The notes under the pieces: model-generated | The model's input: the letters and a program-made list of their open reading frames with translations, nothing else | Told to the model about the DNA's origin: nothing | Database searches by the model: none | Assembly: GCA_002790835.1 (NCBI GenBank) | Contig: PFVX01000024.1 | Coordinates: 7,167 to 71,166, forward strand | Origin: a bacterium CG_4_9_14_3_um_filter_65_15 | Lineage (GTDB): Bacteria; Krumholzibacteriota; Krumholzibacteriia; LZORAL124-64-63 | DNA length: 64,000 nucleotides | Direction of reading: 5' to 3' | Part shown: positions 1 through 64,000 of the stretch, piece by piece | How the letters are laid out: each line of letters begins with the position of its first letter | How positions within the stretch are numbered: the stretch's first letter is position 1 | Position numbers and translations under genes: made by a program

Positions 1-548
1 GAACACCGTGACGTCGTGCCCCTTCTGGACCAGGTCACTGGCGGCGGTCAGGCCCGCGGGTCCCGATCCGATGACCGCGACCTTCTTGCCGGTGGGCGGG
101 GCGATCTCGGGGGTGATGGTCAGGTTGTGCTCCATGGCGTAGTCGCCCAGGAACCGCTCGACCCGGCCGATGCCGCCGGGCTCGCGGCCCTTGTCCGGCT
201 TGTTCAGGGTGCAGACCATCTCGCACTGGTCCTCCTGGGGACACACGCGGCCGCAGATCGCCGGCAGGAAGTTCTTTTCCTTGATCTTGCGCAGGGCACC
301 CTCGAAATCCTTCTGGCCGACCAGTTGCAGGAAGGCGGGAATATCGATTCCCACCGGGCAACCGGCCACGCACGGTTTGCTCTTGCAATCGATGCAGCGC
401 AGGGCCTCCTGTGTCGCCTCGATCTCGTTGTACCCCAGGGGCACTTCCTCGAAGTTGTAGATGCGCTGATTGGGGTCCTGCTCGCGCATGGGGGTCTTGG
501 TCTTGCTCTTGTTGAGGACCTTCTTGGGCTTCTGCGGGCTGTCGGTCA
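1..548 (-). CDS. NADPH-dependent glutamate synthase beta-chain-like oxidoreductase (NfnB/SudA/GltD family), C-terminally truncated by the window edge
   Basis: Reverse-complement translation from an ATG at 548 gives MTDSPQKPKK...CIDCKSKPCVAGCPVGIDIP...CGRVCPQEDQCE...VAVIGSGPAGL. These are the two Cys clusters and FAD/NAD Rossmann GxGxxG of the GltD small subunit. It runs off the 5' edge and is absent from the ORF track for that reason. Confidence 0.8.
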
Positions 549-561
549 TGGCGGTCCTCCC

Positions 562-1428
562 TTAATCGGCCTTGGCCAGGTTGTCGGCGGCGGTTTCCAG
601 GCGGCACTGGTGGTGCAAGGTCAACGAGACCTGTTCCTCCGGCTTGTAGTAGCTCAGGCGCGTGATCAGTTCGTCGAAGTCCACCTGGTGGCCGTCGAAC
701 TCGGGGCCCTCCACGCAGGCGAAGCGGGTCTGGCCGCCGACGGTAACGCGGCAGGCGCCGCACATCCCTGTGCCGTCGACCATGATGGGATTCAGCGACG
801 CCTGGGTGGGGATGCCGTGGGGCTCGGTCGTCTTGCAGACGAACTTCATCATGACCACCGGTCCGATGGTGATGACCTCGTCGATCTTTTCGCCGCGCTC
901 GATGATTTCCTCCAGGGCGTGGGTGACCATGCCCTTCTTGCCGTAACTGCCGTCGTCGGTCGTGATCACGGTCTCGTCGGCCAGGCTGCGGATCTCGTCC
1001 TCGAGGATCAGGAGGCTCTTGTTGCGGGCGCCGAGAATGGCGATGGTCCGGTTGCCGCCCTCCTTCAAGGCCTGCACCTGGGGCCAGACCACGGCGTTGC
1101 CGATGCCGCCGCCGACGCACACCACCGTTTTTCCGGTGGGGATCTCGGTGGCCTTGCCCAGGGGTCCGGCCAGGTCGCGGATCTCGTCACCCACGTCCAG
1201 GCCCGCCAGCATTTCCGTCGTTTTGCCGACCACCTGGAAAACCAGGGTGATGGTGCCCCGTTCGGGATTGCGGTGCGCGATGGTCAGGGGGATGCGCTCA
1301 CCCTCATCGTTGACCCGCAGGATGATGAACTGGCCGGCCTTGCCACGCTTCGCGATGTGCTCGGCCTCGATCTCGAAGAGCTTCGTCTGGGGTGCGAGCT
1401 CCTTGGCGAATACGATTCTGTTCCCCAC
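562..1428 (-). CDS. Ferredoxin-NADP+ reductase / sulfide dehydrogenase subunit (NfnA/SudB, PyrK-like FAD/NAD-binding electron-transfer subunit)
   Basis: The 288-aa ORF has the PyrK/SudB-like fold motifs (RIPLTIA, VVCVGGGIG, C-terminal CGxCRV [2Fe-2S]-type Cys cluster). It lies immediately upstream of the GltD-like gene on the same strand, the typical nfnA-nfnB order. Confidence 0.8.
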   Translation of the reverse strand: MGNRIVFAKELAPQTKLFEIEAEHIAKRGKAGQFIILRVNDEGERIPLTIAHRNPERGTITLVFQVVGKTTEMLAGLDVGDEIRDLAGPLGKATEIPTGKTVVCVGGGIGNAVVWPQVQALKEGGNRTIAILGARNKSLLILEDEIRSLADETVITTDDGSYGKKGMVTHALEEIIERGEKIDEVITIGPVVMMKFVCKTTEPHGIPTQASLNPIMVDGTGMCGACRVTVGGQTRFACVEGPEFDGHQVDFDELITRLSYYKPEEQVSLTLHHQCRLETAADNLAKAD

Positions 1429-1508
1429 GGCTGGCTCCTTGGTCTGGTTCCTTGGAATCCGGGTGCAAGCGCGGCGGGGGCGAAGCGCCCGGGGTGTCGC
1501 GGACTCCG

Positions 1509-1539
1509 CTTTGCTGGTAGCAAAGATAATTTTCGAAAA
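1509..1539. promoter_or_regulatory. Two adjacent palindromes in the nfnA / folE divergent promoter region: CTTTGCT-ggt-AGCAAAG at 1509-1525 and TTTTCGAAAA at 1530-1539
   Basis: Perfect 7-3-7 inverted repeat followed by a 10-bp perfect palindrome in an AT-richer stretch about 100 bp upstream of the nfnA start; read directly from the sequence. Confidence 0.4.
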
Positions 1540-1834
1540 CGTTTATGCAAGATGTGCTTGACCGAAAAACCCTTGCCTGCAAAGGGATTTCAGTATCGAT
1601 AGGAGAATCAAGGGCCGGTGCCGCGGTGCCATTCCGGGGGGTACGGAATCGCGCCGTGGAAAACCCGGCCCTTGAGACGATTGCATATTGCCGCAGTGCT
1701 TTGCCCTGCTGAAGAGAGGCAGCAAGGTGCATGCCTGTGGTCATCTCGGGTCTGGTCCCGAGGTCCGGGCGGCATTAGATTGGGGCAGAGCCCGCCAGTC
1801 GGGGAGAATCGGCGTCAACAAGGGGAGGGGTATC

Positions 1835-2383
1835 GTGGAAGATCTGGTGCGCGGCATGTTGGAGGCGATCGGCGAGGATCCGCAGCGTGAGGGATTGATC
1901 GATACCCCCGCGCGGGTGAGCCGCTCCTGGGGTGAACTGGCCGCCGGCTACGCCATGGACCCGGGAGCCATGGTGCGGGGGGCCCTGTTCGCCGCCGAGA
2001 GCCGCGACATGATCGTGGTGAACGACATCGATTTCTACAGCGTCTGCGAGCACCACATGCTGCCGTTCTTCGGCAAAGCGCACGTGGCCTACATCCCCGA
2101 CGGCCGGATCGTGGGCCTGAGCAAGATCGCCCGCGTGGTCGAAGCCTTCGCGCGCCGCCTGCAGGTGCAGGAGCGGATGACCGCCCAGATCGCCGCCTGT
2201 CTCATGGAAAACCTTGAGCCGTTGGGGGTCGCGGTGACCCTGCACGCCCAGCATCTGTGCATGATGATGCGGGGAATCCAGAAGCAGAACAGCTACGCGG
2301 TGACCAGCGAGATGCTGGGTTGTTTCCGTACCGACTCCAAGACTCGCTCGGAATACCTCACCTTGATTCGCGAAACTCCCTGA
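1835..2383 (+). CDS. folE: GTP cyclohydrolase I
   Basis: [28 protein letters not shown]...[19 protein letters not shown]...HLCMMMRG are FolE signature regions. The GTG at 1835 is preceded by the RBS aaggggagggg; the track ORF begins upstream at 1688 but lacks an RBS. Confidence 0.85.
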
Positions 2384-2457
2384 GCGGGGGAGCCCTGCCG
2401 CCAATTTGCACGCCGGGAATCCCTGCCGTCCGGATGGGGCGGGAAACCTTGCGGCAT

Positions 2458-2520
2458 TGTTCTCCCGGGTCCCTCCCGGCTTAGCGCTTCGCGATGCGCC
2501 GGTCGGGACCCGGGAGAACA
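2458..2520. terminator. Perfect 16-bp inverted repeat (TGTTCTCCCGGGTCCC ... GGGACCCGGGAGAACA) separated by 31 nt, between convergent folE and trxB
   Basis: Seen directly in the sequence. Each arm embeds a CCCGGG palindrome. The position between two convergent stops suggests a bidirectional terminator or REP-like element. Confidence 0.45.
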
Positions 2521-2536
2521 CCGGGAGCGCAATGTC

Positions 2537-3478
2537 CTAGAACCCCTGCTCACCCAGCCATCGTTCCGCCTCGATGGCGGCCATGCAGCCGGTGCCGGCC
2601 GAGGTCACGGCCTGGCGGTAGACGTGATCCTGCACGTCTCCGGCGGCGAAAACCCCGGCGATCTCGGTGGCGGCCCGGCCTGGCTGGGTCACGAGGTAAC
2701 CGTTCTCGTCCGTGGTGAGCTGGCCGTCCAGGAACGCCGTGTTGGGGATGTGACCGATGGCGATGAAACATCCGGAAACCGGAAGTTCGCGCAGGGATTC
2801 GTCCTGGGTGTCCTTGAGCTCCAGCCCCTTGAGGTTGCCCTGGTCGTCGGGCAGGTAGCGATTGACTACGCTGTTCCAGGCGACCTCGATCTTGGGGTGA
2901 TCCAAGGCTCGCTGCTGCATGATCTGCGATCCGCGCAACTCGTCCCGGCGATGGATCAGGGTGACCTTGGTGGCGAAGTTGGTCAGGTAGAGGGCCTCTT
3001 CCAGCGCGGTATCCCCGCCGCCGACCACGGCGATCTCCTGGCCGCGGAAAAAGAAACCGTCGCAAGTCGCGCAGGCGCTCAGGCCCTTGCCCATGAATTT
3101 CTCCTCGTCGGGTAAACCCAACCAGCGGGCCGAACTTCCGGTGGAGATGATCACGGCGGGCACGACGTATTCACCCTTGTCGGTGGTGACCCGGAAGGGA
3201 TGGTTGCCCAGGTCGACGGCCGAGACGGTTTCGGCCTTGATCACGCTTCCGAAGCGTTCGGTCTGGGCCCGGAATTTCATCATCAACTCGGGGCCGTCGA
3301 TGCCGTCCGGAAAACCGGGATAGTTTTCCACTTCGGTGGTGATGGTCAACTGGCCTCCGGGCTGCTGCCCTTCGAAAATCAGGTTGGGGATGTTGGCCCG
3401 GCTGAGGTAGAGGCCGGCGGTGTAACCGGCAGGTCCACTGCCGATGATGATGACCCTGGGGTCCCGGTTTTCGGACAT
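2537..3478 (-). CDS. trxB: Thioredoxin-disulfide reductase
   Basis: 313 aa; N-terminal FAD motif IIGSGPAG, redox-active CATC motif (SACATCDGFFF), second Rossmann VVGGGDTA; full-length low-molecular-weight TrxR. Confidence 0.92.
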   Translation of the reverse strand: MSENRDPRVIIIGSGPAGYTAGLYLSRANIPNLIFEGQQPGGQLTITTEVENYPGFPDGIDGPELMMKFRAQTERFGSVIKAETVSAVDLGNHPFRVTTDKGEYVVPAVIISTGSSARWLGLPDEEKFMGKGLSACATCDGFFFRGQEIAVVGGGDTALEEALYLTNFATKVTLIHRRDELRGSQIMQQRALDHPKIEVAWNSVVNRYLPDDQGNLKGLELKDTQDESLRELPVSGCFIAIGHIPNTAFLDGQLTTDENGYLVTQPGRAATEIAGVFAAGDVQDHVYRQAVTSAGTGCMAAIEAERWLGEQGF

Positions 3479-3766
3479 ACTCTCTCTTCTCCCTGTGGCG
3501 GAGGCAGGCCGGGCCCGCCGGATTCGATATCATTTGATCGGTTTCATACTTACTAAACTTCCCCCAAATGTCAACGCCGGCCGGATTTTGGCGGTCCGCA
3601 GGATGGGGGGGTGGGGTTTTTCGGGCTTGAGCCCTTGACGGAAGGGCCTTGGGGTATTAATTATTCCCCCTTACGAGAGAATCCGGGAGGTTATGCCTCT
3701 CCGGCGGGTTTTTGTATGCCCCTTGTGGCGAGAGGCCCGATAAACTCAGTCAGCGGAGATACGCCA

Positions 3767-4081
3767 ATGTACGCGGTGGTCAAGATCAAGAACCAGCAGT
3801 ATCGGGTCGCACCTGACGCCACGCTGCAGGTGCCCCTGTTCGACAAAGAAGAAGTGGGCGCCATCCTGAATTTCGACGAGGTCATCCTGGTGTCCGACGG
3901 CGACAACATCCAGGTGGGTACTCCGACGGTTTCCGGCGCCAGCGTGGCTGCCGAGATCATCGAGCACGGCCGCAGTCGCAAGATCACGGTTTTCAAGAAG
4001 AAGCGGCGCAAGAACTATCGTCGCAAGGTGGGGCATCGCCAGCCCTATACCACCATCAAGGTCACCGGTATCAACGTCTGA
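3767..4081 (+). CDS. rplU: 50S ribosomal protein L21
   Basis: [29 protein letters not shown]...[26 protein letters not shown] is a canonical L21. The ATG at 3767 is internal to the track ORF that starts at 3611. Confidence 0.92.
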
Positions 4082-4124
4082 CGGACAGACTGCGAACGCA
4101 CGGATTCACCCAAGGAGCGCTGAA

Positions 4125-4379
4125 ATGGCTCACAAAAAAGCAGGCGGCAGTACACGCAACGGCCGCGACTCCAATGCCCAGCATCTGGGCGTCAAGCGAT
4201 TCGGCGGCCAGGCCGTGAGCGCCGGGACCATTCTGGTTCGGCAGCGCGGTACCCGGATCCATCCGGGCACCAACGTGGGCAAGGGCGGGGATGATACCCT
4301 GTTCGCCCTCGTGGACGGCACGGTCGAGTACCAGGATTTCCGGGGCAGCAAGAAGCGGGTGAATGTCCAGCCCTTCTAG
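4125..4379 (+). CDS. rpmA: 50S ribosomal protein L27
   Basis: [31 protein letters not shown]...[21 protein letters not shown] is a canonical L27; RBS aaggagcgc. Confidence 0.95.
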
Positions 4380-4400
4380 GCAGCGCACCGTGGAACCGGG

Positions 4401-4434
4401 AAAGCCCGCCCTTTTCGGGGCGGGCTTTTCTCTT
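4401..4434 (+). terminator. Rho-independent terminator after rpmA (GCCCGCCC stem, 6-nt loop, T-run)
   Basis: aaaGCCCGCCCttttcgGGGCGGGCttttctctt sits immediately after the rpmA stop and before the kdsB RBS. Confidence 0.7.
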
Positions 4435-4454
4435 GGAGGAAGGCACATCCGGCC

Positions 4455-5213
4455 ATGACCGCACCCGCATCCGCACCCCGAGTCCTGATCGTCGTTCCGG
4501 CCCGCTACGGGTCCAGTCGGTTTCCGGGCAAGGCCCTGGCCGACCTGGAAGGTGCACCCCTCATCGTGCGGGTCATGCAGAACGCCTCCCGGATCGAGGG
4601 AGCGGACCGGATCGTCGCCGCCACCGACGACGAACGCATCCTGGCCGCGGTCAGGGCAGGCGGTTTCGAGGCGGTGCTGACCGGCCGGCACGACACCGGC
4701 ACCGCCAGGGTGGGCGAGGTTGCCGCCTCCGACCCCGCCGACATCATCATCAACCTGCAGGGGGACGAACCGCTGCTGGAACCCGATACGGTAGGCTCCC
4801 TGCGGGGATTCCTGGCCGATCGTCCGGACTGTGACGTTGCGACCTGCGGTCATCCCTTCGCGGAACCCGCTGCCTGGCACGATCCCAACGCCGTCAAGGT
4901 GCTGTGCGACAGCCGCGACCGGGCTTTGTACTTTTCCCGCGCGCCCATACCGGGTACCTTCCCAGGCAGGGACGAGGTGGGACATTCCCTGGCCTTGCGC
5001 CACATCGGAATCTACGCCTTCCGCCGGCAGGCCCTCGAACGGTTCCTCGCCTTGCCACCCGGCAAGCTGGAAGCCAGCGAGGGACTCGAACAGTTACGGG
5101 CGCTCGAGGACGGAATGCGGATCGGGCTGGTGCGGGTCCCGCACGGCCCGGTGGGGGTCGACACTCCGGATGATCTGGAAGAGGTGCGCCGGCTCTGGCG
5201 GCTGCGCGATTGA
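4455..5213 (+). CDS. kdsB: 3-deoxy-manno-octulosonate cytidylyltransferase (CMP-KDO synthetase)
   Basis: 252 aa; [31 protein letters not shown]...[10 protein letters not shown] are KdsB nucleotidyltransferase motifs. Confidence 0.9.
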
Positions 5214-5251
5214 ATCGTGTCAGTCGTCACCGACGGCAGGAAAGGACGGCC

Positions 5252-6907
5252 ATGGCCAAGTTCGTTTTCGTTACCGGAGGAGTGGTCTCCGCCTTAGGCA
5301 AGGGTATTGCCTGCGCCTCTTTGGGCAATCTCCTGAAGGCCCGCGGTTTGAAGGTCGTCCTGCAGAAATTCGACCCCTACCTCAATGTGGACCCCGGCAC
5401 CATGAGCCCCTTCCAGCACGGCGAGGTCTTCGTCCTGGAAGACGGCGCCGAGTGCGACCTGGACCTGGGGCACTACGAGCGGTTCACCGACATCGATTTG
5501 TCCCAGATCAACAACCTGACCAGCGGCCGGGTCTACGAGACCATCCTGGCCAAGGAACGTAAGGGTGAGTATCTGGGCCGCACCGTGCAGGTGATCCCGC
5601 ACGTGACCGACGAGATCAAGCGGCGCATCATGTTGCCGGCGAAGGAGGATCCCGAGGTCGACGTGGTGATCACCGAGATCGGCGGCACCGTCGGCGACAT
5701 CGAGAGTCTGCCCTTTCTCGAGGCCATCAGGCAGTTCCGGCTCGAGCGACCCCCGGCGGATTCGGTTTCGGTGCACCTGACCCTGGTGCCATACATCGCG
5801 GCAGCCGGAGAGATCAAGACCAAGCCTACCCAGCATTCGGTCCGCGAGTTGCGCAGCATCGGAATCCAGCCGGACTTCCTGTGGTGCCGCACCACCCAGC
5901 TCCTGGAGGAGGAGGCCCGCCGCAAGATCGGTCTGTTCTGCAACCTTCCGGTGGGCCACGTGTTCGACGGTCGCGACGTGGAGAGCATCTACCAGGTGCC
6001 CTTGAACCTCCACGAGCAGAACTTCGACCGTCTGGTTTGCGAGCACCTTCAGCTGGAGACCAACGAGCCGGACCTGAGTCCCTGGCGTGAGATGGTGGGG
6101 ATGATCCTGTCGCCACCCGCCACGGTGAAGATCGCCGTGGTCGGCAAGTACATCGAGCTGAAGGATGCCTACAAGAGCATCATCGAGGCCTTCATCCACG
6201 CCGGCATTCCCAACCGGGTGGGGGTGGAACAGGTCTGGATCGATTCGGAAAGCCTCGAGGGCGATGACATCGGCGACCATCAGATGGCCGAGATCTTCGC
6301 CGGCATCCACGGCATTCTCGTGCCGGGGGGATTCGGGGAGCGGGGCATTCCCGGCAAGATCAACGCCGTCCGCTACGCCCGCGAGAACGGCGTTCCCTTC
6401 TTCGGCATCTGCCTCGGTCTCCAGTGCGCCATGATCGAGATCGGTCGCGACGTTGCGGGTCTGGAAAAAGCCGGCAGCTCCGAGTTCGATCCGGCATCGC
6501 CGCATCCGGTGATCCATCTCATGGAAAAGCAGAAGGGGATCACGAACCTCGGCGGGACCATGCGTCTGGGTGGGTATCCCTGCCGGTTGGCCCCCGATAC
6601 CCTGGCAGCCCGGTGTTACCGGCAGGAGGAAATCAGCGAGCGGCACCGACATCGGTACGAGGTGAACAACGATTACCGGGAACGTTTCGCCAAGGCCGGC
6701 GTGGTCTTTTCCGGAACCTCTCCGGACGGGCAGCTGGTGGAGATCATCGAGTATCCCGAGCACCCCTTCTTCATCGCGGTGCAGTTCCATCCCGAGCTGA
6801 AATCACGGCCCGGTCGGCCGCACCCCCTGTTCCGCGATTTTGTGGCCGCTGCCCTGGTCCACCGGGAGCAGGGAATCTGCGCCGAAACCCGGAAAGGTTC
6901 GGCATGA
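5252..6907 (+). CDS. pyrG: CTP synthase
   Basis: [32 protein letters not shown]... synthetase domain plus a C-terminal class-I glutamine amidotransferase ([15 protein letters not shown]). ATG at 5252 with RBS aggaaaggacgg. Confidence 0.95.
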
Positions 6908-7752
6908 GCGAGAAATCCGCCACCGCTTTGCCGATCGAGATCGCCGGGGTACCGGTTGGCTCAGGCCAAAGGCTGTACGTCATCGCAGGGCCCTGCGTGC
7001 TGGAGGACCCCGACGAAATGCTGCGCACCGCCGAATCCCTCGCTGCAACCTGTCGGGAGCTGGGACTCGGCTATTGCTTCAAGGCCAGTTACACCAAGGA
7101 CAATCGGACCAGCGGATCGTCCTATCGTGGACCAGGTTTGGAGGAGGGGCTGGCCTTGCTGCGCCGGATCGGCGGGGCCGTCGGGGCGCCGGTCCTGACG
7201 GATATCCATCATCCCCACGAAGCGGCTCCCGTCGGCGAAGTGGCGGAGGTTCTGCAGATTCCCGCCTTCATGTGCCGTCAGAGTTCCCTGCTGGAGGCGG
7301 CCGCGGCGACCGGCAAGGTGGTCAACGTCAAGAAGGGGCAGTTCCTGGCCCCGGAGGATATGGGCCATGTCGCCCGGAAGCTGAGGGAGGCCGGTTGCGG
7401 CCGCATTTTGCTGACTGAACGAGGTTCCTTTTTCGGGTACCGGGACCTGACCGTGGATTTCCGCTCCATCGGCGTCATGCGCGGCCTGGGGTGCCCGGTG
7501 GTTTTCGACGCCACCCACTCGGTGCAGACGCCCGGCTCCACCGGATCGACCACCGGTGGTCGGCCCGAGCTGGTACCCTTGCTGGCGCGCTGTGGGCTGG
7601 CCGCGGGCTCAGACGCCCTTTTTCTTGAAGTCCACCCCGAACCGTCCCGGGCCAAGAGCGACAGCGGCAGCCAGTTGCCTCTGGAGATGTTCCCCGACCT
7701 GATCCGCCGCCTAGCCGCTTGGCGGGACCTGTATCTGGAGCAGGAAGCATGA
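6904..7752 (+). CDS. kdsA: 2-dehydro-3-deoxyphosphooctonate aldolase (KDO-8-phosphate synthase)
   Basis: [35 protein letters not shown]...[13 protein letters not shown]...[11 protein letters not shown] is KdsA. Its ATG overlaps the pyrG stop (ATGA). The track ORF extends upstream in-frame to 6424, but that part is antisense GC noise. Confidence 0.9.
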
Positions 7753-8402
7753 GCGACACCGAGACCACCATCCCCGCCTGGTATCCGCTGACCCCGGATC
7801 AGGAACGCGCGGCGGCTGTGGCCGCCGTCGGCCCCGATTTGGTGGCCCGGCTGGCTGGGGTCCGATTGATTGTCCTGGATGCGGACGGGATCCTGACCAA
7901 CGGCGACCTGCTCTACGGGCCGCAGGGGGAGGCCTACAAGGCTTTCAACGCGCAGGACGGGCTGGGTCTGGTCCTGGCCCGGGCGGCGGGGATCCAGAGG
8001 GCGGTCCTGACCGGCCGCCACAGCGCCGTGGTCGCCCGCCGGGTCACCGAACTGCACTTCGAAGCCGCCAAGCTGGGTCGCTTCGATAAGGCCGACGCTC
8101 TGGCCGAGATTCTCCGGGAGACCGGCTGCCGGGCCGAAAACACCCTCTACATGGGGGACGATCTCATCGACATGGCCGCCTTGACCATGGTCGCGGTTCC
8201 GGTGACGGTGCCGGCGGCCCCGGATGTGGTCAAGGATGTCTGCGTCCATGTGACAAGCGCCGGCGGTGGGCATGGAGCCGTCAGGGAAATCACCGACCTG
8301 TTGTTGCGCAGCCGAGGTGGGCTGGGAACCGCCCTGGGACGGTTGCAGAGTCCGGATTGGCGACCGAAGGCCGAGGATCTGTCCAGCGACGAAACGGAGT
8401 AG
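7749..8402 (+). CDS. kdsC: KDO-8-phosphate phosphatase (HAD superfamily, subfamily IIIA)
   Basis: RLIVLDADGILTNGDLLYGPQGEAYKAFNAQDGLGL...LYMGDDLIDMAA matches KdsC HAD motifs. Its ATG overlaps the kdsA stop. Confidence 0.85.
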   Translation: MSDTETTIPAWYPLTPDQERAAAVAAVGPDLVARLAGVRLIVLDADGILTNGDLLYGPQGEAYKAFNAQDGLGLVLARAAGIQRAVLTGRHSAVVARRVTELHFEAAKLGRFDKADALAEILRETGCRAENTLYMGDDLIDMAALTMVAVPVTVPAAPDVVKDVCVHVTSAGGGHGAVREITDLLLRSRGGLGTALGRLQSPDWRPKAEDLSSDETE

Positions 8403-8406
8403 AGCT

Positions 8407-9420
8407 ATGATGTCCGCCGCAGCCGCCCGGGCCGCCGCCGCCGACGACCGGGCCGTGATCGAGCTGGGCGCCGCCGCTTTGGCCCAGGAGTCAGCCGCCT
8501 TGGCCGAGTTGGGGCGGTCTCTCGACGTCCGTTTTGCCGCGGTGGTGCGGGAGCTGCTGGACTGTCGCGGCATGGTCCTGCTGACCGGCATCGGCAAATC
8601 CGGTCTGGTGGCCCGCAAGCTCGCCGCCACGTTGACCAGCACCGGGACTCCCAGCCACTTCATCCACCCCGTGGAGGCAGCCCACGGCGACCTGGGAATC
8701 GTGCGTGAAGCCGATATTCTGCTGGCCATATCGCGCAGCGGCAACAACCCCGAGGTGATCAGCCTGGCCGAACGTTGCCGGCAATTCGGCATGCGGACCA
8801 TCGCCATGACCGGGAGCGGAGATTCTCCGCTGGCGCAGGTTTGCCATCTGGACCTGCCGACCCCCGTGGAGCGCGAGGCCTGCCCCTTGGACCTGACGCC
8901 CACCACCAGCGCCGTGGCCGCCATGGCCATGGGTGACGCGCTGGTCGTGGCCCTGATCAAATTGCGGGGCTTTCAGGCGGAGGACTTCGCCATGTTCCAC
9001 CCCAGCGGTGTGCTGGGCCGCAGTCTGCTGGTTCGCGTCGGCGAGGTGATGCACACCGGCAAGGAGTTGCCGGTTGTCAGGACAGGCATGAATCTGAGGG
9101 AATGCCTGCCGGAAATCGTCGACAAGCGCCTGGGGGGAACCTGTGTGGTGGACGGCGAGGGCCTCCTGTGCGGGATCTGCGTGGACGGCGACGTCAAGCG
9201 GGTGCTGCTGGCGCGCGAAGACGCCCTGGATCTTCCCATCACCGAGGTGATGAATTCCGCCCCCACCACGGTCGATGCGGATATGCTGGCCCTGAGCGCT
9301 CTGCGGATCATGGAACATCGGCCCGAGGGTGCGGTCACCCTGCTCATCGTTACCGACGGTGAGGGACGGCCTGTCGGCCTGTTGCACATCCACGATGTGC
9401 TCAAGGCGGGGTTGCTCTGA
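8407..9420 (+). CDS. kdsD: Arabinose-5-phosphate isomerase (SIS domain plus tandem CBS domains)
   Basis: VLLTGIGKSGLVARKLAATLTSTGTPSHFIHP...ISRSGNNPEV (SIS domain) followed by two CBS domains is the KdsD/KpsF/GutQ architecture. The ATGATG start is at 8407. Confidence 0.88.
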   Translation: MMSAAAARAAAADDRAVIELGAAALAQESAALAELGRSLDVRFAAVVRELLDCRGMVLLTGIGKSGLVARKLAATLTSTGTPSHFIHPVEAAHGDLGIVREADILLAISRSGNNPEVISLAERCRQFGMRTIAMTGSGDSPLAQVCHLDLPTPVEREACPLDLTPTTSAVAAMAMGDALVVALIKLRGFQAEDFAMFHPSGVLGRSLLVRVGEVMHTGKELPVVRTGMNLRECLPEIVDKRLGGTCVVDGEGLLCGICVDGDVKRVLLAREDALDLPITEVMNSAPTTVDADMLALSALRIMEHRPEGAVTLLIVTDGEGRPVGLLHIHDVLKAGLL

Positions 9421-9473
9421 CCGGGCGGCCGCTGTCCCTGTACCGGCGCCTGCGCCGGCGCGCCTGGTGGCTG

Positions 9474-10376
9474 GTGGTGGTCGTCGTCCTGTTCTGCTTC
9501 CGGCTGGTTCCCCTCGCCCTGGGGCGACGGTTGGGATCTGCGCTGGGGCTCCTGGCCCTGCGGGTTCGCCCACGCGAACGGCGGCGTGCGCGCGAGAACC
9601 TGACCCTGGCTTTCGGGGAACTCGCGCCCCGGCAACGCGAGGAATTGCTGAAAGCGACAGCCGGTACCCTGGGGCGGAACTTCTTCGACAATCTGTCTTG
9701 TGCCCGACTGGCCGGGAACGACGAGGGGTTTCAGGATTACCCGGGGGACACCGAACGCTATGGGGACTTCGGTTCACAACTGGCAAACCTGGCGGGCCGG
9801 GGCCGGGGGGTGATCCTGCTGACCGGCCATATCGGCAGCTGGGAATTGCTGGGCGCACGCGTGGCGCGACTGCTGGAGCGAAGGGGCTGCGGGCCCCTGG
9901 CGGTGGTGACCGGCACGATCCACAATCCACCGGTGGACGCCATGTTGAATCGCCGACGCTGCCGCCTGGGACTGCGGCCTCTGGCGCGGCGCGACGGGAT
10001 AAGGCCCCTCTTCGAACACCTGCGCCGGGGTGGCGTCGCGGCCTTGCTGCTGGATCAGAAGCTGTCGCAGCAGGATCCTCCGTCCCGGTTTTTCGGAGAG
10101 CCGGCGCCAACCCCCGACGGCATGGCGCGGATGGCGCGGAAACTCCAGGTGCCCATCCTGCCGGTGGCCATGGCTTGGGACGGTGCGTCCGGCCGCCACA
10201 CGATTCAACGCCTGCCCGTGCTCAATGCCCCGTCGCCGCGAGCCGATGACCGGGGCAACGAGGTGCGGCAGGTGGCCCGCTTGCAACAGGAGGCCCAGGA
10301 CTCCCTGGAGGAATTCGTGCGCCGGAACCCGGAGCAGTGGGTTTGGTTTCACGAGCGTTGGGCAACGAAAGGCTGA
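9474..10376 (+). CDS. Lipid A biosynthesis (Kdo)2-lipid IVA acyltransferase family protein (LpxL/HtrB-like lysophospholipid acyltransferase)
   Basis: 300 aa; LLTGHIGSWEL (HX4D-type acyltransferase motif region), N-terminal membrane anchor, C-terminal EQWVWFHERW is typical of the LpxL/LpxM family. The GTG start is uncertain; the frame is open back to the kdsD stop. Confidence 0.7.
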   Translation: MVVVVLFCFRLVPLALGRRLGSALGLLALRVRPRERRRARENLTLAFGELAPRQREELLKATAGTLGRNFFDNLSCARLAGNDEGFQDYPGDTERYGDFGSQLANLAGRGRGVILLTGHIGSWELLGARVARLLERRGCGPLAVVTGTIHNPPVDAMLNRRRCRLGLRPLARRDGIRPLFEHLRRGGVAALLLDQKLSQQDPPSRFFGEPAPTPDGMARMARKLQVPILPVAMAWDGASGRHTIQRLPVLNAPSPRADDRGNEVRQVARLQQEAQDSLEEFVRRNPEQWVWFHERWATKG

Positions 10377-10380
10377 TTTG

Positions 10381-10944
10381 ATGTCGGTGAGGATCTGGCT
10401 GGCTGGACTTTTTGCGGTGGCGCTGGGCATGTCCCTGGCCGGTTGCGGCGACGGGGATGACCAACCTGCGTTGCCGGTCTCCTCGGGGCCTCGACTGGAA
10501 CAGGTCTTCCGAGATCACGTCACCGTCGAGACCGAGAACGGCACGCGCAAATGGGTGCTCAGCAGCGACCAGATGCAGCAGTTCGCGGGCCAGGATGAGG
10601 TGCTGCTCATCGACTTGACCATGGATTTCTACCGGGACGGCGAGCCCTTCTCGACGCTGACCGCCGACAGCGGACGCGCCGATCCGGACAACCGCAACGT
10701 CCACGCCTGGGGCGACGTGGTGGTCGTGACCCGGGACGAGCGGCGCCTGGAAACCGAAGAGCTGTTCTATGACAACCAAACCCAGCTGATCACCAACGAC
10801 GTGTTCGATCGCTATACCTGGAGCGACGGCGAGGCGACGGGAATGGGGATGGAAGCGTCTCCTGATCTCGATTTTTTTGAGATCAAGCAGAGTTTCCAGA
10901 GCGAAATCATGGACCAGGCACCCGATTCCACCGGAGGCGGTTGA
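10381..10944 (+). CDS. lptC: LptC/LptA (OstA-like) family LPS-transport lipoprotein
   Basis: 187 aa; signal peptide with LAGC lipobox ([23 protein letters not shown]), OstA-like beta-jellyroll region. It sits directly upstream of lptB as in the kdsD-kdsC-lptC-lptA-lptB arrangement. No separate lptA is present. Confidence 0.7.
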
Positions 10945-11681
10945 TGGACAACCAGGATCGTTCCCTGCTGGAAGTGACGGGGCTGCGCAAGATCTACCGC
11001 AAACGTGCGGTGGTCGACGGCGTGGACCTGGAACTGCACCAGGGAGAGGTGGTGGGCCTGCTCGGCCCCAACGGTGCCGGCAAGACGACCTCCTTCTACA
11101 TGATCGTGGGGTTCATCACCCCCGACGCCGGTTCGGTGTATCTCGACGGCCAGGATGTCACCTCGCTGCCGATGTACAAGCGTGCCCGTCTGGGTATCGG
11201 CTACCTGCCCCAGGAATCCTCCATCTTCCGCAAACTGACGGTGGAGGAAAACGTCCTGGCAATCCTGGAACAGTTGAAGCTCACCCGCGGTGAGCGCCAG
11301 CACCGCCTGGACGAACTCCTCGAACTCATGGGAGTCCAGCACCTGCGCCAGAGCAGGGGCTACCAGCTTTCGGGTGGCGAACGCCGACGCGTGGAGATCG
11401 CCCGCGCCTTGGTCACCGATCCCAAATTCATGCTCCTCGACGAACCCTTCGCCGGCATCGACCCCATCGCCGTTGCGGATCTCCAGTCCGTGGTCGTCCA
11501 GCTCAAGGAGCGCGGCCTGGGGGTGTTGATCACCGATCACAACGTGCGGGAAACGTTGAGCATCACCGATCGGTCGTATATCCTGTTCGAAGGCAGAATC
11601 GAGCTGGCCGGGACGGCCGAGCAGATCGTGGGTTCGGAAAAGGCTCGGATGCTGTATCTTGGAGATAAGTTCAGACTTTGA
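10944..11681 (+). CDS. lptB: LPS export ABC transporter ATP-binding protein
   Basis: Walker [13 protein letters not shown] signature [15 protein letters not shown], Walker [11 protein letters not shown]; LptB-length at about 245 aa. The ATG at 10944 overlaps the lptC stop. Confidence 0.9.
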
Positions 11682-11732
11682 GGTTTTGCATCACACCGTC
11701 TGCAGCATCGCCGGACGGTCAAAGGATAGACC

Positions 11733-13160
11733 ATGGGTCCCAACCTCGGTTTGCGCCAGAGTATGCAGCTGCGGCAGCAGCTGGTCATGACCCAGCGCCT
11801 GCAGCAGGCGCTGAAGCTGCTGCAGGTTCCCACCCTGGAGCTCGAGCAGCTCCTGCGCACGGAACTCCAGGGCAATCCCCTGCTGGAGGAGATCGAACCG
11901 GAAGACGAGCTGGAGGACGAGGTCCGGCTGGATCGCGAGATCACCAAGCTGGAGGAAAATATCCGGGAGGGTGGCGATAACCCCCAGGATGAGCACAGGG
12001 ACTGGGGGGACAGCTGGGACGAAGGGTTCCGGGGGCTCGCCAACGAGCACGGGTACGAAGAGGAGGACGACCTCGAACGGCCCCAGAAATACATTCCCTC
12101 CGGCCAGGAGACCCTGACCCAGCAGCTGCAACTGGCGGTGCCCGAGGGTCTGGAACGCCGCATCGGCGAATATATCATCGGGTGTCTCAACGAGGACGGC
12201 ATGCTGGCCTGTCCGGTGGATGAGATCGCCGCCTATTTCGAAGTGGATCCGTCCGCGGTGGAAGCGGTGCTGTTCGTCATCCAGGGCTTCGACCCCCCCG
12301 GGGTAGGCGCACGGGATATCCGGGAATGCCTGCTGCTGCAACTCGAGGCGCGGGGGCAGGCCGAGTCGCCCGAAGCCCTGCTGATCAAGGACCATTTCGA
12401 CGACCTGATCAACCGACGTTTCGCCGAGATCGCCCGCGCCCTGAAAATCACACCGCGTGAGGTGCAGGAGATCGCCCAGCGCATCGGCGAACTCGATCCG
12501 CACCCCGGGATGTCCGCCGACGCCGAGGGTGCTCGGGCGGTGGTTCCGGACCTGGAAGTGGTCAAAATCAACGAGGACCCCATCGCGTACTCGGTCTACC
12601 TGAACGATTCCAACCTGCCCCGGTTGCGGGTCAGCCAGGCCTACGAGAACACCACCTCCCGCAACCAGGATGCGGTCAAGTTCATCGACGAGAAGAAGCG
12701 TCACGCCGAATGGGTCATCAAGACCATCGAACAGCGGCGACGCACCATGATCAAGGTCATGGAAGCCATCGTCGAGGAGCAGAAGGATTTCTTCAGCCAG
12801 GGCGCCATCGCCCTGAGGCCCCTGACCCTCCAGCAGATCGCCTCCCGGATCGGGATGCACGAATCCACCGTCAGCCGCGTCACCAGGCAAAAATACGTGC
12901 AGACTCCGCGCGGCGTGTTTCCCCTGAAGTTCTTCTTCTCCGCCGGCCTGGATTCCCAGGGGGGAGAGGAGATCGCGGCCAAGGCCGTGAAGATCATGAT
13001 CCAGGAGATCATCGGGCAGGAGAATACGTCCAAGCCTTTGTCAGACAAGAAGATCGTTGACATCCTGCAAGAGCGCGGATTGAAGATCGCCCGGCGCACG
13101 GTCGCCAAGTACCGGGAACAACTGGGGATCCTCAGCGCGAGGATGCGCAAACAATTCTAG
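11733..13160 (+). CDS. rpoN: RNA polymerase sigma-54 factor
   Basis: N-terminal Gln/Leu-rich region I (LRQSMQLRQQLVMTQRLQQALKLLQ), acidic region II, and the C-terminal RpoN box ARRTVAKYRE with an HTH. Confidence 0.95.
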   Translation: MGPNLGLRQSMQLRQQLVMTQRLQQALKLLQVPTLELEQLLRTELQGNPLLEEIEPEDELEDEVRLDREITKLEENIREGGDNPQDEHRDWGDSWDEGFRGLANEHGYEEEDDLERPQKYIPSGQETLTQQLQLAVPEGLERRIGEYIIGCLNEDGMLACPVDEIAAYFEVDPSAVEAVLFVIQGFDPPGVGARDIRECLLLQLEARGQAESPEALLIKDHFDDLINRRFAEIARALKITPREVQEIAQRIGELDPHPGMSADAEGARAVVPDLEVVKINEDPIAYSVYLNDSNLPRLRVSQAYENTTSRNQDAVKFIDEKKRHAEWVIKTIEQRRRTMIKVMEAIVEEQKDFFSQGAIALRPLTLQQIASRIGMHESTVSRVTRQKYVQTPRGVFPLKFFFSAGLDSQGGEEIAAKAVKIMIQEIIGQENTSKPLSDKKIVDILQERGLKIARRTVAKYREQLGILSARMRKQF

Positions 13161-13177
13161 GTCCAAGGAGGATAGCC

Positions 13178-13705
13178 ATGCAGATGGAAATCATCGACCG
13201 TCACTTCACCCTCGGCGAAGATCAGCGGGAACTCATCGAAGCCGCCCTGGAGAAACTGGAACGGTTCAGCCCCCGCCCGCTGGAAACGGTGAAGGTGGTG
13301 ATCAACCATGACGCCGGCTTGTTCGACGCCGACGGTGTGCTGTTCCTGAAGAGTCGGGAGTTCCGCGCCAAGGGCGAGGGCCGCGAACCCGAACTTGCCG
13401 TGGGCGAAATGGTGGAAAACCTCCGGACCCAGCTGATCAAGTTCAAGGGCAAGATGACCGCGCGCCAGAAGAGCGAAAGCGGGGGACTGGGACGGGCCAT
13501 GGTCGAGGGGGGGGGAGCCCTTCCGGCGCCCGCGGAGAATCCCCACACTTTCATCCTGAAGGACATGAGTGTGGAGGATGCGCGCGAGGCCTTCCAGACC
13601 GCAAACCAGCCCTTCCTGGTTTTCCGCAACGCGAAGAACGGCCGGGTCGCGGTCATCTACAGTTCCGATGACGGCTCCCTTGGACACATGGAGGCCGGCC
13701 AGTGA
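13178..13705 (+). CDS. hpf: Ribosome hibernation-promoting factor (long HPF / sigma-54 modulation protein)
   Basis: 175 aa; the YfiA/HPF N-domain follows rpoN and a C-terminal dimerisation extension is present; RBS aaggagga. Confidence 0.85.
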   Translation: MQMEIIDRHFTLGEDQRELIEAALEKLERFSPRPLETVKVVINHDAGLFDADGVLFLKSREFRAKGEGREPELAVGEMVENLRTQLIKFKGKMTARQKSESGGLGRAMVEGGGALPAPAENPHTFILKDMSVEDAREAFQTANQPFLVFRNAKNGRVAVIYSSDDGSLGHMEAGQ

Positions 13706-13750
13706 TCCCGGGCCGCATCCGTCCCGCAGGCGACAACGGGGAAGGCGAAC

Positions 13751-14719
13751 ATGTCTGAAGTCACGGTTCAGGGCCTTTTCGCCGCTCTGAAGGAACCTCT
13801 CCTGCTCGACCTGCTGGGCGAGATGCCGCAGCAGCCCGTGCCCATTTCGGCGCAGGACGTCCACCGACCGGGTATGGCGCTGATGGGTTTTGCCGAGAAC
13901 TTCCGCTCGCAAAGGATCCAGGTTCTGGGCGAATCCGAAACCGCCTTTCTCCATTCCCTGTCCCCGGAAGACCAACGCCTGGCCATGAGCCGAGTGCTCG
14001 ACCTGAAGCCGCCGGTGATCTTCATCGCCCGCGACCAGGACGTTCCCGTGCCCGTGATCGAACTGGTGCGGGAGCGGGGGTTCCCCCTGATCCGCTCGGC
14101 CCTGCCCGCCACGGATTTCCAGCGTGAACTGACCCTGCACATGGCCCGCATGTTCGCCCGGCGTCTCGAGGTGCACGGCACCCTGGTGGACGTGTACGGC
14201 GTGGGTTTGCTGTTTACCGGACGCAGCGGAATCGGCAAGAGTGAATGCGCCCTGGACCTGATCGAGAGGGGGCACCGCCTGGTCGCCGACGATATCGTCG
14301 AGATCACACGCACCAGCGAAGATCTGCTGATCGGCCGGTACCGCGAAGTCCTGCGCCATCACCTGGAGATCCGGGGGGTGGGGGTCATCGACGTGCAGGC
14401 CATTTTCGGCATCCGCTCCATCCGCATGCAGAAGCGTATCGAGGTCGAGGTCCAGCTCCAGGATTGGGATGATGGGTCGGATTACGAGCGCGTGGGTATG
14501 GAGGACCGGTTCACGGAGATCCTGGGCGTGAACATTCCCCAGGTGGTCGTCCCGTTGTTTCCCGGCAAGAACATCACGGTGATCAGCGAAGTCATCGCCC
14601 TGAATTTCATGCTCAAGGTCTACGGGTATGACGCGGCCCAGGCTCTCAATGACCGCATCATCGAGACCATGAAGAAGAGTGACCGCCTGCGTCACTACCT
14701 CGAACAGGACCGGGAATAG
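13751..14719 (+). CDS. hprK: HPr kinase/phosphorylase
   Basis: 322 aa; Walker A GRSGIGKSE, the HprK capping/central loop LVADD...LEIRGVGVID, and a conserved C-terminal domain. Confidence 0.92.
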   Translation: MSEVTVQGLFAALKEPLLLDLLGEMPQQPVPISAQDVHRPGMALMGFAENFRSQRIQVLGESETAFLHSLSPEDQRLAMSRVLDLKPPVIFIARDQDVPVPVIELVRERGFPLIRSALPATDFQRELTLHMARMFARRLEVHGTLVDVYGVGLLFTGRSGIGKSECALDLIERGHRLVADDIVEITRTSEDLLIGRYREVLRHHLEIRGVGVIDVQAIFGIRSIRMQKRIEVEVQLQDWDDGSDYERVGMEDRFTEILGVNIPQVVVPLFPGKNITVISEVIALNFMLKVYGYDAAQALNDRIIETMKKSDRLRHYLEQDRE

Positions 14720-14740
14720 GTATCCGGAGGTGATGTCGAT

Positions 14741-15145
14741 ATGCGTGGTCTCGTCGCAACCCACGGCAATCTCGGCGCCGAATTGGTGAAGGTCGTGGAA
14801 ATGATCATGGGCCCGGGCAGCGGTCTGACTTCCCTGACCAACCACGGCAAGAGTGCTCCGGATCTCGTCGCCGAAATGCGTGACTGGCTGGATGCCGAAG
14901 ACGGCGGTGAAGGACTGCCCGTGGGTGATGCCGTCCTGTTCCTGGACGACTACGGCGGCAGCTGTGCCCACGCCGCCCAGCTGGCTTGCCGGGCGGAAGA
15001 TCCGGTCGCCATCATCAGCGGTGTGAATCTGGCCATGCTGCTGGGGTTCGTGACCTGGCGCGATGACCTGGATCTGGCCGAACTCAGCGGGCGTCTGGTG
15101 TCCAAGGGTCGCGAAGCCATCACGCGGCTGGGTGGTTCGCCGTGA
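14741..15145 (+). CDS. PTS mannose/fructose/sorbose family EIIA component
   Basis: 134 aa; EIIA-Man fold with the phosphorylatable His in LVATHGNLG near the N-terminus. Confidence 0.8.
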   Translation: MRGLVATHGNLGAELVKVVEMIMGPGSGLTSLTNHGKSAPDLVAEMRDWLDAEDGGEGLPVGDAVLFLDDYGGSCAHAAQLACRAEDPVAIISGVNLAMLLGFVTWRDDLDLAELSGRLVSKGREAITRLGGSP

Positions 15146-15636
15146 CGGTTGTCCTGGCCAGGGTGGACGATCGTCTGATTCACGGGCAGGTCACGGTCGG
15201 CTGGTGCCAGCACCTGCACCCGGACCATCTGGTGCTGGCCGACAATGCCGTGGCCGCCGACCCTTGGCAGTCCCGGGTTTATGCCAGCTCGGTCCCCCCC
15301 CGCATAAAAGTCTCCATCCTTTCGGTGGCCGAGGCGGTCAATCATTTGCGCACTGGGGATCCCGCGGAGCGGGTCCTGGTGCTGACAAGCAATGTCCCGG
15401 CCATGGCCGACCTGGTCAGCCTGGGCGCACCCATCGATCGGGTCAATCTGGGTGGTCTGCATATGGGACCCGGAAAACGGGAAGTTTTTCCTTTCGTCTA
15501 TTTCGACGAGGTCGACCTGAAATCCCTGCTGCGTCTGGTCAATGCCGACGTGCGACTCCTCGCCCAGCAGGTGCCCGGGGGTAAGGAATTCAGGCTGGAA
15601 CCCGCAACCGTGCGCCAATTGGCATCCCCATGTTGA
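15142..15636 (+). CDS. PTS mannose/sorbose family EIIB component
   Basis: RVDDRLIHGQV is the diagnostic EIIB-Man active-site His motif; the GTG start overlaps the IIA stop. Confidence 0.85.
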   Translation: MTVVLARVDDRLIHGQVTVGWCQHLHPDHLVLADNAVAADPWQSRVYASSVPPRIKVSILSVAEAVNHLRTGDPAERVLVLTSNVPAMADLVSLGAPIDRVNLGGLHMGPGKREVFPFVYFDEVDLKSLLRLVNADVRLLAQQVPGGKEFRLEPATVRQLASPC

Positions 15637-16385
15637 GCCCCGAACTGGCCCTGGTTTTCGCCACACCCCACCCGTGGGCACTGCTGGGTCTGGCCTCGAT
15701 GCTGGCCGGGGTCCTGTGCCTGGACGATACCGCGGTTATCCAGTCCTGGCTGGGGCAACCCCTCCCGGCCGCATTGTTGACCGGTTTGCTCTGGGGACGG
15801 CCCGACCTTGGTTTGGCGGTGGGATTCCCTTTGCAACTGGCCCTGATCGGCAATCTGCCGGTGGGCCAGTCCTTCGTGGGGGATCCGGTGACCGCAACGG
15901 TTGCGGTCACCGCAGCGGCCTGTCGCATGTCCCTGGATCAGGTTGCCTTGCCGATGGGGTCGGGGCCGGTGGACTATCCCCTGTGGGGCTGGCTTCTTCT
16001 GGGCGCCGGGCTGATGAGCCTGGGCGGTCACTGGGTCGTCCATGCCGAGCGAACGGCATTCGGTCTCTGGATGCATGAAGGTCGGCTGTCCCTCAAGGAC
16101 GGCCGTTTGCGCCGCCTGGAAAACCTGCACCTGCGCTGCCTGAGCGTGACGTTCCTGCGGGGTGCGGTCCTCAGCGTCCTGGGTGTTCTCCTCGTCCAGC
16201 ATGTCTGGATCCCACTGCTGCCCCACGTCGGGCCGGTTATCCGGCGCGGAGTGGGAATCTTGCCCTTCCTGCTGCCCGGATTGGGCATCGGCGCCCTGTG
16301 CGAGCGATTCCACCGGACTCGGACCTGGTTCTGGGTTGTGGGCGGAGCCGGGTTGGCCCTGCTCTGGAAGGTGGTGGGGTCATGA
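15630..16385 (+). CDS. PTS mannose family EIIC membrane component
   Basis: A 251-aa polytopic hydrophobic protein placed between IIB-Man and IID-Man; the start overlaps the IIB stop. Confidence 0.7.
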   Translation: MLSPELALVFATPHPWALLGLASMLAGVLCLDDTAVIQSWLGQPLPAALLTGLLWGRPDLGLAVGFPLQLALIGNLPVGQSFVGDPVTATVAVTAAACRMSLDQVALPMGSGPVDYPLWGWLLLGAGLMSLGGHWVVHAERTAFGLWMHEGRLSLKDGRLRRLENLHLRCLSVTFLRGAVLSVLGVLLVQHVWIPLLPHVGPVIRRGVGILPFLLPGLGIGALCERFHRTRTWFWVVGGAGLALLWKVVGS

Positions 16386-17161
16386 ACCGGCCCGAACGCC
16401 TGCCTCTGCGCCTGCGCCTGCGCCTGTGGTTGCGTTTGCTGATCCTGCAGGCGTCGTGGAATCCCCAGCGGATGCAGAACCTGGGTTTTCTGTACTGCTT
16501 GCTGGGATGGTACAAGCGCCTTGATGAGGTGGCCGACGACCGCCGCCATTTCTTTTACCGGTACTTCGGTTTTTTCAACACCAACCCCTACCTCGCGGGC
16601 TTCCTGGTGGGCGGTCTGACGCGGCTGGAAGCCGAAAACCGCGACAACTCCGGCGTGTCCAGCCAGGTCCTGGTCACCTACCGGGATTCCCTGGCCCGCG
16701 CTTTCGCCTCGTTGGGGGACCAGCTGTTCTGGTTGGGACTCAAACCCGCCTTGACCCTGATTGCCTGTGTATTGGCCTTGGCGGGCAATGTGGCGGGTGC
16801 GCTCGGGGTCTTCGGGATGTTCCTGGTCTGTCAACTGGCCCTGAGGTGGTGGTCCCTGGAAGCGGGTTACCGGCGTGGATTGGATATCCTCGACCTTTTG
16901 GACAACCCGATCTGGCACCGGCTGATCCTGGTCGCCAAGCGGGTTTCCCTGGTCGCGGCGGGCCTGGTGGCCGGGATGTTCCTGGCGGGGACGTGGTCCG
17001 AGGGCTCCGCGGCGTGCGCGATCCTGTTCGGGACCGGCCTGGTCTTGGGGGCTGTGGTGCCTCGCCTGTCGAAAAGGCGGCTTCCGGGTGAGGTGTTGAT
17101 GCTGATCGGGGTGGCCGTCTGCCTCGGCCTTGGCTTTGCCATTTCCCTTCCTGGAGGCTAA
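16382..17161 (+). CDS. PTS mannose family EIID membrane component
   Basis: FFYRYFGFFNTNPYLAGFLVG matches the EIID-Man signature region. The ATG at 16382 overlaps the IIC stop; the track ORF 16298 start is upstream. Confidence 0.75.
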   Translation: MNRPERLPLRLRLRLWLRLLILQASWNPQRMQNLGFLYCLLGWYKRLDEVADDRRHFFYRYFGFFNTNPYLAGFLVGGLTRLEAENRDNSGVSSQVLVTYRDSLARAFASLGDQLFWLGLKPALTLIACVLALAGNVAGALGVFGMFLVCQLALRWWSLEAGYRRGLDILDLLDNPIWHRLILVAKRVSLVAAGLVAGMFLAGTWSEGSAACAILFGTGLVLGAVVPRLSKRRLPGEVLMLIGVAVCLGLGFAISLPGG

Positions 17162-17208
17162 ATTGTGCCCAGAATATTGCTCCCCGTCATCTGCAAGGGA
17201 TCCCAACG

Positions 17209-17487
17209 TTGAAAACCGTGGTCGCCAAAGTGTCCGATCCCGTCGGGTTCCACCTGCGGGCAGCCGGCAGGATCGTGAAACTCACCAAGACCTATGCTTC
17301 TTCCGTCACCATCAAATACGACGGAAAAATTGCTAATGCCAAAAGTATCATGGGGTTAGCAAGTTTGGCCGCCGAATTCGGAGCCGAGGTCGAGGTTCAT
17401 GTGGAAGGCCCCGACGAAGTTGAGGCCGCCGAAGCCATCGTCCGTCTCATCGCCGTGGATCTTGCGCATCCGGAGCAGGAAGAATAG
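17209..17487 (+). CDS. ptsH: Phosphocarrier protein HPr/NPr
   Basis: 92 aa; GFHLRAAG corresponds to the His15 region of HPr (GLHARPA), and a Ser46-region KSIMGL is present. TTG start; it directly precedes ptsI. Confidence 0.8.
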   Translation: MKTVVAKVSDPVGFHLRAAGRIVKLTKTYASSVTIKYDGKIANAKSIMGLASLAAEFGAEVEVHVEGPDEVEAAEAIVRLIAVDLAHPEQEE

Positions 17488-19245
17488 ATGAAGATGTATC
17501 AGGGCATAGCGGCTTCTCCCGGATATGCCCTGGGACCGGTGTATCCGGTGGCGCGCCGGCAGATTGTTGCGCCGCGCCGGGCCATCGCCGCCGACGAAGT
17601 TTCCGCAGAAATCGAGCGTTTCCGCACGGCGGTCAAGGGTGCCCGCGACCAGATCCAGGATCTGGTCGAGAGGTTGTCGGCGGAATTGGGCGGGACCGAG
17701 GCCGATATCCTGGCCAGCCAGCTGCTGGTGCTGGAGGATGAGCTGGTATGGGACGCCACCCAGGCGGTTATCCGCCTGGAACTGATCAACGCCGAGGCCG
17801 CCTTCAGCCGGGCCATGGGGGACATCGTTTCCCGGTTTCTGGAAATCGAGGAGCAAACCTTCCGGGAGCGGATCAACGACCTGCAGGACGTGGAACAGCG
17901 GGTGCTGCGGGCCTTTGACGGCAATCGACCGGGTTCCCTCCAGCCCCCGACCGAACCCTCGGTCATCGCCGCCCGAAACCTGACTCCCAGCGATACGGCG
18001 GCCCTCGGTCGGGAAAACATTCTGGGCTATATCATGGACGAGGGGGGAAGCACGAGCCACGTGGCGATCCTGGCGCGATCCCTGGGCGTTCCGGCCGTGG
18101 TGGGCTTGCGGAACCGCGCCTTCCGGTTGGCCGCCGGCCGGGTGGTCGCGGTCGACGGCATTGCCGGTCGCCTGGTCGTGGACCCGGATGAGGCCACCTG
18201 CGAAAGCATGAGGATGCTGACTCGGCATGAGGTGGTGGTCAACGAAAAGCTGGTGGGCCTGCGCGACCTGCCCGCCGAGACCCCTGACGGACACCGGGTC
18301 CGGATGATGGCCAACATCGAGTTGCCCCTGGAAGTCGACGAGGCGCTGGCCCGTGGCGCCGAAGGCATCGGTCTGCTGCGCACCGAATACCTGTTCTTTC
18401 AGCACGGCACCATCCCCACCGAAGACGAGCAGGTCACGGTCTATGGCGAGATCGTCCGGCGCATGGGCGGACGGCCGGTGGTGTTCCGGACGCTGGACGT
18501 GGGCGGCGACAAGGTCTCCGATTACCTGGGGGCCAAACGCGAATACAACCCCTTCCTGGGCTGGCGGGGGATCCGTTTCTCCCTGGCCAACCGGGGTCTG
18601 TTCAAAACCCAGATCAAGGCCATCTGGCGCGCTGCCGCCGGCGGGCCGGTCAAGATCATGTTTCCCATGATCACAGGGGTCGAAGAGCTGCGCAGCGCCA
18701 AGGAGATCTGCCGCGAGGCGGTCGCCGAACTGGACGCCCAGGGGCTGGAACACGGCGGGGAGCTGGAGATCGGAATCATGGTGGAAACCCCGGCCGCCGT
18801 CATGGCCGCCGACCTGTTGGCCACCGAATGCGATTTCTTCAGCATCGGCAGCAACGACCTGATCCAGTACACCCTCGCCATGGACCGGGGCAACGAGCGG
18901 GTGTCATACCTGTATCAGCCTCTCCATCCGGCCATCCTGCAATCCCTGGCCAGGGTCGTCGAGGCGGGTCACGCCCACGGAATCTGGGTCGGCATCTGCG
19001 GCGAGATGGGTTCGGAAACGCGGCTGGCCGAGGTCCTGCTGGGATTGGGCCTGGACGAGATCAGCACCCACGGAGTGGCGCTGCCCAAGATCAAACAGGT
19101 TATCCGCTGGACCGGACTCGCCGAGGCGCGCTCCCTGGTGGGCGACCTGATGAAACTGAGCACGGCCGAGGAAGCCAATGCCTTCCTGGCCCTGTACATC
19201 GCTGAACGCAAACGATTGCGTGCGGAAAAGGAGTCGAATTCGTGA
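17488..19245 (+). CDS. ptsI: Phosphoenolpyruvate-protein phosphotransferase (PTS Enzyme I)
   Basis: 585 aa; N-terminal HPr-binding domain, phospho-His domain (GGSTSHVAILARSLGVPAVVG), and a C-terminal PEP-utilising TIM barrel (FFSIGSNDLIQYTLA). Confidence 0.95.
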   Translation: MKMYQGIAASPGYALGPVYPVARRQIVAPRRAIAADEVSAEIERFRTAVKGARDQIQDLVERLSAELGGTEADILASQLLVLEDELVWDATQAVIRLELINAEAAFSRAMGDIVSRFLEIEEQTFRERINDLQDVEQRVLRAFDGNRPGSLQPPTEPSVIAARNLTPSDTAALGRENILGYIMDEGGSTSHVAILARSLGVPAVVGLRNRAFRLAAGRVVAVDGIAGRLVVDPDEATCESMRMLTRHEVVVNEKLVGLRDLPAETPDGHRVRMMANIELPLEVDEALARGAEGIGLLRTEYLFFQHGTIPTEDEQVTVYGEIVRRMGGRPVVFRTLDVGGDKVSDYLGAKREYNPFLGWRGIRFSLANRGLFKTQIKAIWRAAAGGPVKIMFPMITGVEELRSAKEICREAVAELDAQGLEHGGELEIGIMVETPAAVMAADLLATECDFFSIGSNDLIQYTLAMDRGNERVSYLYQPLHPAILQSLARVVEAGHAHGIWVGICGEMGSETRLAEVLLGLGLDEISTHGVALPKIKQVIRWTGLAEARSLVGDLMKLSTAEEANAFLALYIAERKRLRAEKESNS

Positions 19246-20222
19246 AAGCCCTCATTCCCGCGGCGGGTATCGGGACGCGCCTGCGCCCCCATACCCTCAA
19301 CAAACCCAAGGCCCTTTTGCCGGTGGCCGGCAAACCGATCCTGGCCCACATCATGGACGATTTGACCGATGCGGGGATCGACGGTTTCGTGCTGATCATC
19401 GGGTACCACGGGCAGGAGGTCCGCGATTGGGTCGCCCGGCAACGCCCGGACCTGGACATCACCTTCGTCGAGCAGACCGAGCGCCTGGGACTCGGTCACG
19501 CCGTGTGGACAGCCCGCGAGGCCCTGGGGGAGGAACCCTTTTTCTGTGTCCTGGGGGACACCATCCTGAAGGCGGATTATGCCGCCTTGCTCGGCGCAGC
19601 CGGCAACGTCATCGCCGTCCGGGAGGTCGAAGATCCGCGGCGGTTCGGTGTGGTGGAATTGGACGGTGACCGCGTGGTCCGTTTCGTGGAGAAACCCGAG
19701 GTTCCACCGAGCAACCTGGCCATCGTGGGTGCCTACCTGTTCCGGGGTTCGGCCGCCCTTTGGCGCGGACTCGACCATGTCGTGACCGGTGGCCACCGCA
19801 CGCGGGACGAGTTCCAGCTGACCGACGCCTTGCAGCACATGGTGGAGCACGAGGCGGCCTTCACCGTGGCGCCGGTCGAGGACTGGTTCGACTGCGGCAA
19901 GCCGGAGACCTGGTTGGCCACCAACCGCATCCTCCTTGATCGCGCCGAGGCGGACGGCACAGGCACCCGCGGCCCCGAAATCGTACCTCCCTGCTACATC
20001 GCCGAGGATGCCTTTGTCCGGGGATCGCAGATCGGGCCCCATGTATCCATCGGATCCGGCTGCGTGGTGGAAAACTGCCGGTTGAGCGATTGCGTGGTGG
20101 GGGAGAGGTCCCAGTTGACCGAATGTGGGCTTGCCAATTCCCTGGTCGGAAACGAATGTGTGCTGAATCACGTGGCCGGCGTCATCAATATCGGCGATTT
20201 TGGAACCGCCCGCGGCTCGTGA
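19242..20222 (+). CDS. Sugar-phosphate nucleotidyltransferase with a C-terminal left-handed beta-helix (hexapeptide) domain
   Basis: N-terminal [31 protein letters not shown] (GXGXRL NTP-transferase motif) and a C-terminal hexapeptide-repeat region. The GTG start overlaps the ptsI stop. Confidence 0.8.
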
Positions 20223-20250
20223 AGGTCCGAATTTCAACCGGGAGCAGACC

Positions 20251-21396
20251 ATGAGCAAGACCTACCTGTTCACCAGTGAATCCGTTACCGAGGGGCACCC
20301 CGACAAGGTCGCCGATCAGATAAGCGATGCCGTCGTCGACGCGATTCTGGCCGAGGACGCCCAGGGCCGCGTGGCCTGCGAGACCCTCGTGACTACCGGG
20401 CTGGTTTTCCTCGCCGGCGAGATCACGACCGACATCTATGTGGATCTGCCCAAGATCGTGCGCGGCACCGTGCGTGAAATCGGGTACGTTTCCTCGACCA
20501 TGGGTTTCGACGCCGATTCCTGTGCCGTCAACGTCTCCCTGGACAAGCAATCCGAAGACATCGCCCAGGGCGTTGACAGCGGCGGGGCCGGTGACCAGGG
20601 CCTGATGTTCGGTTACGCCTGCGGTGAGACCGACGTCCTGATGCCCCTGCCCATCACCCTGGCCCATCGCATGGCCCGGCAGTTGGCCGCGGTGCGCAAG
20701 GACGGCACCCTGCCCTGGGCTCTGCCCGACGGGAAGACCCAGGTCAGCGTCCGCTATGAGGACGACAAACCCGTTGCCGTGGACACGGTGGTGATTTCGA
20801 CCATGCACCGGGATTCGGTGAGCAACGACGATATCCGTGCGGGGATCCGCGCCCACGTCATCGAGCCGGTCCTGGACAGGTTCGCGGTGGCCCACGACGG
20901 CCTGAAGGTCCACATCAATCCCACCGGACGTTTCGTGACGGGGGGCCCCCAGGGGGACTGTGGCCTGACGGGGCGGAAAATCATCGTCGACACCTACGGC
21001 GGCAGCGCCTGTCACGGCGGGGGGGCCTTCAGCGGCAAGGACAGCACCAAGGTGGATCGCTCCGCGGCTTACGCCGCGCGGCATCTGGCCAAGAACATCG
21101 TGGCGGCCGAATTGGCCGGTCGGTGCCAGGTCCAGTTGGCCTACGCCATCGGCGTTCCCGAGCCGGTTTCCATTGCCGTGGACACCTACGGCACCGGCCG
21201 CGTTCCCGACGAGCGGATCACGGCTGCCATCACTCAGGTGGTGGATCTCACCCCGGGTGGAATCATCGCTCGGCTCGACCTGCGCAAGCCGATATTCCGT
21301 CAAACCGCCGCCTACGGGCACTTCGGGCGGGATGATGTGGAGTTCACCTGGGAAAAGCTGGATCTTAGGGATGCCCTGCAGAACGCCGCCGGCTGA
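20251..21396 (+). CDS. metK: S-adenosylmethionine synthetase
   Basis: [30 protein letters not shown]...GGGAFSGKD are MetK signature motifs. Confidence 0.95.
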
Positions 21397-21424
21397 GATC
21401 GTTGCCGATGTGGGCAAAGATACG

Positions 21425-21453
21425 AAACGGGCGGCCGCTGAGGCCGCCCGTTT
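21425..21453. terminator. Bidirectional rho-independent terminator between convergent metK and the PKD-lipoprotein gene
   Basis: aaACGGGCGGCCgctgaGGCCGCCCGTtt is a perfect 10-bp GC-rich stem flanked by A/T runs on both sides. Confidence 0.7.
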
Positions 21454-21477
21454 CGATTGTGCCCGGAGGTCTGGAGC

Positions 21478-22137
21478 TCAGGGAGCGTCGGTCACCGAAA
21501 TATGCAGCGTGTCGCGGCGCACGACCGCCCAGAACGGATAGTTGACGGCCAGGGTCACGTCGTATTCCCCGCTCTCGGTGAACCGGAACCGGGGAGCACG
21601 GCCCGTGAATACAGTTCCGGCCGCATCGTTCATGCGCCATTTGAAGAAGATCTTGGCGTAGTTCCCGGCGTTGTCCGGGTCGATGTCGCAGGATTCGGCG
21701 CGCAGGTCGAACTGGACCGTATCGGCAGTCGTCACGCTCCCGGCCGGGAAGTTGCTGCTGGCTTCGACCAACAGGCTGTCGGCAAGAACCCGGACCGGCA
21801 TGCTGGAACTGGCGGAGTTGCCGTCGGGGTCGGTGGCGGTCACGACCACGTTGAAATCACCGGCATCGGCGTAGGTATTGAAGGCGCGGGAAGTGGTGCC
21901 GATATGGCCGTCCCCGAAATTCCAGGAAATTTCCAGGTTGTTGGTGCCGCCGGTTGCGTTTCCGGTCTCGTTGCCGCCTGAAACCGCAACGTACCCCTCG
22001 ATCTGCAGGGGCATGACCCCGCAGAGGGGGGTGAGCGTCAGCCGGGTGATGGCGGGCTTCGTGTCTTGTTTGCATCCGGAAACAAAGAAAAGGACCAGCA
22101 GGGCTGCCGGTATCAAGAGCAGGCAGAAGCGTTTCAT
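21478..22137 (-). CDS. PKD-domain lipoprotein (secreted, function unknown)
   Basis: MKRFCLLLIPAALLVLFFVSGC is a signal peptide with a lipobox Cys. NFGDG...VVVTATDPDGNS is PKD-domain-like. The track ORF extends to 22290, but the ATG at 22137 with a signal peptide is the likely start. It is the last gene of the lptF-lptG transcription unit. Confidence 0.65.
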   Translation of the reverse strand: MKRFCLLLIPAALLVLFFVSGCKQDTKPAITRLTLTPLCGVMPLQIEGYVAVSGGNETGNATGGTNNLEISWNFGDGHIGTTSRAFNTYADAGDFNVVVTATDPDGNSASSSMPVRVLADSLLVEASSNFPAGSVTTADTVQFDLRAESCDIDPDNAGNYAKIFFKWRMNDAAGTVFTGRAPRFRFTESGEYDVTLAVNYPFWAVVRRDTLHISVTDAP

Positions 22138-22286
22138 GAGTTCGGTATTCTCCCTGTGGGGTGGCGGGAACCCGGAGCCCACCCGGGCACTGCCCGGAAT
22201 GACTCCACCGGCCTGGTCGCATAAGTTTACGTAGCTAGGATAGCCTGCACAAGTCGTCTCGTCAAATCCGGTTAGCAAGGGGTGAA

Positions 22287-23360
22287 TCATCGTCGGGCAC
22301 GACCGAACAGCACCAGGAACAGCCCGAGAAAGAAGACATTCCCGGACCAGGCCGCCAGCAGGGGGGGCACGGCTCCGGTGTGACCCAGACTCTTGCCGAA
22401 ATTCATGAACATGTAGTAGCCGAAACTCACCAGCAGGGTCAGGCCGAACCCCGAGGCGACGGTGGTCTTGCGGGGGCTCGAGGCCAGGATGATCCCCATC
22501 AGTGTCACGATGATGTTCACGAAGGGAAAGGCCAGGTTGAATTGCACGTCAACGATGCTTTTTCGCGGATCGCCGCCCGTTTGGCGGACCAGCCGAATAT
22601 GATCCTGCAACTGCCGGATGGTCATGTCCTCCTGGGGGATCCGGTCGCGGTAGAACCCCTTGGGGTCGATGGTCAGGTCCGAGGCGATCATCTTGTCGAG
22701 ATGGTCGATGGTCTCCTTGTCCTCGCTGAATCGCCGCCGGGTCACTCCCGACAGGCTCCAGGTGGCGCCGGTCCACGTGGCCCGATCGGCGGCGATGATT
22801 TCGGTGACGCGTGACCCCTGCCGGGTCACGATGCGCATCCCCTGCAGGATGCCCGTGTTGGGGTCGAATTTGTGCGCGTAGTACATCCGGCCGTCGGGTC
22901 CGCGCAGGGCGATGTCCCGGGTGGGATTGATGGTGTCGGCCTGTTTGTGGATCTCCACTTCCCAGACCTTGCGTTCCAGGATGTTCGCCCGGGGCAGGAC
23001 GTATTCGTGCCAGCTGAGGGAAAACCCGGTCAGCAGGATCGCCCCGATCAGCAGGGGACGGGCGACCTGCATCAGCGAGCATCCCGCCGCCATCAGGGCG
23101 GTCAGTTCCAGGTAGCGGGCCATGGAGCCGATGGTGAACAGGACCGACATCAAAACGGCGATGGGCATGACCGTGTCGACGATCCAGGCGCCCTTGTACA
23201 GGTAATAGCGCAGGACCATGGAGGCGGTGGCGGAGTTGTCCACGAAGCTGCCCATGTGATCCAGCAGGTCCATGATGGTGAACAGGAGCAGGGCACCCAG
23301 CAGCGTGTAGAGCAGGTTGCGCAGGAAGGAGCTCAAAAGATAACGGTGAATGATCGTCAT
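22287..23360 (-). CDS. lptG: LPS export ABC transporter permease (LptF/LptG, YjgP/YjgQ family)
   Basis: 357 aa; the N-terminal MTIIHRYLLSSFLRNLL is the classic LptF/G start. Topology is six TMs with a periplasmic beta-jellyroll insert. The F versus G assignment is by gene order only. Confidence 0.75.
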   Translation of the reverse strand: MTIIHRYLLSSFLRNLLYTLLGALLLFTIMDLLDHMGSFVDNSATASMVLRYYLYKGAWIVDTVMPIAVLMSVLFTIGSMARYLELTALMAAGCSLMQVARPLLIGAILLTGFSLSWHEYVLPRANILERKVWEVEIHKQADTINPTRDIALRGPDGRMYYAHKFDPNTGILQGMRIVTRQGSRVTEIIAADRATWTGATWSLSGVTRRRFSEDKETIDHLDKMIASDLTIDPKGFYRDRIPQEDMTIRQLQDHIRLVRQTGGDPRKSIVDVQFNLAFPFVNIIVTLMGIILASSPRKTTVASGFGLTLLVSFGYYMFMNFGKSLGHTGAVPPLLAAWSGNVFFLGLFLVLFGRARR

Positions 23361-24773
23361 GCGGTGGAGCCTCGGTCCGACACGGTGGCAGAGGGCTTCA
23401 CCCGGGGTTTGTGCGTGACGCTCAGGATGCTGGATTCCTTGACGGTGCGCATGAAGACCGGGATGCCCACGGCCAGCAGGAAGAAGTTGGCGCTCCACAT
23501 GGCCAGGAACGGGTCCAGACGGCCCCGATCCGCCATCTTTTCACCTCCGACCAGGAAAAGATAATATACCAGGAAAACCCCGATGGCCAAAGAGACGCTC
23601 ACTCCCCGGCCGCTGCGGCTGGAGGAAACGGCCATGGGCACGCCCAGGAGGGTGAACACCATGCAGGCAAAGGGAATGGCGAACTTCTTGTGGAATTCCA
23701 CCAGGTAGCGGTTCGCCTTGACGACGTACGAATCCAGCACGCGCTCCTGGAAACTGCATTGCTCGGCCGTGCGCTGGACCTTGGTCCTGGTTTCCCGGAA
23801 GCGTTCGGCCATGGCCAATTCGCGGCGGTCCGGCTCGAGTGAGATCCTGCCGCCCAGGACCAGGTCACGTTTTTTTGGCTGGAGCAGGTTCCACTCCCAG
23901 TTGAGGAAGCTGCCGGTGAACTCGGAGATCCGGCTGTGGATGTCCGCCTGACGAACTCTTTCCTTGTCGGCCGCCTGCAAGAGCTCCCCGAGGTCCATCT
24001 CCCGGTCGCCCTTGGCCTTGCGGTCGGTTTTCTGCATGTCCTGTTCGGCGTTGCCGATCGTCCGTGTCAGCTGGGAGAACCTGATGACCTGGTACTTGGC
24101 GGGATCCTCGGCGTCCTGTTGCTCGTGGGTTTCCCCGTTGTGGAGGTTGAGGATCAGGGCGTTGTCCTCATGGTCGTTGATGACGGTGCCCCATTCGGCG
24201 AAGGTCATGCGGGGGGAAATGTCCCCGGGATCTTCCTTCTCGATGATGGTGACGTCCTCGATCCGCCCGGTCTTGTCGTCCTTGGTCGCGACGAAGATGG
24301 TCAACTTGTCGTTGAGATCGTTGAATTGCTGGGGCTGGATTTCCAGCATGGGTCGTTTCTGGCTGATATCGCGCAGGAGGTTGGCCAGGGTGTGGTTCAT
24401 GTCCGGGAAAACGAAGTGGTTATAGGCCGTCATGGCCACCGTGATCACCGCGGCGGTGGCCAGCAGGGGGCGCAATACCGACCACAAGCTGATACCGCTG
24501 GCCTTCATGGCTGTAATTTCGTTGTCGGCAGCAAGTTGACCGACCCCCATCAAGACCCCGACGAGCACCGACATTGGTATGGATAATGCAAACGTGTGGG
24601 GAAGGCTCAGCAGCAGCACCTCTGTGGCGATGGGAAATGCTACCCCTTTGGTGACAAAGAGATCGACATAGTTGAACAGGGTATCTATCATCAGCAAGAA
24701 TGTGATGACCGAGAGCCCGAAGAAGAAGGGGCCGCGGCAGGTGAGGATCAAGTGCTTGTTTAGCAAGCGCATA
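23357..24773 (-). CDS. lptF: LPS export ABC transporter permease (LptF/LptG, YjgP/YjgQ family) with an enlarged periplasmic domain
   Basis: 472 aa; MRLLNKHLILTCRGPFFFGLSVITFLLM is the LptF/G N-terminus, and the C-terminal TMs are present. It overlaps the downstream paralogue by 4 bp. Confidence 0.75.
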
Positions 24774-24989
24774 TGAGCTTCGAGACCTTCCCCGGATCCG
24801 CCACTCCATCCATCTGGACGGTCCCCGGTATTCCTGCTGTGTTGACCCGGAGCCCTGCCCGCGTGCCGCGCCGGTGCTCCCATCCGGTTCACGTTACCGT
24901 GGCCGGTCTTCCCCGAGGGGGCGGCCGGGATGGGAAACCCTGATCGCACCCGGAGTCAGAATGACCATTTCCGGGGACGAATTCAAGTT

Positions 24990-27900
24990 ATGATCCGGCC
25001 CCATTCCCCCACCGGCCGCGGGCCAGGGAGTGTCCAGGTGAATCCGCGCCCGCCCAGCAGAGCTCCGCGGCAGTCGACAGGCCCAAGGTGGTACCTGGGC
25101 CTTTTGCTGTTGCTGGGAGTGTTGTGGGGGACTGCGGACAGGGCCCTGGCCGATCCAAACTACGAGGGGCCGCTTCTCTACGGTCTCGATCCGGTGATCC
25201 GGTCCACCGACAACCCGCGGTTGCTGGGAGTCGACCGTCTGTTGCTCCTGCGCAGGATGAAGTCCCTCGGTATCGACCCCCAGCGAACCGGGATTACCCG
25301 ACCCACCCTGGAAAGTTCCCTGCGCCGCGTGTGGGACGACCGTTCCCGGGTCGACCTCCAGCGTCGGGAAACCGTGCTGGAATACAACGGCCTCTTCGGG
25401 CTGATGTTCGAGTTCCGCTATCCGACCTTCATGTTCTTCTACCAGGAGGCGGTGGCCCTTCCCGGCGGTCTCACCTACTATCCGCCGCGCCCCGTGCGGG
25501 ATCCCGCGGTTCAGGTCTTCGTTGACGATCTCCACCAGGGCATGATGCGGCGCCAGACGGTGGATCGTCGGCTGACCCGGATGGATGACCTGGCCGTGGC
25601 GGGCAAGGGACGTCAGAACGGACAGAACGACGGCCTGATCAACCTGACCATCCCCATCAAGCTGCCCCACACCCTGGAAAAGATCATCGGCCGGGGGGAG
25701 AAGACCCGCATCAAGATCAGCGGTCGCGAACACTTCGCCCTCAACGGCGAGAGCACGGTGATCAAACCCTTCGTGGGCAACGAACGCATGTCCAACCAGT
25801 CGCTGTTCCCCTCGCTGGACATGAAGCAGGAACTGCAGATCAACCTGTCGGGAACCATCGGCGAGAAGATCATCATCGAGGTCGACCACAACAGCGAGGC
25901 CATCGGGCCCGAGGCCACCAAGATCAAACTGATGTACCAGGGGCTCGAGGACGAGGTCATCAAGACCATCGAGACCGGCGACGTGGGGCTGACCCTGCCG
26001 GGGAGCCAGTTGCTGGGTTACAGCTCCAACAAGTCGGGCCTGTTCGGCTTCAAGGTCACCGGTCAGGTGGGCCGGACCGACTTCACCTTCGTGACCTCCA
26101 AGCAGAAGTCCCAGTCCTCGTCCAAGACCTTCAACGCCAAGGGAGGCCAGGAGGAAGACCGGATCATCAACGCCTCCGACTACCTTAACAACCGCTTCTT
26201 CAAGCTGGATCTGCCGGATAGCGAACCCCAGGGTCGCCGGCAGGGGGAGACCATCGTTTACGGATCCGTGAAGATCTTCAAGTGGCTGGGAACCGGGATT
26301 CGCGGCGAGGGAGAAGTCGCCGTGGCGGCTTATTTCGACAGCTTGGGTGTTCATGCCTGGGACAGCATCGATTTCGGCCATCCGGAGCCCATCACCGAGG
26401 TCGGACCACGCTGGCAGGAAATCACGGATTTTGAAGCCTTGCTGGATGCTGCGGGAAGCCTGATCGCCATCGACATGGGCCGAAGCTATCTGGATGAAGA
26501 CGTGCTGGCGGTGATCTATGACGTTGTCGACGGGAATGGCGTCATCACCTCGGTGGGCGACAAACCCGGTGTGGATGAACCGGTTCAGGAGTTGCCCAAT
26601 GATGAGGGAACATTCTATCGGATGAAATTGCTCAAGGTCCCCCACAACAAGAGCAATTCCCGGCTGTTCAATTACGTCCTGCGGAACATCTACCCCCTGG
26701 GCGGGTCGAATATCGACGCCTCGACCTTCGATCTGCGCATCGAATACGAAAAACCCGGTTTGGACCAACCCCAGCAGGATGTGAACGGGCTGGATTTCTT
26801 CCGCATCTTCGGCCTGGACCAGGAAAACGCCCAGGGAGAGCCGGGGCACGACAACGTCGTGGACTTTCACGACCCGTACCTGTTCGACCTGGAACGGGGA
26901 CTGCTCAAGTTCCCCCTGGATTTCCCCACCCCCTTCGCCGCGGACAGCACCCAGTACGAGGCCTATGCCGACGACTCGGAGAAATTCAAATGGGAAACCA
27001 GCACCCTCAAGGATAACCTGGCGCCCGAATTCTACAACTACGACAAGACCATCCCACCCTCCCGCTTTGGGGAATACAGCCGCTTCCACTTCGTGGTCCA
27101 CCACGCTTCGGCCAGCAGCAACATCAGCCTGGGCACCTCCAGCATCGAGGAAGGCAGCGAGAGCGTGGTCGTCAACGGGCGCACCCTGACCCGCGGCACC
27201 GACTATTCCATCGACTACACCTTCGGCGAGATCCAGCTCCTGGGCGACGCGGCCAACCTGACTCCGGACAGCCAGATCTCGGTGAACTACCAGTACGCGC
27301 CCTTCATCGGCGGGGGCAAGACCAGTCTCACCGGCCTCAACCTGGGCTACGACCTGGGACGCAACGCCAAGATGTCCACAACCTGGCTCTACCAGAGCGA
27401 GGCGATCGTGGGGGAGAAGGCCAAGCTGGGCGAGGAGCCCAGCCATACCCTGGTGGGGAACGTCAACCTCAACACCACCCTCAAACCCTATCTGCTGACC
27501 CACGTGGCCAATTTCCTGAGTCGGCACGATTCCGACCGCGAGAGTTCCATCCAGCTCTCCGGTGAAATGGCCGTCAGCCTGCCCAACCCCAACACCAAGG
27601 GCCAGGCCTATCTGGAGGACTTCGAGGGCGTCGATTCCTCCAACTACGTCTCCCTGACGCGGGCGTCCTGGTCCTGGGCCAGCGTGCCCTTCCTGGGCGA
27701 AGCCTACCAGGACACCTCCCTGGATTTCCGCACTTTCGCGCCGGAGAAACGGGTCACCACCCGCTGGTTCCTGCCCCGGGACCGGGTGCTGCGCCGCTAC
27801 CTGAATCCCAACCTGATCAAGGAGGAGCGGGACGACACCCAGCAGGTCATGGACCTCTATCTGCGGGCCGACGAGGGTTGGGAAGGCGATAACTGGGGCG

Positions 27901-30900
27901 GGATCATGCGGGGCATCAGCCGCACGGGTCTGGACCTTTCCAAATCCCAGTTCGTGGAGATCTGGGTCAACGACGGGATCCCCGAAAAGGAATTCCGTTC
28001 CGGTCGCCTGCACATCGACTTCGGGTACATCAACGAGGACGGCTTCTGGACCCGGGATCTCGACAGCAGCCTGGTCATCGGCAATTTTGATCAGGAGGAT
28101 GGCATCACTTATAAACCGGGCCCTCCCCCCACGGGCACTCCCCCCGACGGCATATTTTCCGCGGGTGACGAGGATATCGGCCTGGACGGCCAAGGGGAGA
28201 ACGGGCCCCAGGGCTACAGCGCGGAATATGAGATCGGCGGCGATTCGCCTTTCCCTCGTATCAACGGCACCGCCCGCAACAGCCGCGAGGACACCGAGGA
28301 TCTGAACCGCAACGCGCGGATGGATCGCAACGACGGGTATTTCACCACCGTTATCGACCTCCAGGATACCCCGGCTCTGATCGACGTGGATTACGACTTC
28401 GATTCCGCTGACGTGGCTGAACTCAAGGACCAGAACATCGCCTGGCGCAAGTACCGCATTCCCCTCGGAGCGGTGGACAAGGTGTCTGTCGGGTCCACCG
28501 CGGACATCCGATCCATCACCCACGCCCGGATCTGGTACGAGAACGATACGCAGGAAGCTCCCGATGCCGTGCGCCTCCAGCTGTCGGACTTCAAATTCCT
28601 GGGCAGCCGCTGGGAACGCGAAGGCGTGCGCCGGATCAGCGACGAGGCGCTGCTGGACGACATCGAGCGCCGGGGCGCCCAGTTCTTCCTGGGAGAGGTC
28701 AACAACAAGGAGAATCCCGACTACGTCCCGCCCTTCGCCGTGCACGAGATCAACAGCATCCCGGAAAAGGAACAGGCCCTGGTGCTGGATTTCGACGACC
28801 TGCAGCGGGGACAGATGATCCGGACCAGCAAGGTGGTCTCCCCCCGGGGAGACGACTACACCTTCTACAAGGATCTGTCCTGGTACTTCTCCAACCCCTC
28901 CCAGCAGAATGTTGACCTGGATCTTTTCTTCCGCGTGGGGTCGGACTCGCTGAATTTCTACGAGGTCAACTACCGCTTCGCCCAATCGACCTTCAAGGTG
29001 GGCTGGCAGCAGTTCACGGTGAACCTGGCCGAACTTTCCAACATCAAGAACGGCGAGATCGACATCGAGGGCGTGGCCCACGGAGAGGTCCCCGATGTCA
29101 ACACCGGCGAACTCTATTCCGCCCGCGTCGTCGGCCGGCCGGACCTGCGCCACATCAGGCGCTACTACTTCGGAGTGATGAACCAGGTCCTCAGCGAGGG
29201 AGCGCAGGGCTATTTCTACTTCAACGATGTCCGATTGCTGGACGTGAAGAAGGAATCGGGCATGGCCCAGAGGGCCGGTGTGCGTCTGAACATGGCCGAC
29301 ATCATCAAGGTGGATTTCGACTGGAAGCACACGGACTCCGAATTCCACGGCCTGGATGAACGCGCCGGTTCGGGGGTGGATTTTCGGGACTGGAATGTGG
29401 CCACGAATTTCAAGGTCGATGATTTCGTGCCCTTGCTGGGGTTCCAGCTTCCGGTGAACCTGAGCCGTCGCCGCACCGTCAACCGCCCGAAGTACGAGGT
29501 GAACAGCGACATCGAGATTCTCGAGGCATCCACGGCCGATGCCATGTCCACCATCGATGCCCAGGAGCGGTTCTCCACCCGTCTGCGCCACCCGCCGAGC
29601 AAGGCCGTCCTCGCCCGCTACCTAGTGGACCCCTGGACCCTTCAGGTCAGCGGATCGCGCACGACCTACGACGGCCCTCTGGCCGAAAGGCGGGGGAAGA
29701 GCCTGCAGGGCTCACTCAACTACGACCTGCGGATCAGCGGGCGCCACAGCCTGGGCGACTACCCGGTGCTGGCCTCCGTGCCCTTGTTGCGGGGGCTGTC
29801 ACTGGTGCCCACCAAGGTGACCCTGGGGGCCAACTTCACCAACCGTTGGAACGCCACCACGACTCTCAACGAAGACGGCGTGGTGACCCAGCGTTCCCAG
29901 TCGCAGAGCCGGCCGGGGGTTCTCAGCGCCAACCTGGACTACAATCCCTCCCTGATCCTCGATCTCACCTTGGCGGCGAAATCGGACCGGGACCTCCTGC
30001 GCGAAAAGCGGGCCTTCGGAGTCAACGTCGGCGAGGAGAATCAACGCAGTTACGATATGCGCATGACCGTCAAGACTCCTCGCGCCAAGGATCTGCCCGA
30101 CGGCCCCCTGTTCATGCCCCTGCGGTCGGCGGCCCGCTTGGCCAACAAGCTGCGGCCCTCGGTCCAGTTCAACGGCAAATTCGTCGACCAGCACGGCCCC
30201 GGGGTGCGCCAGACCGCGGGTCAGACCAATGTGCGCAACATCAACAATTCGGGGAATTGGGACTTCCGATTCGATGTGCCTCTCGGCGACTGGGTCAAGA
30301 GCGTATTCCCGGAACACCGCGTAACGAGCCAGGAGAGGCAACGGTTGATCAACGAGCAGCGTCGCCTGGAAAAGCGTGCGCTCCGGCAGGGTGGGTCCCC
30401 TCCCGGTCAAGGCCAACCCGAACAGGATATCGACGAGTCCGGATTGACCCCCGAGGAACGTCAGCGCCGGGAAGAAGAGCGGCTCCTGGAAGGGGCGCAA
30501 CAGCGGCAAGAGGAGGAGGCTGACCAGGGCTTGGCCGAGCCGGAGGAAGCTCCGCCCCCGACGGAGGGCGAGCGCCTCAGCCCCATGATTCTCATCAACC
30601 CTTTCCTGGATCTGCTGCGGGGCACCGCGCCGGTGAAGATCTCCACTTCGCGGCAACAGAACAGCACCTACAGCCAGTTGCGGACCGGAGCCCCCTTCTG
30701 GTACCAGACGGGTATTGAAAATGTTCTGGATGCGGCCGACAGCCTGTATGCCTCCAGGAGCTACCAGGACCGCAAGACGCTCAATCTCTCGAGCAGTTCG
30801 AAAATCACGCGGAACATCGGCTTGGACACCAAGTACACCGTCACCAGGTCGGTGCGGGATCAGGTCGGCAGCACGACCCGGAACAAGCAGGTCGATTGGC

Positions 30901-31514
30901 CGGACTTTTCCCTATCGGTCAGCGGTCTGGAGAAATGGGGGGTTTTCGGGGGCATCGCCAGCGACCCCAATGCGGGCAGGTTCCGTTCCGCGAACTTCAA
31001 TATCAGCTACAAGAAATCCGAAACGGTGAACAACTACACCGATACCTATTACAACCCCACCGTCAACAAGGTGATTTCGCCCCGCCTGACCTTCAATTTC
31101 CGGAGTGGTTTGTCGGCAACGGCCAATGCCACGGTGACCAGCAACGATGCTCAGTCCAACGGTGTGTTGACGTCCCTGCGCCGCCAACGCATCGGCTTGC
31201 AACTGAGGCACCAGTTCCGGGCCCAGAGGCTGCTGGCGAAACTGGGGCTGTACCGGCCCGGAAACAATCCCTCCATCACCATGGATGTGGATATCTCCTA
31301 TCAGCGCTCCCGCACCGAACGTTTCACTCCGGGTAGCGTGGTTTCCGCCCCCACGGGCCAGTCCAGTATCAGCCTGCGCCCCCGCTTCAGTTATCAGATT
31401 TCCCGGAGTCTCAGCGGCGCCTTCAACATGGGTTTTTCGAAGTCCAAGGATATCGCCACCGACCGGACAACGACTTCTCTCGGCATGGGAGTGGAGATGA
31501 CCTTTGTATTCTAG
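24990..31514 (+). CDS. sprA: T9SS outer-membrane translocon SprA/Sov (giant beta-barrel, 'cell surface protein SprA')
   Basis: Size is about 2,175 aa (SprA-like). It has an N-terminal signal peptide (RWYLGLLLLLGVLWGTADRALA), a long beta-rich sequence with G/T/S/N/Y periodicity, and a C-terminal aromatic residue (…GMGVEMTFVF) typical of OM barrels. The N-terminal region resembles the SprA N-domain (..SGTIGEKI.IEVDHNS..). The start is uncertain between 24930 and about 25035. Confidence 0.7.
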   Translation: MIRPHSPTGRGPGSVQVNPRPPSRAPRQSTGPRWYLGLLLLLGVLWGTADRALADPNYEGPLLYGLDPVIRSTDNPRLLGVDRLLLLRRMKSLGIDPQRTGITRPTLESSLRRVWDDRSRVDLQRRETVLEYNGLFGLMFEFRYPTFMFFYQEAVALPGGLTYYPPRPVRDPAVQVFVDDLHQGMMRRQTVDRRLTRMDDLAVAGKGRQNGQNDGLINLTIPIKLPHTLEKIIGRGEKTRIKISGREHFALNGESTVIKPFVGNERMSNQSLFPSLDMKQELQINLSGTIGEKIIIEVDHNSEAIGPEATKIKLMYQGLEDEVIKTIETGDVGLTLPGSQLLGYSSNKSGLFGFKVTGQVGRTDFTFVTSKQKSQSSSKTFNAKGGQEEDRIINASDYLNNRFFKLDLPDSEPQGRRQGETIVYGSVKIFKWLGTGIRGEGEVAVAAYFDSLGVHAWDSIDFGHPEPITEVGPRWQEITDFEALLDAAGSLIAIDMGRSYLDEDVLAVIYDVVDGNGVITSVGDKPGVDEPVQELPNDEGTFYRMKLLKVPHNKSNSRLFNYVLRNIYPLGGSNIDASTFDLRIEYEKPGLDQPQQDVNGLDFFRIFGLDQENAQGEPGHDNVVDFHDPYLFDLERGLLKFPLDFPTPFAADSTQYEAYADDSEKFKWETSTLKDNLAPEFYNYDKTIPPSRFGEYSRFHFVVHHASASSNISLGTSSIEEGSESVVVNGRTLTRGTDYSIDYTFGEIQLLGDAANLTPDSQISVNYQYAPFIGGGKTSLTGLNLGYDLGRNAKMSTTWLYQSEAIVGEKAKLGEEPSHTLVGNVNLNTTLKPYLLTHVANFLSRHDSDRESSIQLSGEMAVSLPNPNTKGQAYLEDFEGVDSSNYVSLTRASWSWASVPFLGEAYQDTSLDFRTFAPEKRVTTRWFLPRDRVLRRYLNPNLIKEERDDTQQVMDLYLRADEGWEGDNWGGIMRGISRTGLDLSKSQFVEIWVNDGIPEKEFRSGRLHIDFGYINEDGFWTRDLDSSLVIGNFDQEDGITYKPGPPPTGTPPDGIFSAGDEDIGLDGQGENGPQGYSAEYEIGGDSPFPRINGTARNSREDTEDLNRNARMDRNDGYFTTVIDLQDTPALIDVDYDFDSADVAELKDQNIAWRKYRIPLGAVDKVSVGSTADIRSITHARIWYENDTQEAPDAVRLQLSDFKFLGSRWEREGVRRISDEALLDDIERRGAQFFLGEVNNKENPDYVPPFAVHEINSIPEKEQALVLDFDDLQRGQMIRTSKVVSPRGDDYTFYKDLSWYFSNPSQQNVDLDLFFRVGSDSLNFYEVNYRFAQSTFKVGWQQFTVNLAELSNIKNGEIDIEGVAHGEVPDVNTGELYSARVVGRPDLRHIRRYYFGVMNQVLSEGAQGYFYFNDVRLLDVKKESGMAQRAGVRLNMADIIKVDFDWKHTDSEFHGLDERAGSGVDFRDWNVATNFKVDDFVPLLGFQLPVNLSRRRTVNRPKYEVNSDIEILEASTADAMSTIDAQERFSTRLRHPPSKAVLARYLVDPWTLQVSGSRTTYDGPLAERRGKSLQGSLNYDLRISGRHSLGDYPVLASVPLLRGLSLVPTKVTLGANFTNRWNATTTLNEDGVVTQRSQSQSRPGVLSANLDYNPSLILDLTLAAKSDRDLLREKRAFGVNVGEENQRSYDMRMTVKTPRAKDLPDGPLFMPLRSAARLANKLRPSVQFNGKFVDQHGPGVRQTAGQTNVRNINNSGNWDFRFDVPLGDWVKSVFPEHRVTSQERQRLINEQRRLEKRALRQGGSPPGQGQPEQDIDESGLTPEERQRREEERLLEGAQQRQEEEADQGLAEPEEAPPPTEGERLSPMILINPFLDLLRGTAPVKISTSRQQNSTYSQLRTGAPFWYQTGIENVLDAADSLYASRSYQDRKTLNLSSSSKITRNIGLDTKYTVTRSVRDQVGSTTRNKQVDWPDFSLSVSGLEKWGVFGGIASDPNAGRFRSANFNISYKKSETVNNYTDTYYNPTVNKVISPRLTFNFRSGLSATANATVTSNDAQSNGVLTSLRRQRIGLQLRHQFRAQRLLAKLGLYRPGNNPSITMDVDISYQRSRTERFTPGSVVSAPTGQSSISLRPRFSYQISRSLSGAFNMGFSKSKDIATDRTTTSLGMGVEMTFVF

Positions 31515-32463
31515 ATTGCGAACCTGGATCTGCAGGGCCCTGGTCGGTTTGATCGGGGTGGCCTTTGCATGGTCGACTTTCGCCTACGCGACGTCGGACA
31601 GCGGGGCGGTTCCCGTATTTTCCGGGAAACGCGCCATGGAACTCGTTCATCTCCAGTGCGACCTGGGTCCGCGGGTGCCGGGATCGCCGGCCAACCGCGC
31701 CCTGCAGGACACCATCCTGGCTCATGCGGAGGAATTGGGGTTCGAGGCTCGACGGGGTTGTTTCCGCGCCACGAATCCCCTGACCGGCGAAGAGATGGAT
31801 GTCTGCAATTTCGTGGTCATCCTGCCGGGCACGGGAGCCGGGCCTTCCCTGTGGTTGGGGGTCCACTTCGATTCCCGACCCCTGGCCGACCAGGACCCCG
31901 ATCCCCGGATCCGGACTCAGCCCGTCCCCGGGGCCAACGACGGCGCCAGCGGTGTGGCCGTCCTGTGGCACCTCATGGAAATGGCGGGGGCCAGCCCTCC
32001 GGCGCGCACCGTCGTGTTGATGTTCCTGGACGGCGAAGACTCCGGCCGGGAAGGGGATCCGGAGAGCTTCTGCCTGGGCAGCGCGCACCTGGCGGCCGGG
32101 TGGGGTGGGTTCAATAGTCTGTTGCCTGCCGCGAGGCCCGAGGGTGTGATCATCCTGGATATGGTGGGCGATGCCGATCTGGAAATCACCCAGGAATCCC
32201 TATCCTTGAAGTATGCGCCGGGTTGGACCTCACGGGTGTTCGAGAGGGCCGCCGCGCTTGGTCTGCCGGCGTTCCAGGCGCGCGGTGGTCGGGCTGTTTT
32301 CGATGACCACATTCCGTTTTTGCGCCGCGGCCTTCCCGCGGTGGATCTCATCGATTTCGACTACTCGCCCTGGCATACCGGCGGGGATGTTCCGAGTGCC
32401 TGCAGCGCTGGGAGTCTCGCTCAATCGGGCGCCCTGCTCACGGACCTGATCTACAATCCGTAA
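31504..32463 (+). CDS. Glutaminyl-peptide cyclotransferase-like protein (M28-fold, mono-zinc QC type), membrane-anchored
   Basis: HFDSR...PGANDGASGVAVL...FLDGEDSG matches the M28 zinc-site layout, but with N-D where aminopeptidases carry D-D, as in animal-type/Bacteroidetes glutaminyl cyclases. It has an N-terminal hydrophobic anchor. The TTG start at 31504 or 31516 overlaps or abuts the sprA stop. Confidence 0.65.
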   Translation: MYSRLRTWICRALVGLIGVAFAWSTFAYATSDSGAVPVFSGKRAMELVHLQCDLGPRVPGSPANRALQDTILAHAEELGFEARRGCFRATNPLTGEEMDVCNFVVILPGTGAGPSLWLGVHFDSRPLADQDPDPRIRTQPVPGANDGASGVAVLWHLMEMAGASPPARTVVLMFLDGEDSGREGDPESFCLGSAHLAAGWGGFNSLLPAARPEGVIILDMVGDADLEITQESLSLKYAPGWTSRVFERAAALGLPAFQARGGRAVFDDHIPFLRRGLPAVDLIDFDYSPWHTGGDVPSACSAGSLAQSGALLTDLIYNP

Positions 32464-32570
32464 GCCATCCGAGGGGGAGGATGATTCGCACTAAATTCCC
32501 TGCGCGGCCTGCCGATATGTCGGGGGACCGTTATCGCGCCCAGACCTTGGAATGTGCAAAGGAGCAGGGA

Positions 32571-33107
32571 ATGATCACCACCTGCACGGAGTGCCAGGCT
32601 CGTTATCAACTGGAGGACCAGAAGGTTCCCCGCCGTGTCATCAAGGTCCGCTGCCCTGACTGCAGCGGTATCTTCTCTCTGGATGGGACCGCTCGCGCCG
32701 AGGCGGAAGCTCCCCTGGTGGTCGAGCACGGAGGGCGCGATTTGACGCCGCAGCCGGTTGCTCCCGCGCCCCAGCTGTCCGGGGAACCCGTTCGGGCCCA
32801 GGCTCCGTCTGCCGGGGTTGCCGTCCTGGAAGAAACCGGCGTCGCCCCCGCAGCGAGTCGTGGCCGCCGCCGCCGCAGCAAGGAAGAGATGTACGCCCGC
32901 GCCCTGGTGTCGGATATCCTCGTCTACAACCGGGATGCCCGCGACCAGGCCCTCAAGGACGGGACCCTGGTCGAAGCCCTGGGGCAGGAGATCAAGAAGA
33001 GCTGGGAACTCTACAAGGAAAAGGTCACCCCGGAGGTGGCCAACGGCACCGATCATTTCAAGAAAGCCCTCAACGAGATCCTGGCCGAGGGCGCCGAGCT
33101 GTTCTGA
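32571..33107 (+). CDS. MJ0042-family zinc-ribbon protein with a C-terminal helical domain (function unknown)
   Basis: MITTCTECQARYQLEDQKVPRRVIKVRCPDCSGIF carries two CxxC pairs in the MJ0042-type zinc-finger layout. It is followed by a Pro/Ala-rich linker and a conserved-looking C-terminal EEMYARALVSDILVYNRDARDQALKDG... domain. ATG 32571 with RBS aaggagcaggga; the track ORF starts upstream at 32481. Confidence 0.6.
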   Translation: MITTCTECQARYQLEDQKVPRRVIKVRCPDCSGIFSLDGTARAEAEAPLVVEHGGRDLTPQPVAPAPQLSGEPVRAQAPSAGVAVLEETGVAPAASRGRRRRSKEEMYARALVSDILVYNRDARDQALKDGTLVEALGQEIKKSWELYKEKVTPEVANGTDHFKKALNEILAEGAELF

Positions 33108-33186
33108 TCCCGGGCGCCCCGACTTCGAGGCGTCCCTGTCCATGGCGAGACCCGGTCCTCGACCGGGTCTCCGCTTTTTGGGTTTT

Positions 33187-33630
33187 CTAGGACCCACCCC
33201 ATTTATCCCGACTGATCTCCTCGAGAATATCGTCGATCTGCTGCCTCACCCGGACGTTCTGGTCGGGTTCGAAGAGGGCTTGCTTGACCCTGCCCTGATC
33301 GTCCTTCTTCACGTAGCGCAGGCTCTGGAGGTCGGCCATGGACATGAGGATGTCCTTGCTGACCCGGACCTCGACCGGATGGCCCTCCTGGTTGAGGCGG
33401 GGATTGTTGAAGGGATGCATGCCGTTCCCCCAGCCGTGGACGACCATGGAGCAGAGCAGGGCGCGGAAGGTATTCTGGCCCTGCACGGTTTCCAGGTCGA
33501 AACTGCCCCCGACCTTCGCGATGACGCTGTCGATGACTGCGCACAATTTTGCCGCCAGTTGGGGTTCCACGTCCATCTGCAACAGTCGCGAAAACATGGT
33601 GTTGAGGATCTTGTCGGTGTTGGTGGACAT
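33187..33630 (-). CDS. Hypothetical protein (147 aa), divergently transcribed from the MglA-like gene
   Basis: The ORF MSTNTDKILNTMFSRLLQMD... starts at 33630 with a good RBS (gggag, 7-nt spacing). It is a soluble protein with no recognisable family. The track's longer versions (33753 start) lack an RBS. Confidence 0.5.
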   Translation of the reverse strand: MSTNTDKILNTMFSRLLQMDVEPQLAAKLCAVIDSVIAKVGGSFDLETVQGQNTFRALLCSMVVHGWGNGMHPFNNPRLNQEGHPVEVRVSKDILMSMADLQSLRYVKKDDQGRVKQALFEPDQNVRVRQQIDDILEEISRDKWGGS

Positions 33631-33892
33631 CTTGGAACTCCCGATCCTGTGCGGTCCTGTCGTTTCCCGTATGGGGGGGGATTGTCCCGAAATCCCCCAT
33701 CGGGGAGCATTGCGCCCGATTTCCGGGGAGGGTGTTGCAAATTGCTTGCCCAATCCGGTCGTACCCCCCGAATTCCCTTGAGTTTGTCAATACACCGGAA
33801 AATTTTCCATGGCATACCGATTGCACCCAAGGGGTGATCATGCCGCTGACCGTTCCTTTTGCCGGGGGTTGGATCCCGGAGGAGAGCTGCCC

Positions 33893-34720
33893 ATGTCGGT
33901 TCAGAATTTGACCGCCACCGCCTGCTGCCGTCTTCTGTATTACGGCCAGGCCGGAGTGGGCAAACGGGAGAATCTGCGGCTGATCCACCAGTTCGTGCCA
34001 CCGGAATCGCGCCTGTCGATCGCGGTGGAGGATCCCGAACGTCAGATCGGCTTCAACCTGCCCCAGCCGGGACAATCGTCGCGCCAGGTCCTGGTGCAGG
34101 CAGTGGATGTGGGGAAGGAGCGTTATCACGCCGCCGGGATGACGTCGCGGTTGCCCTTCGACGGCGTGGTCTTCGTCATCAACTCCGGAGTTTCCCAACT
34201 CGACCAATCGCTGGCCGCCTTCGAATCCCTCAAGATGTTCCTGGATTCGTGGGGGATGGACCTCATGCGGATCCCGGTGGTCCTTCAGTACAACCGCACC
34301 GGAAGTAACGAGGAAACGATCCCCGTGGATCGGCTGGAGAGCCTGCTCAATCCTTGGGGACTGCTCTCCTTCCCCGCCGCCACATTGCGCGGCGAAGGGG
34401 TCCGTGAAACCCTCAAGGCCGTCCTCGGCTTGGCGGTCAAGCACCAGGAGGAGCAGGCCGTCATGATGCCCAATTTCAACCCCCGGCACTCCGAGGCCCC
34501 ACCGGCGGAACCGGAGCCTCCGACGGAATCGAAGCTGCAACTGGAGTACGGCCCGGCGTTACCCGGCGCCGAGATGGAGGAATCCACCCGTCTGCGCAGT
34601 GAGCAGATCTTCAACGACCTGCGCCCTCCGCTGGTGATCCCGGTCAAGATTCCCCGTCGTCTGGTCAGCGGCCTCAAGGGACCGCTACGGGTCTTCCTGG
34701 AAATCGAATTCGAGGATTAG
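33893..34720 (+). CDS. MglA-like Ras-family small GTPase with degenerate nucleotide-binding motifs and an about 90-aa Pro/Glu-rich C-terminal extension
   Basis: Block-wise similarity to Myxococcus MglA: CCRLLYYGQAGVGKRENLRLI vs KIVYYGPGLCGKTTNLQYI; PFDGVVFVINSG vs GVDGVVFVADSQ; IPVVLQYNRTGS vs IPYVIQYNKRDL; GEGVRETLKAVLGLAV vs GVGVFDTLKAVAKLVL. The P-loop Ser/Thr is Arg, the switch-II Gln is Lys, and NKxD is NRTG. ATG 33893 with RBS ggaggagag. Confidence 0.7.
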   Translation: MSVQNLTATACCRLLYYGQAGVGKRENLRLIHQFVPPESRLSIAVEDPERQIGFNLPQPGQSSRQVLVQAVDVGKERYHAAGMTSRLPFDGVVFVINSGVSQLDQSLAAFESLKMFLDSWGMDLMRIPVVLQYNRTGSNEETIPVDRLESLLNPWGLLSFPAATLRGEGVRETLKAVLGLAVKHQEEQAVMMPNFNPRHSEAPPAEPEPPTESKLQLEYGPALPGAEMEESTRLRSEQIFNDLRPPLVIPVKIPRRLVSGLKGPLRVFLEIEFED

Positions 34721-34755
34721 CCGCCTGACTGTTGACCTGTTTGCGATCCTACCCT

Positions 34756-35637
34756 ATGGTCCCGACCATGGACACTCCAAGCACGACATCAGGGAAATCC
34801 GCCATCGGGCCGGATACCTTGGCGGACCAGCTGGCCGCCGGGCTCCGCCTGGAACGAGAGGGCCGGTGCGCGGCCGCCCTCGATCTTTACCACCACCTCC
34901 TGAGCGACCACCCCGACGAATGCCGCCTGCATTATCGGGCCGGCTGCGCGGCGCTCAAGATGGGTGAAGCCGCAACGGCCCAATCCTTTTTCCAGACCGC
35001 GGTGGCGCAGGATCCCGACAATCCCCGCTACCTGACGAATCTCGGGGTGGCTCTCGATCGCCTGGGCCGGCGCGAGGACGCCGTGAGGCTCTACAAACGG
35101 ACGGCCATGCTGGATGGGGGCACCGTGGTGGCTCACCATAATTTGGGTGCGATCTATGCCGAACAGGGGCGCATGGACGAAGCCTTGCGTTCGTTCCGGG
35201 CCGCCATCGCCCTGGAACCGGACGCCGAGGGCTATCACAACCTGGGACTCGTCCACTTCCGGGTCGATGATTTCGTTGCCGCCCTGGAGAATTTCCGCAA
35301 CGCCGTGGCGTGTGACTCCGGCTACGCGGTGGGCCACTATTACGTTGGCCTGTGCCTGATGAAAACGGGGAACTACATCGCCGCCATGGAAGCTTTCCAT
35401 AGAGCCTGGGGCCTGGATTCACGCCTCGCGCGGGTTCCCTACCACCTGGGATGCTGCCTGCACAAGCTGCAGCGGCATGAGGAGGCCCGCAGCCGCCTCG
35501 AACAGGCCCTGGACGCCTTCCCCGAGGATGGCCGTCTCCACTACCAGCTGGCCCTGACCTGTGACGCCTTGGGATTGCACCCCGAAGCCCGGATTCACTA
35601 CGGCATGGCCACGGGACGCAACAACCCCAACGAATGA
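34756..35637 (+). CDS. Tetratricopeptide-repeat (TPR) protein
   Basis: About 290 aa with at least six TPR units (e.g. AHHNLGAIYAEQGRMDEALRSFRAAIALEPD; GHYYVGLCLMKTGNYIAAMEAFHRAW). It lies immediately downstream of the MglA-like gene. Start is uncertain (TTG 34732, ATG 34756 or ATG 34768). Confidence 0.7.
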   Translation: MVPTMDTPSTTSGKSAIGPDTLADQLAAGLRLEREGRCAAALDLYHHLLSDHPDECRLHYRAGCAALKMGEAATAQSFFQTAVAQDPDNPRYLTNLGVALDRLGRREDAVRLYKRTAMLDGGTVVAHHNLGAIYAEQGRMDEALRSFRAAIALEPDAEGYHNLGLVHFRVDDFVAALENFRNAVACDSGYAVGHYYVGLCLMKTGNYIAAMEAFHRAWGLDSRLARVPYHLGCCLHKLQRHEEARSRLEQALDAFPEDGRLHYQLALTCDALGLHPEARIHYGMATGRNNPNE

Positions 35638-35675
35638 CACTTCCTTCACTGCCCTGAATACCGAAAGGATCCTCC

Positions 35676-36464
35676 GTGCCCGAGTTTCTCAACATGCTTA
35701 TCCTGGCGGTAGTCCAGGGGTTGACCGAGTTCCTGCCCGTCAGCAGTTCCGGTCATCTCGTCCTGCTCCAGCATTTCCTGGGAACCCGGGAAGGCGATGT
35801 GTTCTTCGATGTCGTCCTGCATGGAGGCACCCTGTTTTCGATTCTCGCGGTGTACCGCAGGGAACTGGTCCGGCTGCTGAAACTCGATTCCGATTCACTC
35901 CGGTACATTCTGGCCCTCGGCTTGGCGACGGTGCCGGCGGTGGTGGTGGGTCTGCTGGCGCAGGATACCATCGATCGCCTGTTCGGCGCCCCACGTCTGG
36001 CCAGCCTGGGCCTGATCTTCACGGGGTTGGTGCTGCTTTCCACCCGTCTGGTCCACGGGGCCGGGGGGGGCGACGCTGGCGAATGGAAACCCCGGCCGGT
36101 GGCACCGCTTCAGGCCCTGTTGATCGGATGCGCCCAGGCCCTGGCCATATGTCCGGGAATCAGCCGCTCGGGTTCGACCATCGCGGCATCCCTGTGGCTC
36201 GGATTGCCACGGACGGAGGCCACCCGCTTCAGCTTCCTGATGGCCATCCCGGCCATCGCCGGCGCGGTCGTCTTGAATCTGGTCAAGGGTGGCGGGGCCG
36301 ATAGTGTGGGGGGCGGGTTCCTGCTGGCTGCCGCCGTGGTTTCCTTCGGGGTGGGGCTGTTGGCTATCCGTTTGACGGCTCTGGCGGTGGTCCGGGCGCA
36401 TTTCTGGAAGTTCAGCTTCTACTGCCTCGCCGTGGGAGCGGTGGCCTGGATCGTCCTGTCCTGA
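35676..36464 (+). CDS. uppP: Undecaprenyl-diphosphate phosphatase
   Basis: VQGLTEFLPVSSSGHLVL is the N-terminal UppP/BacA signature; 262 aa, polytopic; a second conserved motif PGISRSGSTI is present. GTG start. Confidence 0.9.
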   Translation: MPEFLNMLILAVVQGLTEFLPVSSSGHLVLLQHFLGTREGDVFFDVVLHGGTLFSILAVYRRELVRLLKLDSDSLRYILALGLATVPAVVVGLLAQDTIDRLFGAPRLASLGLIFTGLVLLSTRLVHGAGGGDAGEWKPRPVAPLQALLIGCAQALAICPGISRSGSTIAASLWLGLPRTEATRFSFLMAIPAIAGAVVLNLVKGGGADSVGGGFLLAAAVVSFGVGLLAIRLTALAVVRAHFWKFSFYCLAVGAVAWIVLS

Positions 36465-36477
36465 TCGGGGCGGTCGA

Positions 36478-36852
36478 TCAGGCCGGGCTGCCCTGCAAGA
36501 GATTGGCCACCGTGGCTGCCACGCGGTTTTCGTCGAAGGGCTTGATGATGAAATCCTTCGCTCCGGCCTTGATGCCCGAAAGGACCAGGTTGCGTTGGCC
36601 CAGAGGTGCGACCAGGACGACCTGGGCCTCGGGATCGGCCGTCAGGATGCCGGTGAGGGCCTCCAGACCGTCTGCATCGGGCAAGGTGGTGTCCAGCATG
36701 ACAATCTGGGGCCGGAGTCTCCGGAATTCCTTGATGGTTTCTTCGGCGTCGGCGGCTTCGCCGACAACCTTCATTCCCATGTTTTCCAGAATGTCCCTGA
36801 GCATGGCCCGCATGAAGTCTGCGTCGTCGGCGATGAGTACGGTGTGGCCCAA
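36478..36852 (-). CDS. Stand-alone response regulator receiver domain (CheY-like)
   Basis: HTVLIADDADFMRAMLRDILENMGMKVVGEAADAEE...IVMLDTTLPDADG...VVLVAPLGQ...AGAKDFIIKPF carries the receiver Asp pocket (DD, D, T/S, K). A TTG at 36852 has RBS ggagg; the track ORF's upstream extension to 36945 is unlikely. Confidence 0.75.
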   Translation of the reverse strand: MGHTVLIADDADFMRAMLRDILENMGMKVVGEAADAEETIKEFRRLRPQIVMLDTTLPDADGLEALTGILTADPEAQVVLVAPLGQRNLVLSGIKAGAKDFIIKPFDENRVAATVANLLQGSPA

Positions 36853-37027
36853 AGGGTAAACCTCCGCGATGCTTGCTATGGGCGCCGCGAGGGCCAGCGC
36901 GGGGAACGGATTTCCGGGCGGTCTGTTTGCAAAGTACGCGTACATGATCGGCCCGGTAGCCGGGGACTTTAGGACCCGGTGTCACGGGTGAGTTGAATAG
37001 GTGGTGGGATCCTCGAGGAGGGGACTT

Positions 37028-38449
37028 ATGCGATCAAGAACAAGAATTCTCTGGGGGACGGCCCTGGCTCTGACCTGCAGCCTTATGGCGGCTCAGATTC
37101 TCGCCGCAGAGGTCCCCGTCCTGCATTCCGACCGTTCGGACCTGCAGGAGGTCTACCTGACGGTTTACAACCAGAACCTGGCTCTGGTCAGGGAGGTCCG
37201 GGAAATCAACCTCCCGGCCGGAGACTTCTCCCTCGAATACCGGGAAGTCCCCTCGTCCATCCAGCCGGCGACCCTGCTGGTTGAGGCCGACCCCCGCACC
37301 AGGTTGACGCTCTACGACCAGAACTACGAGTATGACCTGATGACTCCCGATAAGATCCTGGAAAAGTATGTGGGGCGCGAGGTGTCCTGGATCCAGGAGG
37401 ACGGGTCGCGGATCACCGGGCGCCTGCTGGGCGTCAACGGTCGTCCGGTCTACCAGGTTGGTGAGGAGATCCTGTTCGGGGTCCCCGGTCGCCTGGCTCT
37501 TCCCGATTTGCCCCCCAACCTGCGGGCGCGGCCGACCCTGGTGTGGAATGCCCATGCCGGGCAGTCCGGCAAGACGCGGGTCGAGGCGTCCTACCTGACC
37601 GGCGGTTTGAATTGGCATTGCGACTACGTGTTGCAGCTCGACCGGGCCGGCACCTCGGCGGGCATGCAAGCCTGGGTGACGCTTGACAATCAATGCGGAA
37701 CGGGCTTTGACGGAGCCACACTCCAGCTCGTAGCCGGGGATATCAACCGCGCCACCCAGGATCGGGCCCGACCGATGGATATGGGATTTGCCGTGAAATC
37801 CTTGGCCGGAGCACCGCCGAGCTTCCAGGAGGAGAGCCTTTACGACTACCATCTGTACACCCTGGACCGGCCGACCGATCTGAAGGACAAACAGACCAAG
37901 CAGGTCTCCCTCTTCGACCGCAGCGGAATCAAGGTGAGTCGGCGCTACCTTCTGCAGGGTAATCCCCGCTTTTTCCGGGGTTACGACCAGCTTCAGGACT
38001 ACGGCAAGATCAAGGTGATCTACAGCTTCGAAAATGCCGAGGACAACCGACTGGGGATGCCCATGCCGGCGGGAGTGGTGCGGATCTACGGCCTGTCGTC
38101 TTCGGGTGGCAGGCAGCTCCTCGGTGAGGATCGGATCGATCATACGCCGCAGGATGAGACCGTCGACCTGACCGTGGGCACGGCGTTCGACATCGTCGCC
38201 GAGCGGGTGCGCGAAAGTGTCGAAAAGGTGAGCGACCGGATCACGCGCAACACCAATCGCGTGACCCTGCGCAACCACAAGGACGAGGATATCGTCGTCG
38301 ACGTGCGCGAACCGGTCGGGGGCCAATGGGAAGTCTTGGAGAGCACTTTCCCCGCCAAGAGGATCAGCGCCTCGGAGTTGGGCTTTTCCGTTCCGGTCAA
38401 AGCAGGCAAGGAGGCGGTGTTGAAGTACCGGGTGGAAGTGCGGTACTGA
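37028..38449 (+). CDS. DUF4139/DUF4140-domain protein (mucoidy-inhibitor MuiA-like family), secreted
   Basis: Signal peptide MRSRTRILWGTALALTCSLMAAQILA; N-terminal VYLTVYNQNLALVREVREINLPAGD... resembles the DUF4140 start, and the long C-terminal beta-rich region resembles DUF4139. ATG 37028 with RBS gaggagggg. Confidence 0.55.
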   Translation: MRSRTRILWGTALALTCSLMAAQILAAEVPVLHSDRSDLQEVYLTVYNQNLALVREVREINLPAGDFSLEYREVPSSIQPATLLVEADPRTRLTLYDQNYEYDLMTPDKILEKYVGREVSWIQEDGSRITGRLLGVNGRPVYQVGEEILFGVPGRLALPDLPPNLRARPTLVWNAHAGQSGKTRVEASYLTGGLNWHCDYVLQLDRAGTSAGMQAWVTLDNQCGTGFDGATLQLVAGDINRATQDRARPMDMGFAVKSLAGAPPSFQEESLYDYHLYTLDRPTDLKDKQTKQVSLFDRSGIKVSRRYLLQGNPRFFRGYDQLQDYGKIKVIYSFENAEDNRLGMPMPAGVVRIYGLSSSGGRQLLGEDRIDHTPQDETVDLTVGTAFDIVAERVRESVEKVSDRITRNTNRVTLRNHKDEDIVVDVREPVGGQWEVLESTFPAKRISASELGFSVPVKAGKEAVLKYRVEVRY

Positions 38450-38474
38450 TGATGTGTGCGGTACTGATGATGTC
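38439..38474. repeat. 18-bp tandem direct repeat (TGCGGTACTGATGATGTG / ...TC) spanning the stop codons of two convergent genes
   Basis: Read directly: two adjacent copies, 17/18 identical. Copy 1 contains the TGA of the DUF4139 gene, and copy 2 abuts the TAG (reverse strand) of the TPR-membrane gene. Confidence 0.6.
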
Positions 38475-40654
38475 TAGCGGCCGCGCAGCTGCCTGAGTCG
38501 GTTGCGCAACCCCGGGTCCTGGGGCCTGAGGGCCACGGCCTTTTCCAGAGCGGCGATCGCTGAAGGGCGGTCGCCGTTCTGCATCTGGGCCACGCCCAGA
38601 TTGGCCCAACCCTGGAAGTCGTCGGGGTCGAGGGCCACCGCGCGACGAAACCAGGTTACGGCACCCGGGGCATCGCCGAGATTCAGGGCGCAAACACCGG
38701 CGTTGAGCATCGAACCCGATTGGCGGGGATTGACCTCCACGGCGGCGGCGAAATGCCGGGCGGCGGCCGGGAAATCGCCCTTGGCCATTTCCCGATTTCC
38801 CAGGTTGTGCAACAGACCGGGATGGTCGGGACGCCGACTCAGCCCCTCCTGGAGAATCGTCGCGGACTGGGCGGGGAGGCCGGCCAACTCGGCCAGGCGG
38901 GAGGCGGCCAGGAAGAGATCCGCCGCCCTTGCCGCGCGCGCGCAGGAGCGGGCGGATTCCCGGGCAGAGGAAACGGCCCGGCCGAGAACGTCGCCTGAGG
39001 GGGGCGGGGAATTCTTCACCCACAGCATCCCGCCCGGACCGGCCGCCTGCAGGGACCAATCCTGCTCGTTCTGGAGGGAGCCGGCCAGACCATCGGCCGC
39101 GCCGCTGCCCTGGGCCAGACAGACCGCCGTGACCCGCTGCCGGTCCAGTTCCGCCAGGGCCCCGGTCCCACCCTGCTTGATCAGGTTGTAGGTGTTCCAG
39201 GTCGCAGCCGGAAACAGCTCGGTCCTGCCGTCGATGAACAGGGGGTTCGCGGTCCGGGCGATCACGAAGGCGGCGGCATCGAGGTTGGCGAAGGTTCGCT
39301 GGGGCTTTTGCCCTGCCAGGGCAGCGGTGGCGTCGATCGGATAAACCGCGGGGGTCAAGCCGCCTCCGAACCGTCGGCCCACGCCTTCGCGGAGGTAAAA
39401 ATCGTCGTGGATAATGCCGGGCCACCACACCAACAACGCGCCCAGCGCCGCTGCCAGGGGCAGCAAGGTCAGGGTCCGGGAGACCGCACGGGCGTGCAGG
39501 ATTCTGCGGATCGGTTGCGGCGGCCCGCCCCAGTCACCGCCGGGAAGCAGCATGAAGGCCACCGCCGCGAAGCCCAGGTTGCGGGCGCTGAACCACGCCG
39601 CCCAGGCGGCGGCGAAGAACACGAGGCTGCGCAGGATGTTGGGGCGCGGCCAGGCCAGCAGGATCCGACCGAGTCCCCAGAGTACGGCCACCTTGAACAG
39701 CAGGATGGTGGTGAATAGGCTTTGCGGCGACCGGGCCAGGGGGACCAGTTCACTGATGGTTCCGCGGAGATCCGCGCCATGGCCCGTGAATTGGCCGATG
39801 ACGGTGAAGGGATAGACCCAGCCCCGCCAACCTGCCGGAGTCAGGCCCAGGGCAAGCCAGCAAAACGCGAGGGTGGTTGCCCAGCGCCGCCAGTCGAAGG
39901 GTTGCCGGTTTCGGTTCAGCTTGGCCTGAAGCGGGAACAGGATTCCCGCCAGCAAAACCAGCAGGGGAACCAGCACCGCAAATCCGTGGAACTGGGCCCA
40001 GACGAGAGCAAGCCACGACACGCGCCCGCATTCGTGGCCCGGGTGGAGATAACTGCGCCAGCCGGGACGTCGGCCCGGCGGAGCTTGCATACATTTCTCG
40101 ATGGCGGGGATGGTCAGCACCAGCATGAGGTAGGAGATCAGCTCCGGCCGGATGGTCAGGCGGGGCCACAACAACCCCAGGCCCAGGAGCTGGGCCGGCA
40201 GGGTCCAGGCGTCAGCCAGGTGGGACCGGCTCTGTGTGGGGCGGACCAGCAGGGTCGTCAGGACAAGGACCAGGGCCAGCCGCAGGGTATTCCAGCCGGC
40301 CGCAAGAGTCGCCGGGTCGGTGGGGGCATTGGCGAGAGCGGTCGCCAGCTTCCCGACCCCCGCGATCAGGACCTGGAATAGCCACTCGTGATCAAACCAG
40401 GGGACGCCGGCTGCGCTGAAGGTGAAGAGGTTGGATTGGGGAAAGCGCCCGGCGAGAATTTCTCCCCCCACACGCCAATGGAGCCAGATGTCCAGGTCCC
40501 CCAGGGAATGCCAGGCCAGGAGGAGGGCCGTCACCAGGAGGGGCAGGCGGCTCCCCAGACGCGCCCAGCGCATCCCGCCGGAACCGACGCCTGTCGGGGG
40601 CCCGGGGAGATCCGTGTTTTCGGATGGTTCATTCATGGGGTGCCAATTTATCAT
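38474..40654 (-). CDS. Polytopic membrane protein (GT-C / protein-O-mannosyltransferase-like, DUF2723-type) with a C-terminal TPR-repeat domain
   Basis: 726 aa. The N-terminal ~300 residues hold many hydrophobic segments with Trp/Arg-rich loops; the C-terminal ~200 aa contain clear TPR units (HNLGNREMAKGDFPAAARHFAAAVEVNP; GWANLGVAQMQNGDRPSAIAALEKAVALRP). Family assignment is by architecture only. Confidence 0.5.
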   Translation of the reverse strand: MINWHPMNEPSENTDLPGPPTGVGSGGMRWARLGSRLPLLVTALLLAWHSLGDLDIWLHWRVGGEILAGRFPQSNLFTFSAAGVPWFDHEWLFQVLIAGVGKLATALANAPTDPATLAAGWNTLRLALVLVLTTLLVRPTQSRSHLADAWTLPAQLLGLGLLWPRLTIRPELISYLMLVLTIPAIEKCMQAPPGRRPGWRSYLHPGHECGRVSWLALVWAQFHGFAVLVPLLVLLAGILFPLQAKLNRNRQPFDWRRWATTLAFCWLALGLTPAGWRGWVYPFTVIGQFTGHGADLRGTISELVPLARSPQSLFTTILLFKVAVLWGLGRILLAWPRPNILRSLVFFAAAWAAWFSARNLGFAAVAFMLLPGGDWGGPPQPIRRILHARAVSRTLTLLPLAAALGALLVWWPGIIHDDFYLREGVGRRFGGGLTPAVYPIDATAALAGQKPQRTFANLDAAAFVIARTANPLFIDGRTELFPAATWNTYNLIKQGGTGALAELDRQRVTAVCLAQGSGAADGLAGSLQNEQDWSLQAAGPGGMLWVKNSPPPSGDVLGRAVSSARESARSCARAARAADLFLAASRLAELAGLPAQSATILQEGLSRRPDHPGLLHNLGNREMAKGDFPAAARHFAAAVEVNPRQSGSMLNAGVCALNLGDAPGAVTWFRRAVALDPDDFQGWANLGVAQMQNGDRPSAIAALEKAVALRPQDPGLRNRLRQLRGR

Positions 40655-40940
40655 TGGTCACCGGCAACGCGAACATCAAAAAAGAATTTGACAACCTGAC
40701 CTCGTGAACAGCCCCGCTTTTGTCAAAATGTCAAAACCGGCTCCTGTTTGAGTGGGTGGGAGGATCCCGCGCCGATGTTGGCAAATTAACATTAGTGTTT
40801 GCAATGGGTTGTAACGGTCAAGAAATGTCAGAATTGGGTGAGGGCGTGGTATGGGAATTGTAATTAGGGAAGCAAAGCAACCCCACCGGCAACGGGAATT
40901 TCTGGGGGAATTGCAAAAACCCCCGGGAAGGAAGGTCGAA

Positions 40941-41894
40941 ATGGCCAAGGTTGGAAAGAACCCCGCAGCCCGCAAAGTGCGCAAGGCTGCCAAGACTCCC
41001 CACGGCAAGAGTGCCAAGTCTGCGCGCAACCAGCGCAGCACGGTGCCTGCGGCCCAGTTGATGAGCAACCTGGACCTGTATTTCCAGGAAGTGAAGACCT
41101 ACTCCCTGTTGACCAGGGACGAGGAATGCGAACTGGCCCGCGGTATCCATAGCAACGACAGCGAAAGCCTGCACAAGCTGGTCAAGGCCAATCTGCGTTT
41201 CGTCGTGTCCATCGCCAAGGAATACGCCCACTACGGTGTGCCCCTGGAAGACCTGATCAACGAAGGCAACCTGGGGCTGCTCAAGGCCGCCCAGCGTTTC
41301 GACGAGACCCGTGGCTACAAGTTCATCTCCTATGCGGTGTGGTGGATTCGTCAGTCCATCCTGGCTTCCCTGGCCAACCACAGCAAGATCGTGCGCATGC
41401 CCCTGAATCGGGCCCGCGTGCTCAACCAGATCAAGAAGGCAAGCGGTGAGCTGCAGCAGAAACTGCGCCGCAAGCCCGAGCCCGAAGAGATCGCCGCCAA
41501 GCTGGGACTGTCCATCGACGAGGTGAAAGATACCCTGCCGCTGATGCAGGACAATTTCTTCCTCGACGACTTCGTCGGCAATGACGAGGACAGCACCTAC
41601 ATGGACTTCCTGGAGGACACCACCAGCGAGGGTCCGGACTGCAAGGTCATGGACGACGACCTGAACCGGAGCATCGACCGCATGCTGTGTGACCTGAAGG
41701 AGCGCGAGGCCAAGGTTCTGAAGCTCTACTACGGCCTGGGCAGCGATCGGGAAATGACCCTGGAGGAGATCGGTAAGATCATGGGGTTGACCCGGGAACG
41801 CATCCGGCAGATCAAGGAAGAGGCCTTCGAGAAGATCCGCACCAGCAAGGCCTTCCGCTACATGCACGATTATGCCGAGGACACGCGAATCTGA
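40941..41894 (+). CDS. RNA polymerase sigma factor, sigma-70 (RpoD/SigA) family
   Basis: Region 1.2/2 (LLTRDEECELARGI...LVKANLRFVVSIAKEY...EDLINEGNLGLLKAAQRFD...FISYAVWWIRQSI), region 3 and region 4 (LTLEEIGKIMGLTRERIRQI) are present. ATG 40941 with RBS gggaaggaagg. At 317 aa with a short region 1 it is a compact primary-like sigma factor. Confidence 0.85.
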   Translation: MAKVGKNPAARKVRKAAKTPHGKSAKSARNQRSTVPAAQLMSNLDLYFQEVKTYSLLTRDEECELARGIHSNDSESLHKLVKANLRFVVSIAKEYAHYGVPLEDLINEGNLGLLKAAQRFDETRGYKFISYAVWWIRQSILASLANHSKIVRMPLNRARVLNQIKKASGELQQKLRRKPEPEEIAAKLGLSIDEVKDTLPLMQDNFFLDDFVGNDEDSTYMDFLEDTTSEGPDCKVMDDDLNRSIDRMLCDLKEREAKVLKLYYGLGSDREMTLEEIGKIMGLTRERIRQIKEEAFEKIRTSKAFRYMHDYAEDTRI

Positions 41895-41948
41895 TCCGAT
41901 GTCCCGAACGGCGAACGAAGAGCGGCCCCGGTTTTACCGGGGCCGTTT

Positions 41949-42599
41949 TTATGCCCGGTCTTCAGGAAATTCCCGGGGTACGACGGAGCCGGCGGTCGCT
42001 TCACGGACCATGGCCAAAAATTTTGGATACTGGGAGTGGGGCAGCCAGATCCGCCAGCTGATCTGCTCGGTGTAGGATTCGTCCCGGATCCGGCCGCGGC
42101 ATTGTTGCAGCAGATAGTCCAGGGTCTTGCGCTGGTCATAGGGGAAATCCAGGGCCAGGTCGCGGCCGAGCCGAACCACGCGTGTGCCCGCTTGCTCGAG
42201 GACCGTACCGGCGGCTTCACCATAGGCCCGGGAAAGTCCTCCGGTGCCCAACTTGATACCGCCGAAGTACCGCACCACCACGACCACCGCGTCGCTTACG
42301 TCGACCTTGCGCAGGGCCGCCAGAATGGGTTCGCCCGCCGTGCCTGAAGGTTCGCCGGCATCGCTGCGGTTCTCGGTGATCGCCGTGCCGTGGCCCAGGC
42401 GCCAGCCGAAGCAGACATGGCGGGCGTCATGGTAGCGCTTTTCCTGGACCTCGACCCAGGAGCGGACGGCGGTCGCCTCGCAGACCGGGGCGACGAGTCC
42501 GATGAAACGGGAACGTTTGATCTTCACCTCGCAAGCGGCTTCGCCGGCGACGGTGAGGAAGAAATCTTCCGGTGGAAGGGGAGGTCGGGGGTCGCACAT
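41949..42599 (-). CDS. yigZ: YigZ/IMPACT family protein (UPF0029)
   Basis: KRSRFIGLVAPV...DAGEPSGTAGEPIL...VVVVVRYFGGIKLGTGGL are YigZ N-domain motifs; 216 aa. Confidence 0.8.
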   Translation of the reverse strand: MCDPRPPLPPEDFFLTVAGEAACEVKIKRSRFIGLVAPVCEATAVRSWVEVQEKRYHDARHVCFGWRLGHGTAITENRSDAGEPSGTAGEPILAALRKVDVSDAVVVVVRYFGGIKLGTGGLSRAYGEAAGTVLEQAGTRVVRLGRDLALDFPYDQRKTLDYLLQQCRGRIRDESYTEQISWRIWLPHSQYPKFLAMVREATAGSVVPREFPEDRA

Positions 42600-42800
42600 G
42601 GCCTTTTCCGTTGCCCATTATTCAACCAGGACGGTGTTGGCGTATCTGCCCCACCGGCCTGGGGTGGGCGCCAACGACATTGCAAGGATAATACAACCTC
42701 TTGCCGTGTAAGGCAATATGAGTCCGGCGGGGAGTGGTCAACTCTGGCATCGCCCTTGCAAATCCAGCCCCGGCTTGCATCACCCAACCAGGAGACGACC

Positions 42801-43457
42801 ATGGACACCCAGGCTCTGCGCATTCGCCTCGACAGGATTATCCTGCCGGCCCTGCCGGCCCTGCTGTCTCTGGTGGCCTTGGTGGGCCTCTTGCCGGGTT
42901 CGGCCCAGGGCAGCCCGCGAGAGAACCCCCGACTGTCCCTGCCGCGTTCGGGCCTCGGCCTGGATCCCGATTGTCCCGTCTATCTGCTCGGCCGGGTGGG
43001 CGCCGGAGGGGCCTTTTCCAACTCGAACGGCCAGTTCGGCTATGGCGGAGCCGTGGTATTTCATCCCGGCCAGGCGGCCAACTTCCTGGAATTTCTGGGC
43101 CAGTGGAATGCCGGGCTGGTTCTTCAGGTGGATTACCAGGAACTCTACACCCATTACCGGATCCGTAGCGGGGATCTCGTCGTGCGGCGTTACCTCGGCG
43201 CCGTGGACTCCGAGGACGCCGGCCGGGTCTTCTTCGTGGAAGCGGGGATCGGCATCAGCGAGATCAGCTTTGCCGAGGGTGAACAGCGGGGCACGCAGAT
43301 CGGTTGGGCCCCTTTGGGGGGGGTGGGCTTTGAATGGCCCATCGGGGACAAGTATCTGTGCGAGTTGCGGGGGCAGTACCTTCAATACAAGCGCCAGGGA
43401 CACGATTACATCAACTGGTCGGCGCGTCTGGGGCTGGGCATTCCGTTGCCCTGGTAA
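42801..43457 (+). CDS. Small outer-membrane beta-barrel protein (OmpW/PorT-like size class)
   Basis: Signal peptide MDTQALRIRLDRIILPALPALLSLVALVGLLPGSAQG; alternating-hydrophobic beta-strand pattern; ends in an aromatic residue (…LGIPLPW). ATG 42801 with RBS aggagacgacc. Confidence 0.55.
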   Translation: MDTQALRIRLDRIILPALPALLSLVALVGLLPGSAQGSPRENPRLSLPRSGLGLDPDCPVYLLGRVGAGGAFSNSNGQFGYGGAVVFHPGQAANFLEFLGQWNAGLVLQVDYQELYTHYRIRSGDLVVRRYLGAVDSEDAGRVFFVEAGIGISEISFAEGEQRGTQIGWAPLGGVGFEWPIGDKYLCELRGQYLQYKRQGHDYINWSARLGLGIPLPW

Positions 43458-43563
43458 CACCGGGATCGGGTCCGATCCGGACGGGATTTCGCGGGACGCG
43501 CGCGGCGATTTGGGCTATATTCCCTCTCACCCCTGCTCCTTCTTTTGAACCACGAGGTTGACC

Positions 43564-44367
43564 ATGTTTGTGACCCGTTTCCTGTGTATCGCCATCCTGT
43601 GCCTCATGTCGTGTTTCGTGGCGGTGAGTTCGCTGGGGGCCCCACCGACAGGAGAACTTTCCTATAGCCAGTACCATGATCTGTCCCGCACCGCCCAGCG
43701 GCTGAATCATATGGTCCAGTTCGAACCCCTGGATGGGGAAGCGGGGATGAATTTCGTCATCGCCGAACGCTTCGGCACCGTCCATGTCATCAAACTCACG
43801 GCCCGCGGCGTGCAGGAAGTCTGGAAGAGCAAGACCTTGTCCGGCGCACCGGAGGAGGTCCTGGTGGTGGACCTGGCGGGTGACGGCCTCGATGACGCGT
43901 TGCTGTGCCGCACCGCCGGCGGCATGGTGTACGCGTGGAGTCTGGATGGTTTCGCGTTACTTTGGGAGACGCTCACGGGTGAGTACACGCAGATTCCCTG
44001 CTTCACCACGGGCCATCTGGACGACGACCCGCAATCCGAAATCGTCATGATCGCCGATGGCCGGCTCGTCCAGGTGGACGGGTCCAGTTTCTCCAAGGAG
44101 AACACGAGTATCGACGAGTACTCCGCCACCCAGATCCGGTGCGGTGATGTGGACGGGGACGGGAGCAACGAGGTGGTTCTGAACACCGGCAAGGTGCTCG
44201 ACCCCATCAGCGGCAACGTGGAATGGGAAGACGAGAATTTCTTCAGCCGGATCGAACTGCTGGATATCGACGGTGATGGGATGGTCGAGATCCTCACCGA
44301 AAACGAAACCGGTGGATTGATCAAGGTGTTCGACGTCGACCGTCGCAGCGAAGTGCGGTTCCAGTAG
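43564..44367 (+). CDS. Secreted FG-GAP/VCBS-repeat (beta-propeller) protein
   Basis: Signal peptide MFVTRFLCIAILCLMSCFVAVSS; repeated Ca-binding-like DxDGDG motifs (DLAGDGLDD, GDVDGDGSNE, DIDGDGMVE) characteristic of FG-GAP repeats. Confidence 0.6.
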   Translation: MFVTRFLCIAILCLMSCFVAVSSLGAPPTGELSYSQYHDLSRTAQRLNHMVQFEPLDGEAGMNFVIAERFGTVHVIKLTARGVQEVWKSKTLSGAPEEVLVVDLAGDGLDDALLCRTAGGMVYAWSLDGFALLWETLTGEYTQIPCFTTGHLDDDPQSEIVMIADGRLVQVDGSSFSKENTSIDEYSATQIRCGDVDGDGSNEVVLNTGKVLDPISGNVEWEDENFFSRIELLDIDGDGMVEILTENETGGLIKVFDVDRRSEVRFQ

Positions 44368-44434
44368 GATTGAAGTGGCGAGGGATCCAGGCCGTCGGCG
44401 CTGAGCGCCGGCGGCCTGTTCCGTTTCGGGCGTC

Positions 44435-46261
44435 TCAGCGCACCTTCTGAAGAGTGTCCAGCATCTTGTCGGCCTCCTGGAAGCCGGTGCTGAGGCCGTC
44501 GAGTATCTTGCCGCGGCTGTCGATGAACACGACACGCGGCAGGCCGGGGACCTTCAACTCCTCCTTGATGGCCGTCATCTCGTCGTCGTCCGGGGCGGTG
44601 GCGTCGACCTTGATCGTGACGAACCGTGCCGCTTCGGCCGCCACCGCCGGGTCATGCCACACGAGCTTATCCAGCTTCTTGCAGTAGACGCACCAGCTGG
44701 CCCAGAAATCGATGAGCATGGGTTTGCCTGCGGCCTTGGCCTCGGCCCGCTTGGCAGTCAGAAAGTCCTGGGCCCCGGGTCCGGACTGCACCACGGTGAA
44801 TTCGATCTCCCGCGGAGCGGAAACTGATTCGGCGGATCCGGTGCCCCGTGTTTGATCCGTAGGGGTGACCCGAACCGTTTCCGCTGTCTGCAAGGCGTCC
44901 TGGACCGGCAGGAGGGACGGCAAATCGAAGTGTAGGGAAAACCCGATGAGCAGGATGATCAGGCCGGCGGTCAGGGTGCAGAGGCCGAGACCCTTGCGGG
45001 TCTTGGCCCACCAGCCGGTCTCGGGGGTGACGCTGTCGAAGGCGCCCATGAAGACGGCCACCAGCACCGTGGTTATTCCCAGCAGCGGATAGAAGAACGT
45101 CGCGGGCAACACGGCCCCGGGGCGGACGAAGTAGAAGGCCATGGCCAGCAGGATCAGCCCCATGCCGTTGCGGACGGTGACCATCCAGCCACCGCTCGAA
45201 GGCATGCTGCCCATCAAGCTGGGGAAGGTGCCCACCCCGATCAGCAGCATTCCCATCCCGATACCGAAGGTGAACAGGGAGAAGAAACCCAGCATTACGT
45301 TTCCGGTCGTGGCCACCCACACCAGCAAGGCGGCGAGGAAGGGGCCGACACAGGGCGAGGCCACCAACCCGGCGACCATGCCCATGACCAGCACGCCCAG
45401 CAGGTTTCCGCCCTGGCCGCCGCCTGTCTTCTGCAGCCGGTCGCGCAGAAAAGCCGGGGCCTCCAGCTCGTAGGCTCCGAACATGCTCAGGGCCAGACCG
45501 GCCATGAGCAGGGCGATGGGCACCAGCACATAGGGGCTCTGCATGAAGGCGGTGATGCCGCTGAAAACCGTGGCGCTCAAGGCGCCCAGGATGGCGTAGA
45601 CCAAGGCCATGCCGACCACGTAAGTCACCGAGAGCATGAGGCCGTGGGCGGGACCCTTGTCCTGGGTGCGGGCTCCGATCACGGCCAGGGTGATGGGGAT
45701 CATGGGGTAGATGCAGGGGGAGAGGCTCATGAGCAGGCCGAAACCGAACACGGCCGCCAGGAAGAGTCCCAACCCTTTGCGCTCGATGTACGAGGAGATC
45801 TTGTCGGCTGTCCAGTCACTTCCATAATCCACGGGGACGGACCCGGTCCAGGTCAGGCGGACGGGGCTGCCGTCGCTCCAATTCCCCGTGAAGACGACAT
45901 GCAACTCACGTGGCCCAACTTCGGCACCGGACGGAACCGGGGCGGTCCACCGGAGCGTGGTGGTCGAACCCGGGCCCGAGGGGGGTTCGAGGATTTCCAC
46001 AGGGTAGGCCTCGTCAAGGAACGGTCCACCGTTTCCCGACACCTGAAGATCCCATGTGCCGGGCGCCAGGCTCTGGCCGGTCGGGGGAGTCACGGTGACC
46101 TCCATCTGGAGGTTTTGCCCGATTGTCGCCAGGCCATCACCGATGGAAACGGCAAGAGCCCCGCCCGCGGTCTGGGCGTCGGTGGGAATCGCCAGACCCA
46201 ACAGGAGCAGGGTCAAGGTTACCCGGGCAAAGATGGGGAGGCATTTTCGTTCAATGTTCAC
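44435..46261 (-). CDS. dsbD: Thiol:disulfide interchange protein DsbD (N-terminal periplasmic domain, DsbD/CcdA transmembrane core, C-terminal thioredoxin domain)
   Basis: 608 aa; signal peptide; central polytopic region with the two TM Cys (LSPCIYPMIP and SPCVGPFL); C-terminal thioredoxin fold with WASWCVYCK. Confidence 0.88.
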   Translation of the reverse strand: MNIERKCLPIFARVTLTLLLLGLAIPTDAQTAGGALAVSIGDGLATIGQNLQMEVTVTPPTGQSLAPGTWDLQVSGNGGPFLDEAYPVEILEPPSGPGSTTTLRWTAPVPSGAEVGPRELHVVFTGNWSDGSPVRLTWTGSVPVDYGSDWTADKISSYIERKGLGLFLAAVFGFGLLMSLSPCIYPMIPITLAVIGARTQDKGPAHGLMLSVTYVVGMALVYAILGALSATVFSGITAFMQSPYVLVPIALLMAGLALSMFGAYELEAPAFLRDRLQKTGGGQGGNLLGVLVMGMVAGLVASPCVGPFLAALLVWVATTGNVMLGFFSLFTFGIGMGMLLIGVGTFPSLMGSMPSSGGWMVTVRNGMGLILLAMAFYFVRPGAVLPATFFYPLLGITTVLVAVFMGAFDSVTPETGWWAKTRKGLGLCTLTAGLIILLIGFSLHFDLPSLLPVQDALQTAETVRVTPTDQTRGTGSAESVSAPREIEFTVVQSGPGAQDFLTAKRAEAKAAGKPMLIDFWASWCVYCKKLDKLVWHDPAVAAEAARFVTIKVDATAPDDDEMTAIKEELKVPGLPRVVFIDSRGKILDGLSTGFQEADKMLDTLQKVR

Positions 46262-46438
46262 TGGCGCTCCATTTCAGCCGTCGGAAAGTTTCATGGACAG
46301 CATACGAAGGCTCGAACGAGGCACAAGTTCCCAATTCATGGGGCCGGTTCGGGCCGGGAGTGTTGCCGGAATGCGCGGATGTTACCATATTGCCGCAGAC
46401 CAACAAGTCTCTTCAGGATCGTCGGGAAAGGAAGCGCC

Positions 46439-46957
46439 GTGCGGATTGCCACCAGATTTTCGCTGCTGATCATTTTGGCCTTCGGCCTCTGGTCGTATCC
46501 GGGCTGCGGATCCCGGGATCAGGTTGTCGATGTCGGGTCCGAGGTTGGCCAGACCGCGCCCGCTTTTTCCCTGGAGCGCGTGGATGGGGGCCGGTTGGAC
46601 CTGAAGGAGTTGCGGGGCAAGACCGTCCTGGTGGATTTCTGGGACACCTGGTGCCCGCCCTGTCGCCGGGCCCTCCCGCACTTGGAGGAGCTCAGTCGGG
46701 AGCACAGCAGGGATTTCGTGGTGGTGGGGGTGTCGTTGGGGCAGGAAGGGCCTTCGAAGGTCAAAGCCTACGTGGAAAAGGGCGGGTTCACCTTCCCCTT
46801 CGTATTCGGCGATGCCGACGTTTTCCAGAAGTTCGGCGTGCAGAACCTTCCCACGACCTTCTTGCTGGATGCCAACGGTGTGATCAGGAATAAGTGGGTC
46901 GGTGGGTATCCCAAGGGTGCTTATGAACAGGAAATTTTCAAACTTCTGGAAAATTAG
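46439..46957 (+). CDS. TlpA/ResA-like periplasmic thiol-disulfide oxidoreductase
   Basis: Signal peptide RIATRFSLLIILAFGLWSY; thioredoxin-fold with VLVDFWDTWCPPCRRALP. The GTG at 46439 follows RBS ggaaaggaagc; the track ORF's long upstream part (from 45644) is antisense to dsbD and rejected. Confidence 0.75.
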   Translation: MRIATRFSLLIILAFGLWSYPGCGSRDQVVDVGSEVGQTAPAFSLERVDGGRLDLKELRGKTVLVDFWDTWCPPCRRALPHLEELSREHSRDFVVVGVSLGQEGPSKVKAYVEKGGFTFPFVFGDADVFQKFGVQNLPTTFLLDANGVIRNKWVGGYPKGAYEQEIFKLLEN

Positions 46958-46990
46958 CGAATGCATGCAGGCGATGGGTAAGGATGGAAA

Positions 46991-47029
46991 AAGCCCCTGA
47001 CGTCAGCCTTTGCCGGGAGTCAGGGGCTT
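46991..47029. terminator. GC-rich hairpin (AAGCCCCTGAC ... GTCAGGGGCTT, 17-nt loop) between convergent tlpA-like and phosphatase genes
   Basis: 11-bp perfect stem read from the sequence; it is flanked by an A-run upstream and a weak T-run downstream. Confidence 0.5.
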
Positions 47030-47258
47030 AACTTGCGCTCGTCATTTTCTCAACCACCAAAAGAGATCGATCAAGGCAAGACCCGCCATAATACAAATAT
47101 CAGGTCCCATTTTCGATCCCCCCTTTCCTGTCCAAAGGGTTAAGGGAACACTGCCATGTTGGGAATCGGTTGGATCGCCGCAGACTTGAGTCTTCATTTC
47201 CGGGCGAGGCCGCTTCTTGCCCGAAGCTTGCAAGAGGGGTACCGGAATCCTTTAATTC

Positions 47259-49754
47259 TTATATCTGGTTGATAATCAACAACATCGCTGTTTTGTCGTC
47301 CGGCTCCCGGTCGTCGCCGAAGTCCGATACCCTGCAAAATATTCTGTCAAGTCGCTGGCCGCAGGTGTCCGTTGCCGGTCCGTTGGCTTCCTCGCACAGC
47401 CTCTCGATGTCGAAGAATTCCCCCTGGCGGTTCCGCTGCTCGGTCAATCCGTCCGTGTAAAAAAGCACGAAATCCCCAGGCTGGAGGGTCAAGTGGCCTT
47501 CGCGATACTCCCGCTGAGAATCGACCCCCAGCACGGGTCCTCCCCGGCGCAGGAATTCCTTGATCCCGGCGGCGGCGCGGAACAGGACCGGTGGATCCAT
47601 TCCCGCGTTGCAATAGGTCAATCCCCCGCTGCGAGGATCCAGGATGCCGAAGAAGAAACACACGAACTGACCGGGGGTGACGAGCCCGTGGACGGTCCGG
47701 TTCAAGCGGGCGATGACCTCGCGCGCGCCTGAAGCCGGATTGGCCTCGTTGCGAAAGGCCACGCTCAGGGAGGTCATCAAGAGGGCGGCGGGGATGCCCT
47801 TGCCCGAGACGTCGGCGATGGCCAGGGCCACCGATCCGTCGGGAAGCTGGAAGTAATCGAAAAAATCGCCTCCCACCATGCGGGACGGTTCATTTCGCCC
47901 TTGGATGACAAACCCCTCGCCCCGCAGGGTCTCGGTGGGCAGCAGCCGGGTCTGGATCTCCCGGGCGACTTCCAGCTCCGCCTCCAGGCGCTTCTGGTGC
48001 AGGCTTTCCCGGTAGAGCTGCCGGCTTTCGATCAGGGGGGCGGCCTGGATCGCCAGGGACAGCAGGTTGGCGAGATCTTCCTGGCTGTAGAGGGCCTTGC
48101 CCTTCTTGTCACCCAGGGCCAGGAAGCCCAGCAACCGGTTGCCCGTGATCAGGGGGACCAGAAGCTGGGGCTGCATGACCGTCAGCAGGGCCATGGAGTC
48201 CTGGTCGCTGCCCGCCTCCAGCAGGAGATCTTCCACCTCCTCGGTGAACAGAGGGTAGCGGATTCTGCCGAGCAGGCGCACGAGGGTGCCGTCGGGCGGC
48301 TGGGCGGGCGGAGGTTCCTCGTCGGTGACGGGTCCGGATACCGGGAAGAATGACCCGGACGAGTCGACCAGGTAGATGGCCAGGGTGGTGGGCATGAAGA
48401 GGGCTTGCAGCCGCTCGTGGAGCAGTGCGATGGCCTCGTCGGCATCGATCAATTCGGTCAATTCGCCGGCCAGACGATTCATGGCGCGGCGGTTGGCCTG
48501 GCGGGCCGGGTAGAAGGCGCGGTCGACCCAGCGCTGGGCCAGGTTCCGCAGAGGCAGGGCCAGCAATCCGCACCCGGCGACCATCGCCAGGGTGATCTGA
48601 TCCGAACGCACCCCGAGCAGGCGGCCGAAAACGAGGCCGATCCCCACCACGACCACGAAATAGCACCCCAGGACCATGGCCGTCAGCAGGCCGTAGATCA
48701 GACTGGTGCGCAGGATGAAGTCCTTGTCCAGAGCGCCGAAGCGCATGATGGCCAGGGCGAAGCTGGCCGGAACCAACAGGAGGGAGAAGGCCAGGTATTG
48801 CCACTGGGGCAAGGCGGCGCCCGGCATGAGGTTGCCGACGATGGCCGCGGACAGGAAGGGTGTCAGGCCACAGAGGATCCCGATGAGCACAACGCGCATC
48901 TTGGTGTGTTCGATGGGCCGGTCCCTGCGGCGGATCTTGCGCGCGAAGATCACCAGGCCGGCCACGATGAAACCGAGCATGTAGAGGAGGGAGATGCCTT
49001 CCAGCCAGGCGGCCATGCGGGGCAGGAGTCCGGTCAAGCCCGTCACGTCTCCCAGGGTGGTCAGGAGAAAGAGGGTCCAGCCGGGAATCAGCATCCAACG
49101 CAGCTTGTCCGGTTGGCCGGAGGGGGTTCGGCGGGGTGCCGGGAACTGGACGAAGAATCTCAGAAAATACGCGGGCAAAAGGAGTTGCAGAAGCCATCGC
49201 AGGCTTTCTTTGAACCACATATAGTCCAGGTAGGGTCGATCCGGGATCTCCATGAGCACGAAGGCGAAGATCATGCACAAGGCGAAGAAGTTGCGGGCCA
49301 CCGGGTCGTGGCGCCGCCGCAGCACCCACCAACCGATGACCAGAAAGGCGAGGCCGACCCCCCACTGGCTGTAGGAACGGGTCAGGCGAGCCTGGGATGG
49401 GGGATGGGGCACGACGACCACAGCCAGAGCACGGCCGTTCCGCGTCACCTCCAGGGGCAAGGGATCGAGGGTGCGATGCCTGGCCAGGGCCGTGAAGTAA
49501 CCGGGCATGGTGGACACCGGCCGGCCGGCGATCGTCGTGATGCGATCACCGGGCTCCAGGCCGGCTGCGCGTGCGGAACGCTCCACCGCCACGACCTCGA
49601 GTTGGCGAACGGAAAAATCCAGTTCCGGTTTATCGGGTATCTCCAGCAGAACAGCCAGGCCCAGGATCGCGAAAATGGGGACGATCCCGTACAGCCCCAA
49701 ACGGCGGGGGGCCTTTTCCACGAGGGGGTCGGAATAGACGGAACGATAGCGCAT
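47259..49754 (-). CDS. Membrane-anchored PP2C-family serine phosphatase (SpoIIE/RsbU-like) with N-terminal PDZ, multi-TM region and GAF domain
   Basis: 832 aa from ATG 49754. PDZ-like AAGLEPGDRITTIAGRPV; about eight hydrophobic TMs; GAF-like region; C-terminal PP2C motifs (GGDFFDY..., AIADVSGKGIPAAL, TDGLTE). Confidence 0.8.
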   Translation of the reverse strand: MRYRSVYSDPLVEKAPRRLGLYGIVPIFAILGLAVLLEIPDKPELDFSVRQLEVVAVERSARAAGLEPGDRITTIAGRPVSTMPGYFTALARHRTLDPLPLEVTRNGRALAVVVVPHPPSQARLTRSYSQWGVGLAFLVIGWWVLRRRHDPVARNFFALCMIFAFVLMEIPDRPYLDYMWFKESLRWLLQLLLPAYFLRFFVQFPAPRRTPSGQPDKLRWMLIPGWTLFLLTTLGDVTGLTGLLPRMAAWLEGISLLYMLGFIVAGLVIFARKIRRRDRPIEHTKMRVVLIGILCGLTPFLSAAIVGNLMPGAALPQWQYLAFSLLLVPASFALAIMRFGALDKDFILRTSLIYGLLTAMVLGCYFVVVVGIGLVFGRLLGVRSDQITLAMVAGCGLLALPLRNLAQRWVDRAFYPARQANRRAMNRLAGELTELIDADEAIALLHERLQALFMPTTLAIYLVDSSGSFFPVSGPVTDEEPPPAQPPDGTLVRLLGRIRYPLFTEEVEDLLLEAGSDQDSMALLTVMQPQLLVPLITGNRLLGFLALGDKKGKALYSQEDLANLLSLAIQAAPLIESRQLYRESLHQKRLEAELEVAREIQTRLLPTETLRGEGFVIQGRNEPSRMVGGDFFDYFQLPDGSVALAIADVSGKGIPAALLMTSLSVAFRNEANPASGAREVIARLNRTVHGLVTPGQFVCFFFGILDPRSGGLTYCNAGMDPPVLFRAAAGIKEFLRRGGPVLGVDSQREYREGHLTLQPGDFVLFYTDGLTEQRNRQGEFFDIERLCEEANGPATDTCGQRLDRIFCRVSDFGDDREPDDKTAMLLIINQI

Positions 49755-49951
49755 GGAAACCTCACGGTGCCGGTTGAAGGGATCATACCAGATCCCCCGG
49801 GCTTCGCCAGGAAGAACCCGACCCAATCGCGGCTTTGCTCCACTCCAACGTTGATGTTAGATTCGGGATTCAGCCCGGGCGGACGGGACGCAAGCATCCA
49901 CAGGGGGTTTGCCCCATCCGCTTGCCCAATCAGGACAGCCAGGAGAACACC

Positions 49952-52729
49952 GTGAGCGAAACCCGGAACATGGCGCAGTACAGTCCCGAGGGACTCGAGG
50001 AACGATGGTATGACCGTTGGGAAAATGCGGGGTTGTTCGCCCCGGACGAGGATCTGCCCGGTGCACCCTTCGTGATCACTCTGCCGCCTCCCAACGTCAC
50101 CGGCATCCTGCATATGGGGCACTGCCTGGGCAATGCCATCCAGGATACGTTGATCCGTTGGGCGCGGATGCGCGGCCAGCCCACCCTGTGGGTGCCCGGT
50201 ACCGACCACGCCAGCATTGCCACCGAGCAGGTGGTCACCCGCCAGATGGCCGCCGATGGGATTGACAAGCGCGCCGCCGGACGGGAGGCCTTCCTGGAAA
50301 GGGCCTGGGTCTGGAAGGAGAAGACCCACAGCCGGATCACCCAGCAGATCCGGCGTCTCGGCTGCAGCCTGGACTGGAAACGCGAAGCCTTCACCATGGA
50401 CGAAGCGCGCAACCGCGCCGTGACCGAGGCTTTCGTGCGCTTGAAGGAAAAGGGCCTGATCTACCGGGATGTGTATCTGGTGAACTGGTGCCCCCACTGT
50501 CTGACCGCCATCAGCGACGACGAGGTGGAATACCAGGAATTGCAGGGGCATTACTGGCACTTGATCTACCCCTTGGCCGACGGCAGCGGCCAGGTGACCG
50601 TGGCCACCACCCGACCGGAGACCATGTTCGGCGACACGGCGGTGGCCGTGCACCCGAGCGACCCGGAGCGCAGCCGGTTGATCGGCAAGACCGTGCTGCT
50701 GCCGCTGACCGGAAGGGAGATCCCCATCATCGGGGATCACCACGCAGACCCAGAGAAGGGCACCGGCTTCGTGAAGATCACTCCGGCCCACGACCCCAAC
50801 GATTTCCAGGTCGGCCGGCGCCACGATCTGCCCCAGGTGATCTGCATGACCCCCGAAGGCGTGATGAACGAGTCCGCCGGCAAGTTTGCGGGGTTGGATC
50901 GCTATGCCTGCCGGGAGGCCGTCGTGGCCGCCCTCGGGGACGAGGGGCTGTTGGGCAAGGTGGAAGCCCAGGAGCACCAGGTGGGGCACCACGACCGCTG
51001 CGGCACCATCATCGAACCCTATCTGTCGCGGCAATGGTTCCTACGCATGGACCAGTTGGCGCAACCGGCGGTGAAGGCCGTTGCCGACGGCGAGGTGATG
51101 CTCTATCCCGAGCGCTGGATCGGTGTCTTCAACAACTGGATGACCAATATCCGGGACTGGTGCATCAGCAGGCAATTGTGGTGGGGACACCGGATTCCGG
51201 TCTGGTATTGCGACGGTTGCGGCGGCGAGATCGCGGCCGTCGAGGCGCCCACCGCGTGCCCCGATTGCGGTGGGGAGGCCCTGCGTCGGGACGAGGACGT
51301 GCTCGACACCTGGTTCAGCAGCTGGCTGTGGACCTTTTCGCCCCTGGGCTGGCCCGAAGCCACTGCGGACCTCAAGCGGTATCATCCGACCAGCGTGCTG
51401 GTCACGGCCGCGGATATCATCTTTTTCTGGGTGGCCCGGATGATGATGGCCAGCTACGAATTCCTGGGGGAGAAGCCCTTCGGCGAAGTGCTCTTCACCG
51501 GAATCGTGCGTGACGACGACGGTCGCAAGATGAGCAAATCCCTGGGCAACAGTCCCGATCCCATCGACCTGATCGACAAGTACGGCGCGGACGCCCTGCG
51601 TTGCAGTCTGGTCATGCTGACGCCGACGGGGCAGGACATCTTCTTCAGCGAGGCGACCCTCGAGGTGGGACGCAACTTCTGCAACAAGATCTTCCAGGCG
51701 ACCAAGCTGGTGCTGGGGACCTGGGACGAGGCGGGGTTGCCCGCGCGTGAGGAAGCCCCTGCGACCGCGCCGCGGATTCTGGACCTGCAGAAGGCCCTGG
51801 GCGCCCACGATTGGCACGACGATGCCGGAGCCTGGTTCACGGAGCTGTGGGAGGCGGTTTTCGGCACTCCTTTGCCCGCGAACGTCGGTGACGAGGACCT
51901 GGAACTTGCCGACCGCTGGGTCCTGGGAAGACTGATGCGGACGGTGGCCGACTACGAGGACGCCATGGGAAGGCGGCGGCTCAACGACGCCTCCTACGGC
52001 GTGTTCAACTTTTTCCGCCACGAGTTCTGCGACTGGTACCTGGAAGCGGTCAAATCCCGCATGCGGGATGCCGACGCCCGGGCCGTCGCGGTCCAGGTGC
52101 CGGTCCTGGTCCTGGGAGTCGCGTACAAGCTCCTGCATCCGGTGATGCCCTTCATCACCGAGGAACTTTGGAGCTGGTTGCCTCCCGCCCGAGGATTCCT
52201 GATGGTTTCTTCCCTGCCGGAGAACGCGGGTGCGGAGACGTTCGCCGCCGACCAGGAACGCTTTGGCCGGGTCATGGAAATCGTGACCGTGATCCGCAAC
52301 CTGCGCAACGAGCTGGATGTGGCTCCGGGACGTCGGGGCCGGGTCCTGTTGCGCGTCCCGGATCCCGACCAGGTGGATGACCTGCGGGAGGATGCCGCGG
52401 AAATCACCCTGCTGAGCAAACTCGAGGAAGTGACCGTGGTCTGCGGTGGAGACGATCCTGCTCCCGCGGGAACTGGAGTATGCGGAACGGTCGAGGTTTT
52501 CCTGCTGATGGCCGGTCTGGTGGATCTGGACAAGGAACGGCAGCGTCTGACCAAGGAACTGGACAAGGTCCGGGGTTGGATCAAGGGTTGCGAGGCCAAG
52601 CTGGCCAACGAGAAATTCACCGCCAACGCCCCGGCCGAGGTGGTGCGCAAGCAGGAGGAGTTGCTGGCGGAAAACCGCGCCACGGCCGAGACATTGGCGC
52701 AGCGGTTGATGGCCCTCGCAGAGGGCTAG
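49952..52729 (+). CDS. valS: Valine--tRNA ligase
   Basis: Class-I HIGH motif (PPPNVTGILHMGH), KMSKS (KMSKSLGN), CP1 editing domain and a C-terminal coiled-coil. GTG 49952 with RBS aggaga; the ATG at 49970 is an alternative. Confidence 0.93.
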   Translation: MSETRNMAQYSPEGLEERWYDRWENAGLFAPDEDLPGAPFVITLPPPNVTGILHMGHCLGNAIQDTLIRWARMRGQPTLWVPGTDHASIATEQVVTRQMAADGIDKRAAGREAFLERAWVWKEKTHSRITQQIRRLGCSLDWKREAFTMDEARNRAVTEAFVRLKEKGLIYRDVYLVNWCPHCLTAISDDEVEYQELQGHYWHLIYPLADGSGQVTVATTRPETMFGDTAVAVHPSDPERSRLIGKTVLLPLTGREIPIIGDHHADPEKGTGFVKITPAHDPNDFQVGRRHDLPQVICMTPEGVMNESAGKFAGLDRYACREAVVAALGDEGLLGKVEAQEHQVGHHDRCGTIIEPYLSRQWFLRMDQLAQPAVKAVADGEVMLYPERWIGVFNNWMTNIRDWCISRQLWWGHRIPVWYCDGCGGEIAAVEAPTACPDCGGEALRRDEDVLDTWFSSWLWTFSPLGWPEATADLKRYHPTSVLVTAADIIFFWVARMMMASYEFLGEKPFGEVLFTGIVRDDDGRKMSKSLGNSPDPIDLIDKYGADALRCSLVMLTPTGQDIFFSEATLEVGRNFCNKIFQATKLVLGTWDEAGLPAREEAPATAPRILDLQKALGAHDWHDDAGAWFTELWEAVFGTPLPANVGDEDLELADRWVLGRLMRTVADYEDAMGRRRLNDASYGVFNFFRHEFCDWYLEAVKSRMRDADARAVAVQVPVLVLGVAYKLLHPVMPFITEELWSWLPPARGFLMVSSLPENAGAETFAADQERFGRVMEIVTVIRNLRNELDVAPGRRGRVLLRVPDPDQVDDLREDAAEITLLSKLEEVTVVCGGDDPAPAGTGVCGTVEVFLLMAGLVDLDKERQRLTKELDKVRGWIKGCEAKLANEKFTANAPAEVVRKQEELLAENRATAETLAQRLMALAEG

Positions 52730-52741
52730 GAAGGGCGTGTC

Positions 52742-53623
52742 GTGCAGACTCCCGGAGAGATCCTGGCTGCCGCCAGGAAAAAACGCGATCTGACCCTCAC
52801 CGAGGTGGCGGGTCTGACCAAGATTCCCGAAGCCATGGTCATGGCGGTGGAGGCGGACGAGTATCACAAGTTGTCCGGACCGCTCTACGTCAAAAGCTTC
52901 CTGCGCACCATCGCCCAGGCCGTGGGAGAGGATCCCCGGCGGGTGCTTGATCTCTACGGGGATATGACCGGAGGAGAGCAGAGGAGCGCGGCTTCGCAGG
53001 GCGCCTCGGTCTGGGATGCGGAGGAAGTGGTCGTCCAGAAGCTCGGCATGTCCTGGCGGCCCTGGATGATCTATGCGGCCGGCGCCGTCGTCGCCCTGGT
53101 GATCATCCTGTTCGCGGTGCGGGGTTGCCGGCAGCAGCCGCCCGCCGAGCGGACAACCATTCCGGCATCGGCTACCGTCGATACCAGCTCCGCAACCACG
53201 GCCGCATCACCCGCCGATTCGACGGAGCAACAGAGTTCCGTGGCGGTCCCGGCGACCGTCCCCTGCCCACGGGGGGGGGACTTCGATTTCACTTCGGGCC
53301 GGGGGGACCTCACCCTTTTGCTGCGGATGCCGTCGCACACCGGAATCCAGGTGCGGGTGGATGGGGAACATGATTTCGCCCCGGCCGTGTGGCCGGCCGT
53401 CGACGGTGACCTGCCCGTGTTCCCCGGTGGCAGCGTCGAATCCGGTCGCGTCTATCGCTGCCGGGACGGATACGTCGTGGCCTGGCGGGGCGACGACCAC
53501 TTCGGTCTGAAGCTGGACCGCGTCGAAGGGGTCGAGGTCCTGCTCCAGGATCGGCCCTGCACCCTGGTCGGTCTGAGACCCGGTCAGGAAATCATTCTCG
53601 ACCGGCACTCGGTCGGTCTGTAA
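52742..53623 (+). CDS. rodZ: RodZ-like cytoskeleton protein (N-terminal XRE-type HTH, single TM, C-terminal DUF4115)
   Basis: HTH LTLTEVAGLTKIPEAMVMAVEADEY...LYVKSFLRTIA; one TM (MIYAAGAVVALVIILFAV); beta-rich C-terminal domain. Confidence 0.7.
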   Translation: MQTPGEILAAARKKRDLTLTEVAGLTKIPEAMVMAVEADEYHKLSGPLYVKSFLRTIAQAVGEDPRRVLDLYGDMTGGEQRSAASQGASVWDAEEVVVQKLGMSWRPWMIYAAGAVVALVIILFAVRGCRQQPPAERTTIPASATVDTSSATTAASPADSTEQQSSVAVPATVPCPRGGDFDFTSGRGDLTLLLRMPSHTGIQVRVDGEHDFAPAVWPAVDGDLPVFPGGSVESGRVYRCRDGYVVAWRGDDHFGLKLDRVEGVEVLLQDRPCTLVGLRPGQEIILDRHSVGL

Positions 53624-53628
53624 CCGCC

Positions 53629-55638
53629 ATGTCACTGTTCCGCCTCGTTGCCCCATTTTCGCCCACGGGCGACCAGCCCACAGCCATCGCCGAGCTCGTG
53701 CGTGAAGCGCGCCGCGGCTCGCGCTGGCAGACCCTGCTGGGCGTGACGGGATCGGGGAAGACCTTCACCATCGCCAGCGCCATCGCCGAACTCGAGCGTC
53801 CGGCCCTGGTCTTCAGCCACAACAAGACCCTGGCCGCCCAGCTCTACGGGGAGCTCAAGGGGTTCTTCCCCGACAATGCGATCGAGTACTACATCTCCTA
53901 CTACGACTACTATCAGCCCGAGGCCTTCATTCCGGCCACCAATACCTACATCGAGAAAGACACCAGCATAAACGACGAGATCGAACGCTTGCGGCTGCGG
54001 GCGACGAGCAGCCTGCTGTCGCGCCGCGACGTCATTGTGGTGGCCAGCGTGTCGGCGATCTACGGCGTCGGCAATCCCCGCACCTTCAAGGAAGGGATCA
54101 TCGGATTGCGCGTCGGACTGGAGCTGGACCGGGACGAATTGCTGGCCAAGCTGGTGGCCATCCAGTACCACCGCAACGACCTGGAGGCCGACTACGGGAC
54201 CTTCCGGGTGCGCGGCGATTCGGTGGAAATCCGCTCGGGTTTCGACGACAAGATCCTGCGGGTGGAGTTCTTCGGCGATGAAATCGAACAGCTGACCTGG
54301 GTGGAACCGTTGACCGGCCGGACCAGGGAGAAGGTGGGGGGAGCGGCCATCTACCCGGCCACCCAGTTCGTCCTGGGGCAGGGAGGGGTGGGACCGGTCA
54401 TCGACGCCATCGGTCGGGATCTGGAGGTGCGCCTGGGCGAGTTCGATCGGGACGGTCGCAACCTGGAGGCCCAGCGGCTCGCCTCCCGCTGCCGCTACGA
54501 CATGGAGATGATCCAGCAGCTGGGGCATTGTCCCGGTGTGGAGAACTATTCCCGCTACTTCGACGGCCGCAACGAGGGTGAGCGGCCCGCCTGCCTGCTG
54601 GACTATTTCCCCGAAGATTACCTCATGGTCATCGACGAATCCCACGCCACGATCCCGCAGATCGGGGCCATGTACCAGGGCGACCGCTCGCGCAAGCAGA
54701 ACCTCGTGGAGCACGGTTTCCGCTTGCCCAGCGCCCTGGACAACCGCCCCCTGACCTTCGCGGAATTCGAAGCCGTTACGCCCCAGACGATCTTCGTTTC
54801 GGCGACCCCCGGCGACTACGAGCTGGAAAAGTCCGGCGGCGTGGTGGTGGAACAGGTGATCCGTCCCACTGGTCTGATCGACCCGCCCATCACCGTCCTG
54901 CCGGTCAAGTTCCAGGTGGACGACCTGATCGAGCGCATCGGCAAAGTGACCGCGCGCGGGGAACGGGTACTGGTGACGACGCTGACCAAGAAGATGTCCG
55001 AGGACCTCACGGGATACCTCGCGGCCGCGGGGATCAAGGTCTGTTACCTCCACTCGGACATCATGGCGTTGGACCGCATCGAGATCCTGCGCAACCTGCG
55101 CCTGGGGAAGAGCGACGTGCTGGTGGGCGTGAACCTGCTGCGCGAAGGTCTGGACTTTCCGGAGGTTTCGCTGGTCGCCATTCTGGATGCTGACCGGGAA
55201 GGGTTCCTGCGCAGCGAACGCAGCCTGATCCAGACATCCGGCCGCGCGGCCCGGAATCTCAACGGTGAAGTCATCATGTATGCCGACCGCATCACGCGCT
55301 CCATGCGCAGGGCCATCGACGAAACCGACCGCCGCCGCAAGCGGCAAATTGCCTGGAACAAGGAACACAACATCACCCCGCGCACGGTGACCAAATCGCG
55401 CGAGGAGATCATCATGTCCACCAGTGCCGCCGGAGGTCGGGGCCTCCAGGAGGATGTCGTCGACAACAAGCCCTGGGAAGCGGTGTTGCGGGAAGACCTC
55501 TCGCCGCGCGAACTTGTCCATTGGCTGGAGCGGGAAATGCTGGCGGCGGCCGGGAACCTTGAATTCGAAAAGGCCGCCACGTTGCGGGATCGGCTCGATG
55601 ACCTCAAGGCCCAGTGGGGCATCGGCACGGAGGATTGA
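53629..55638 (+). CDS. uvrB: Excinuclease ABC subunit B
   Basis: 669 aa; Walker A GVTGSGKT, beta-hairpin region, helicase motifs, and the C-terminal UvrC-interaction coiled-coil (…EFEKAATLRDRLDDLKAQ). Confidence 0.96.
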   Translation: MSLFRLVAPFSPTGDQPTAIAELVREARRGSRWQTLLGVTGSGKTFTIASAIAELERPALVFSHNKTLAAQLYGELKGFFPDNAIEYYISYYDYYQPEAFIPATNTYIEKDTSINDEIERLRLRATSSLLSRRDVIVVASVSAIYGVGNPRTFKEGIIGLRVGLELDRDELLAKLVAIQYHRNDLEADYGTFRVRGDSVEIRSGFDDKILRVEFFGDEIEQLTWVEPLTGRTREKVGGAAIYPATQFVLGQGGVGPVIDAIGRDLEVRLGEFDRDGRNLEAQRLASRCRYDMEMIQQLGHCPGVENYSRYFDGRNEGERPACLLDYFPEDYLMVIDESHATIPQIGAMYQGDRSRKQNLVEHGFRLPSALDNRPLTFAEFEAVTPQTIFVSATPGDYELEKSGGVVVEQVIRPTGLIDPPITVLPVKFQVDDLIERIGKVTARGERVLVTTLTKKMSEDLTGYLAAAGIKVCYLHSDIMALDRIEILRNLRLGKSDVLVGVNLLREGLDFPEVSLVAILDADREGFLRSERSLIQTSGRAARNLNGEVIMYADRITRSMRRAIDETDRRRKRQIAWNKEHNITPRTVTKSREEIIMSTSAAGGRGLQEDVVDNKPWEAVLREDLSPRELVHWLEREMLAAAGNLEFEKAATLRDRLDDLKAQWGIGTED

Positions 55639-55643
55639 ACACG

Positions 55644-56525
55644 ATGGAAAACTCCCTGACCTTCCCTGTCGACCCCTGGGTTTCCGAACTGGTGCGCCGA
55701 AGCCTGGCCGAGGATATCGGGCCGGGCGACGCCACGACGGCCGTGGCGGTGGATCCCTCCTCACGCGCGCGCGCGCTGGTGGTTCCTCGCCGCGCGGGGG
55801 TCTGTGCAGGGCTGCCCCTGTTGACGCTGGTGTATGGAGGATTGTCGGACGAGGTTCATTGCGAACTCCTGGCCCGGGACGGCCAAAGTGTGGAAGCGGG
55901 ACAGCCCCTGGCCGAAGTGGCCGGGCCGGCGGCCGCCATCCTGACGGGCGAGCGCACGGCCTTGAATTTCCTGCAGCACCTGGGCGGCATCGCCACGCGG
56001 ACGGCCCAGCTGGTGGACGCCGTGTCCGGGACCGACTGCCGCATTCTCGACACCCGCAAGACCCTGCCCGGCTACCGGCGATTGGCAAAATACGCCGTGC
56101 GGTGCGGGGGCGGGGATAACCATCGCATGGGGCTTTTCGATCGCATCATGCTCAAGGATAACCATTGGGCGGCGCGGCGCGAACCCCTGGCCGACATTGT
56201 CGCCCGCGCCCGGCGGGAATTTCCCGCCCTGGCCATCGAAGTCGAGGTCGACGATCTGGATCAGTTGACCGCCGCGCTGTCGTTGGGCGTGGAGTGGATC
56301 CTGCTGGACAACTTCAGCGTGGAGATGACGCGCGAAGCGGTGGCGTGCCGTGGCCGGGCCGGCGTTGCCAGCCGGCTGGAATCGTCCGGGAACATGGGGC
56401 TGGAAACGGTGGCCGCCTACGCCCAGGCCGGGGTGGATGCGATCTCCGTGGGCAGCTTGACCCACTCGGTGACGGCCTGGGACGTGGGTCTGGACTTCGC
56501 GCCGGAAAGCGGGGACGCGCCATGA
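55644..56525 (+). CDS. nadC: Nicotinate-nucleotide diphosphorylase (carboxylating) / quinolinate phosphoribosyltransferase
   Basis: LAEDIGPGDATT...ILTGERTALNFLQHLGGIATRT...ILDTRKTLPGYR...GGGDNHR are NadC motifs. ATG 55644; the track ORF 55614 start is upstream. Confidence 0.9.
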   Translation: MENSLTFPVDPWVSELVRRSLAEDIGPGDATTAVAVDPSSRARALVVPRRAGVCAGLPLLTLVYGGLSDEVHCELLARDGQSVEAGQPLAEVAGPAAAILTGERTALNFLQHLGGIATRTAQLVDAVSGTDCRILDTRKTLPGYRRLAKYAVRCGGGDNHRMGLFDRIMLKDNHWAARREPLADIVARARREFPALAIEVEVDDLDQLTAALSLGVEWILLDNFSVEMTREAVACRGRAGVASRLESSGNMGLETVAAYAQAGVDAISVGSLTHSVTAWDVGLDFAPESGDAP

Positions 56526-57463
56526 CGGGATTCCACTCGGGGAGCGGGACGCCGAAGAGTGTGGCCCGAGACTGGTTCGGGCTGGCCAGCTTCACGCCGG
56601 GTAATCGTTTCCTGCGGGACGGGGGGCGCCTGTACCTGCTGGACAGTGTCGGCAGCACCAACGATTTCCTGCGTGGACTGGGGGAGACGGCTACCGGTCG
56701 GCTATGTGAGTGGGACGGCTGGGGATGGCGGGCCCGGGAAATCGAGCAACTATCGCCGGTCCAGGAGGCGGGGACGGGCAACCTGGTTGTTGCCCGCACC
56801 CAGACCGCCGGCCATGGGCGTCAGGGCCGCAAGTGGACCGACTGCGGGGGATTGAATCTTTCGGTGGTGATTCCGTCTCACCGTGTGGCGCTCGGACGCG
56901 GATTCTCGGTCTGGCTGGGCTTGATGACGGTGACCATGTTGCGCGAAACCCTCCGGGTCGACGCACGTTTGAAGTGGCCCAACGATATCATGGTCGGTGA
57001 ACGCAAGCTGGGAGGAATCCTGCTGCAGCGCGAGGTCACCGCGACGGCTTCCCTGACGGTGGGGGGCTTGGGATTGAACCTTGCGACCCCCAGGGGGGGC
57101 TTTCCCGCCGACCTCCAGGGTACGGCGACCAGTGTGCTGCAGGAAACCGGTAGCCTGGTCAAACCCTCCGTTCCAGCCGGCGCGCTGATGGCCAAGGTCG
57201 AGGATGAACTGGACCGGTTCGAGGCCGAAGGGTGGGCACCCTATCGCAGCAGCCTGGACCATCTGGACTGCCTGCTGGGACGGGAAGTCCGGGTGCAGTC
57301 GATCAACAAGGTCCTCGCAGGCCGGGCGGCAGGGATCGACGACGGCGGAGGGTTGAAACTCACGGCCGCCGATGGCGAGTTGATTCTGGTCCAGGTCGGG
57401 GATGTGCATATCCTGCACACCAGTGGACCGGACGGAAAGGCGGAGGATCCCCATGGCCGCTAG
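56522..57463 (+). CDS. birA: Biotin--[acetyl-CoA-carboxylase] ligase
   Basis: GHGRQGRKW matches the BirA GRGRRGRxW biotin-binding loop; 313 aa without an N-terminal HTH (group I). The ATG overlaps the nadC stop. Confidence 0.85.
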   Translation: MTGFHSGSGTPKSVARDWFGLASFTPGNRFLRDGGRLYLLDSVGSTNDFLRGLGETATGRLCEWDGWGWRAREIEQLSPVQEAGTGNLVVARTQTAGHGRQGRKWTDCGGLNLSVVIPSHRVALGRGFSVWLGLMTVTMLRETLRVDARLKWPNDIMVGERKLGGILLQREVTATASLTVGGLGLNLATPRGGFPADLQGTATSVLQETGSLVKPSVPAGALMAKVEDELDRFEAEGWAPYRSSLDHLDCLLGREVRVQSINKVLAGRAAGIDDGGGLKLTAADGELILVQVGDVHILHTSGPDGKAEDPHGR

Positions 57464-58271
57464 GGGAGACGGGGCCCGGCGTGTGGCAACCCTCAACGTC
57501 GGAAACTCACGCCTGCATCTGGGCCTGTGCTCCCTGCAACACCTGCCCCCATGCCGGCCGACCAGGGATCAGCTAGCGGCAAGACTACCCGACCCCGCAT
57601 CCTTGCGTGGCTGGGAAGCTTGCCCTGCGGACTCCCCCGACGCCTCCCACTTGGCTTCGGCGGTCGCCGATACCGTGAAGAATCTTCAGGCGGACCGGGT
57701 GGTCCTGGTGTCGGTGGTGCCGGACTGGTCGCAGCGGCTTGCGGGAGTCATCCCCGAACTCGAGATCATCGACCACACCTGGTCCATGCCTTTCTCGTGG
57801 GGAGTCGATCAACCCTCGCAGGTGGGTGCGGACCGACTGGCCAACATGGCTCTGGCGCGTGCTTGGGGGCTTGAGGAAGCCCTGGTCGTGGATGCGGGCA
57901 CGGCGACGACCTTCGACCTGCTTGCCGACGGTGTCTTCCAGGGTGGGCTCATCGCGCCGGGTATGGCCTTTGCCGCCCGCAAGCTGGGGGAGTACGCCGC
58001 CCGTCTCGATGTCGTTCCTTTCGCTCCCGCGCCAGTGGAAATTGGTCGTGACACGGCCTCGGCCATGGCCGCCGGTGCCTGGTTGACGGGCGTCCACGGC
58101 ATCCTCGGTACCATCGACGCCCTCCAGGAGAAATATGGCCCCAGCCCGGTGGTGCTGACCGGGGGACTGGGTGCCTATTTGGCAGGAGATTCCCGCGTTC
58201 TGGATCCTTTCTGGACCCTGCGCGGGGCAGCTTGGTTGAGCCTTCAGCGGTCCGGTGATCTCAATTTGTGA
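57453..58271 (+). CDS. coaX: Type III pantothenate kinase
   Basis: LNVGNSRLHLGL (DxGNT-like N-terminus) and VVDAGTATTFD (the DAGTA motif) are CoaX signatures; 272 aa; RBS aaaggcggagga. Confidence 0.85.
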   Translation: MAARGDGARRVATLNVGNSRLHLGLCSLQHLPPCRPTRDQLAARLPDPASLRGWEACPADSPDASHLASAVADTVKNLQADRVVLVSVVPDWSQRLAGVIPELEIIDHTWSMPFSWGVDQPSQVGADRLANMALARAWGLEEALVVDAGTATTFDLLADGVFQGGLIAPGMAFAARKLGEYAARLDVVPFAPAPVEIGRDTASAMAAGAWLTGVHGILGTIDALQEKYGPSPVVLTGGLGAYLAGDSRVLDPFWTLRGAAWLSLQRSGDLNL

Positions 58272-58365
58272 GTGGTTGTGTCAGGTGAGTGCGACATTTT
58301 GACAGGAAAATCCCTCTAATTCATTTTTTTTGCCGATTTCCCGGGAATGAGCTTGCGGGGCTTGA

Positions 58366-58388
58366 GTGACCGGGTATATTGCGGTCAC
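58366..58388. promoter_or_regulatory. Inverted repeat GTGACCG-N9-CGGTCAC overlapping a putative -10 (TATATT) upstream of groES; candidate heat-shock operator, not canonical CIRCE
   Basis: Read directly from the sequence. TTGCGG-N16-TATATT is a plausible sigma-70-type promoter at about 58353-58380; the 7-9-7 inverted repeat is centred on the -10. No TTAGCACTC-N9-GAGTGCTAA CIRCE is present. Confidence 0.4.
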
Positions 58389-58459
58389 GTTGGCAGTCGA
58401 ATGCCGGGACTGCTAAACAGTCTCGAATCACCTGAAGATCGAACGAGGGAGGAGCGAGC

Positions 58460-58750
58460 ATGGCTATCAAATTGAAGCCGCTGGCTGACCGGGTCGTTGT
58501 GGCCCCGATGGAAAAGGAAACGATGAAGGGTGGGATCATCATCCCCGATACGGCCAAGGAAAAGCCCCAGCAGGGCAAGATCATCGCCGCGGGTCCGGGA
58601 CAGATCAGCGACAGCGGCGAGCGCGTGCCGCCCGAGGTCAAGAAGGGCGACATCGTGCTGTACGGCAAGTATGCCGGCACCGAAGTGAACGTCGACGGCA
58701 ACGATTATCTCATCCTGCGCGAAAGCGACGTCCTGGCGATCCTGGGCTGA
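58460..58750 (+). CDS. groES: Co-chaperonin GroES
   Basis: [45 protein letters not shown]... is a canonical 96-aa GroES. Confidence 0.97.
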
Positions 58751-58824
58751 CGGACGTATCCGTCCCTGAAAACGCGGAATCCGCGCCGGCCCTTTGCGGC
58801 GCCTGACCAGAAGGAGAATCTGAC

Positions 58825-60477
<1,653 letters not shown>

Positions 60478-60515
60478 TCATCCGTCTCATGGCGACCGCG
60501 TCAGCCTGGAAAAGA

Positions 60516-60550
60516 ATCCCCCTTCCCGTCAAGGCGAAGGGGGATTTTTT
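60516..60550 (+). terminator. Rho-independent terminator downstream of groEL
   Basis: ATCCCCCTTCccgtcaaggcGAAGGGGGATtttttt has a 10-bp stem, a 10-nt loop and a T6 run. Confidence 0.8.
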
Positions 60551-60693
60551 GCCACCCGGTCAGCTTGTCCGGGCGTGAGGCCGTTCATGGGAGCGGTCCG
60601 GCGTGTCGACTTCGCAGATCCGATCCCAAGATCGAGCGAGGTGTTACCGGCTTCCCGCTTTGCGAGCGGCGGGTGTTGCCCTACAATCGGTTC

Positions 60694-61836
60694 ATGAGAA
60701 TCCTGCACGTGGGCAAGCACTATCCCCCCCATACCGGGGGCATGGAAACGGTCTTGGAAAACATCGCCCAGGGCCTGCTCCATGAAGGCGACGAGGTCGC
60801 CGTGTTGGCCGCCTCGCCTGACGCCGTCGGTCGCCGCGCGGTCATCAGCGCACCCCAGACCGGTCGCCGGGGCATCCTGGCGCTGTCGGCTTGCCCGGGG
60901 CATTGGAACTCCCAGCCCCTGACCTGGGACCTGATGCGGGACTTGCGGGATCTCCAACGGGATTTCTCTCCGCAGATCGTCCACCTTCACCTGCCCAATC
61001 CCCTGGTTGCGGGAGCCTGGCTGGCGTGGTCATCCTGGAACACCGGGCCCAGGCCGGCGCTGGCCGTATGGCACCATGCGGACATGGTGCGACAGAAGCT
61101 GGGCGGGCGTCTGTTGCGGCCCATGGTCCGAAAGTGCCTGGAGCAGGCGGCGGGAATCTGTGTTTCGTCGTCGGCCCTGGCCGAGGCCTCCACCGAGCTG
61201 AAGGGTTTGTCCGACCGGGTGGAAGTGATTCCGTTCGGGATCGCGCCCGCGGCGCAGACCGCTCCCACGGACCGCGGGCCCGACACGTTTCTCTTCGTGG
61301 GCCGTCTGGTTGCGTACAAGGGGGTCTCGGTCCTGGTGGAAGCCATGGCGCTGGTCCCCGGGGCCCGGTTGCAGATCGTGGGAGACGGGCCGCGGCGTCG
61401 GTCCCTGCAGGAGCAGGTGACCCGGCTCGGTCTTGGCGACCGGATCACCTTTGCCGGGGCGGTTTCCCCCCGTGAACTGGAGGCCCGTCTGGCGGGGGCC
61501 AGGGCCCTGGTGCTGCCGAGCGTCGACGGCGGCGAGACCTTCGGGCTGGTCCAACTGGAGGCCATGGCGGCCGGCACGGCGGTCATCGCCTCGGATCTGC
61601 CCATGGGAGTATCGCAGGTGGGGGAGGCCGGACGAACCGCGATCCTGGTTCCTCCCCGTGATGTGGCCGCCTTGGGCGGAGCCTTGGCGAGGCTTCTGGC
61701 CGATCCGGACCTGGCGCGCCGGATGGGCGAGGCCGGCCGGCAGCGTTATCAAGAACATTTCACGCGTCCCAGGATGATCGCCGATTTGCGCAGCTGGTAC
61801 CGTCGCCTCCTGCACGATGGGCCCGGGAGGATTTGA
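60694..61836 (+). CDS. Glycosyltransferase family 4 (GT-B, 'group 1')
   Basis: MRILHVGKHYPPHTGGME (GT4 N-domain) and C-terminal E-X7-E-like FGLVQLEAMAAGTAVIASD. ATG 60694; the track ORF's upstream extension is rejected. Confidence 0.85.
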   Translation: MRILHVGKHYPPHTGGMETVLENIAQGLLHEGDEVAVLAASPDAVGRRAVISAPQTGRRGILALSACPGHWNSQPLTWDLMRDLRDLQRDFSPQIVHLHLPNPLVAGAWLAWSSWNTGPRPALAVWHHADMVRQKLGGRLLRPMVRKCLEQAAGICVSSSALAEASTELKGLSDRVEVIPFGIAPAAQTAPTDRGPDTFLFVGRLVAYKGVSVLVEAMALVPGARLQIVGDGPRRRSLQEQVTRLGLGDRITFAGAVSPRELEARLAGARALVLPSVDGGETFGLVQLEAMAAGTAVIASDLPMGVSQVGEAGRTAILVPPRDVAALGGALARLLADPDLARRMGEAGRQRYQEHFTRPRMIADLRSWYRRLLHDGPGRI

Positions 61837-61837
61837 T

Positions 61838-62554
61838 ATGGATTATGCCTTTCTGGAGCCGTGGCATGCATTCCTTCCGAGAGAAGGCGGGCACGTGCTG
61901 GGCCTCGTCGGGGACGGGGACTTGGAGGCCATGGTCGCGCAGATCGCCGCTTTTTTCGCCGAACTCGAACTCGGGGTGATCGTGTGCGCGAATGTGCCGG
62001 CCGATCGATTGCCGGGGTTTTCCCCTGCGACCTGGTCCGGTCGCGGGTCGTTGCCGGCTGGATCCCGTCTGCTGGTATCACCGCCTTCAACCGGGTCTGC
62101 TGCTGCCTATGTTGACGATCTGCGGGAGCAAAACCCCGCAAGGGTTGTGGTCTATTTGCCGGAAGACCTTTCTGCTCCCGACCAAAGCGAGGGCATCTCC
62201 TGGCCGCAGACCACTTCCCTGGCCGTGGTCCTCATGGCGGGACAAGGTGTGGGGCTGCCCGTCGATTCCGGGGCGGGGTTCGACTCCCGGCAGCCGGCTG
62301 ACCTGTACCGGTGGGAGGATCTGGAGGCACGACTGGTGGGGACCGGTGGTTATCTGGACCGGATCCCGCCGGGTCTCCCGGTGGTCGCGGCGATTTCCGG
62401 GCTGGAAGATGTTGACGACAGCATCGGGCTGTTCGCCCTGACCGACCGCATCATGCAGCATCCGCGGCTGCCTCTGGTCAGCTTCCTGACGCGGCGCGAG
62501 GACGGCCCGGTGGTCCGTACCGCCTACCGCGAGGAAAACGGAGGGAACCCATGA
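61838..62554 (+). CDS. Hypothetical protein (238 aa), translationally coupled to the downstream MocA-like and XdhC-like genes
   Basis: ATG 61838 sits 1 nt after the GT4 stop with RBS gggagga. There is no recognisable motif; the protein is soluble and Gly/Pro/Leu-rich. Confidence 0.5.
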   Translation: MDYAFLEPWHAFLPREGGHVLGLVGDGDLEAMVAQIAAFFAELELGVIVCANVPADRLPGFSPATWSGRGSLPAGSRLLVSPPSTGSAAAYVDDLREQNPARVVVYLPEDLSAPDQSEGISWPQTTSLAVVLMAGQGVGLPVDSGAGFDSRQPADLYRWEDLEARLVGTGGYLDRIPPGLPVVAAISGLEDVDDSIGLFALTDRIMQHPRLPLVSFLTRREDGPVVRTAYREENGGNP

Positions 62555-63195
62555 ACCGGGACGAACGGCGTTGCGACCTGGTGGTCATCCTGGCCCGGGG
62601 GGACTCGCGTCGCATGGGGACCCCGAAGGGCCTGTTGTCCCTGACCGAGGGCGGCCCTCCATTCGCCGCGCTCATTGCCGAACTCTACCGGAGTTGGGCC
62701 GATGTCGTCCTGGTGGCGCGTCACCGTGATGTGGAGCATTATGTTGTGGCCCTGGCGGATATGCCGGAGGTGGAAATCCTGGGCGGGGACCCGGGTGGGG
62801 AAACGGCTCTGACCCTCTGGACGGGGTGGAACCACAGTCGGTGTGGCCCGCAGGCCACCCACATCTGGGCGCACCCGGTGGATATGCCCCTGGTCGGCGC
62901 GAAGACGGTGAGCGCCCTGGCCGCGGCCAGTCGCCGGCGCTCCGAGGCGGTGGTCCGTCCGACCCGGAACGAGGAACCCGGGCATCCCGTAGTGCTTCCG
63001 GCGACCCTCCTGGGGGAACTGGCGGCCCACGACCCCTGGCTCCAGAGGCCTTTCCGGGAATTTCTGGCTTGGCGCAGCTCTCAGCCCTGCGCGCCGGAAT
63101 TCCTGGCATTACCCGACACCGATGCGGGAACAGTGCAGGATTTCGACCGACCGGGCGATCTGGTCGGTGACGGGGAAGGGGCGGAATATGTGTAA
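62551..63195 (+). CDS. MobA/MocA-like molybdenum-cofactor nucleotidyltransferase (NTP_transf_3 family)
   Basis: LVVILARGDSRRMGTPKGLL matches the MobA/MocA LAGGxSxRMGxxK N-terminal motif; 214 aa. Its start overlaps the upstream stop (ATGA). Confidence 0.7.
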   Translation: MNRDERRCDLVVILARGDSRRMGTPKGLLSLTEGGPPFAALIAELYRSWADVVLVARHRDVEHYVVALADMPEVEILGGDPGGETALTLWTGWNHSRCGPQATHIWAHPVDMPLVGAKTVSALAAASRRRSEAVVRPTRNEEPGHPVVLPATLLGELAAHDPWLQRPFREFLAWRSSQPCAPEFLALPDTDAGTVQDFDRPGDLVGDGEGAEYV

Positions 63196-64000
63196 GGGAC
63201 GGGATTTTCCGGTCGGCGACGGCAGGGAGGATGTGAACCGGGTGTGGAGCGACCTGATCGGAGACGGGCGCCAGGGAGTGCTCGCCACGGTCGTGGCGGC
63301 GGCCGAAAACGGTCCCGTCGAGGTCGGCGACAAACTCCTGGTCGTTGCCGATGGACGGCGGATCGGCACCGTGGGCGGGGGACCCCTCGAGTTGGAGGTT
63401 GTCGCCGCCGCCGAGGCCCTGCTTGCAGCGGGGGGATGTCGCCTCCTGAACTGGCAGCCGGGTCCCAGGGACGACGAATGCACGGGCAGGGTGGAAATCT
63501 TCCTGGAGTCCCTGCGGCAGGGTTATTCCTTCTGGATCCTGGGCGCCGGCCACGTGGGCCGCGCGGTGATGGAAATGGGCCGGGGTCTGCCATTCCTCTT
63601 CAAGGTCTGCGATGACAGAGCGGAGTCCTTGGCTGGATTGGCCGGCGAAGGACGGGTCAACACCTTCTGCCTGCCGCCCGATGGCTTGTCTCCGATCCTG
63701 GAAGCGGCGCCCGATGCCGCCCTGTTGATCGCCGGCCCCAGCCATGACCACGACCGGGAATATCTTCAGGCCGCCTTGGCGGCCGAGGATCGTTGCCAGG
63801 CCCGTTTCGGTTTCCTGGGGTTGCTGGGCAGCTCTCGAAAAATCAACAAGTTGAGGGAAAAGTTATCCGAACGGCCGGATTGGTTGAGCCGACTGGATTC
63901 GGCCCAGATGCCGGTGGGCCTGGAACTGGGTGACGGTTCTCCCCACGGCATCGCTCTGGCGATTCTGGCCGAGGCCATGGCCGTTCTCAACGGTCGGGAC
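63188..64000 (+). CDS. XdhC/CoxI-family molybdenum-hydroxylase accessory protein (partial, runs off the 3' edge)
   Basis: Manual translation from ATG 63188: ...GVLATVVAAAENGPVEVGDKLLV..DGRRIGTVGGGPLE (XdhC_CoxI N-domain), then FWILGAGHVGRAVMEMG...LLIAGPSHDHDRE (XdhC_C Rossmann). It is absent from the ORF track because no stop falls in the window, and it overlaps the MocA-like stop. Confidence 0.75.
   Translation, partial: MCKGRDFPVGDGREDVNRVWSDLIGDGRQGVLATVVAAAENGPVEVGDKLLVVADGRRIGTVGGGPLELEVVAAAEALLAAGGCRLLNWQPGPRDDECTGRVEIFLESLRQGYSFWILGAGHVGRAVMEMGRGLPFLFKVCDDRAESLAGLAGEGRVNTFCLPPDGLSPILEAAPDAALLIAGPSHDHDREYLQAALAAEDRCQARFGFLGLLGSSRKINKLREKLSERPDWLSRLDSAQMPVGLELGDGSPHGIALAILAEAMAVLNGRD

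Follow-up and report, generated by a model that had tools for sequence, protein, structure and literature searches.

The gene at 33893–34720 encodes a 275-aa protein (plus stop) that matches MglA and that we consider, with a probability of about 0.7, to be the Krumholzibacteriota orthologue of an uncharacterised lineage of long MglA proteins, converted to a pseudo-GTPase and acting as a constitutive adaptor. This reading is based on homology, the predicted fold, the substitutions in the nucleotide site and their conservation, purifying selection, the surrounding gene module and a reductive series of related loci. Since the residues that hold Mg2+ and split GTP have been lost, the protein is probably a fixed adaptor within its gene module rather than an on/off switch. 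The gene lies in a 64,000-nucleotide stretch of contig PFVX01000024.1 (hereafter the window; features are on the forward strand unless stated otherwise). It was found in 56 GTDB species of Krumholzibacteriota, and its product has at least 313 full-length homologues.

MglA was the best match of the protein by sequence as well as by fold, which agrees with the MglA-derived origin proposed in a preliminary description of this DNA. The AF2 model is confident and shows the G-domain fold expected of a pseudoGTPase; the G domain is Ras-like and most similar to MglA, as in Group 1 of the family. There was no match to the protein in Pfam or NCBIfam, where the family falls below the thresholds of the Arf and Ras models. 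A Shine–Dalgarno sequence, GGAGGAG (33878–33884, found by inspection), ends 8 nt from the start ATG (33893); there is also an in-frame ATG upstream at 33809, but the starts of the orthologues match 33893. The G domain with its MglA fold (residues 8–185; 33914–34447) is followed by a 90-residue tail (residues 186–275) that contains 14 Pro and 14 Glu, whereas Group 1 MglAs are single-domain proteins of 150–240 aa. This tail comprises a variable Pro/Glu/Ala-rich linker (residues 186–214; 34448–34534), with a mean top-residue frequency of 0.28, pLDDT values mostly below 50 and pN close to pS, and a conserved C-terminal module (residues 215–275; 34535–34717), with a mean top-residue frequency of 0.72 and pLDDT values of 73–89. 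The module has the pattern LxhxYGPxhPG, a helix at residues 230–243 and then PPhhhPVxIPRRLh..G.hRhhLEhEh-D/E. Between the G domain and this module, mutual information was highest for residues 164 and 235, in an alignment with Neff of ∼ 78 and strong phylogenetic structure. The preliminary description correctly recognized a Pro/Glu-rich linker that ends in a conserved segment, but the segment is unrelated to the degeneracy of the G domain because canonical long MglAs carry the same one. The pattern hxVPVxhxR....hRhxLxhxh (residues 245–275), again preceded by a low-complexity linker, is present in P0320, P0341, P0299 and ∼ 35 metagenome loci, and canonical long MglAs have the final ∼ 30 aa at their own C-termini. 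From these sequence matches, the C-terminal module appears to be an ancestral feature.

The motif readings given previously (GQAGVGKR, DVGK and NRTG in place of NKxD) held up on alignment with MglA. In the P-loop, G18-QAGV-G23-K24-R25 (33944–33967), an arginine replaces the Mg2+-binding T26 of MglA. Instead of the GxxxxGK[T/S] of Group 1, GxxxxGKR was found in 120/120 clusters and in 55 full-length species orthologues. Group 1 MglAs have an intrinsic arginine finger beside a conserved G2 threonine (PMC4316618); in MglA this threonine, T54, binds Mg2+, and F56 and F59 mark the register shift of switch 1 (PMC6876712). The switch-1 remnant, E46-D-P-E-R50-Q51-I-G-F-N55 (34028–34057), retains the finger as R50 (MglA R53) in 120/120 clusters and has Q51 at the threonine position in 119/120; both of these features were missing from the earlier list of changes. 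The G3 remnant, D72-V-G74-K75-E76 (34106–34120), stands in place of T78-V-P-G-Q82-V, the TVPGQ of Group 1 with its catalytic Gln, in an alignment whose offset differs by 1–2 residues between methods. D72, G74 and E76 are invariant, whereas position 75, at the Q82 site, is occupied by R, K, Q, S, T, M, E, H or N across the family (56 species). The site drifts, and the Lys found here is not a selected change. The G4 remnant, N134-R-T-G137 (34292–34303), replaces N141-K-R-D144, the [NT]KxD motif of Group 1. The Lys position varies, unlike the invariant N134, and the Asp position is D in 64, E in 24 and G in 21 of the 120 clusters, Asp or Glu being kept in 88. The NRTG reading is therefore true of the window's own subclade, which has lost the Asp (NR[TLV]G, NRRP), but most orthologues have N-x-R-D/E within a family pattern of N-x-R-[D/E/G].

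Motif loss of the type seen in pseudoGTPases is accordingly consistent among the orthologues (T26R, T54Q, a variable Q82 site and a variable G4 Lys). The catalytic residues have gone, as previously claimed, and so have the Mg-binding residues. The statement that all three motifs are degenerate was nevertheless too strong: the substitutions are real, but the family shows little or no variation at GxxxxGK, N27, G74, N134 and R136, and the phosphate-binding loop is thus still constrained. We found no GK[ST], [NT]KxD or DxxGQ elsewhere in the window protein and none consistently placed in the family.

These residues bear on a second reading, possible but doubtful in our view, in which the protein is locked with GTP or another NTP bound in the absence of Mg2+ and is permanently 'on', like the Rnd proteins or the N-terminal domain of p190RhoGAP. 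The guanidinium of the invariant R25 would then replace the metal at the beta and gamma phosphates. Pseudo-GTPases that bind nucleotide without hydrolysing it are known (PMC10211241), and the invariance of GxxxxGK, N27, G74 (the gamma-phosphate Gly), N134, R136 and R50, together with an acidic G4 residue in most clusters, favours this reading. An arginine fixed in every cluster exactly at the Mg-ligand position also has the look of a functional replacement, not of drift. The variable G4 Lys, the loss of the G4 Asp in the window's subclade and the relaxed G5 residue A170 count against bound nucleotide. Furthermore, we know of no P-loop GTPase in which an arginine substitutes for Mg2+.

The family is maintained by selection. 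Because dS was saturated in most pairs, pN was compared with pS instead of calculating dN/dS. In the G domain, pN was 0.13–0.26 against a pS of 0.6–0.9; it was also far below pS in the C-terminal module, and in the linker the two values were similar. The five orthologue genes that were compared as DNA showed neither stops nor frameshifts. With GKR conserved in 120 clusters and 56 species, this pattern indicates selection and not decay. Decay of a pseudogene, or motifs misread because of an alignment artefact, could be suspected from one MAG copy (L061) that looks frameshifted, from a database entry (P0250) that is a read-through fusion with the neighbouring TPR gene and from the shifting G3 alignment. 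Both readings were rejected as having next to no likelihood, given that full-length ORFs are intact across 120 clusters and 56 species, that pN is well below pS, that the substituted residues are invariant, that no alternative canonical motifs exist and that the AF2 model is confident.

Comparison of 23 canonical long MglAs with 55 Krumholzibacteriota proteins showed where constraint has shifted. Sites that are invariant in the canonical proteins and relaxed in Krumholzibacteriota are T27, S46, T49, D58–P61, Q82, Y85, N86, A87, K90, V92, L93, K142 and A170, and four sites have switched from one residue to another (T26R, T54Q, F56A and V83E). The constraint seen in canonical relatives has disappeared from the switch-II helix and the interswitch, as one would predict for a protein that has ceased to switch. 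Invariant sites were gained at 103–111, 123 and 143–159. Residues 143–159 (34319–34369), which are variable in canonical long MglAs, form a newly invariant surface patch (L143, D146, R147, E149, S150, L151, W155, G156, L158 and S159), and the new invariant surface is on the alpha3 and alpha4–beta6 side. The G domain evolves 1.7–2.4 times faster than the p147 protein described below, compared with 1.1–1.4 times in most canonical-lineage comparisons.

Analysis of the gene neighbourhood revealed a conserved module. A divergently transcribed gene for a 147-aa protein, p147 (33187–33630, reverse strand), adjoins the MglA-like gene in 56 species. It has at least 629 homologues, the best 120 of which are 77–97% identical, and in metagenome loci it also neighbours canonical long MglAs. 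p147 had no match in a Pfam or PDB profile search, and its AF2 model is poor (pLDDT 55, from a shallow alignment). Past p147 lies a gene for an MJ0042/Zn_ribbon_4 protein (32481–33107; Pfam PF13717, E 8e-12, residues 31–65; TIGR02098), whose true start is probably an internal Met at ∼ 32571. Its position is conserved in canonical loci and in all of the 56 species whose contigs extend far enough. Between it and the convergent p147 gene lies a terminator-like GC-rich hairpin with an 11 bp stem and a T-run (33147–33171); a search of the whole window against Rfam gave no match. Downstream of the MglA-like gene, at a distance of 12 nt, is a gene for a 301-aa TPR protein (34732–35637; Pfam TPR_2, E 6e-35), which is probably co-transcribed with it and is likewise syntenic in 56 species; a 30–34% identical homologue lies 3' of canonical long MglAs. 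Further downstream are genes for an undecaprenyl-diphosphatase that is usually part of the module (BacA/UppP; 35676–36464; PF02673 on the orthologues and synteny), a single-domain response-regulator receiver (36478–36945, reverse strand; PF00072, E 1e-23, and synteny) and a DUF4139/DUF4140 protein (37001–38449; below the Pfam gathering score here, PF13598 on the orthologues, and synteny) with an N-terminal hydrophobic stretch resembling a signal peptide. The T9SS gene sprA was rejected as a member because sprA and an M28 peptidase gene occur upstream only in a shallower clade. In Group 1, a gene for MglB (Roadblock/LC7) lies within four genes of mglA in most, not all, members (PMC4316618). There was no Robl_LC7 match among the called genes of seven annotated loci, and tblastn with approximate MglA and MglB query sequences found neither a second MglA nor an MglB in the window.

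Canonical long MglAs (e.g. P0320), from candidate phyla of the FCB group (Latescibacterota where named), have the same G domain, low-complexity linker and terminal VPV...R...hRhxLxhxh module, and are encoded in the same gene module, with the Zn-ribbon gene, a divergent p147 gene, whose product is 56% identical, and a downstream TPR gene. Unlike the window protein, they keep GKTT, DRT, TVPGQ and NKRD. These proteins are 340–560 aa long, and in their loci the p147 gene is commonly, though not universally, separated from the Zn-ribbon gene by one for an HATPase_c_2 protein. Neither the window nor any of the 56 Krumholzibacteriota loci has such a gene there, and no homologue was found anywhere in the window. 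We found no paper describing the canonical long MglAs, which are automatically annotated as 'SRP receptor subunit beta' or 'MglA'; a 2014 survey of prokaryotic small GTPases left out proteins longer than 240 aa (PMC4316618). Four states of the module were found: canonical, an intermediate clade with GKT and no TVPGQ, GKR as in the window, and without an MglA-like gene. The loci form a reductive series from the canonical state through a broken switch and GKR to gene loss. The shared tail, the shared module and this series assign the gene to an unstudied MglA lineage, of which it is the Krumholzibacteriota orthologue. The term 'MglA paralogue' used previously was right as to derivation from MglA, but a better description of the protein is the orthologue, in this phylum, of a long-MglA lineage that has partner genes of its own. 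No MglA-like gene of any kind is present in three module loci, so the protein may be dispensable rather than a hub.

Some lineages have lost the gene but kept p147, which weighs against a working, non-canonical switch in which p147 or another partner supplies the catalytic and Mg-binding groups in trans. MglA does need MglB to complete its Mg2+ coordination (PMC6876712), the present family still has its arginine finger and P-loop Lys, and p147 is a constant and very conserved partner. Nonetheless, other residues stand in place of both direct Mg2+ ligands, the catalytic site is hypervariable, and constraint is relaxed along the entire switch-II helix relative to canonical proteins that share the p147 partner; we regard such a switch as very improbable.

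Under the preferred reading of a constitutive adaptor, the G domain has been converted by replacement of both direct Mg2+ ligands, the P-loop Thr by an invariant Arg and the switch-1 Thr by Gln, with the catalytic-Gln site and the G4 Lys free to drift and GDP/GTP cycling presumably lost. Going by gene order, the adaptor would hold p147, the TPR protein and possibly the Zn-ribbon protein through the switch-1 remnant, the new surface and the C-terminal module. In that case other members, for instance the receiver-domain protein, would provide the regulation. When Ras is free of nucleotide and in complex with SOS, its P-loop Lys16 pairs with Glu62. Our best guess, by analogy with Ras, is that R25–D72 and K24–E76 pairs may keep the pocket closed without Mg-GTP. 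Counter to this reading, the invariance of GxxxxGK, N27, G74, N134 and R136 and the persistence of the G4 Asp in roughly half the orthologues amount to more constraint than an empty pocket predicts. Preservation of the arginine finger might indicate residual phosphate chemistry. All genomes are uncultured MAGs; hence no phenotype exists and tests can be made only in vitro or in a heterologous host.

Literature searches found no described pseudo-GTPase in the MglA family, although pseudo-GTPases, which do not hydrolyse GTP and bind nucleotide either not at all (class i) or non-productively, are already accepted in eukaryotes. The four states provide an unusually clean comparison of one module with a canonical, a half-broken, a fully converted or no GTPase, which allows one to ask how the module works with a frozen switch and which residues were recruited to freeze it, such as the invariant Arg at the Mg2+-ligand position. 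We tentatively propose a linked pair, the P-loop Arg as a built-in Mg2+ substitute and p147 as cognate GAP, GEF or effector for an MglB-free MglA branch. If true, the former would make the protein a metal-independent small G protein, permanently nucleotide-loaded or phosphate-mimicking, with a mechanism undescribed in the Ras superfamily, and with the latter the Krumholzibacteriota series would be a natural experiment on which parts of a polarity-type module outlive the GTPase cycle. For researchers of bacterial polarity and small GTPases, the more valuable lead is the long-MglA branch itself, a large unannotated group with thousands of database entries, many automatically named 'SRP receptor beta', whose constant partner is the very conserved p147 and not MglB.

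Compared with the Group 1 MglAs of M. xanthus and T. thermophilus (PDB 5ymx, 6h17, 3t12), the 275-aa window protein has Arg for the P-loop Thr, Gln for the switch-1 Thr, D-x-G-x-E for TVPGQ, an eroded NKxD, and a linker with a C-terminal module; its neighbours are p147, Zn-ribbon and TPR genes, with no MglB/Roadblock gene nearby. It resembles the eukaryotic pseudoGTPases (CENP-M, p190RhoGAP pG1/pG2, AAGAB psGD, Rnd1/3) in having a G fold with degenerate motifs under selection. AAGAB shows the same pattern of lost switch-region constraint and a distinct conserved interaction surface that was gained (PMC12490416). Unlike these proteins, the window protein is bacterial and MglA-derived, and has fully conserved P-loop Gly and Lys residues and an invariant Arg at the Mg-ligand position. 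Bdellovibrio bacteriovorus MglA is likewise a member of the family without a coupled MglB (PMC4316618). In contrast to the window protein, it has 197 aa and standard nucleotide-binding motifs, and lacks the C-terminal module and p147. It reportedly works with a TPR protein and the receiver-domain protein RomR, a finding attributed to Milner et al. in 2014. In GltJ, the linker binds MglA-GTP while the ZnR domain binds the linker and MglB (PMC11135422). Since it is the linker and not ZnR that binds MglA-GTP, the Zn-ribbon neighbour in the window is only a loose parallel.

The MglA-like open reading frame (275 codons, 33893–34720, forward strand) is preceded by a Shine–Dalgarno sequence, GGAGGAG, read at 33878–33884 on the same strand; a further in-frame ATG lies upstream at 33809, but the starts of the orthologues match position 33893 instead. 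Pfam and NCBIfam searches with the protein returned no match. A phmmer search against PDB sequences aligned residues 10–182 with MglA of M. xanthus (E 1.4e-14) and T. thermophilus (5e-12). The motifs were read from HMMER and MAFFT alignments. The P-loop is G18-QAGV-G23-K24-R25, with R25 at the site of T26 of MglA; the Ser/Thr of this loop is the second direct Mg2+ ligand of P-loop GTPases. The switch-1 loop is D-P-E-R50-Q51-I versus D-R53-T54-L in MglA, in which Arg53 serves as the arginine finger and Thr54 as the switch-1 threonine that binds Mg2+ (PMC6876712). G3 is D72-V-G74-K75-E76 versus T78-V-P-G81-Q82-V, and G4 is N134-R-T-G137 versus N141-K-R-D144. The alignments disagree at G3 by one or two residues; D72 closes the predicted strand beta3, in the same place as Ras Asp57 and MglA Thr78, and it lies one residue closer to the Gly than in DxxG. 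GK[ST], [NT]KxD and DxxGQ do not occur at other sites of the protein, the alternative that would have refuted the preliminary description. The protein departs from MglA in the strict sense in its G1 Ser/Thr, TVPGQ, NKxD, MglB coupling and size; a tblastn search of the window with MglA and MglB sequences, which served only for this search and for residue numbering, was negative. Judging by the retained arginine finger (R50; criterion from PMC4316618), it probably descends from a Group-1-type MglA.

At least 313 full-length homologues were found among 5.8 billion proteins; the best 120 are 49–72% identical to the window protein and carry the name 'hypothetical' or, if a taxon is stated, Krumholzibacteria. 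With each GTDB species represented by one genome, a scan found the gene in 56 species, labelled Krumholzibacteriota/-iia, carrying no label or probably mislabelled, and every genome involved is an uncultured MAG. Five orthologous genes contain no stops or frameshifts. In these genes pN is 0.13–0.26 and pS 0.6–0.9 in the G domain (residues 8–185), proportions being given in place of ratios because dS is saturated; the C-terminal module (residues 215–275) gives similar values and in the linker (residues 186–214) pN approximately equals pS. Together with the presence of GKR in 120/120 clusters, the spread over 56 species and the intact orthologues argue for selection rather than decay. The P-loop GxxxxGKR and R50 are each fixed in all 120 clusters, Q51 is found in 119 and R136 in 111 of them, and D72, G74, E76 and N134 are invariant. 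Position 75 drifts (R in 65, K in 28 and Q in 11 clusters; R, K, Q, S, T, M, E, H or N among species), and so does the G4 Lys position (R, G, N, H, Q, S, E, C or A). The G4 Asp position is kept in part (D in 64, E in 24 and G in 21 of the 120 clusters), its loss being specific to the window protein's own subclade (NR[TLV]G, NRRP). The substitutions are either fixed or drift freely, an informative pattern, and by these sequences the gene is not decaying.

When 1.84 billion representatives were searched exhaustively with an HMM, this family yielded only about 11 clusters (50% identity), below which the score falls sharply to thousands of 300–600-aa proteins with an N-terminal canonical MglA-type G domain and a long low-complexity tail. 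The named members of this long-MglA branch are from Latescibacteria/Latescibacterota, and in JGI they carry the automatic names 'MglA' or 'signal recognition particle receptor subunit beta'. Because the 2014 survey of small GTPases in prokaryotes left out sequences longer than 240 aa (PMC4316618), the branch lay beyond its scope. Literature searches found no paper on Krumholzibacteria or Latescibacteria together with MglA and no publication on the window protein, the long-MglA branch or the neighbouring 147-aa protein, p147; the exact sequence of the window protein is already public as 'hypothetical protein'. Its terminal short module recurs at the end of many long MglAs, such as the database proteins P0320 (...TIEVPVRLTRNQISKSVPIKLELKIQVVDD) and P0299 (...VEVHVPVTLSKQQVRKAVPIKIVLDIRVDDA). 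Since the module also ends canonical long MglAs, the tail is an ancestral trait of the lineage and no correlate of the degenerate motifs. A variable linker followed by a short conserved end segment is indeed present, as first proposed for the Pro/Glu-rich tail, but a special tie to the motifs is not.

The more interesting lead is the gene module itself and its partner p147. Wherever the contig is long enough, the order in the 56 species is Zn-ribbon (+), p147 (−), MglA-like (+), TPR (+), usually UppP (+), a single-domain receiver (−) and DUF4139 (+). In the window, the Zn-ribbon gene (32481–33107, +) encodes an MJ0042-type finger from ORF residue 31; because the finger begins there and the orthologues start MIxxCxxC, the true start is probably an internal Met near 32571. 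A weak NCBIfam match of this protein to the GltJ N-terminus covers the Zn-ribbon alone. The divergent p147 (33187–33630, −) and MglA-like genes are separated by 33631–33892, a region of about 235–260 nt in the window and five orthologous loci (L001–L005), in which no sigma-70-like promoter and no Rfam match was found. Directly upstream of the module in the window are genes for a 2194-aa homologue of SprA, the type IX secretion translocon (24930–31514, +), and then an M28 peptidase (31504–32463, +); both were rejected as module members, as this upstream linkage is limited to the shallower Krumholzibacteriota clade. A 726-aa protein with a hydrophobic, membrane-like N-terminal part and C-terminal TPRs (38474–40654, −) is syntenic: both in the intermediate clade and in most loci of Krumholzibacteriota, its gene lies 3′ of the one for DUF4139.

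Across the 56 species conservation is far higher in p147 than in its MglA-like neighbour (70–91% versus 42–71% identity), and p147 retains 55–60% identity in other phyla. It has at least 629 homologues and a near-invariant core, TVQGQNTFRALxCSMxxHGWGxGMHP...RYVKKDxxGRVKxALFEPDxN; Pfam and PDB searches found no relative and the predicted structure model was too poor to use. Its neighbour is always a long MglA, or the TPR gene where MglA has been lost. A metagenome scan seeded with p147 gave 80 loci, and in those with long enough flanks p147 lies between a Zn-ribbon gene (usually with a HATPase_c_2 gene) and a divergent long MglA, beyond which comes TPR. About 35 of these loci have a fully canonical MglA (GxxxxGKTT, DRT, TVPGQ, NKRD) that ends in the C-terminal module wherever the 3′ end of the gene is on the contig. 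The locus of the canonical P0320 is organized like the window module: Zn-ribbon and HATPase_c_2 come first, then an oppositely oriented gene for a 154-aa protein (56% identity to p147, E 5e-62), an MFS gene, MglA and finally a TPR protein. In canonical modules, as in intermediate ones, the HATPase_c_2 gene (anti-sigma-type Ser kinase-like, ∼ 290–300 aa; for example, L064 3029–3898 and L065 4982–5887) overlaps the end of the gene for the Zn-ribbon protein; it is absent from the window and all Krumholzibacteriota loci.

Four states of the module can be distinguished. State A is canonical (loci L065–L134). State B (P0248, P0251 and P0391, from loci L064, L129 and L144) retains GK[TS] and N[KR]xD and has lost TVPGQ and the switch-1 Thr; HATPase_c_2 is still there and, as in the window, receiver and DUF4139 genes lie downstream. 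State C is the Krumholzibacteriota form, with GKR and without HATPase_c_2, and includes the window. State D (loci L140, L141 and L143) consists of Zn-ribbon, p147, then TPR, UppP, receiver and DUF4139 (e.g. L141 2213–7051), with a p147–TPR gap of just 142 nt and no MglA-like sequence detected even at E 10. Read as a reductive series, the order A to B to C to D is plausible. In the database entry P0250 (639 aa) an MglA-like protein of the intermediate clade is joined to the downstream TPR protein via out-of-frame sequence, and one MAG copy of the MglA-like gene (L061, 10001–10777) seems frameshifted; both are probably assembly errors.

Set against 23 canonical long MglAs, the 55 Krumholzibacteriota proteins compared show relaxation at T27, S46, T49, D58-F59-L60-P61, Q82, Y85, N86, A87, K90, V92, L93, D104, N119, E126, K142 and A170, sites that are invariant in the canonical set and take in the entire switch-II helix. 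Other residues were swapped for new invariant ones (T26R, T54Q, F56A, Y77Q, V83E, T72W, G95P and Y177R). The positions of F56 and F59 mark the switch-1 register shift of MglA (PMC6876712); one is thus replaced and the other relaxed. L103, D104, L107, E111 and D123 are invariant in Krumholzibacteriota and variable in the canonical set, and L143, D146, R147, E149, S150, L151, W155, G156, L158 and S159 form a newly invariant patch. With p147 as the yardstick, divergence of the G domain is 1.7–2.4 times as fast in Krumholzibacteriota and 1.1–1.4 times as fast in most canonical comparisons (1.9 in the closest pairs). This pattern is what would be expected of a switch that no longer switches and is retained for binding, and it resembles the use of a non-switch surface by eukaryotic pseudoGTPases such as AAGAB (PMC12490416).

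Both direct Mg2+ ligands are lost and the catalytic and base-recognition residues are no longer constrained; the remainder of the protein is under purifying selection and the neighbouring gene set is conserved. We consider it likely, with a probability of about 0.7, that the window protein is a pseudo-GTPase adaptor. It would not cycle and would act as a constitutive adaptor inside the p147/TPR/Zn-ribbon/receiver module, with putative partners proposed from gene order. Its pocket may be empty and shut by charge pairs: around K24 the family has acquired a basic residue (R25) and two acidic ones (D72, E76), which recalls nucleotide-free Ras–SOS, in which Lys16 is paired with Glu62 and a side chain occupies the Mg2+ site. 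Alternatively, nucleotide might still be bound without metal, with R25 replacing Mg2+, a reading that the invariant GxxxxGK, N27, G74, N134 and R136 and the partial retention of the G4 Asp keep viable. For the window protein itself the empty pocket seems the favoured form, because both the Asp and the Lys of G4 are lost. SpoIIE-type (PP2C) phosphatases usually partner HATPase_c_2 kinases, and the window also encodes an 855-aa PDZ-GAF-SpoIIE (PP2C) phosphatase (47259–49826, −).
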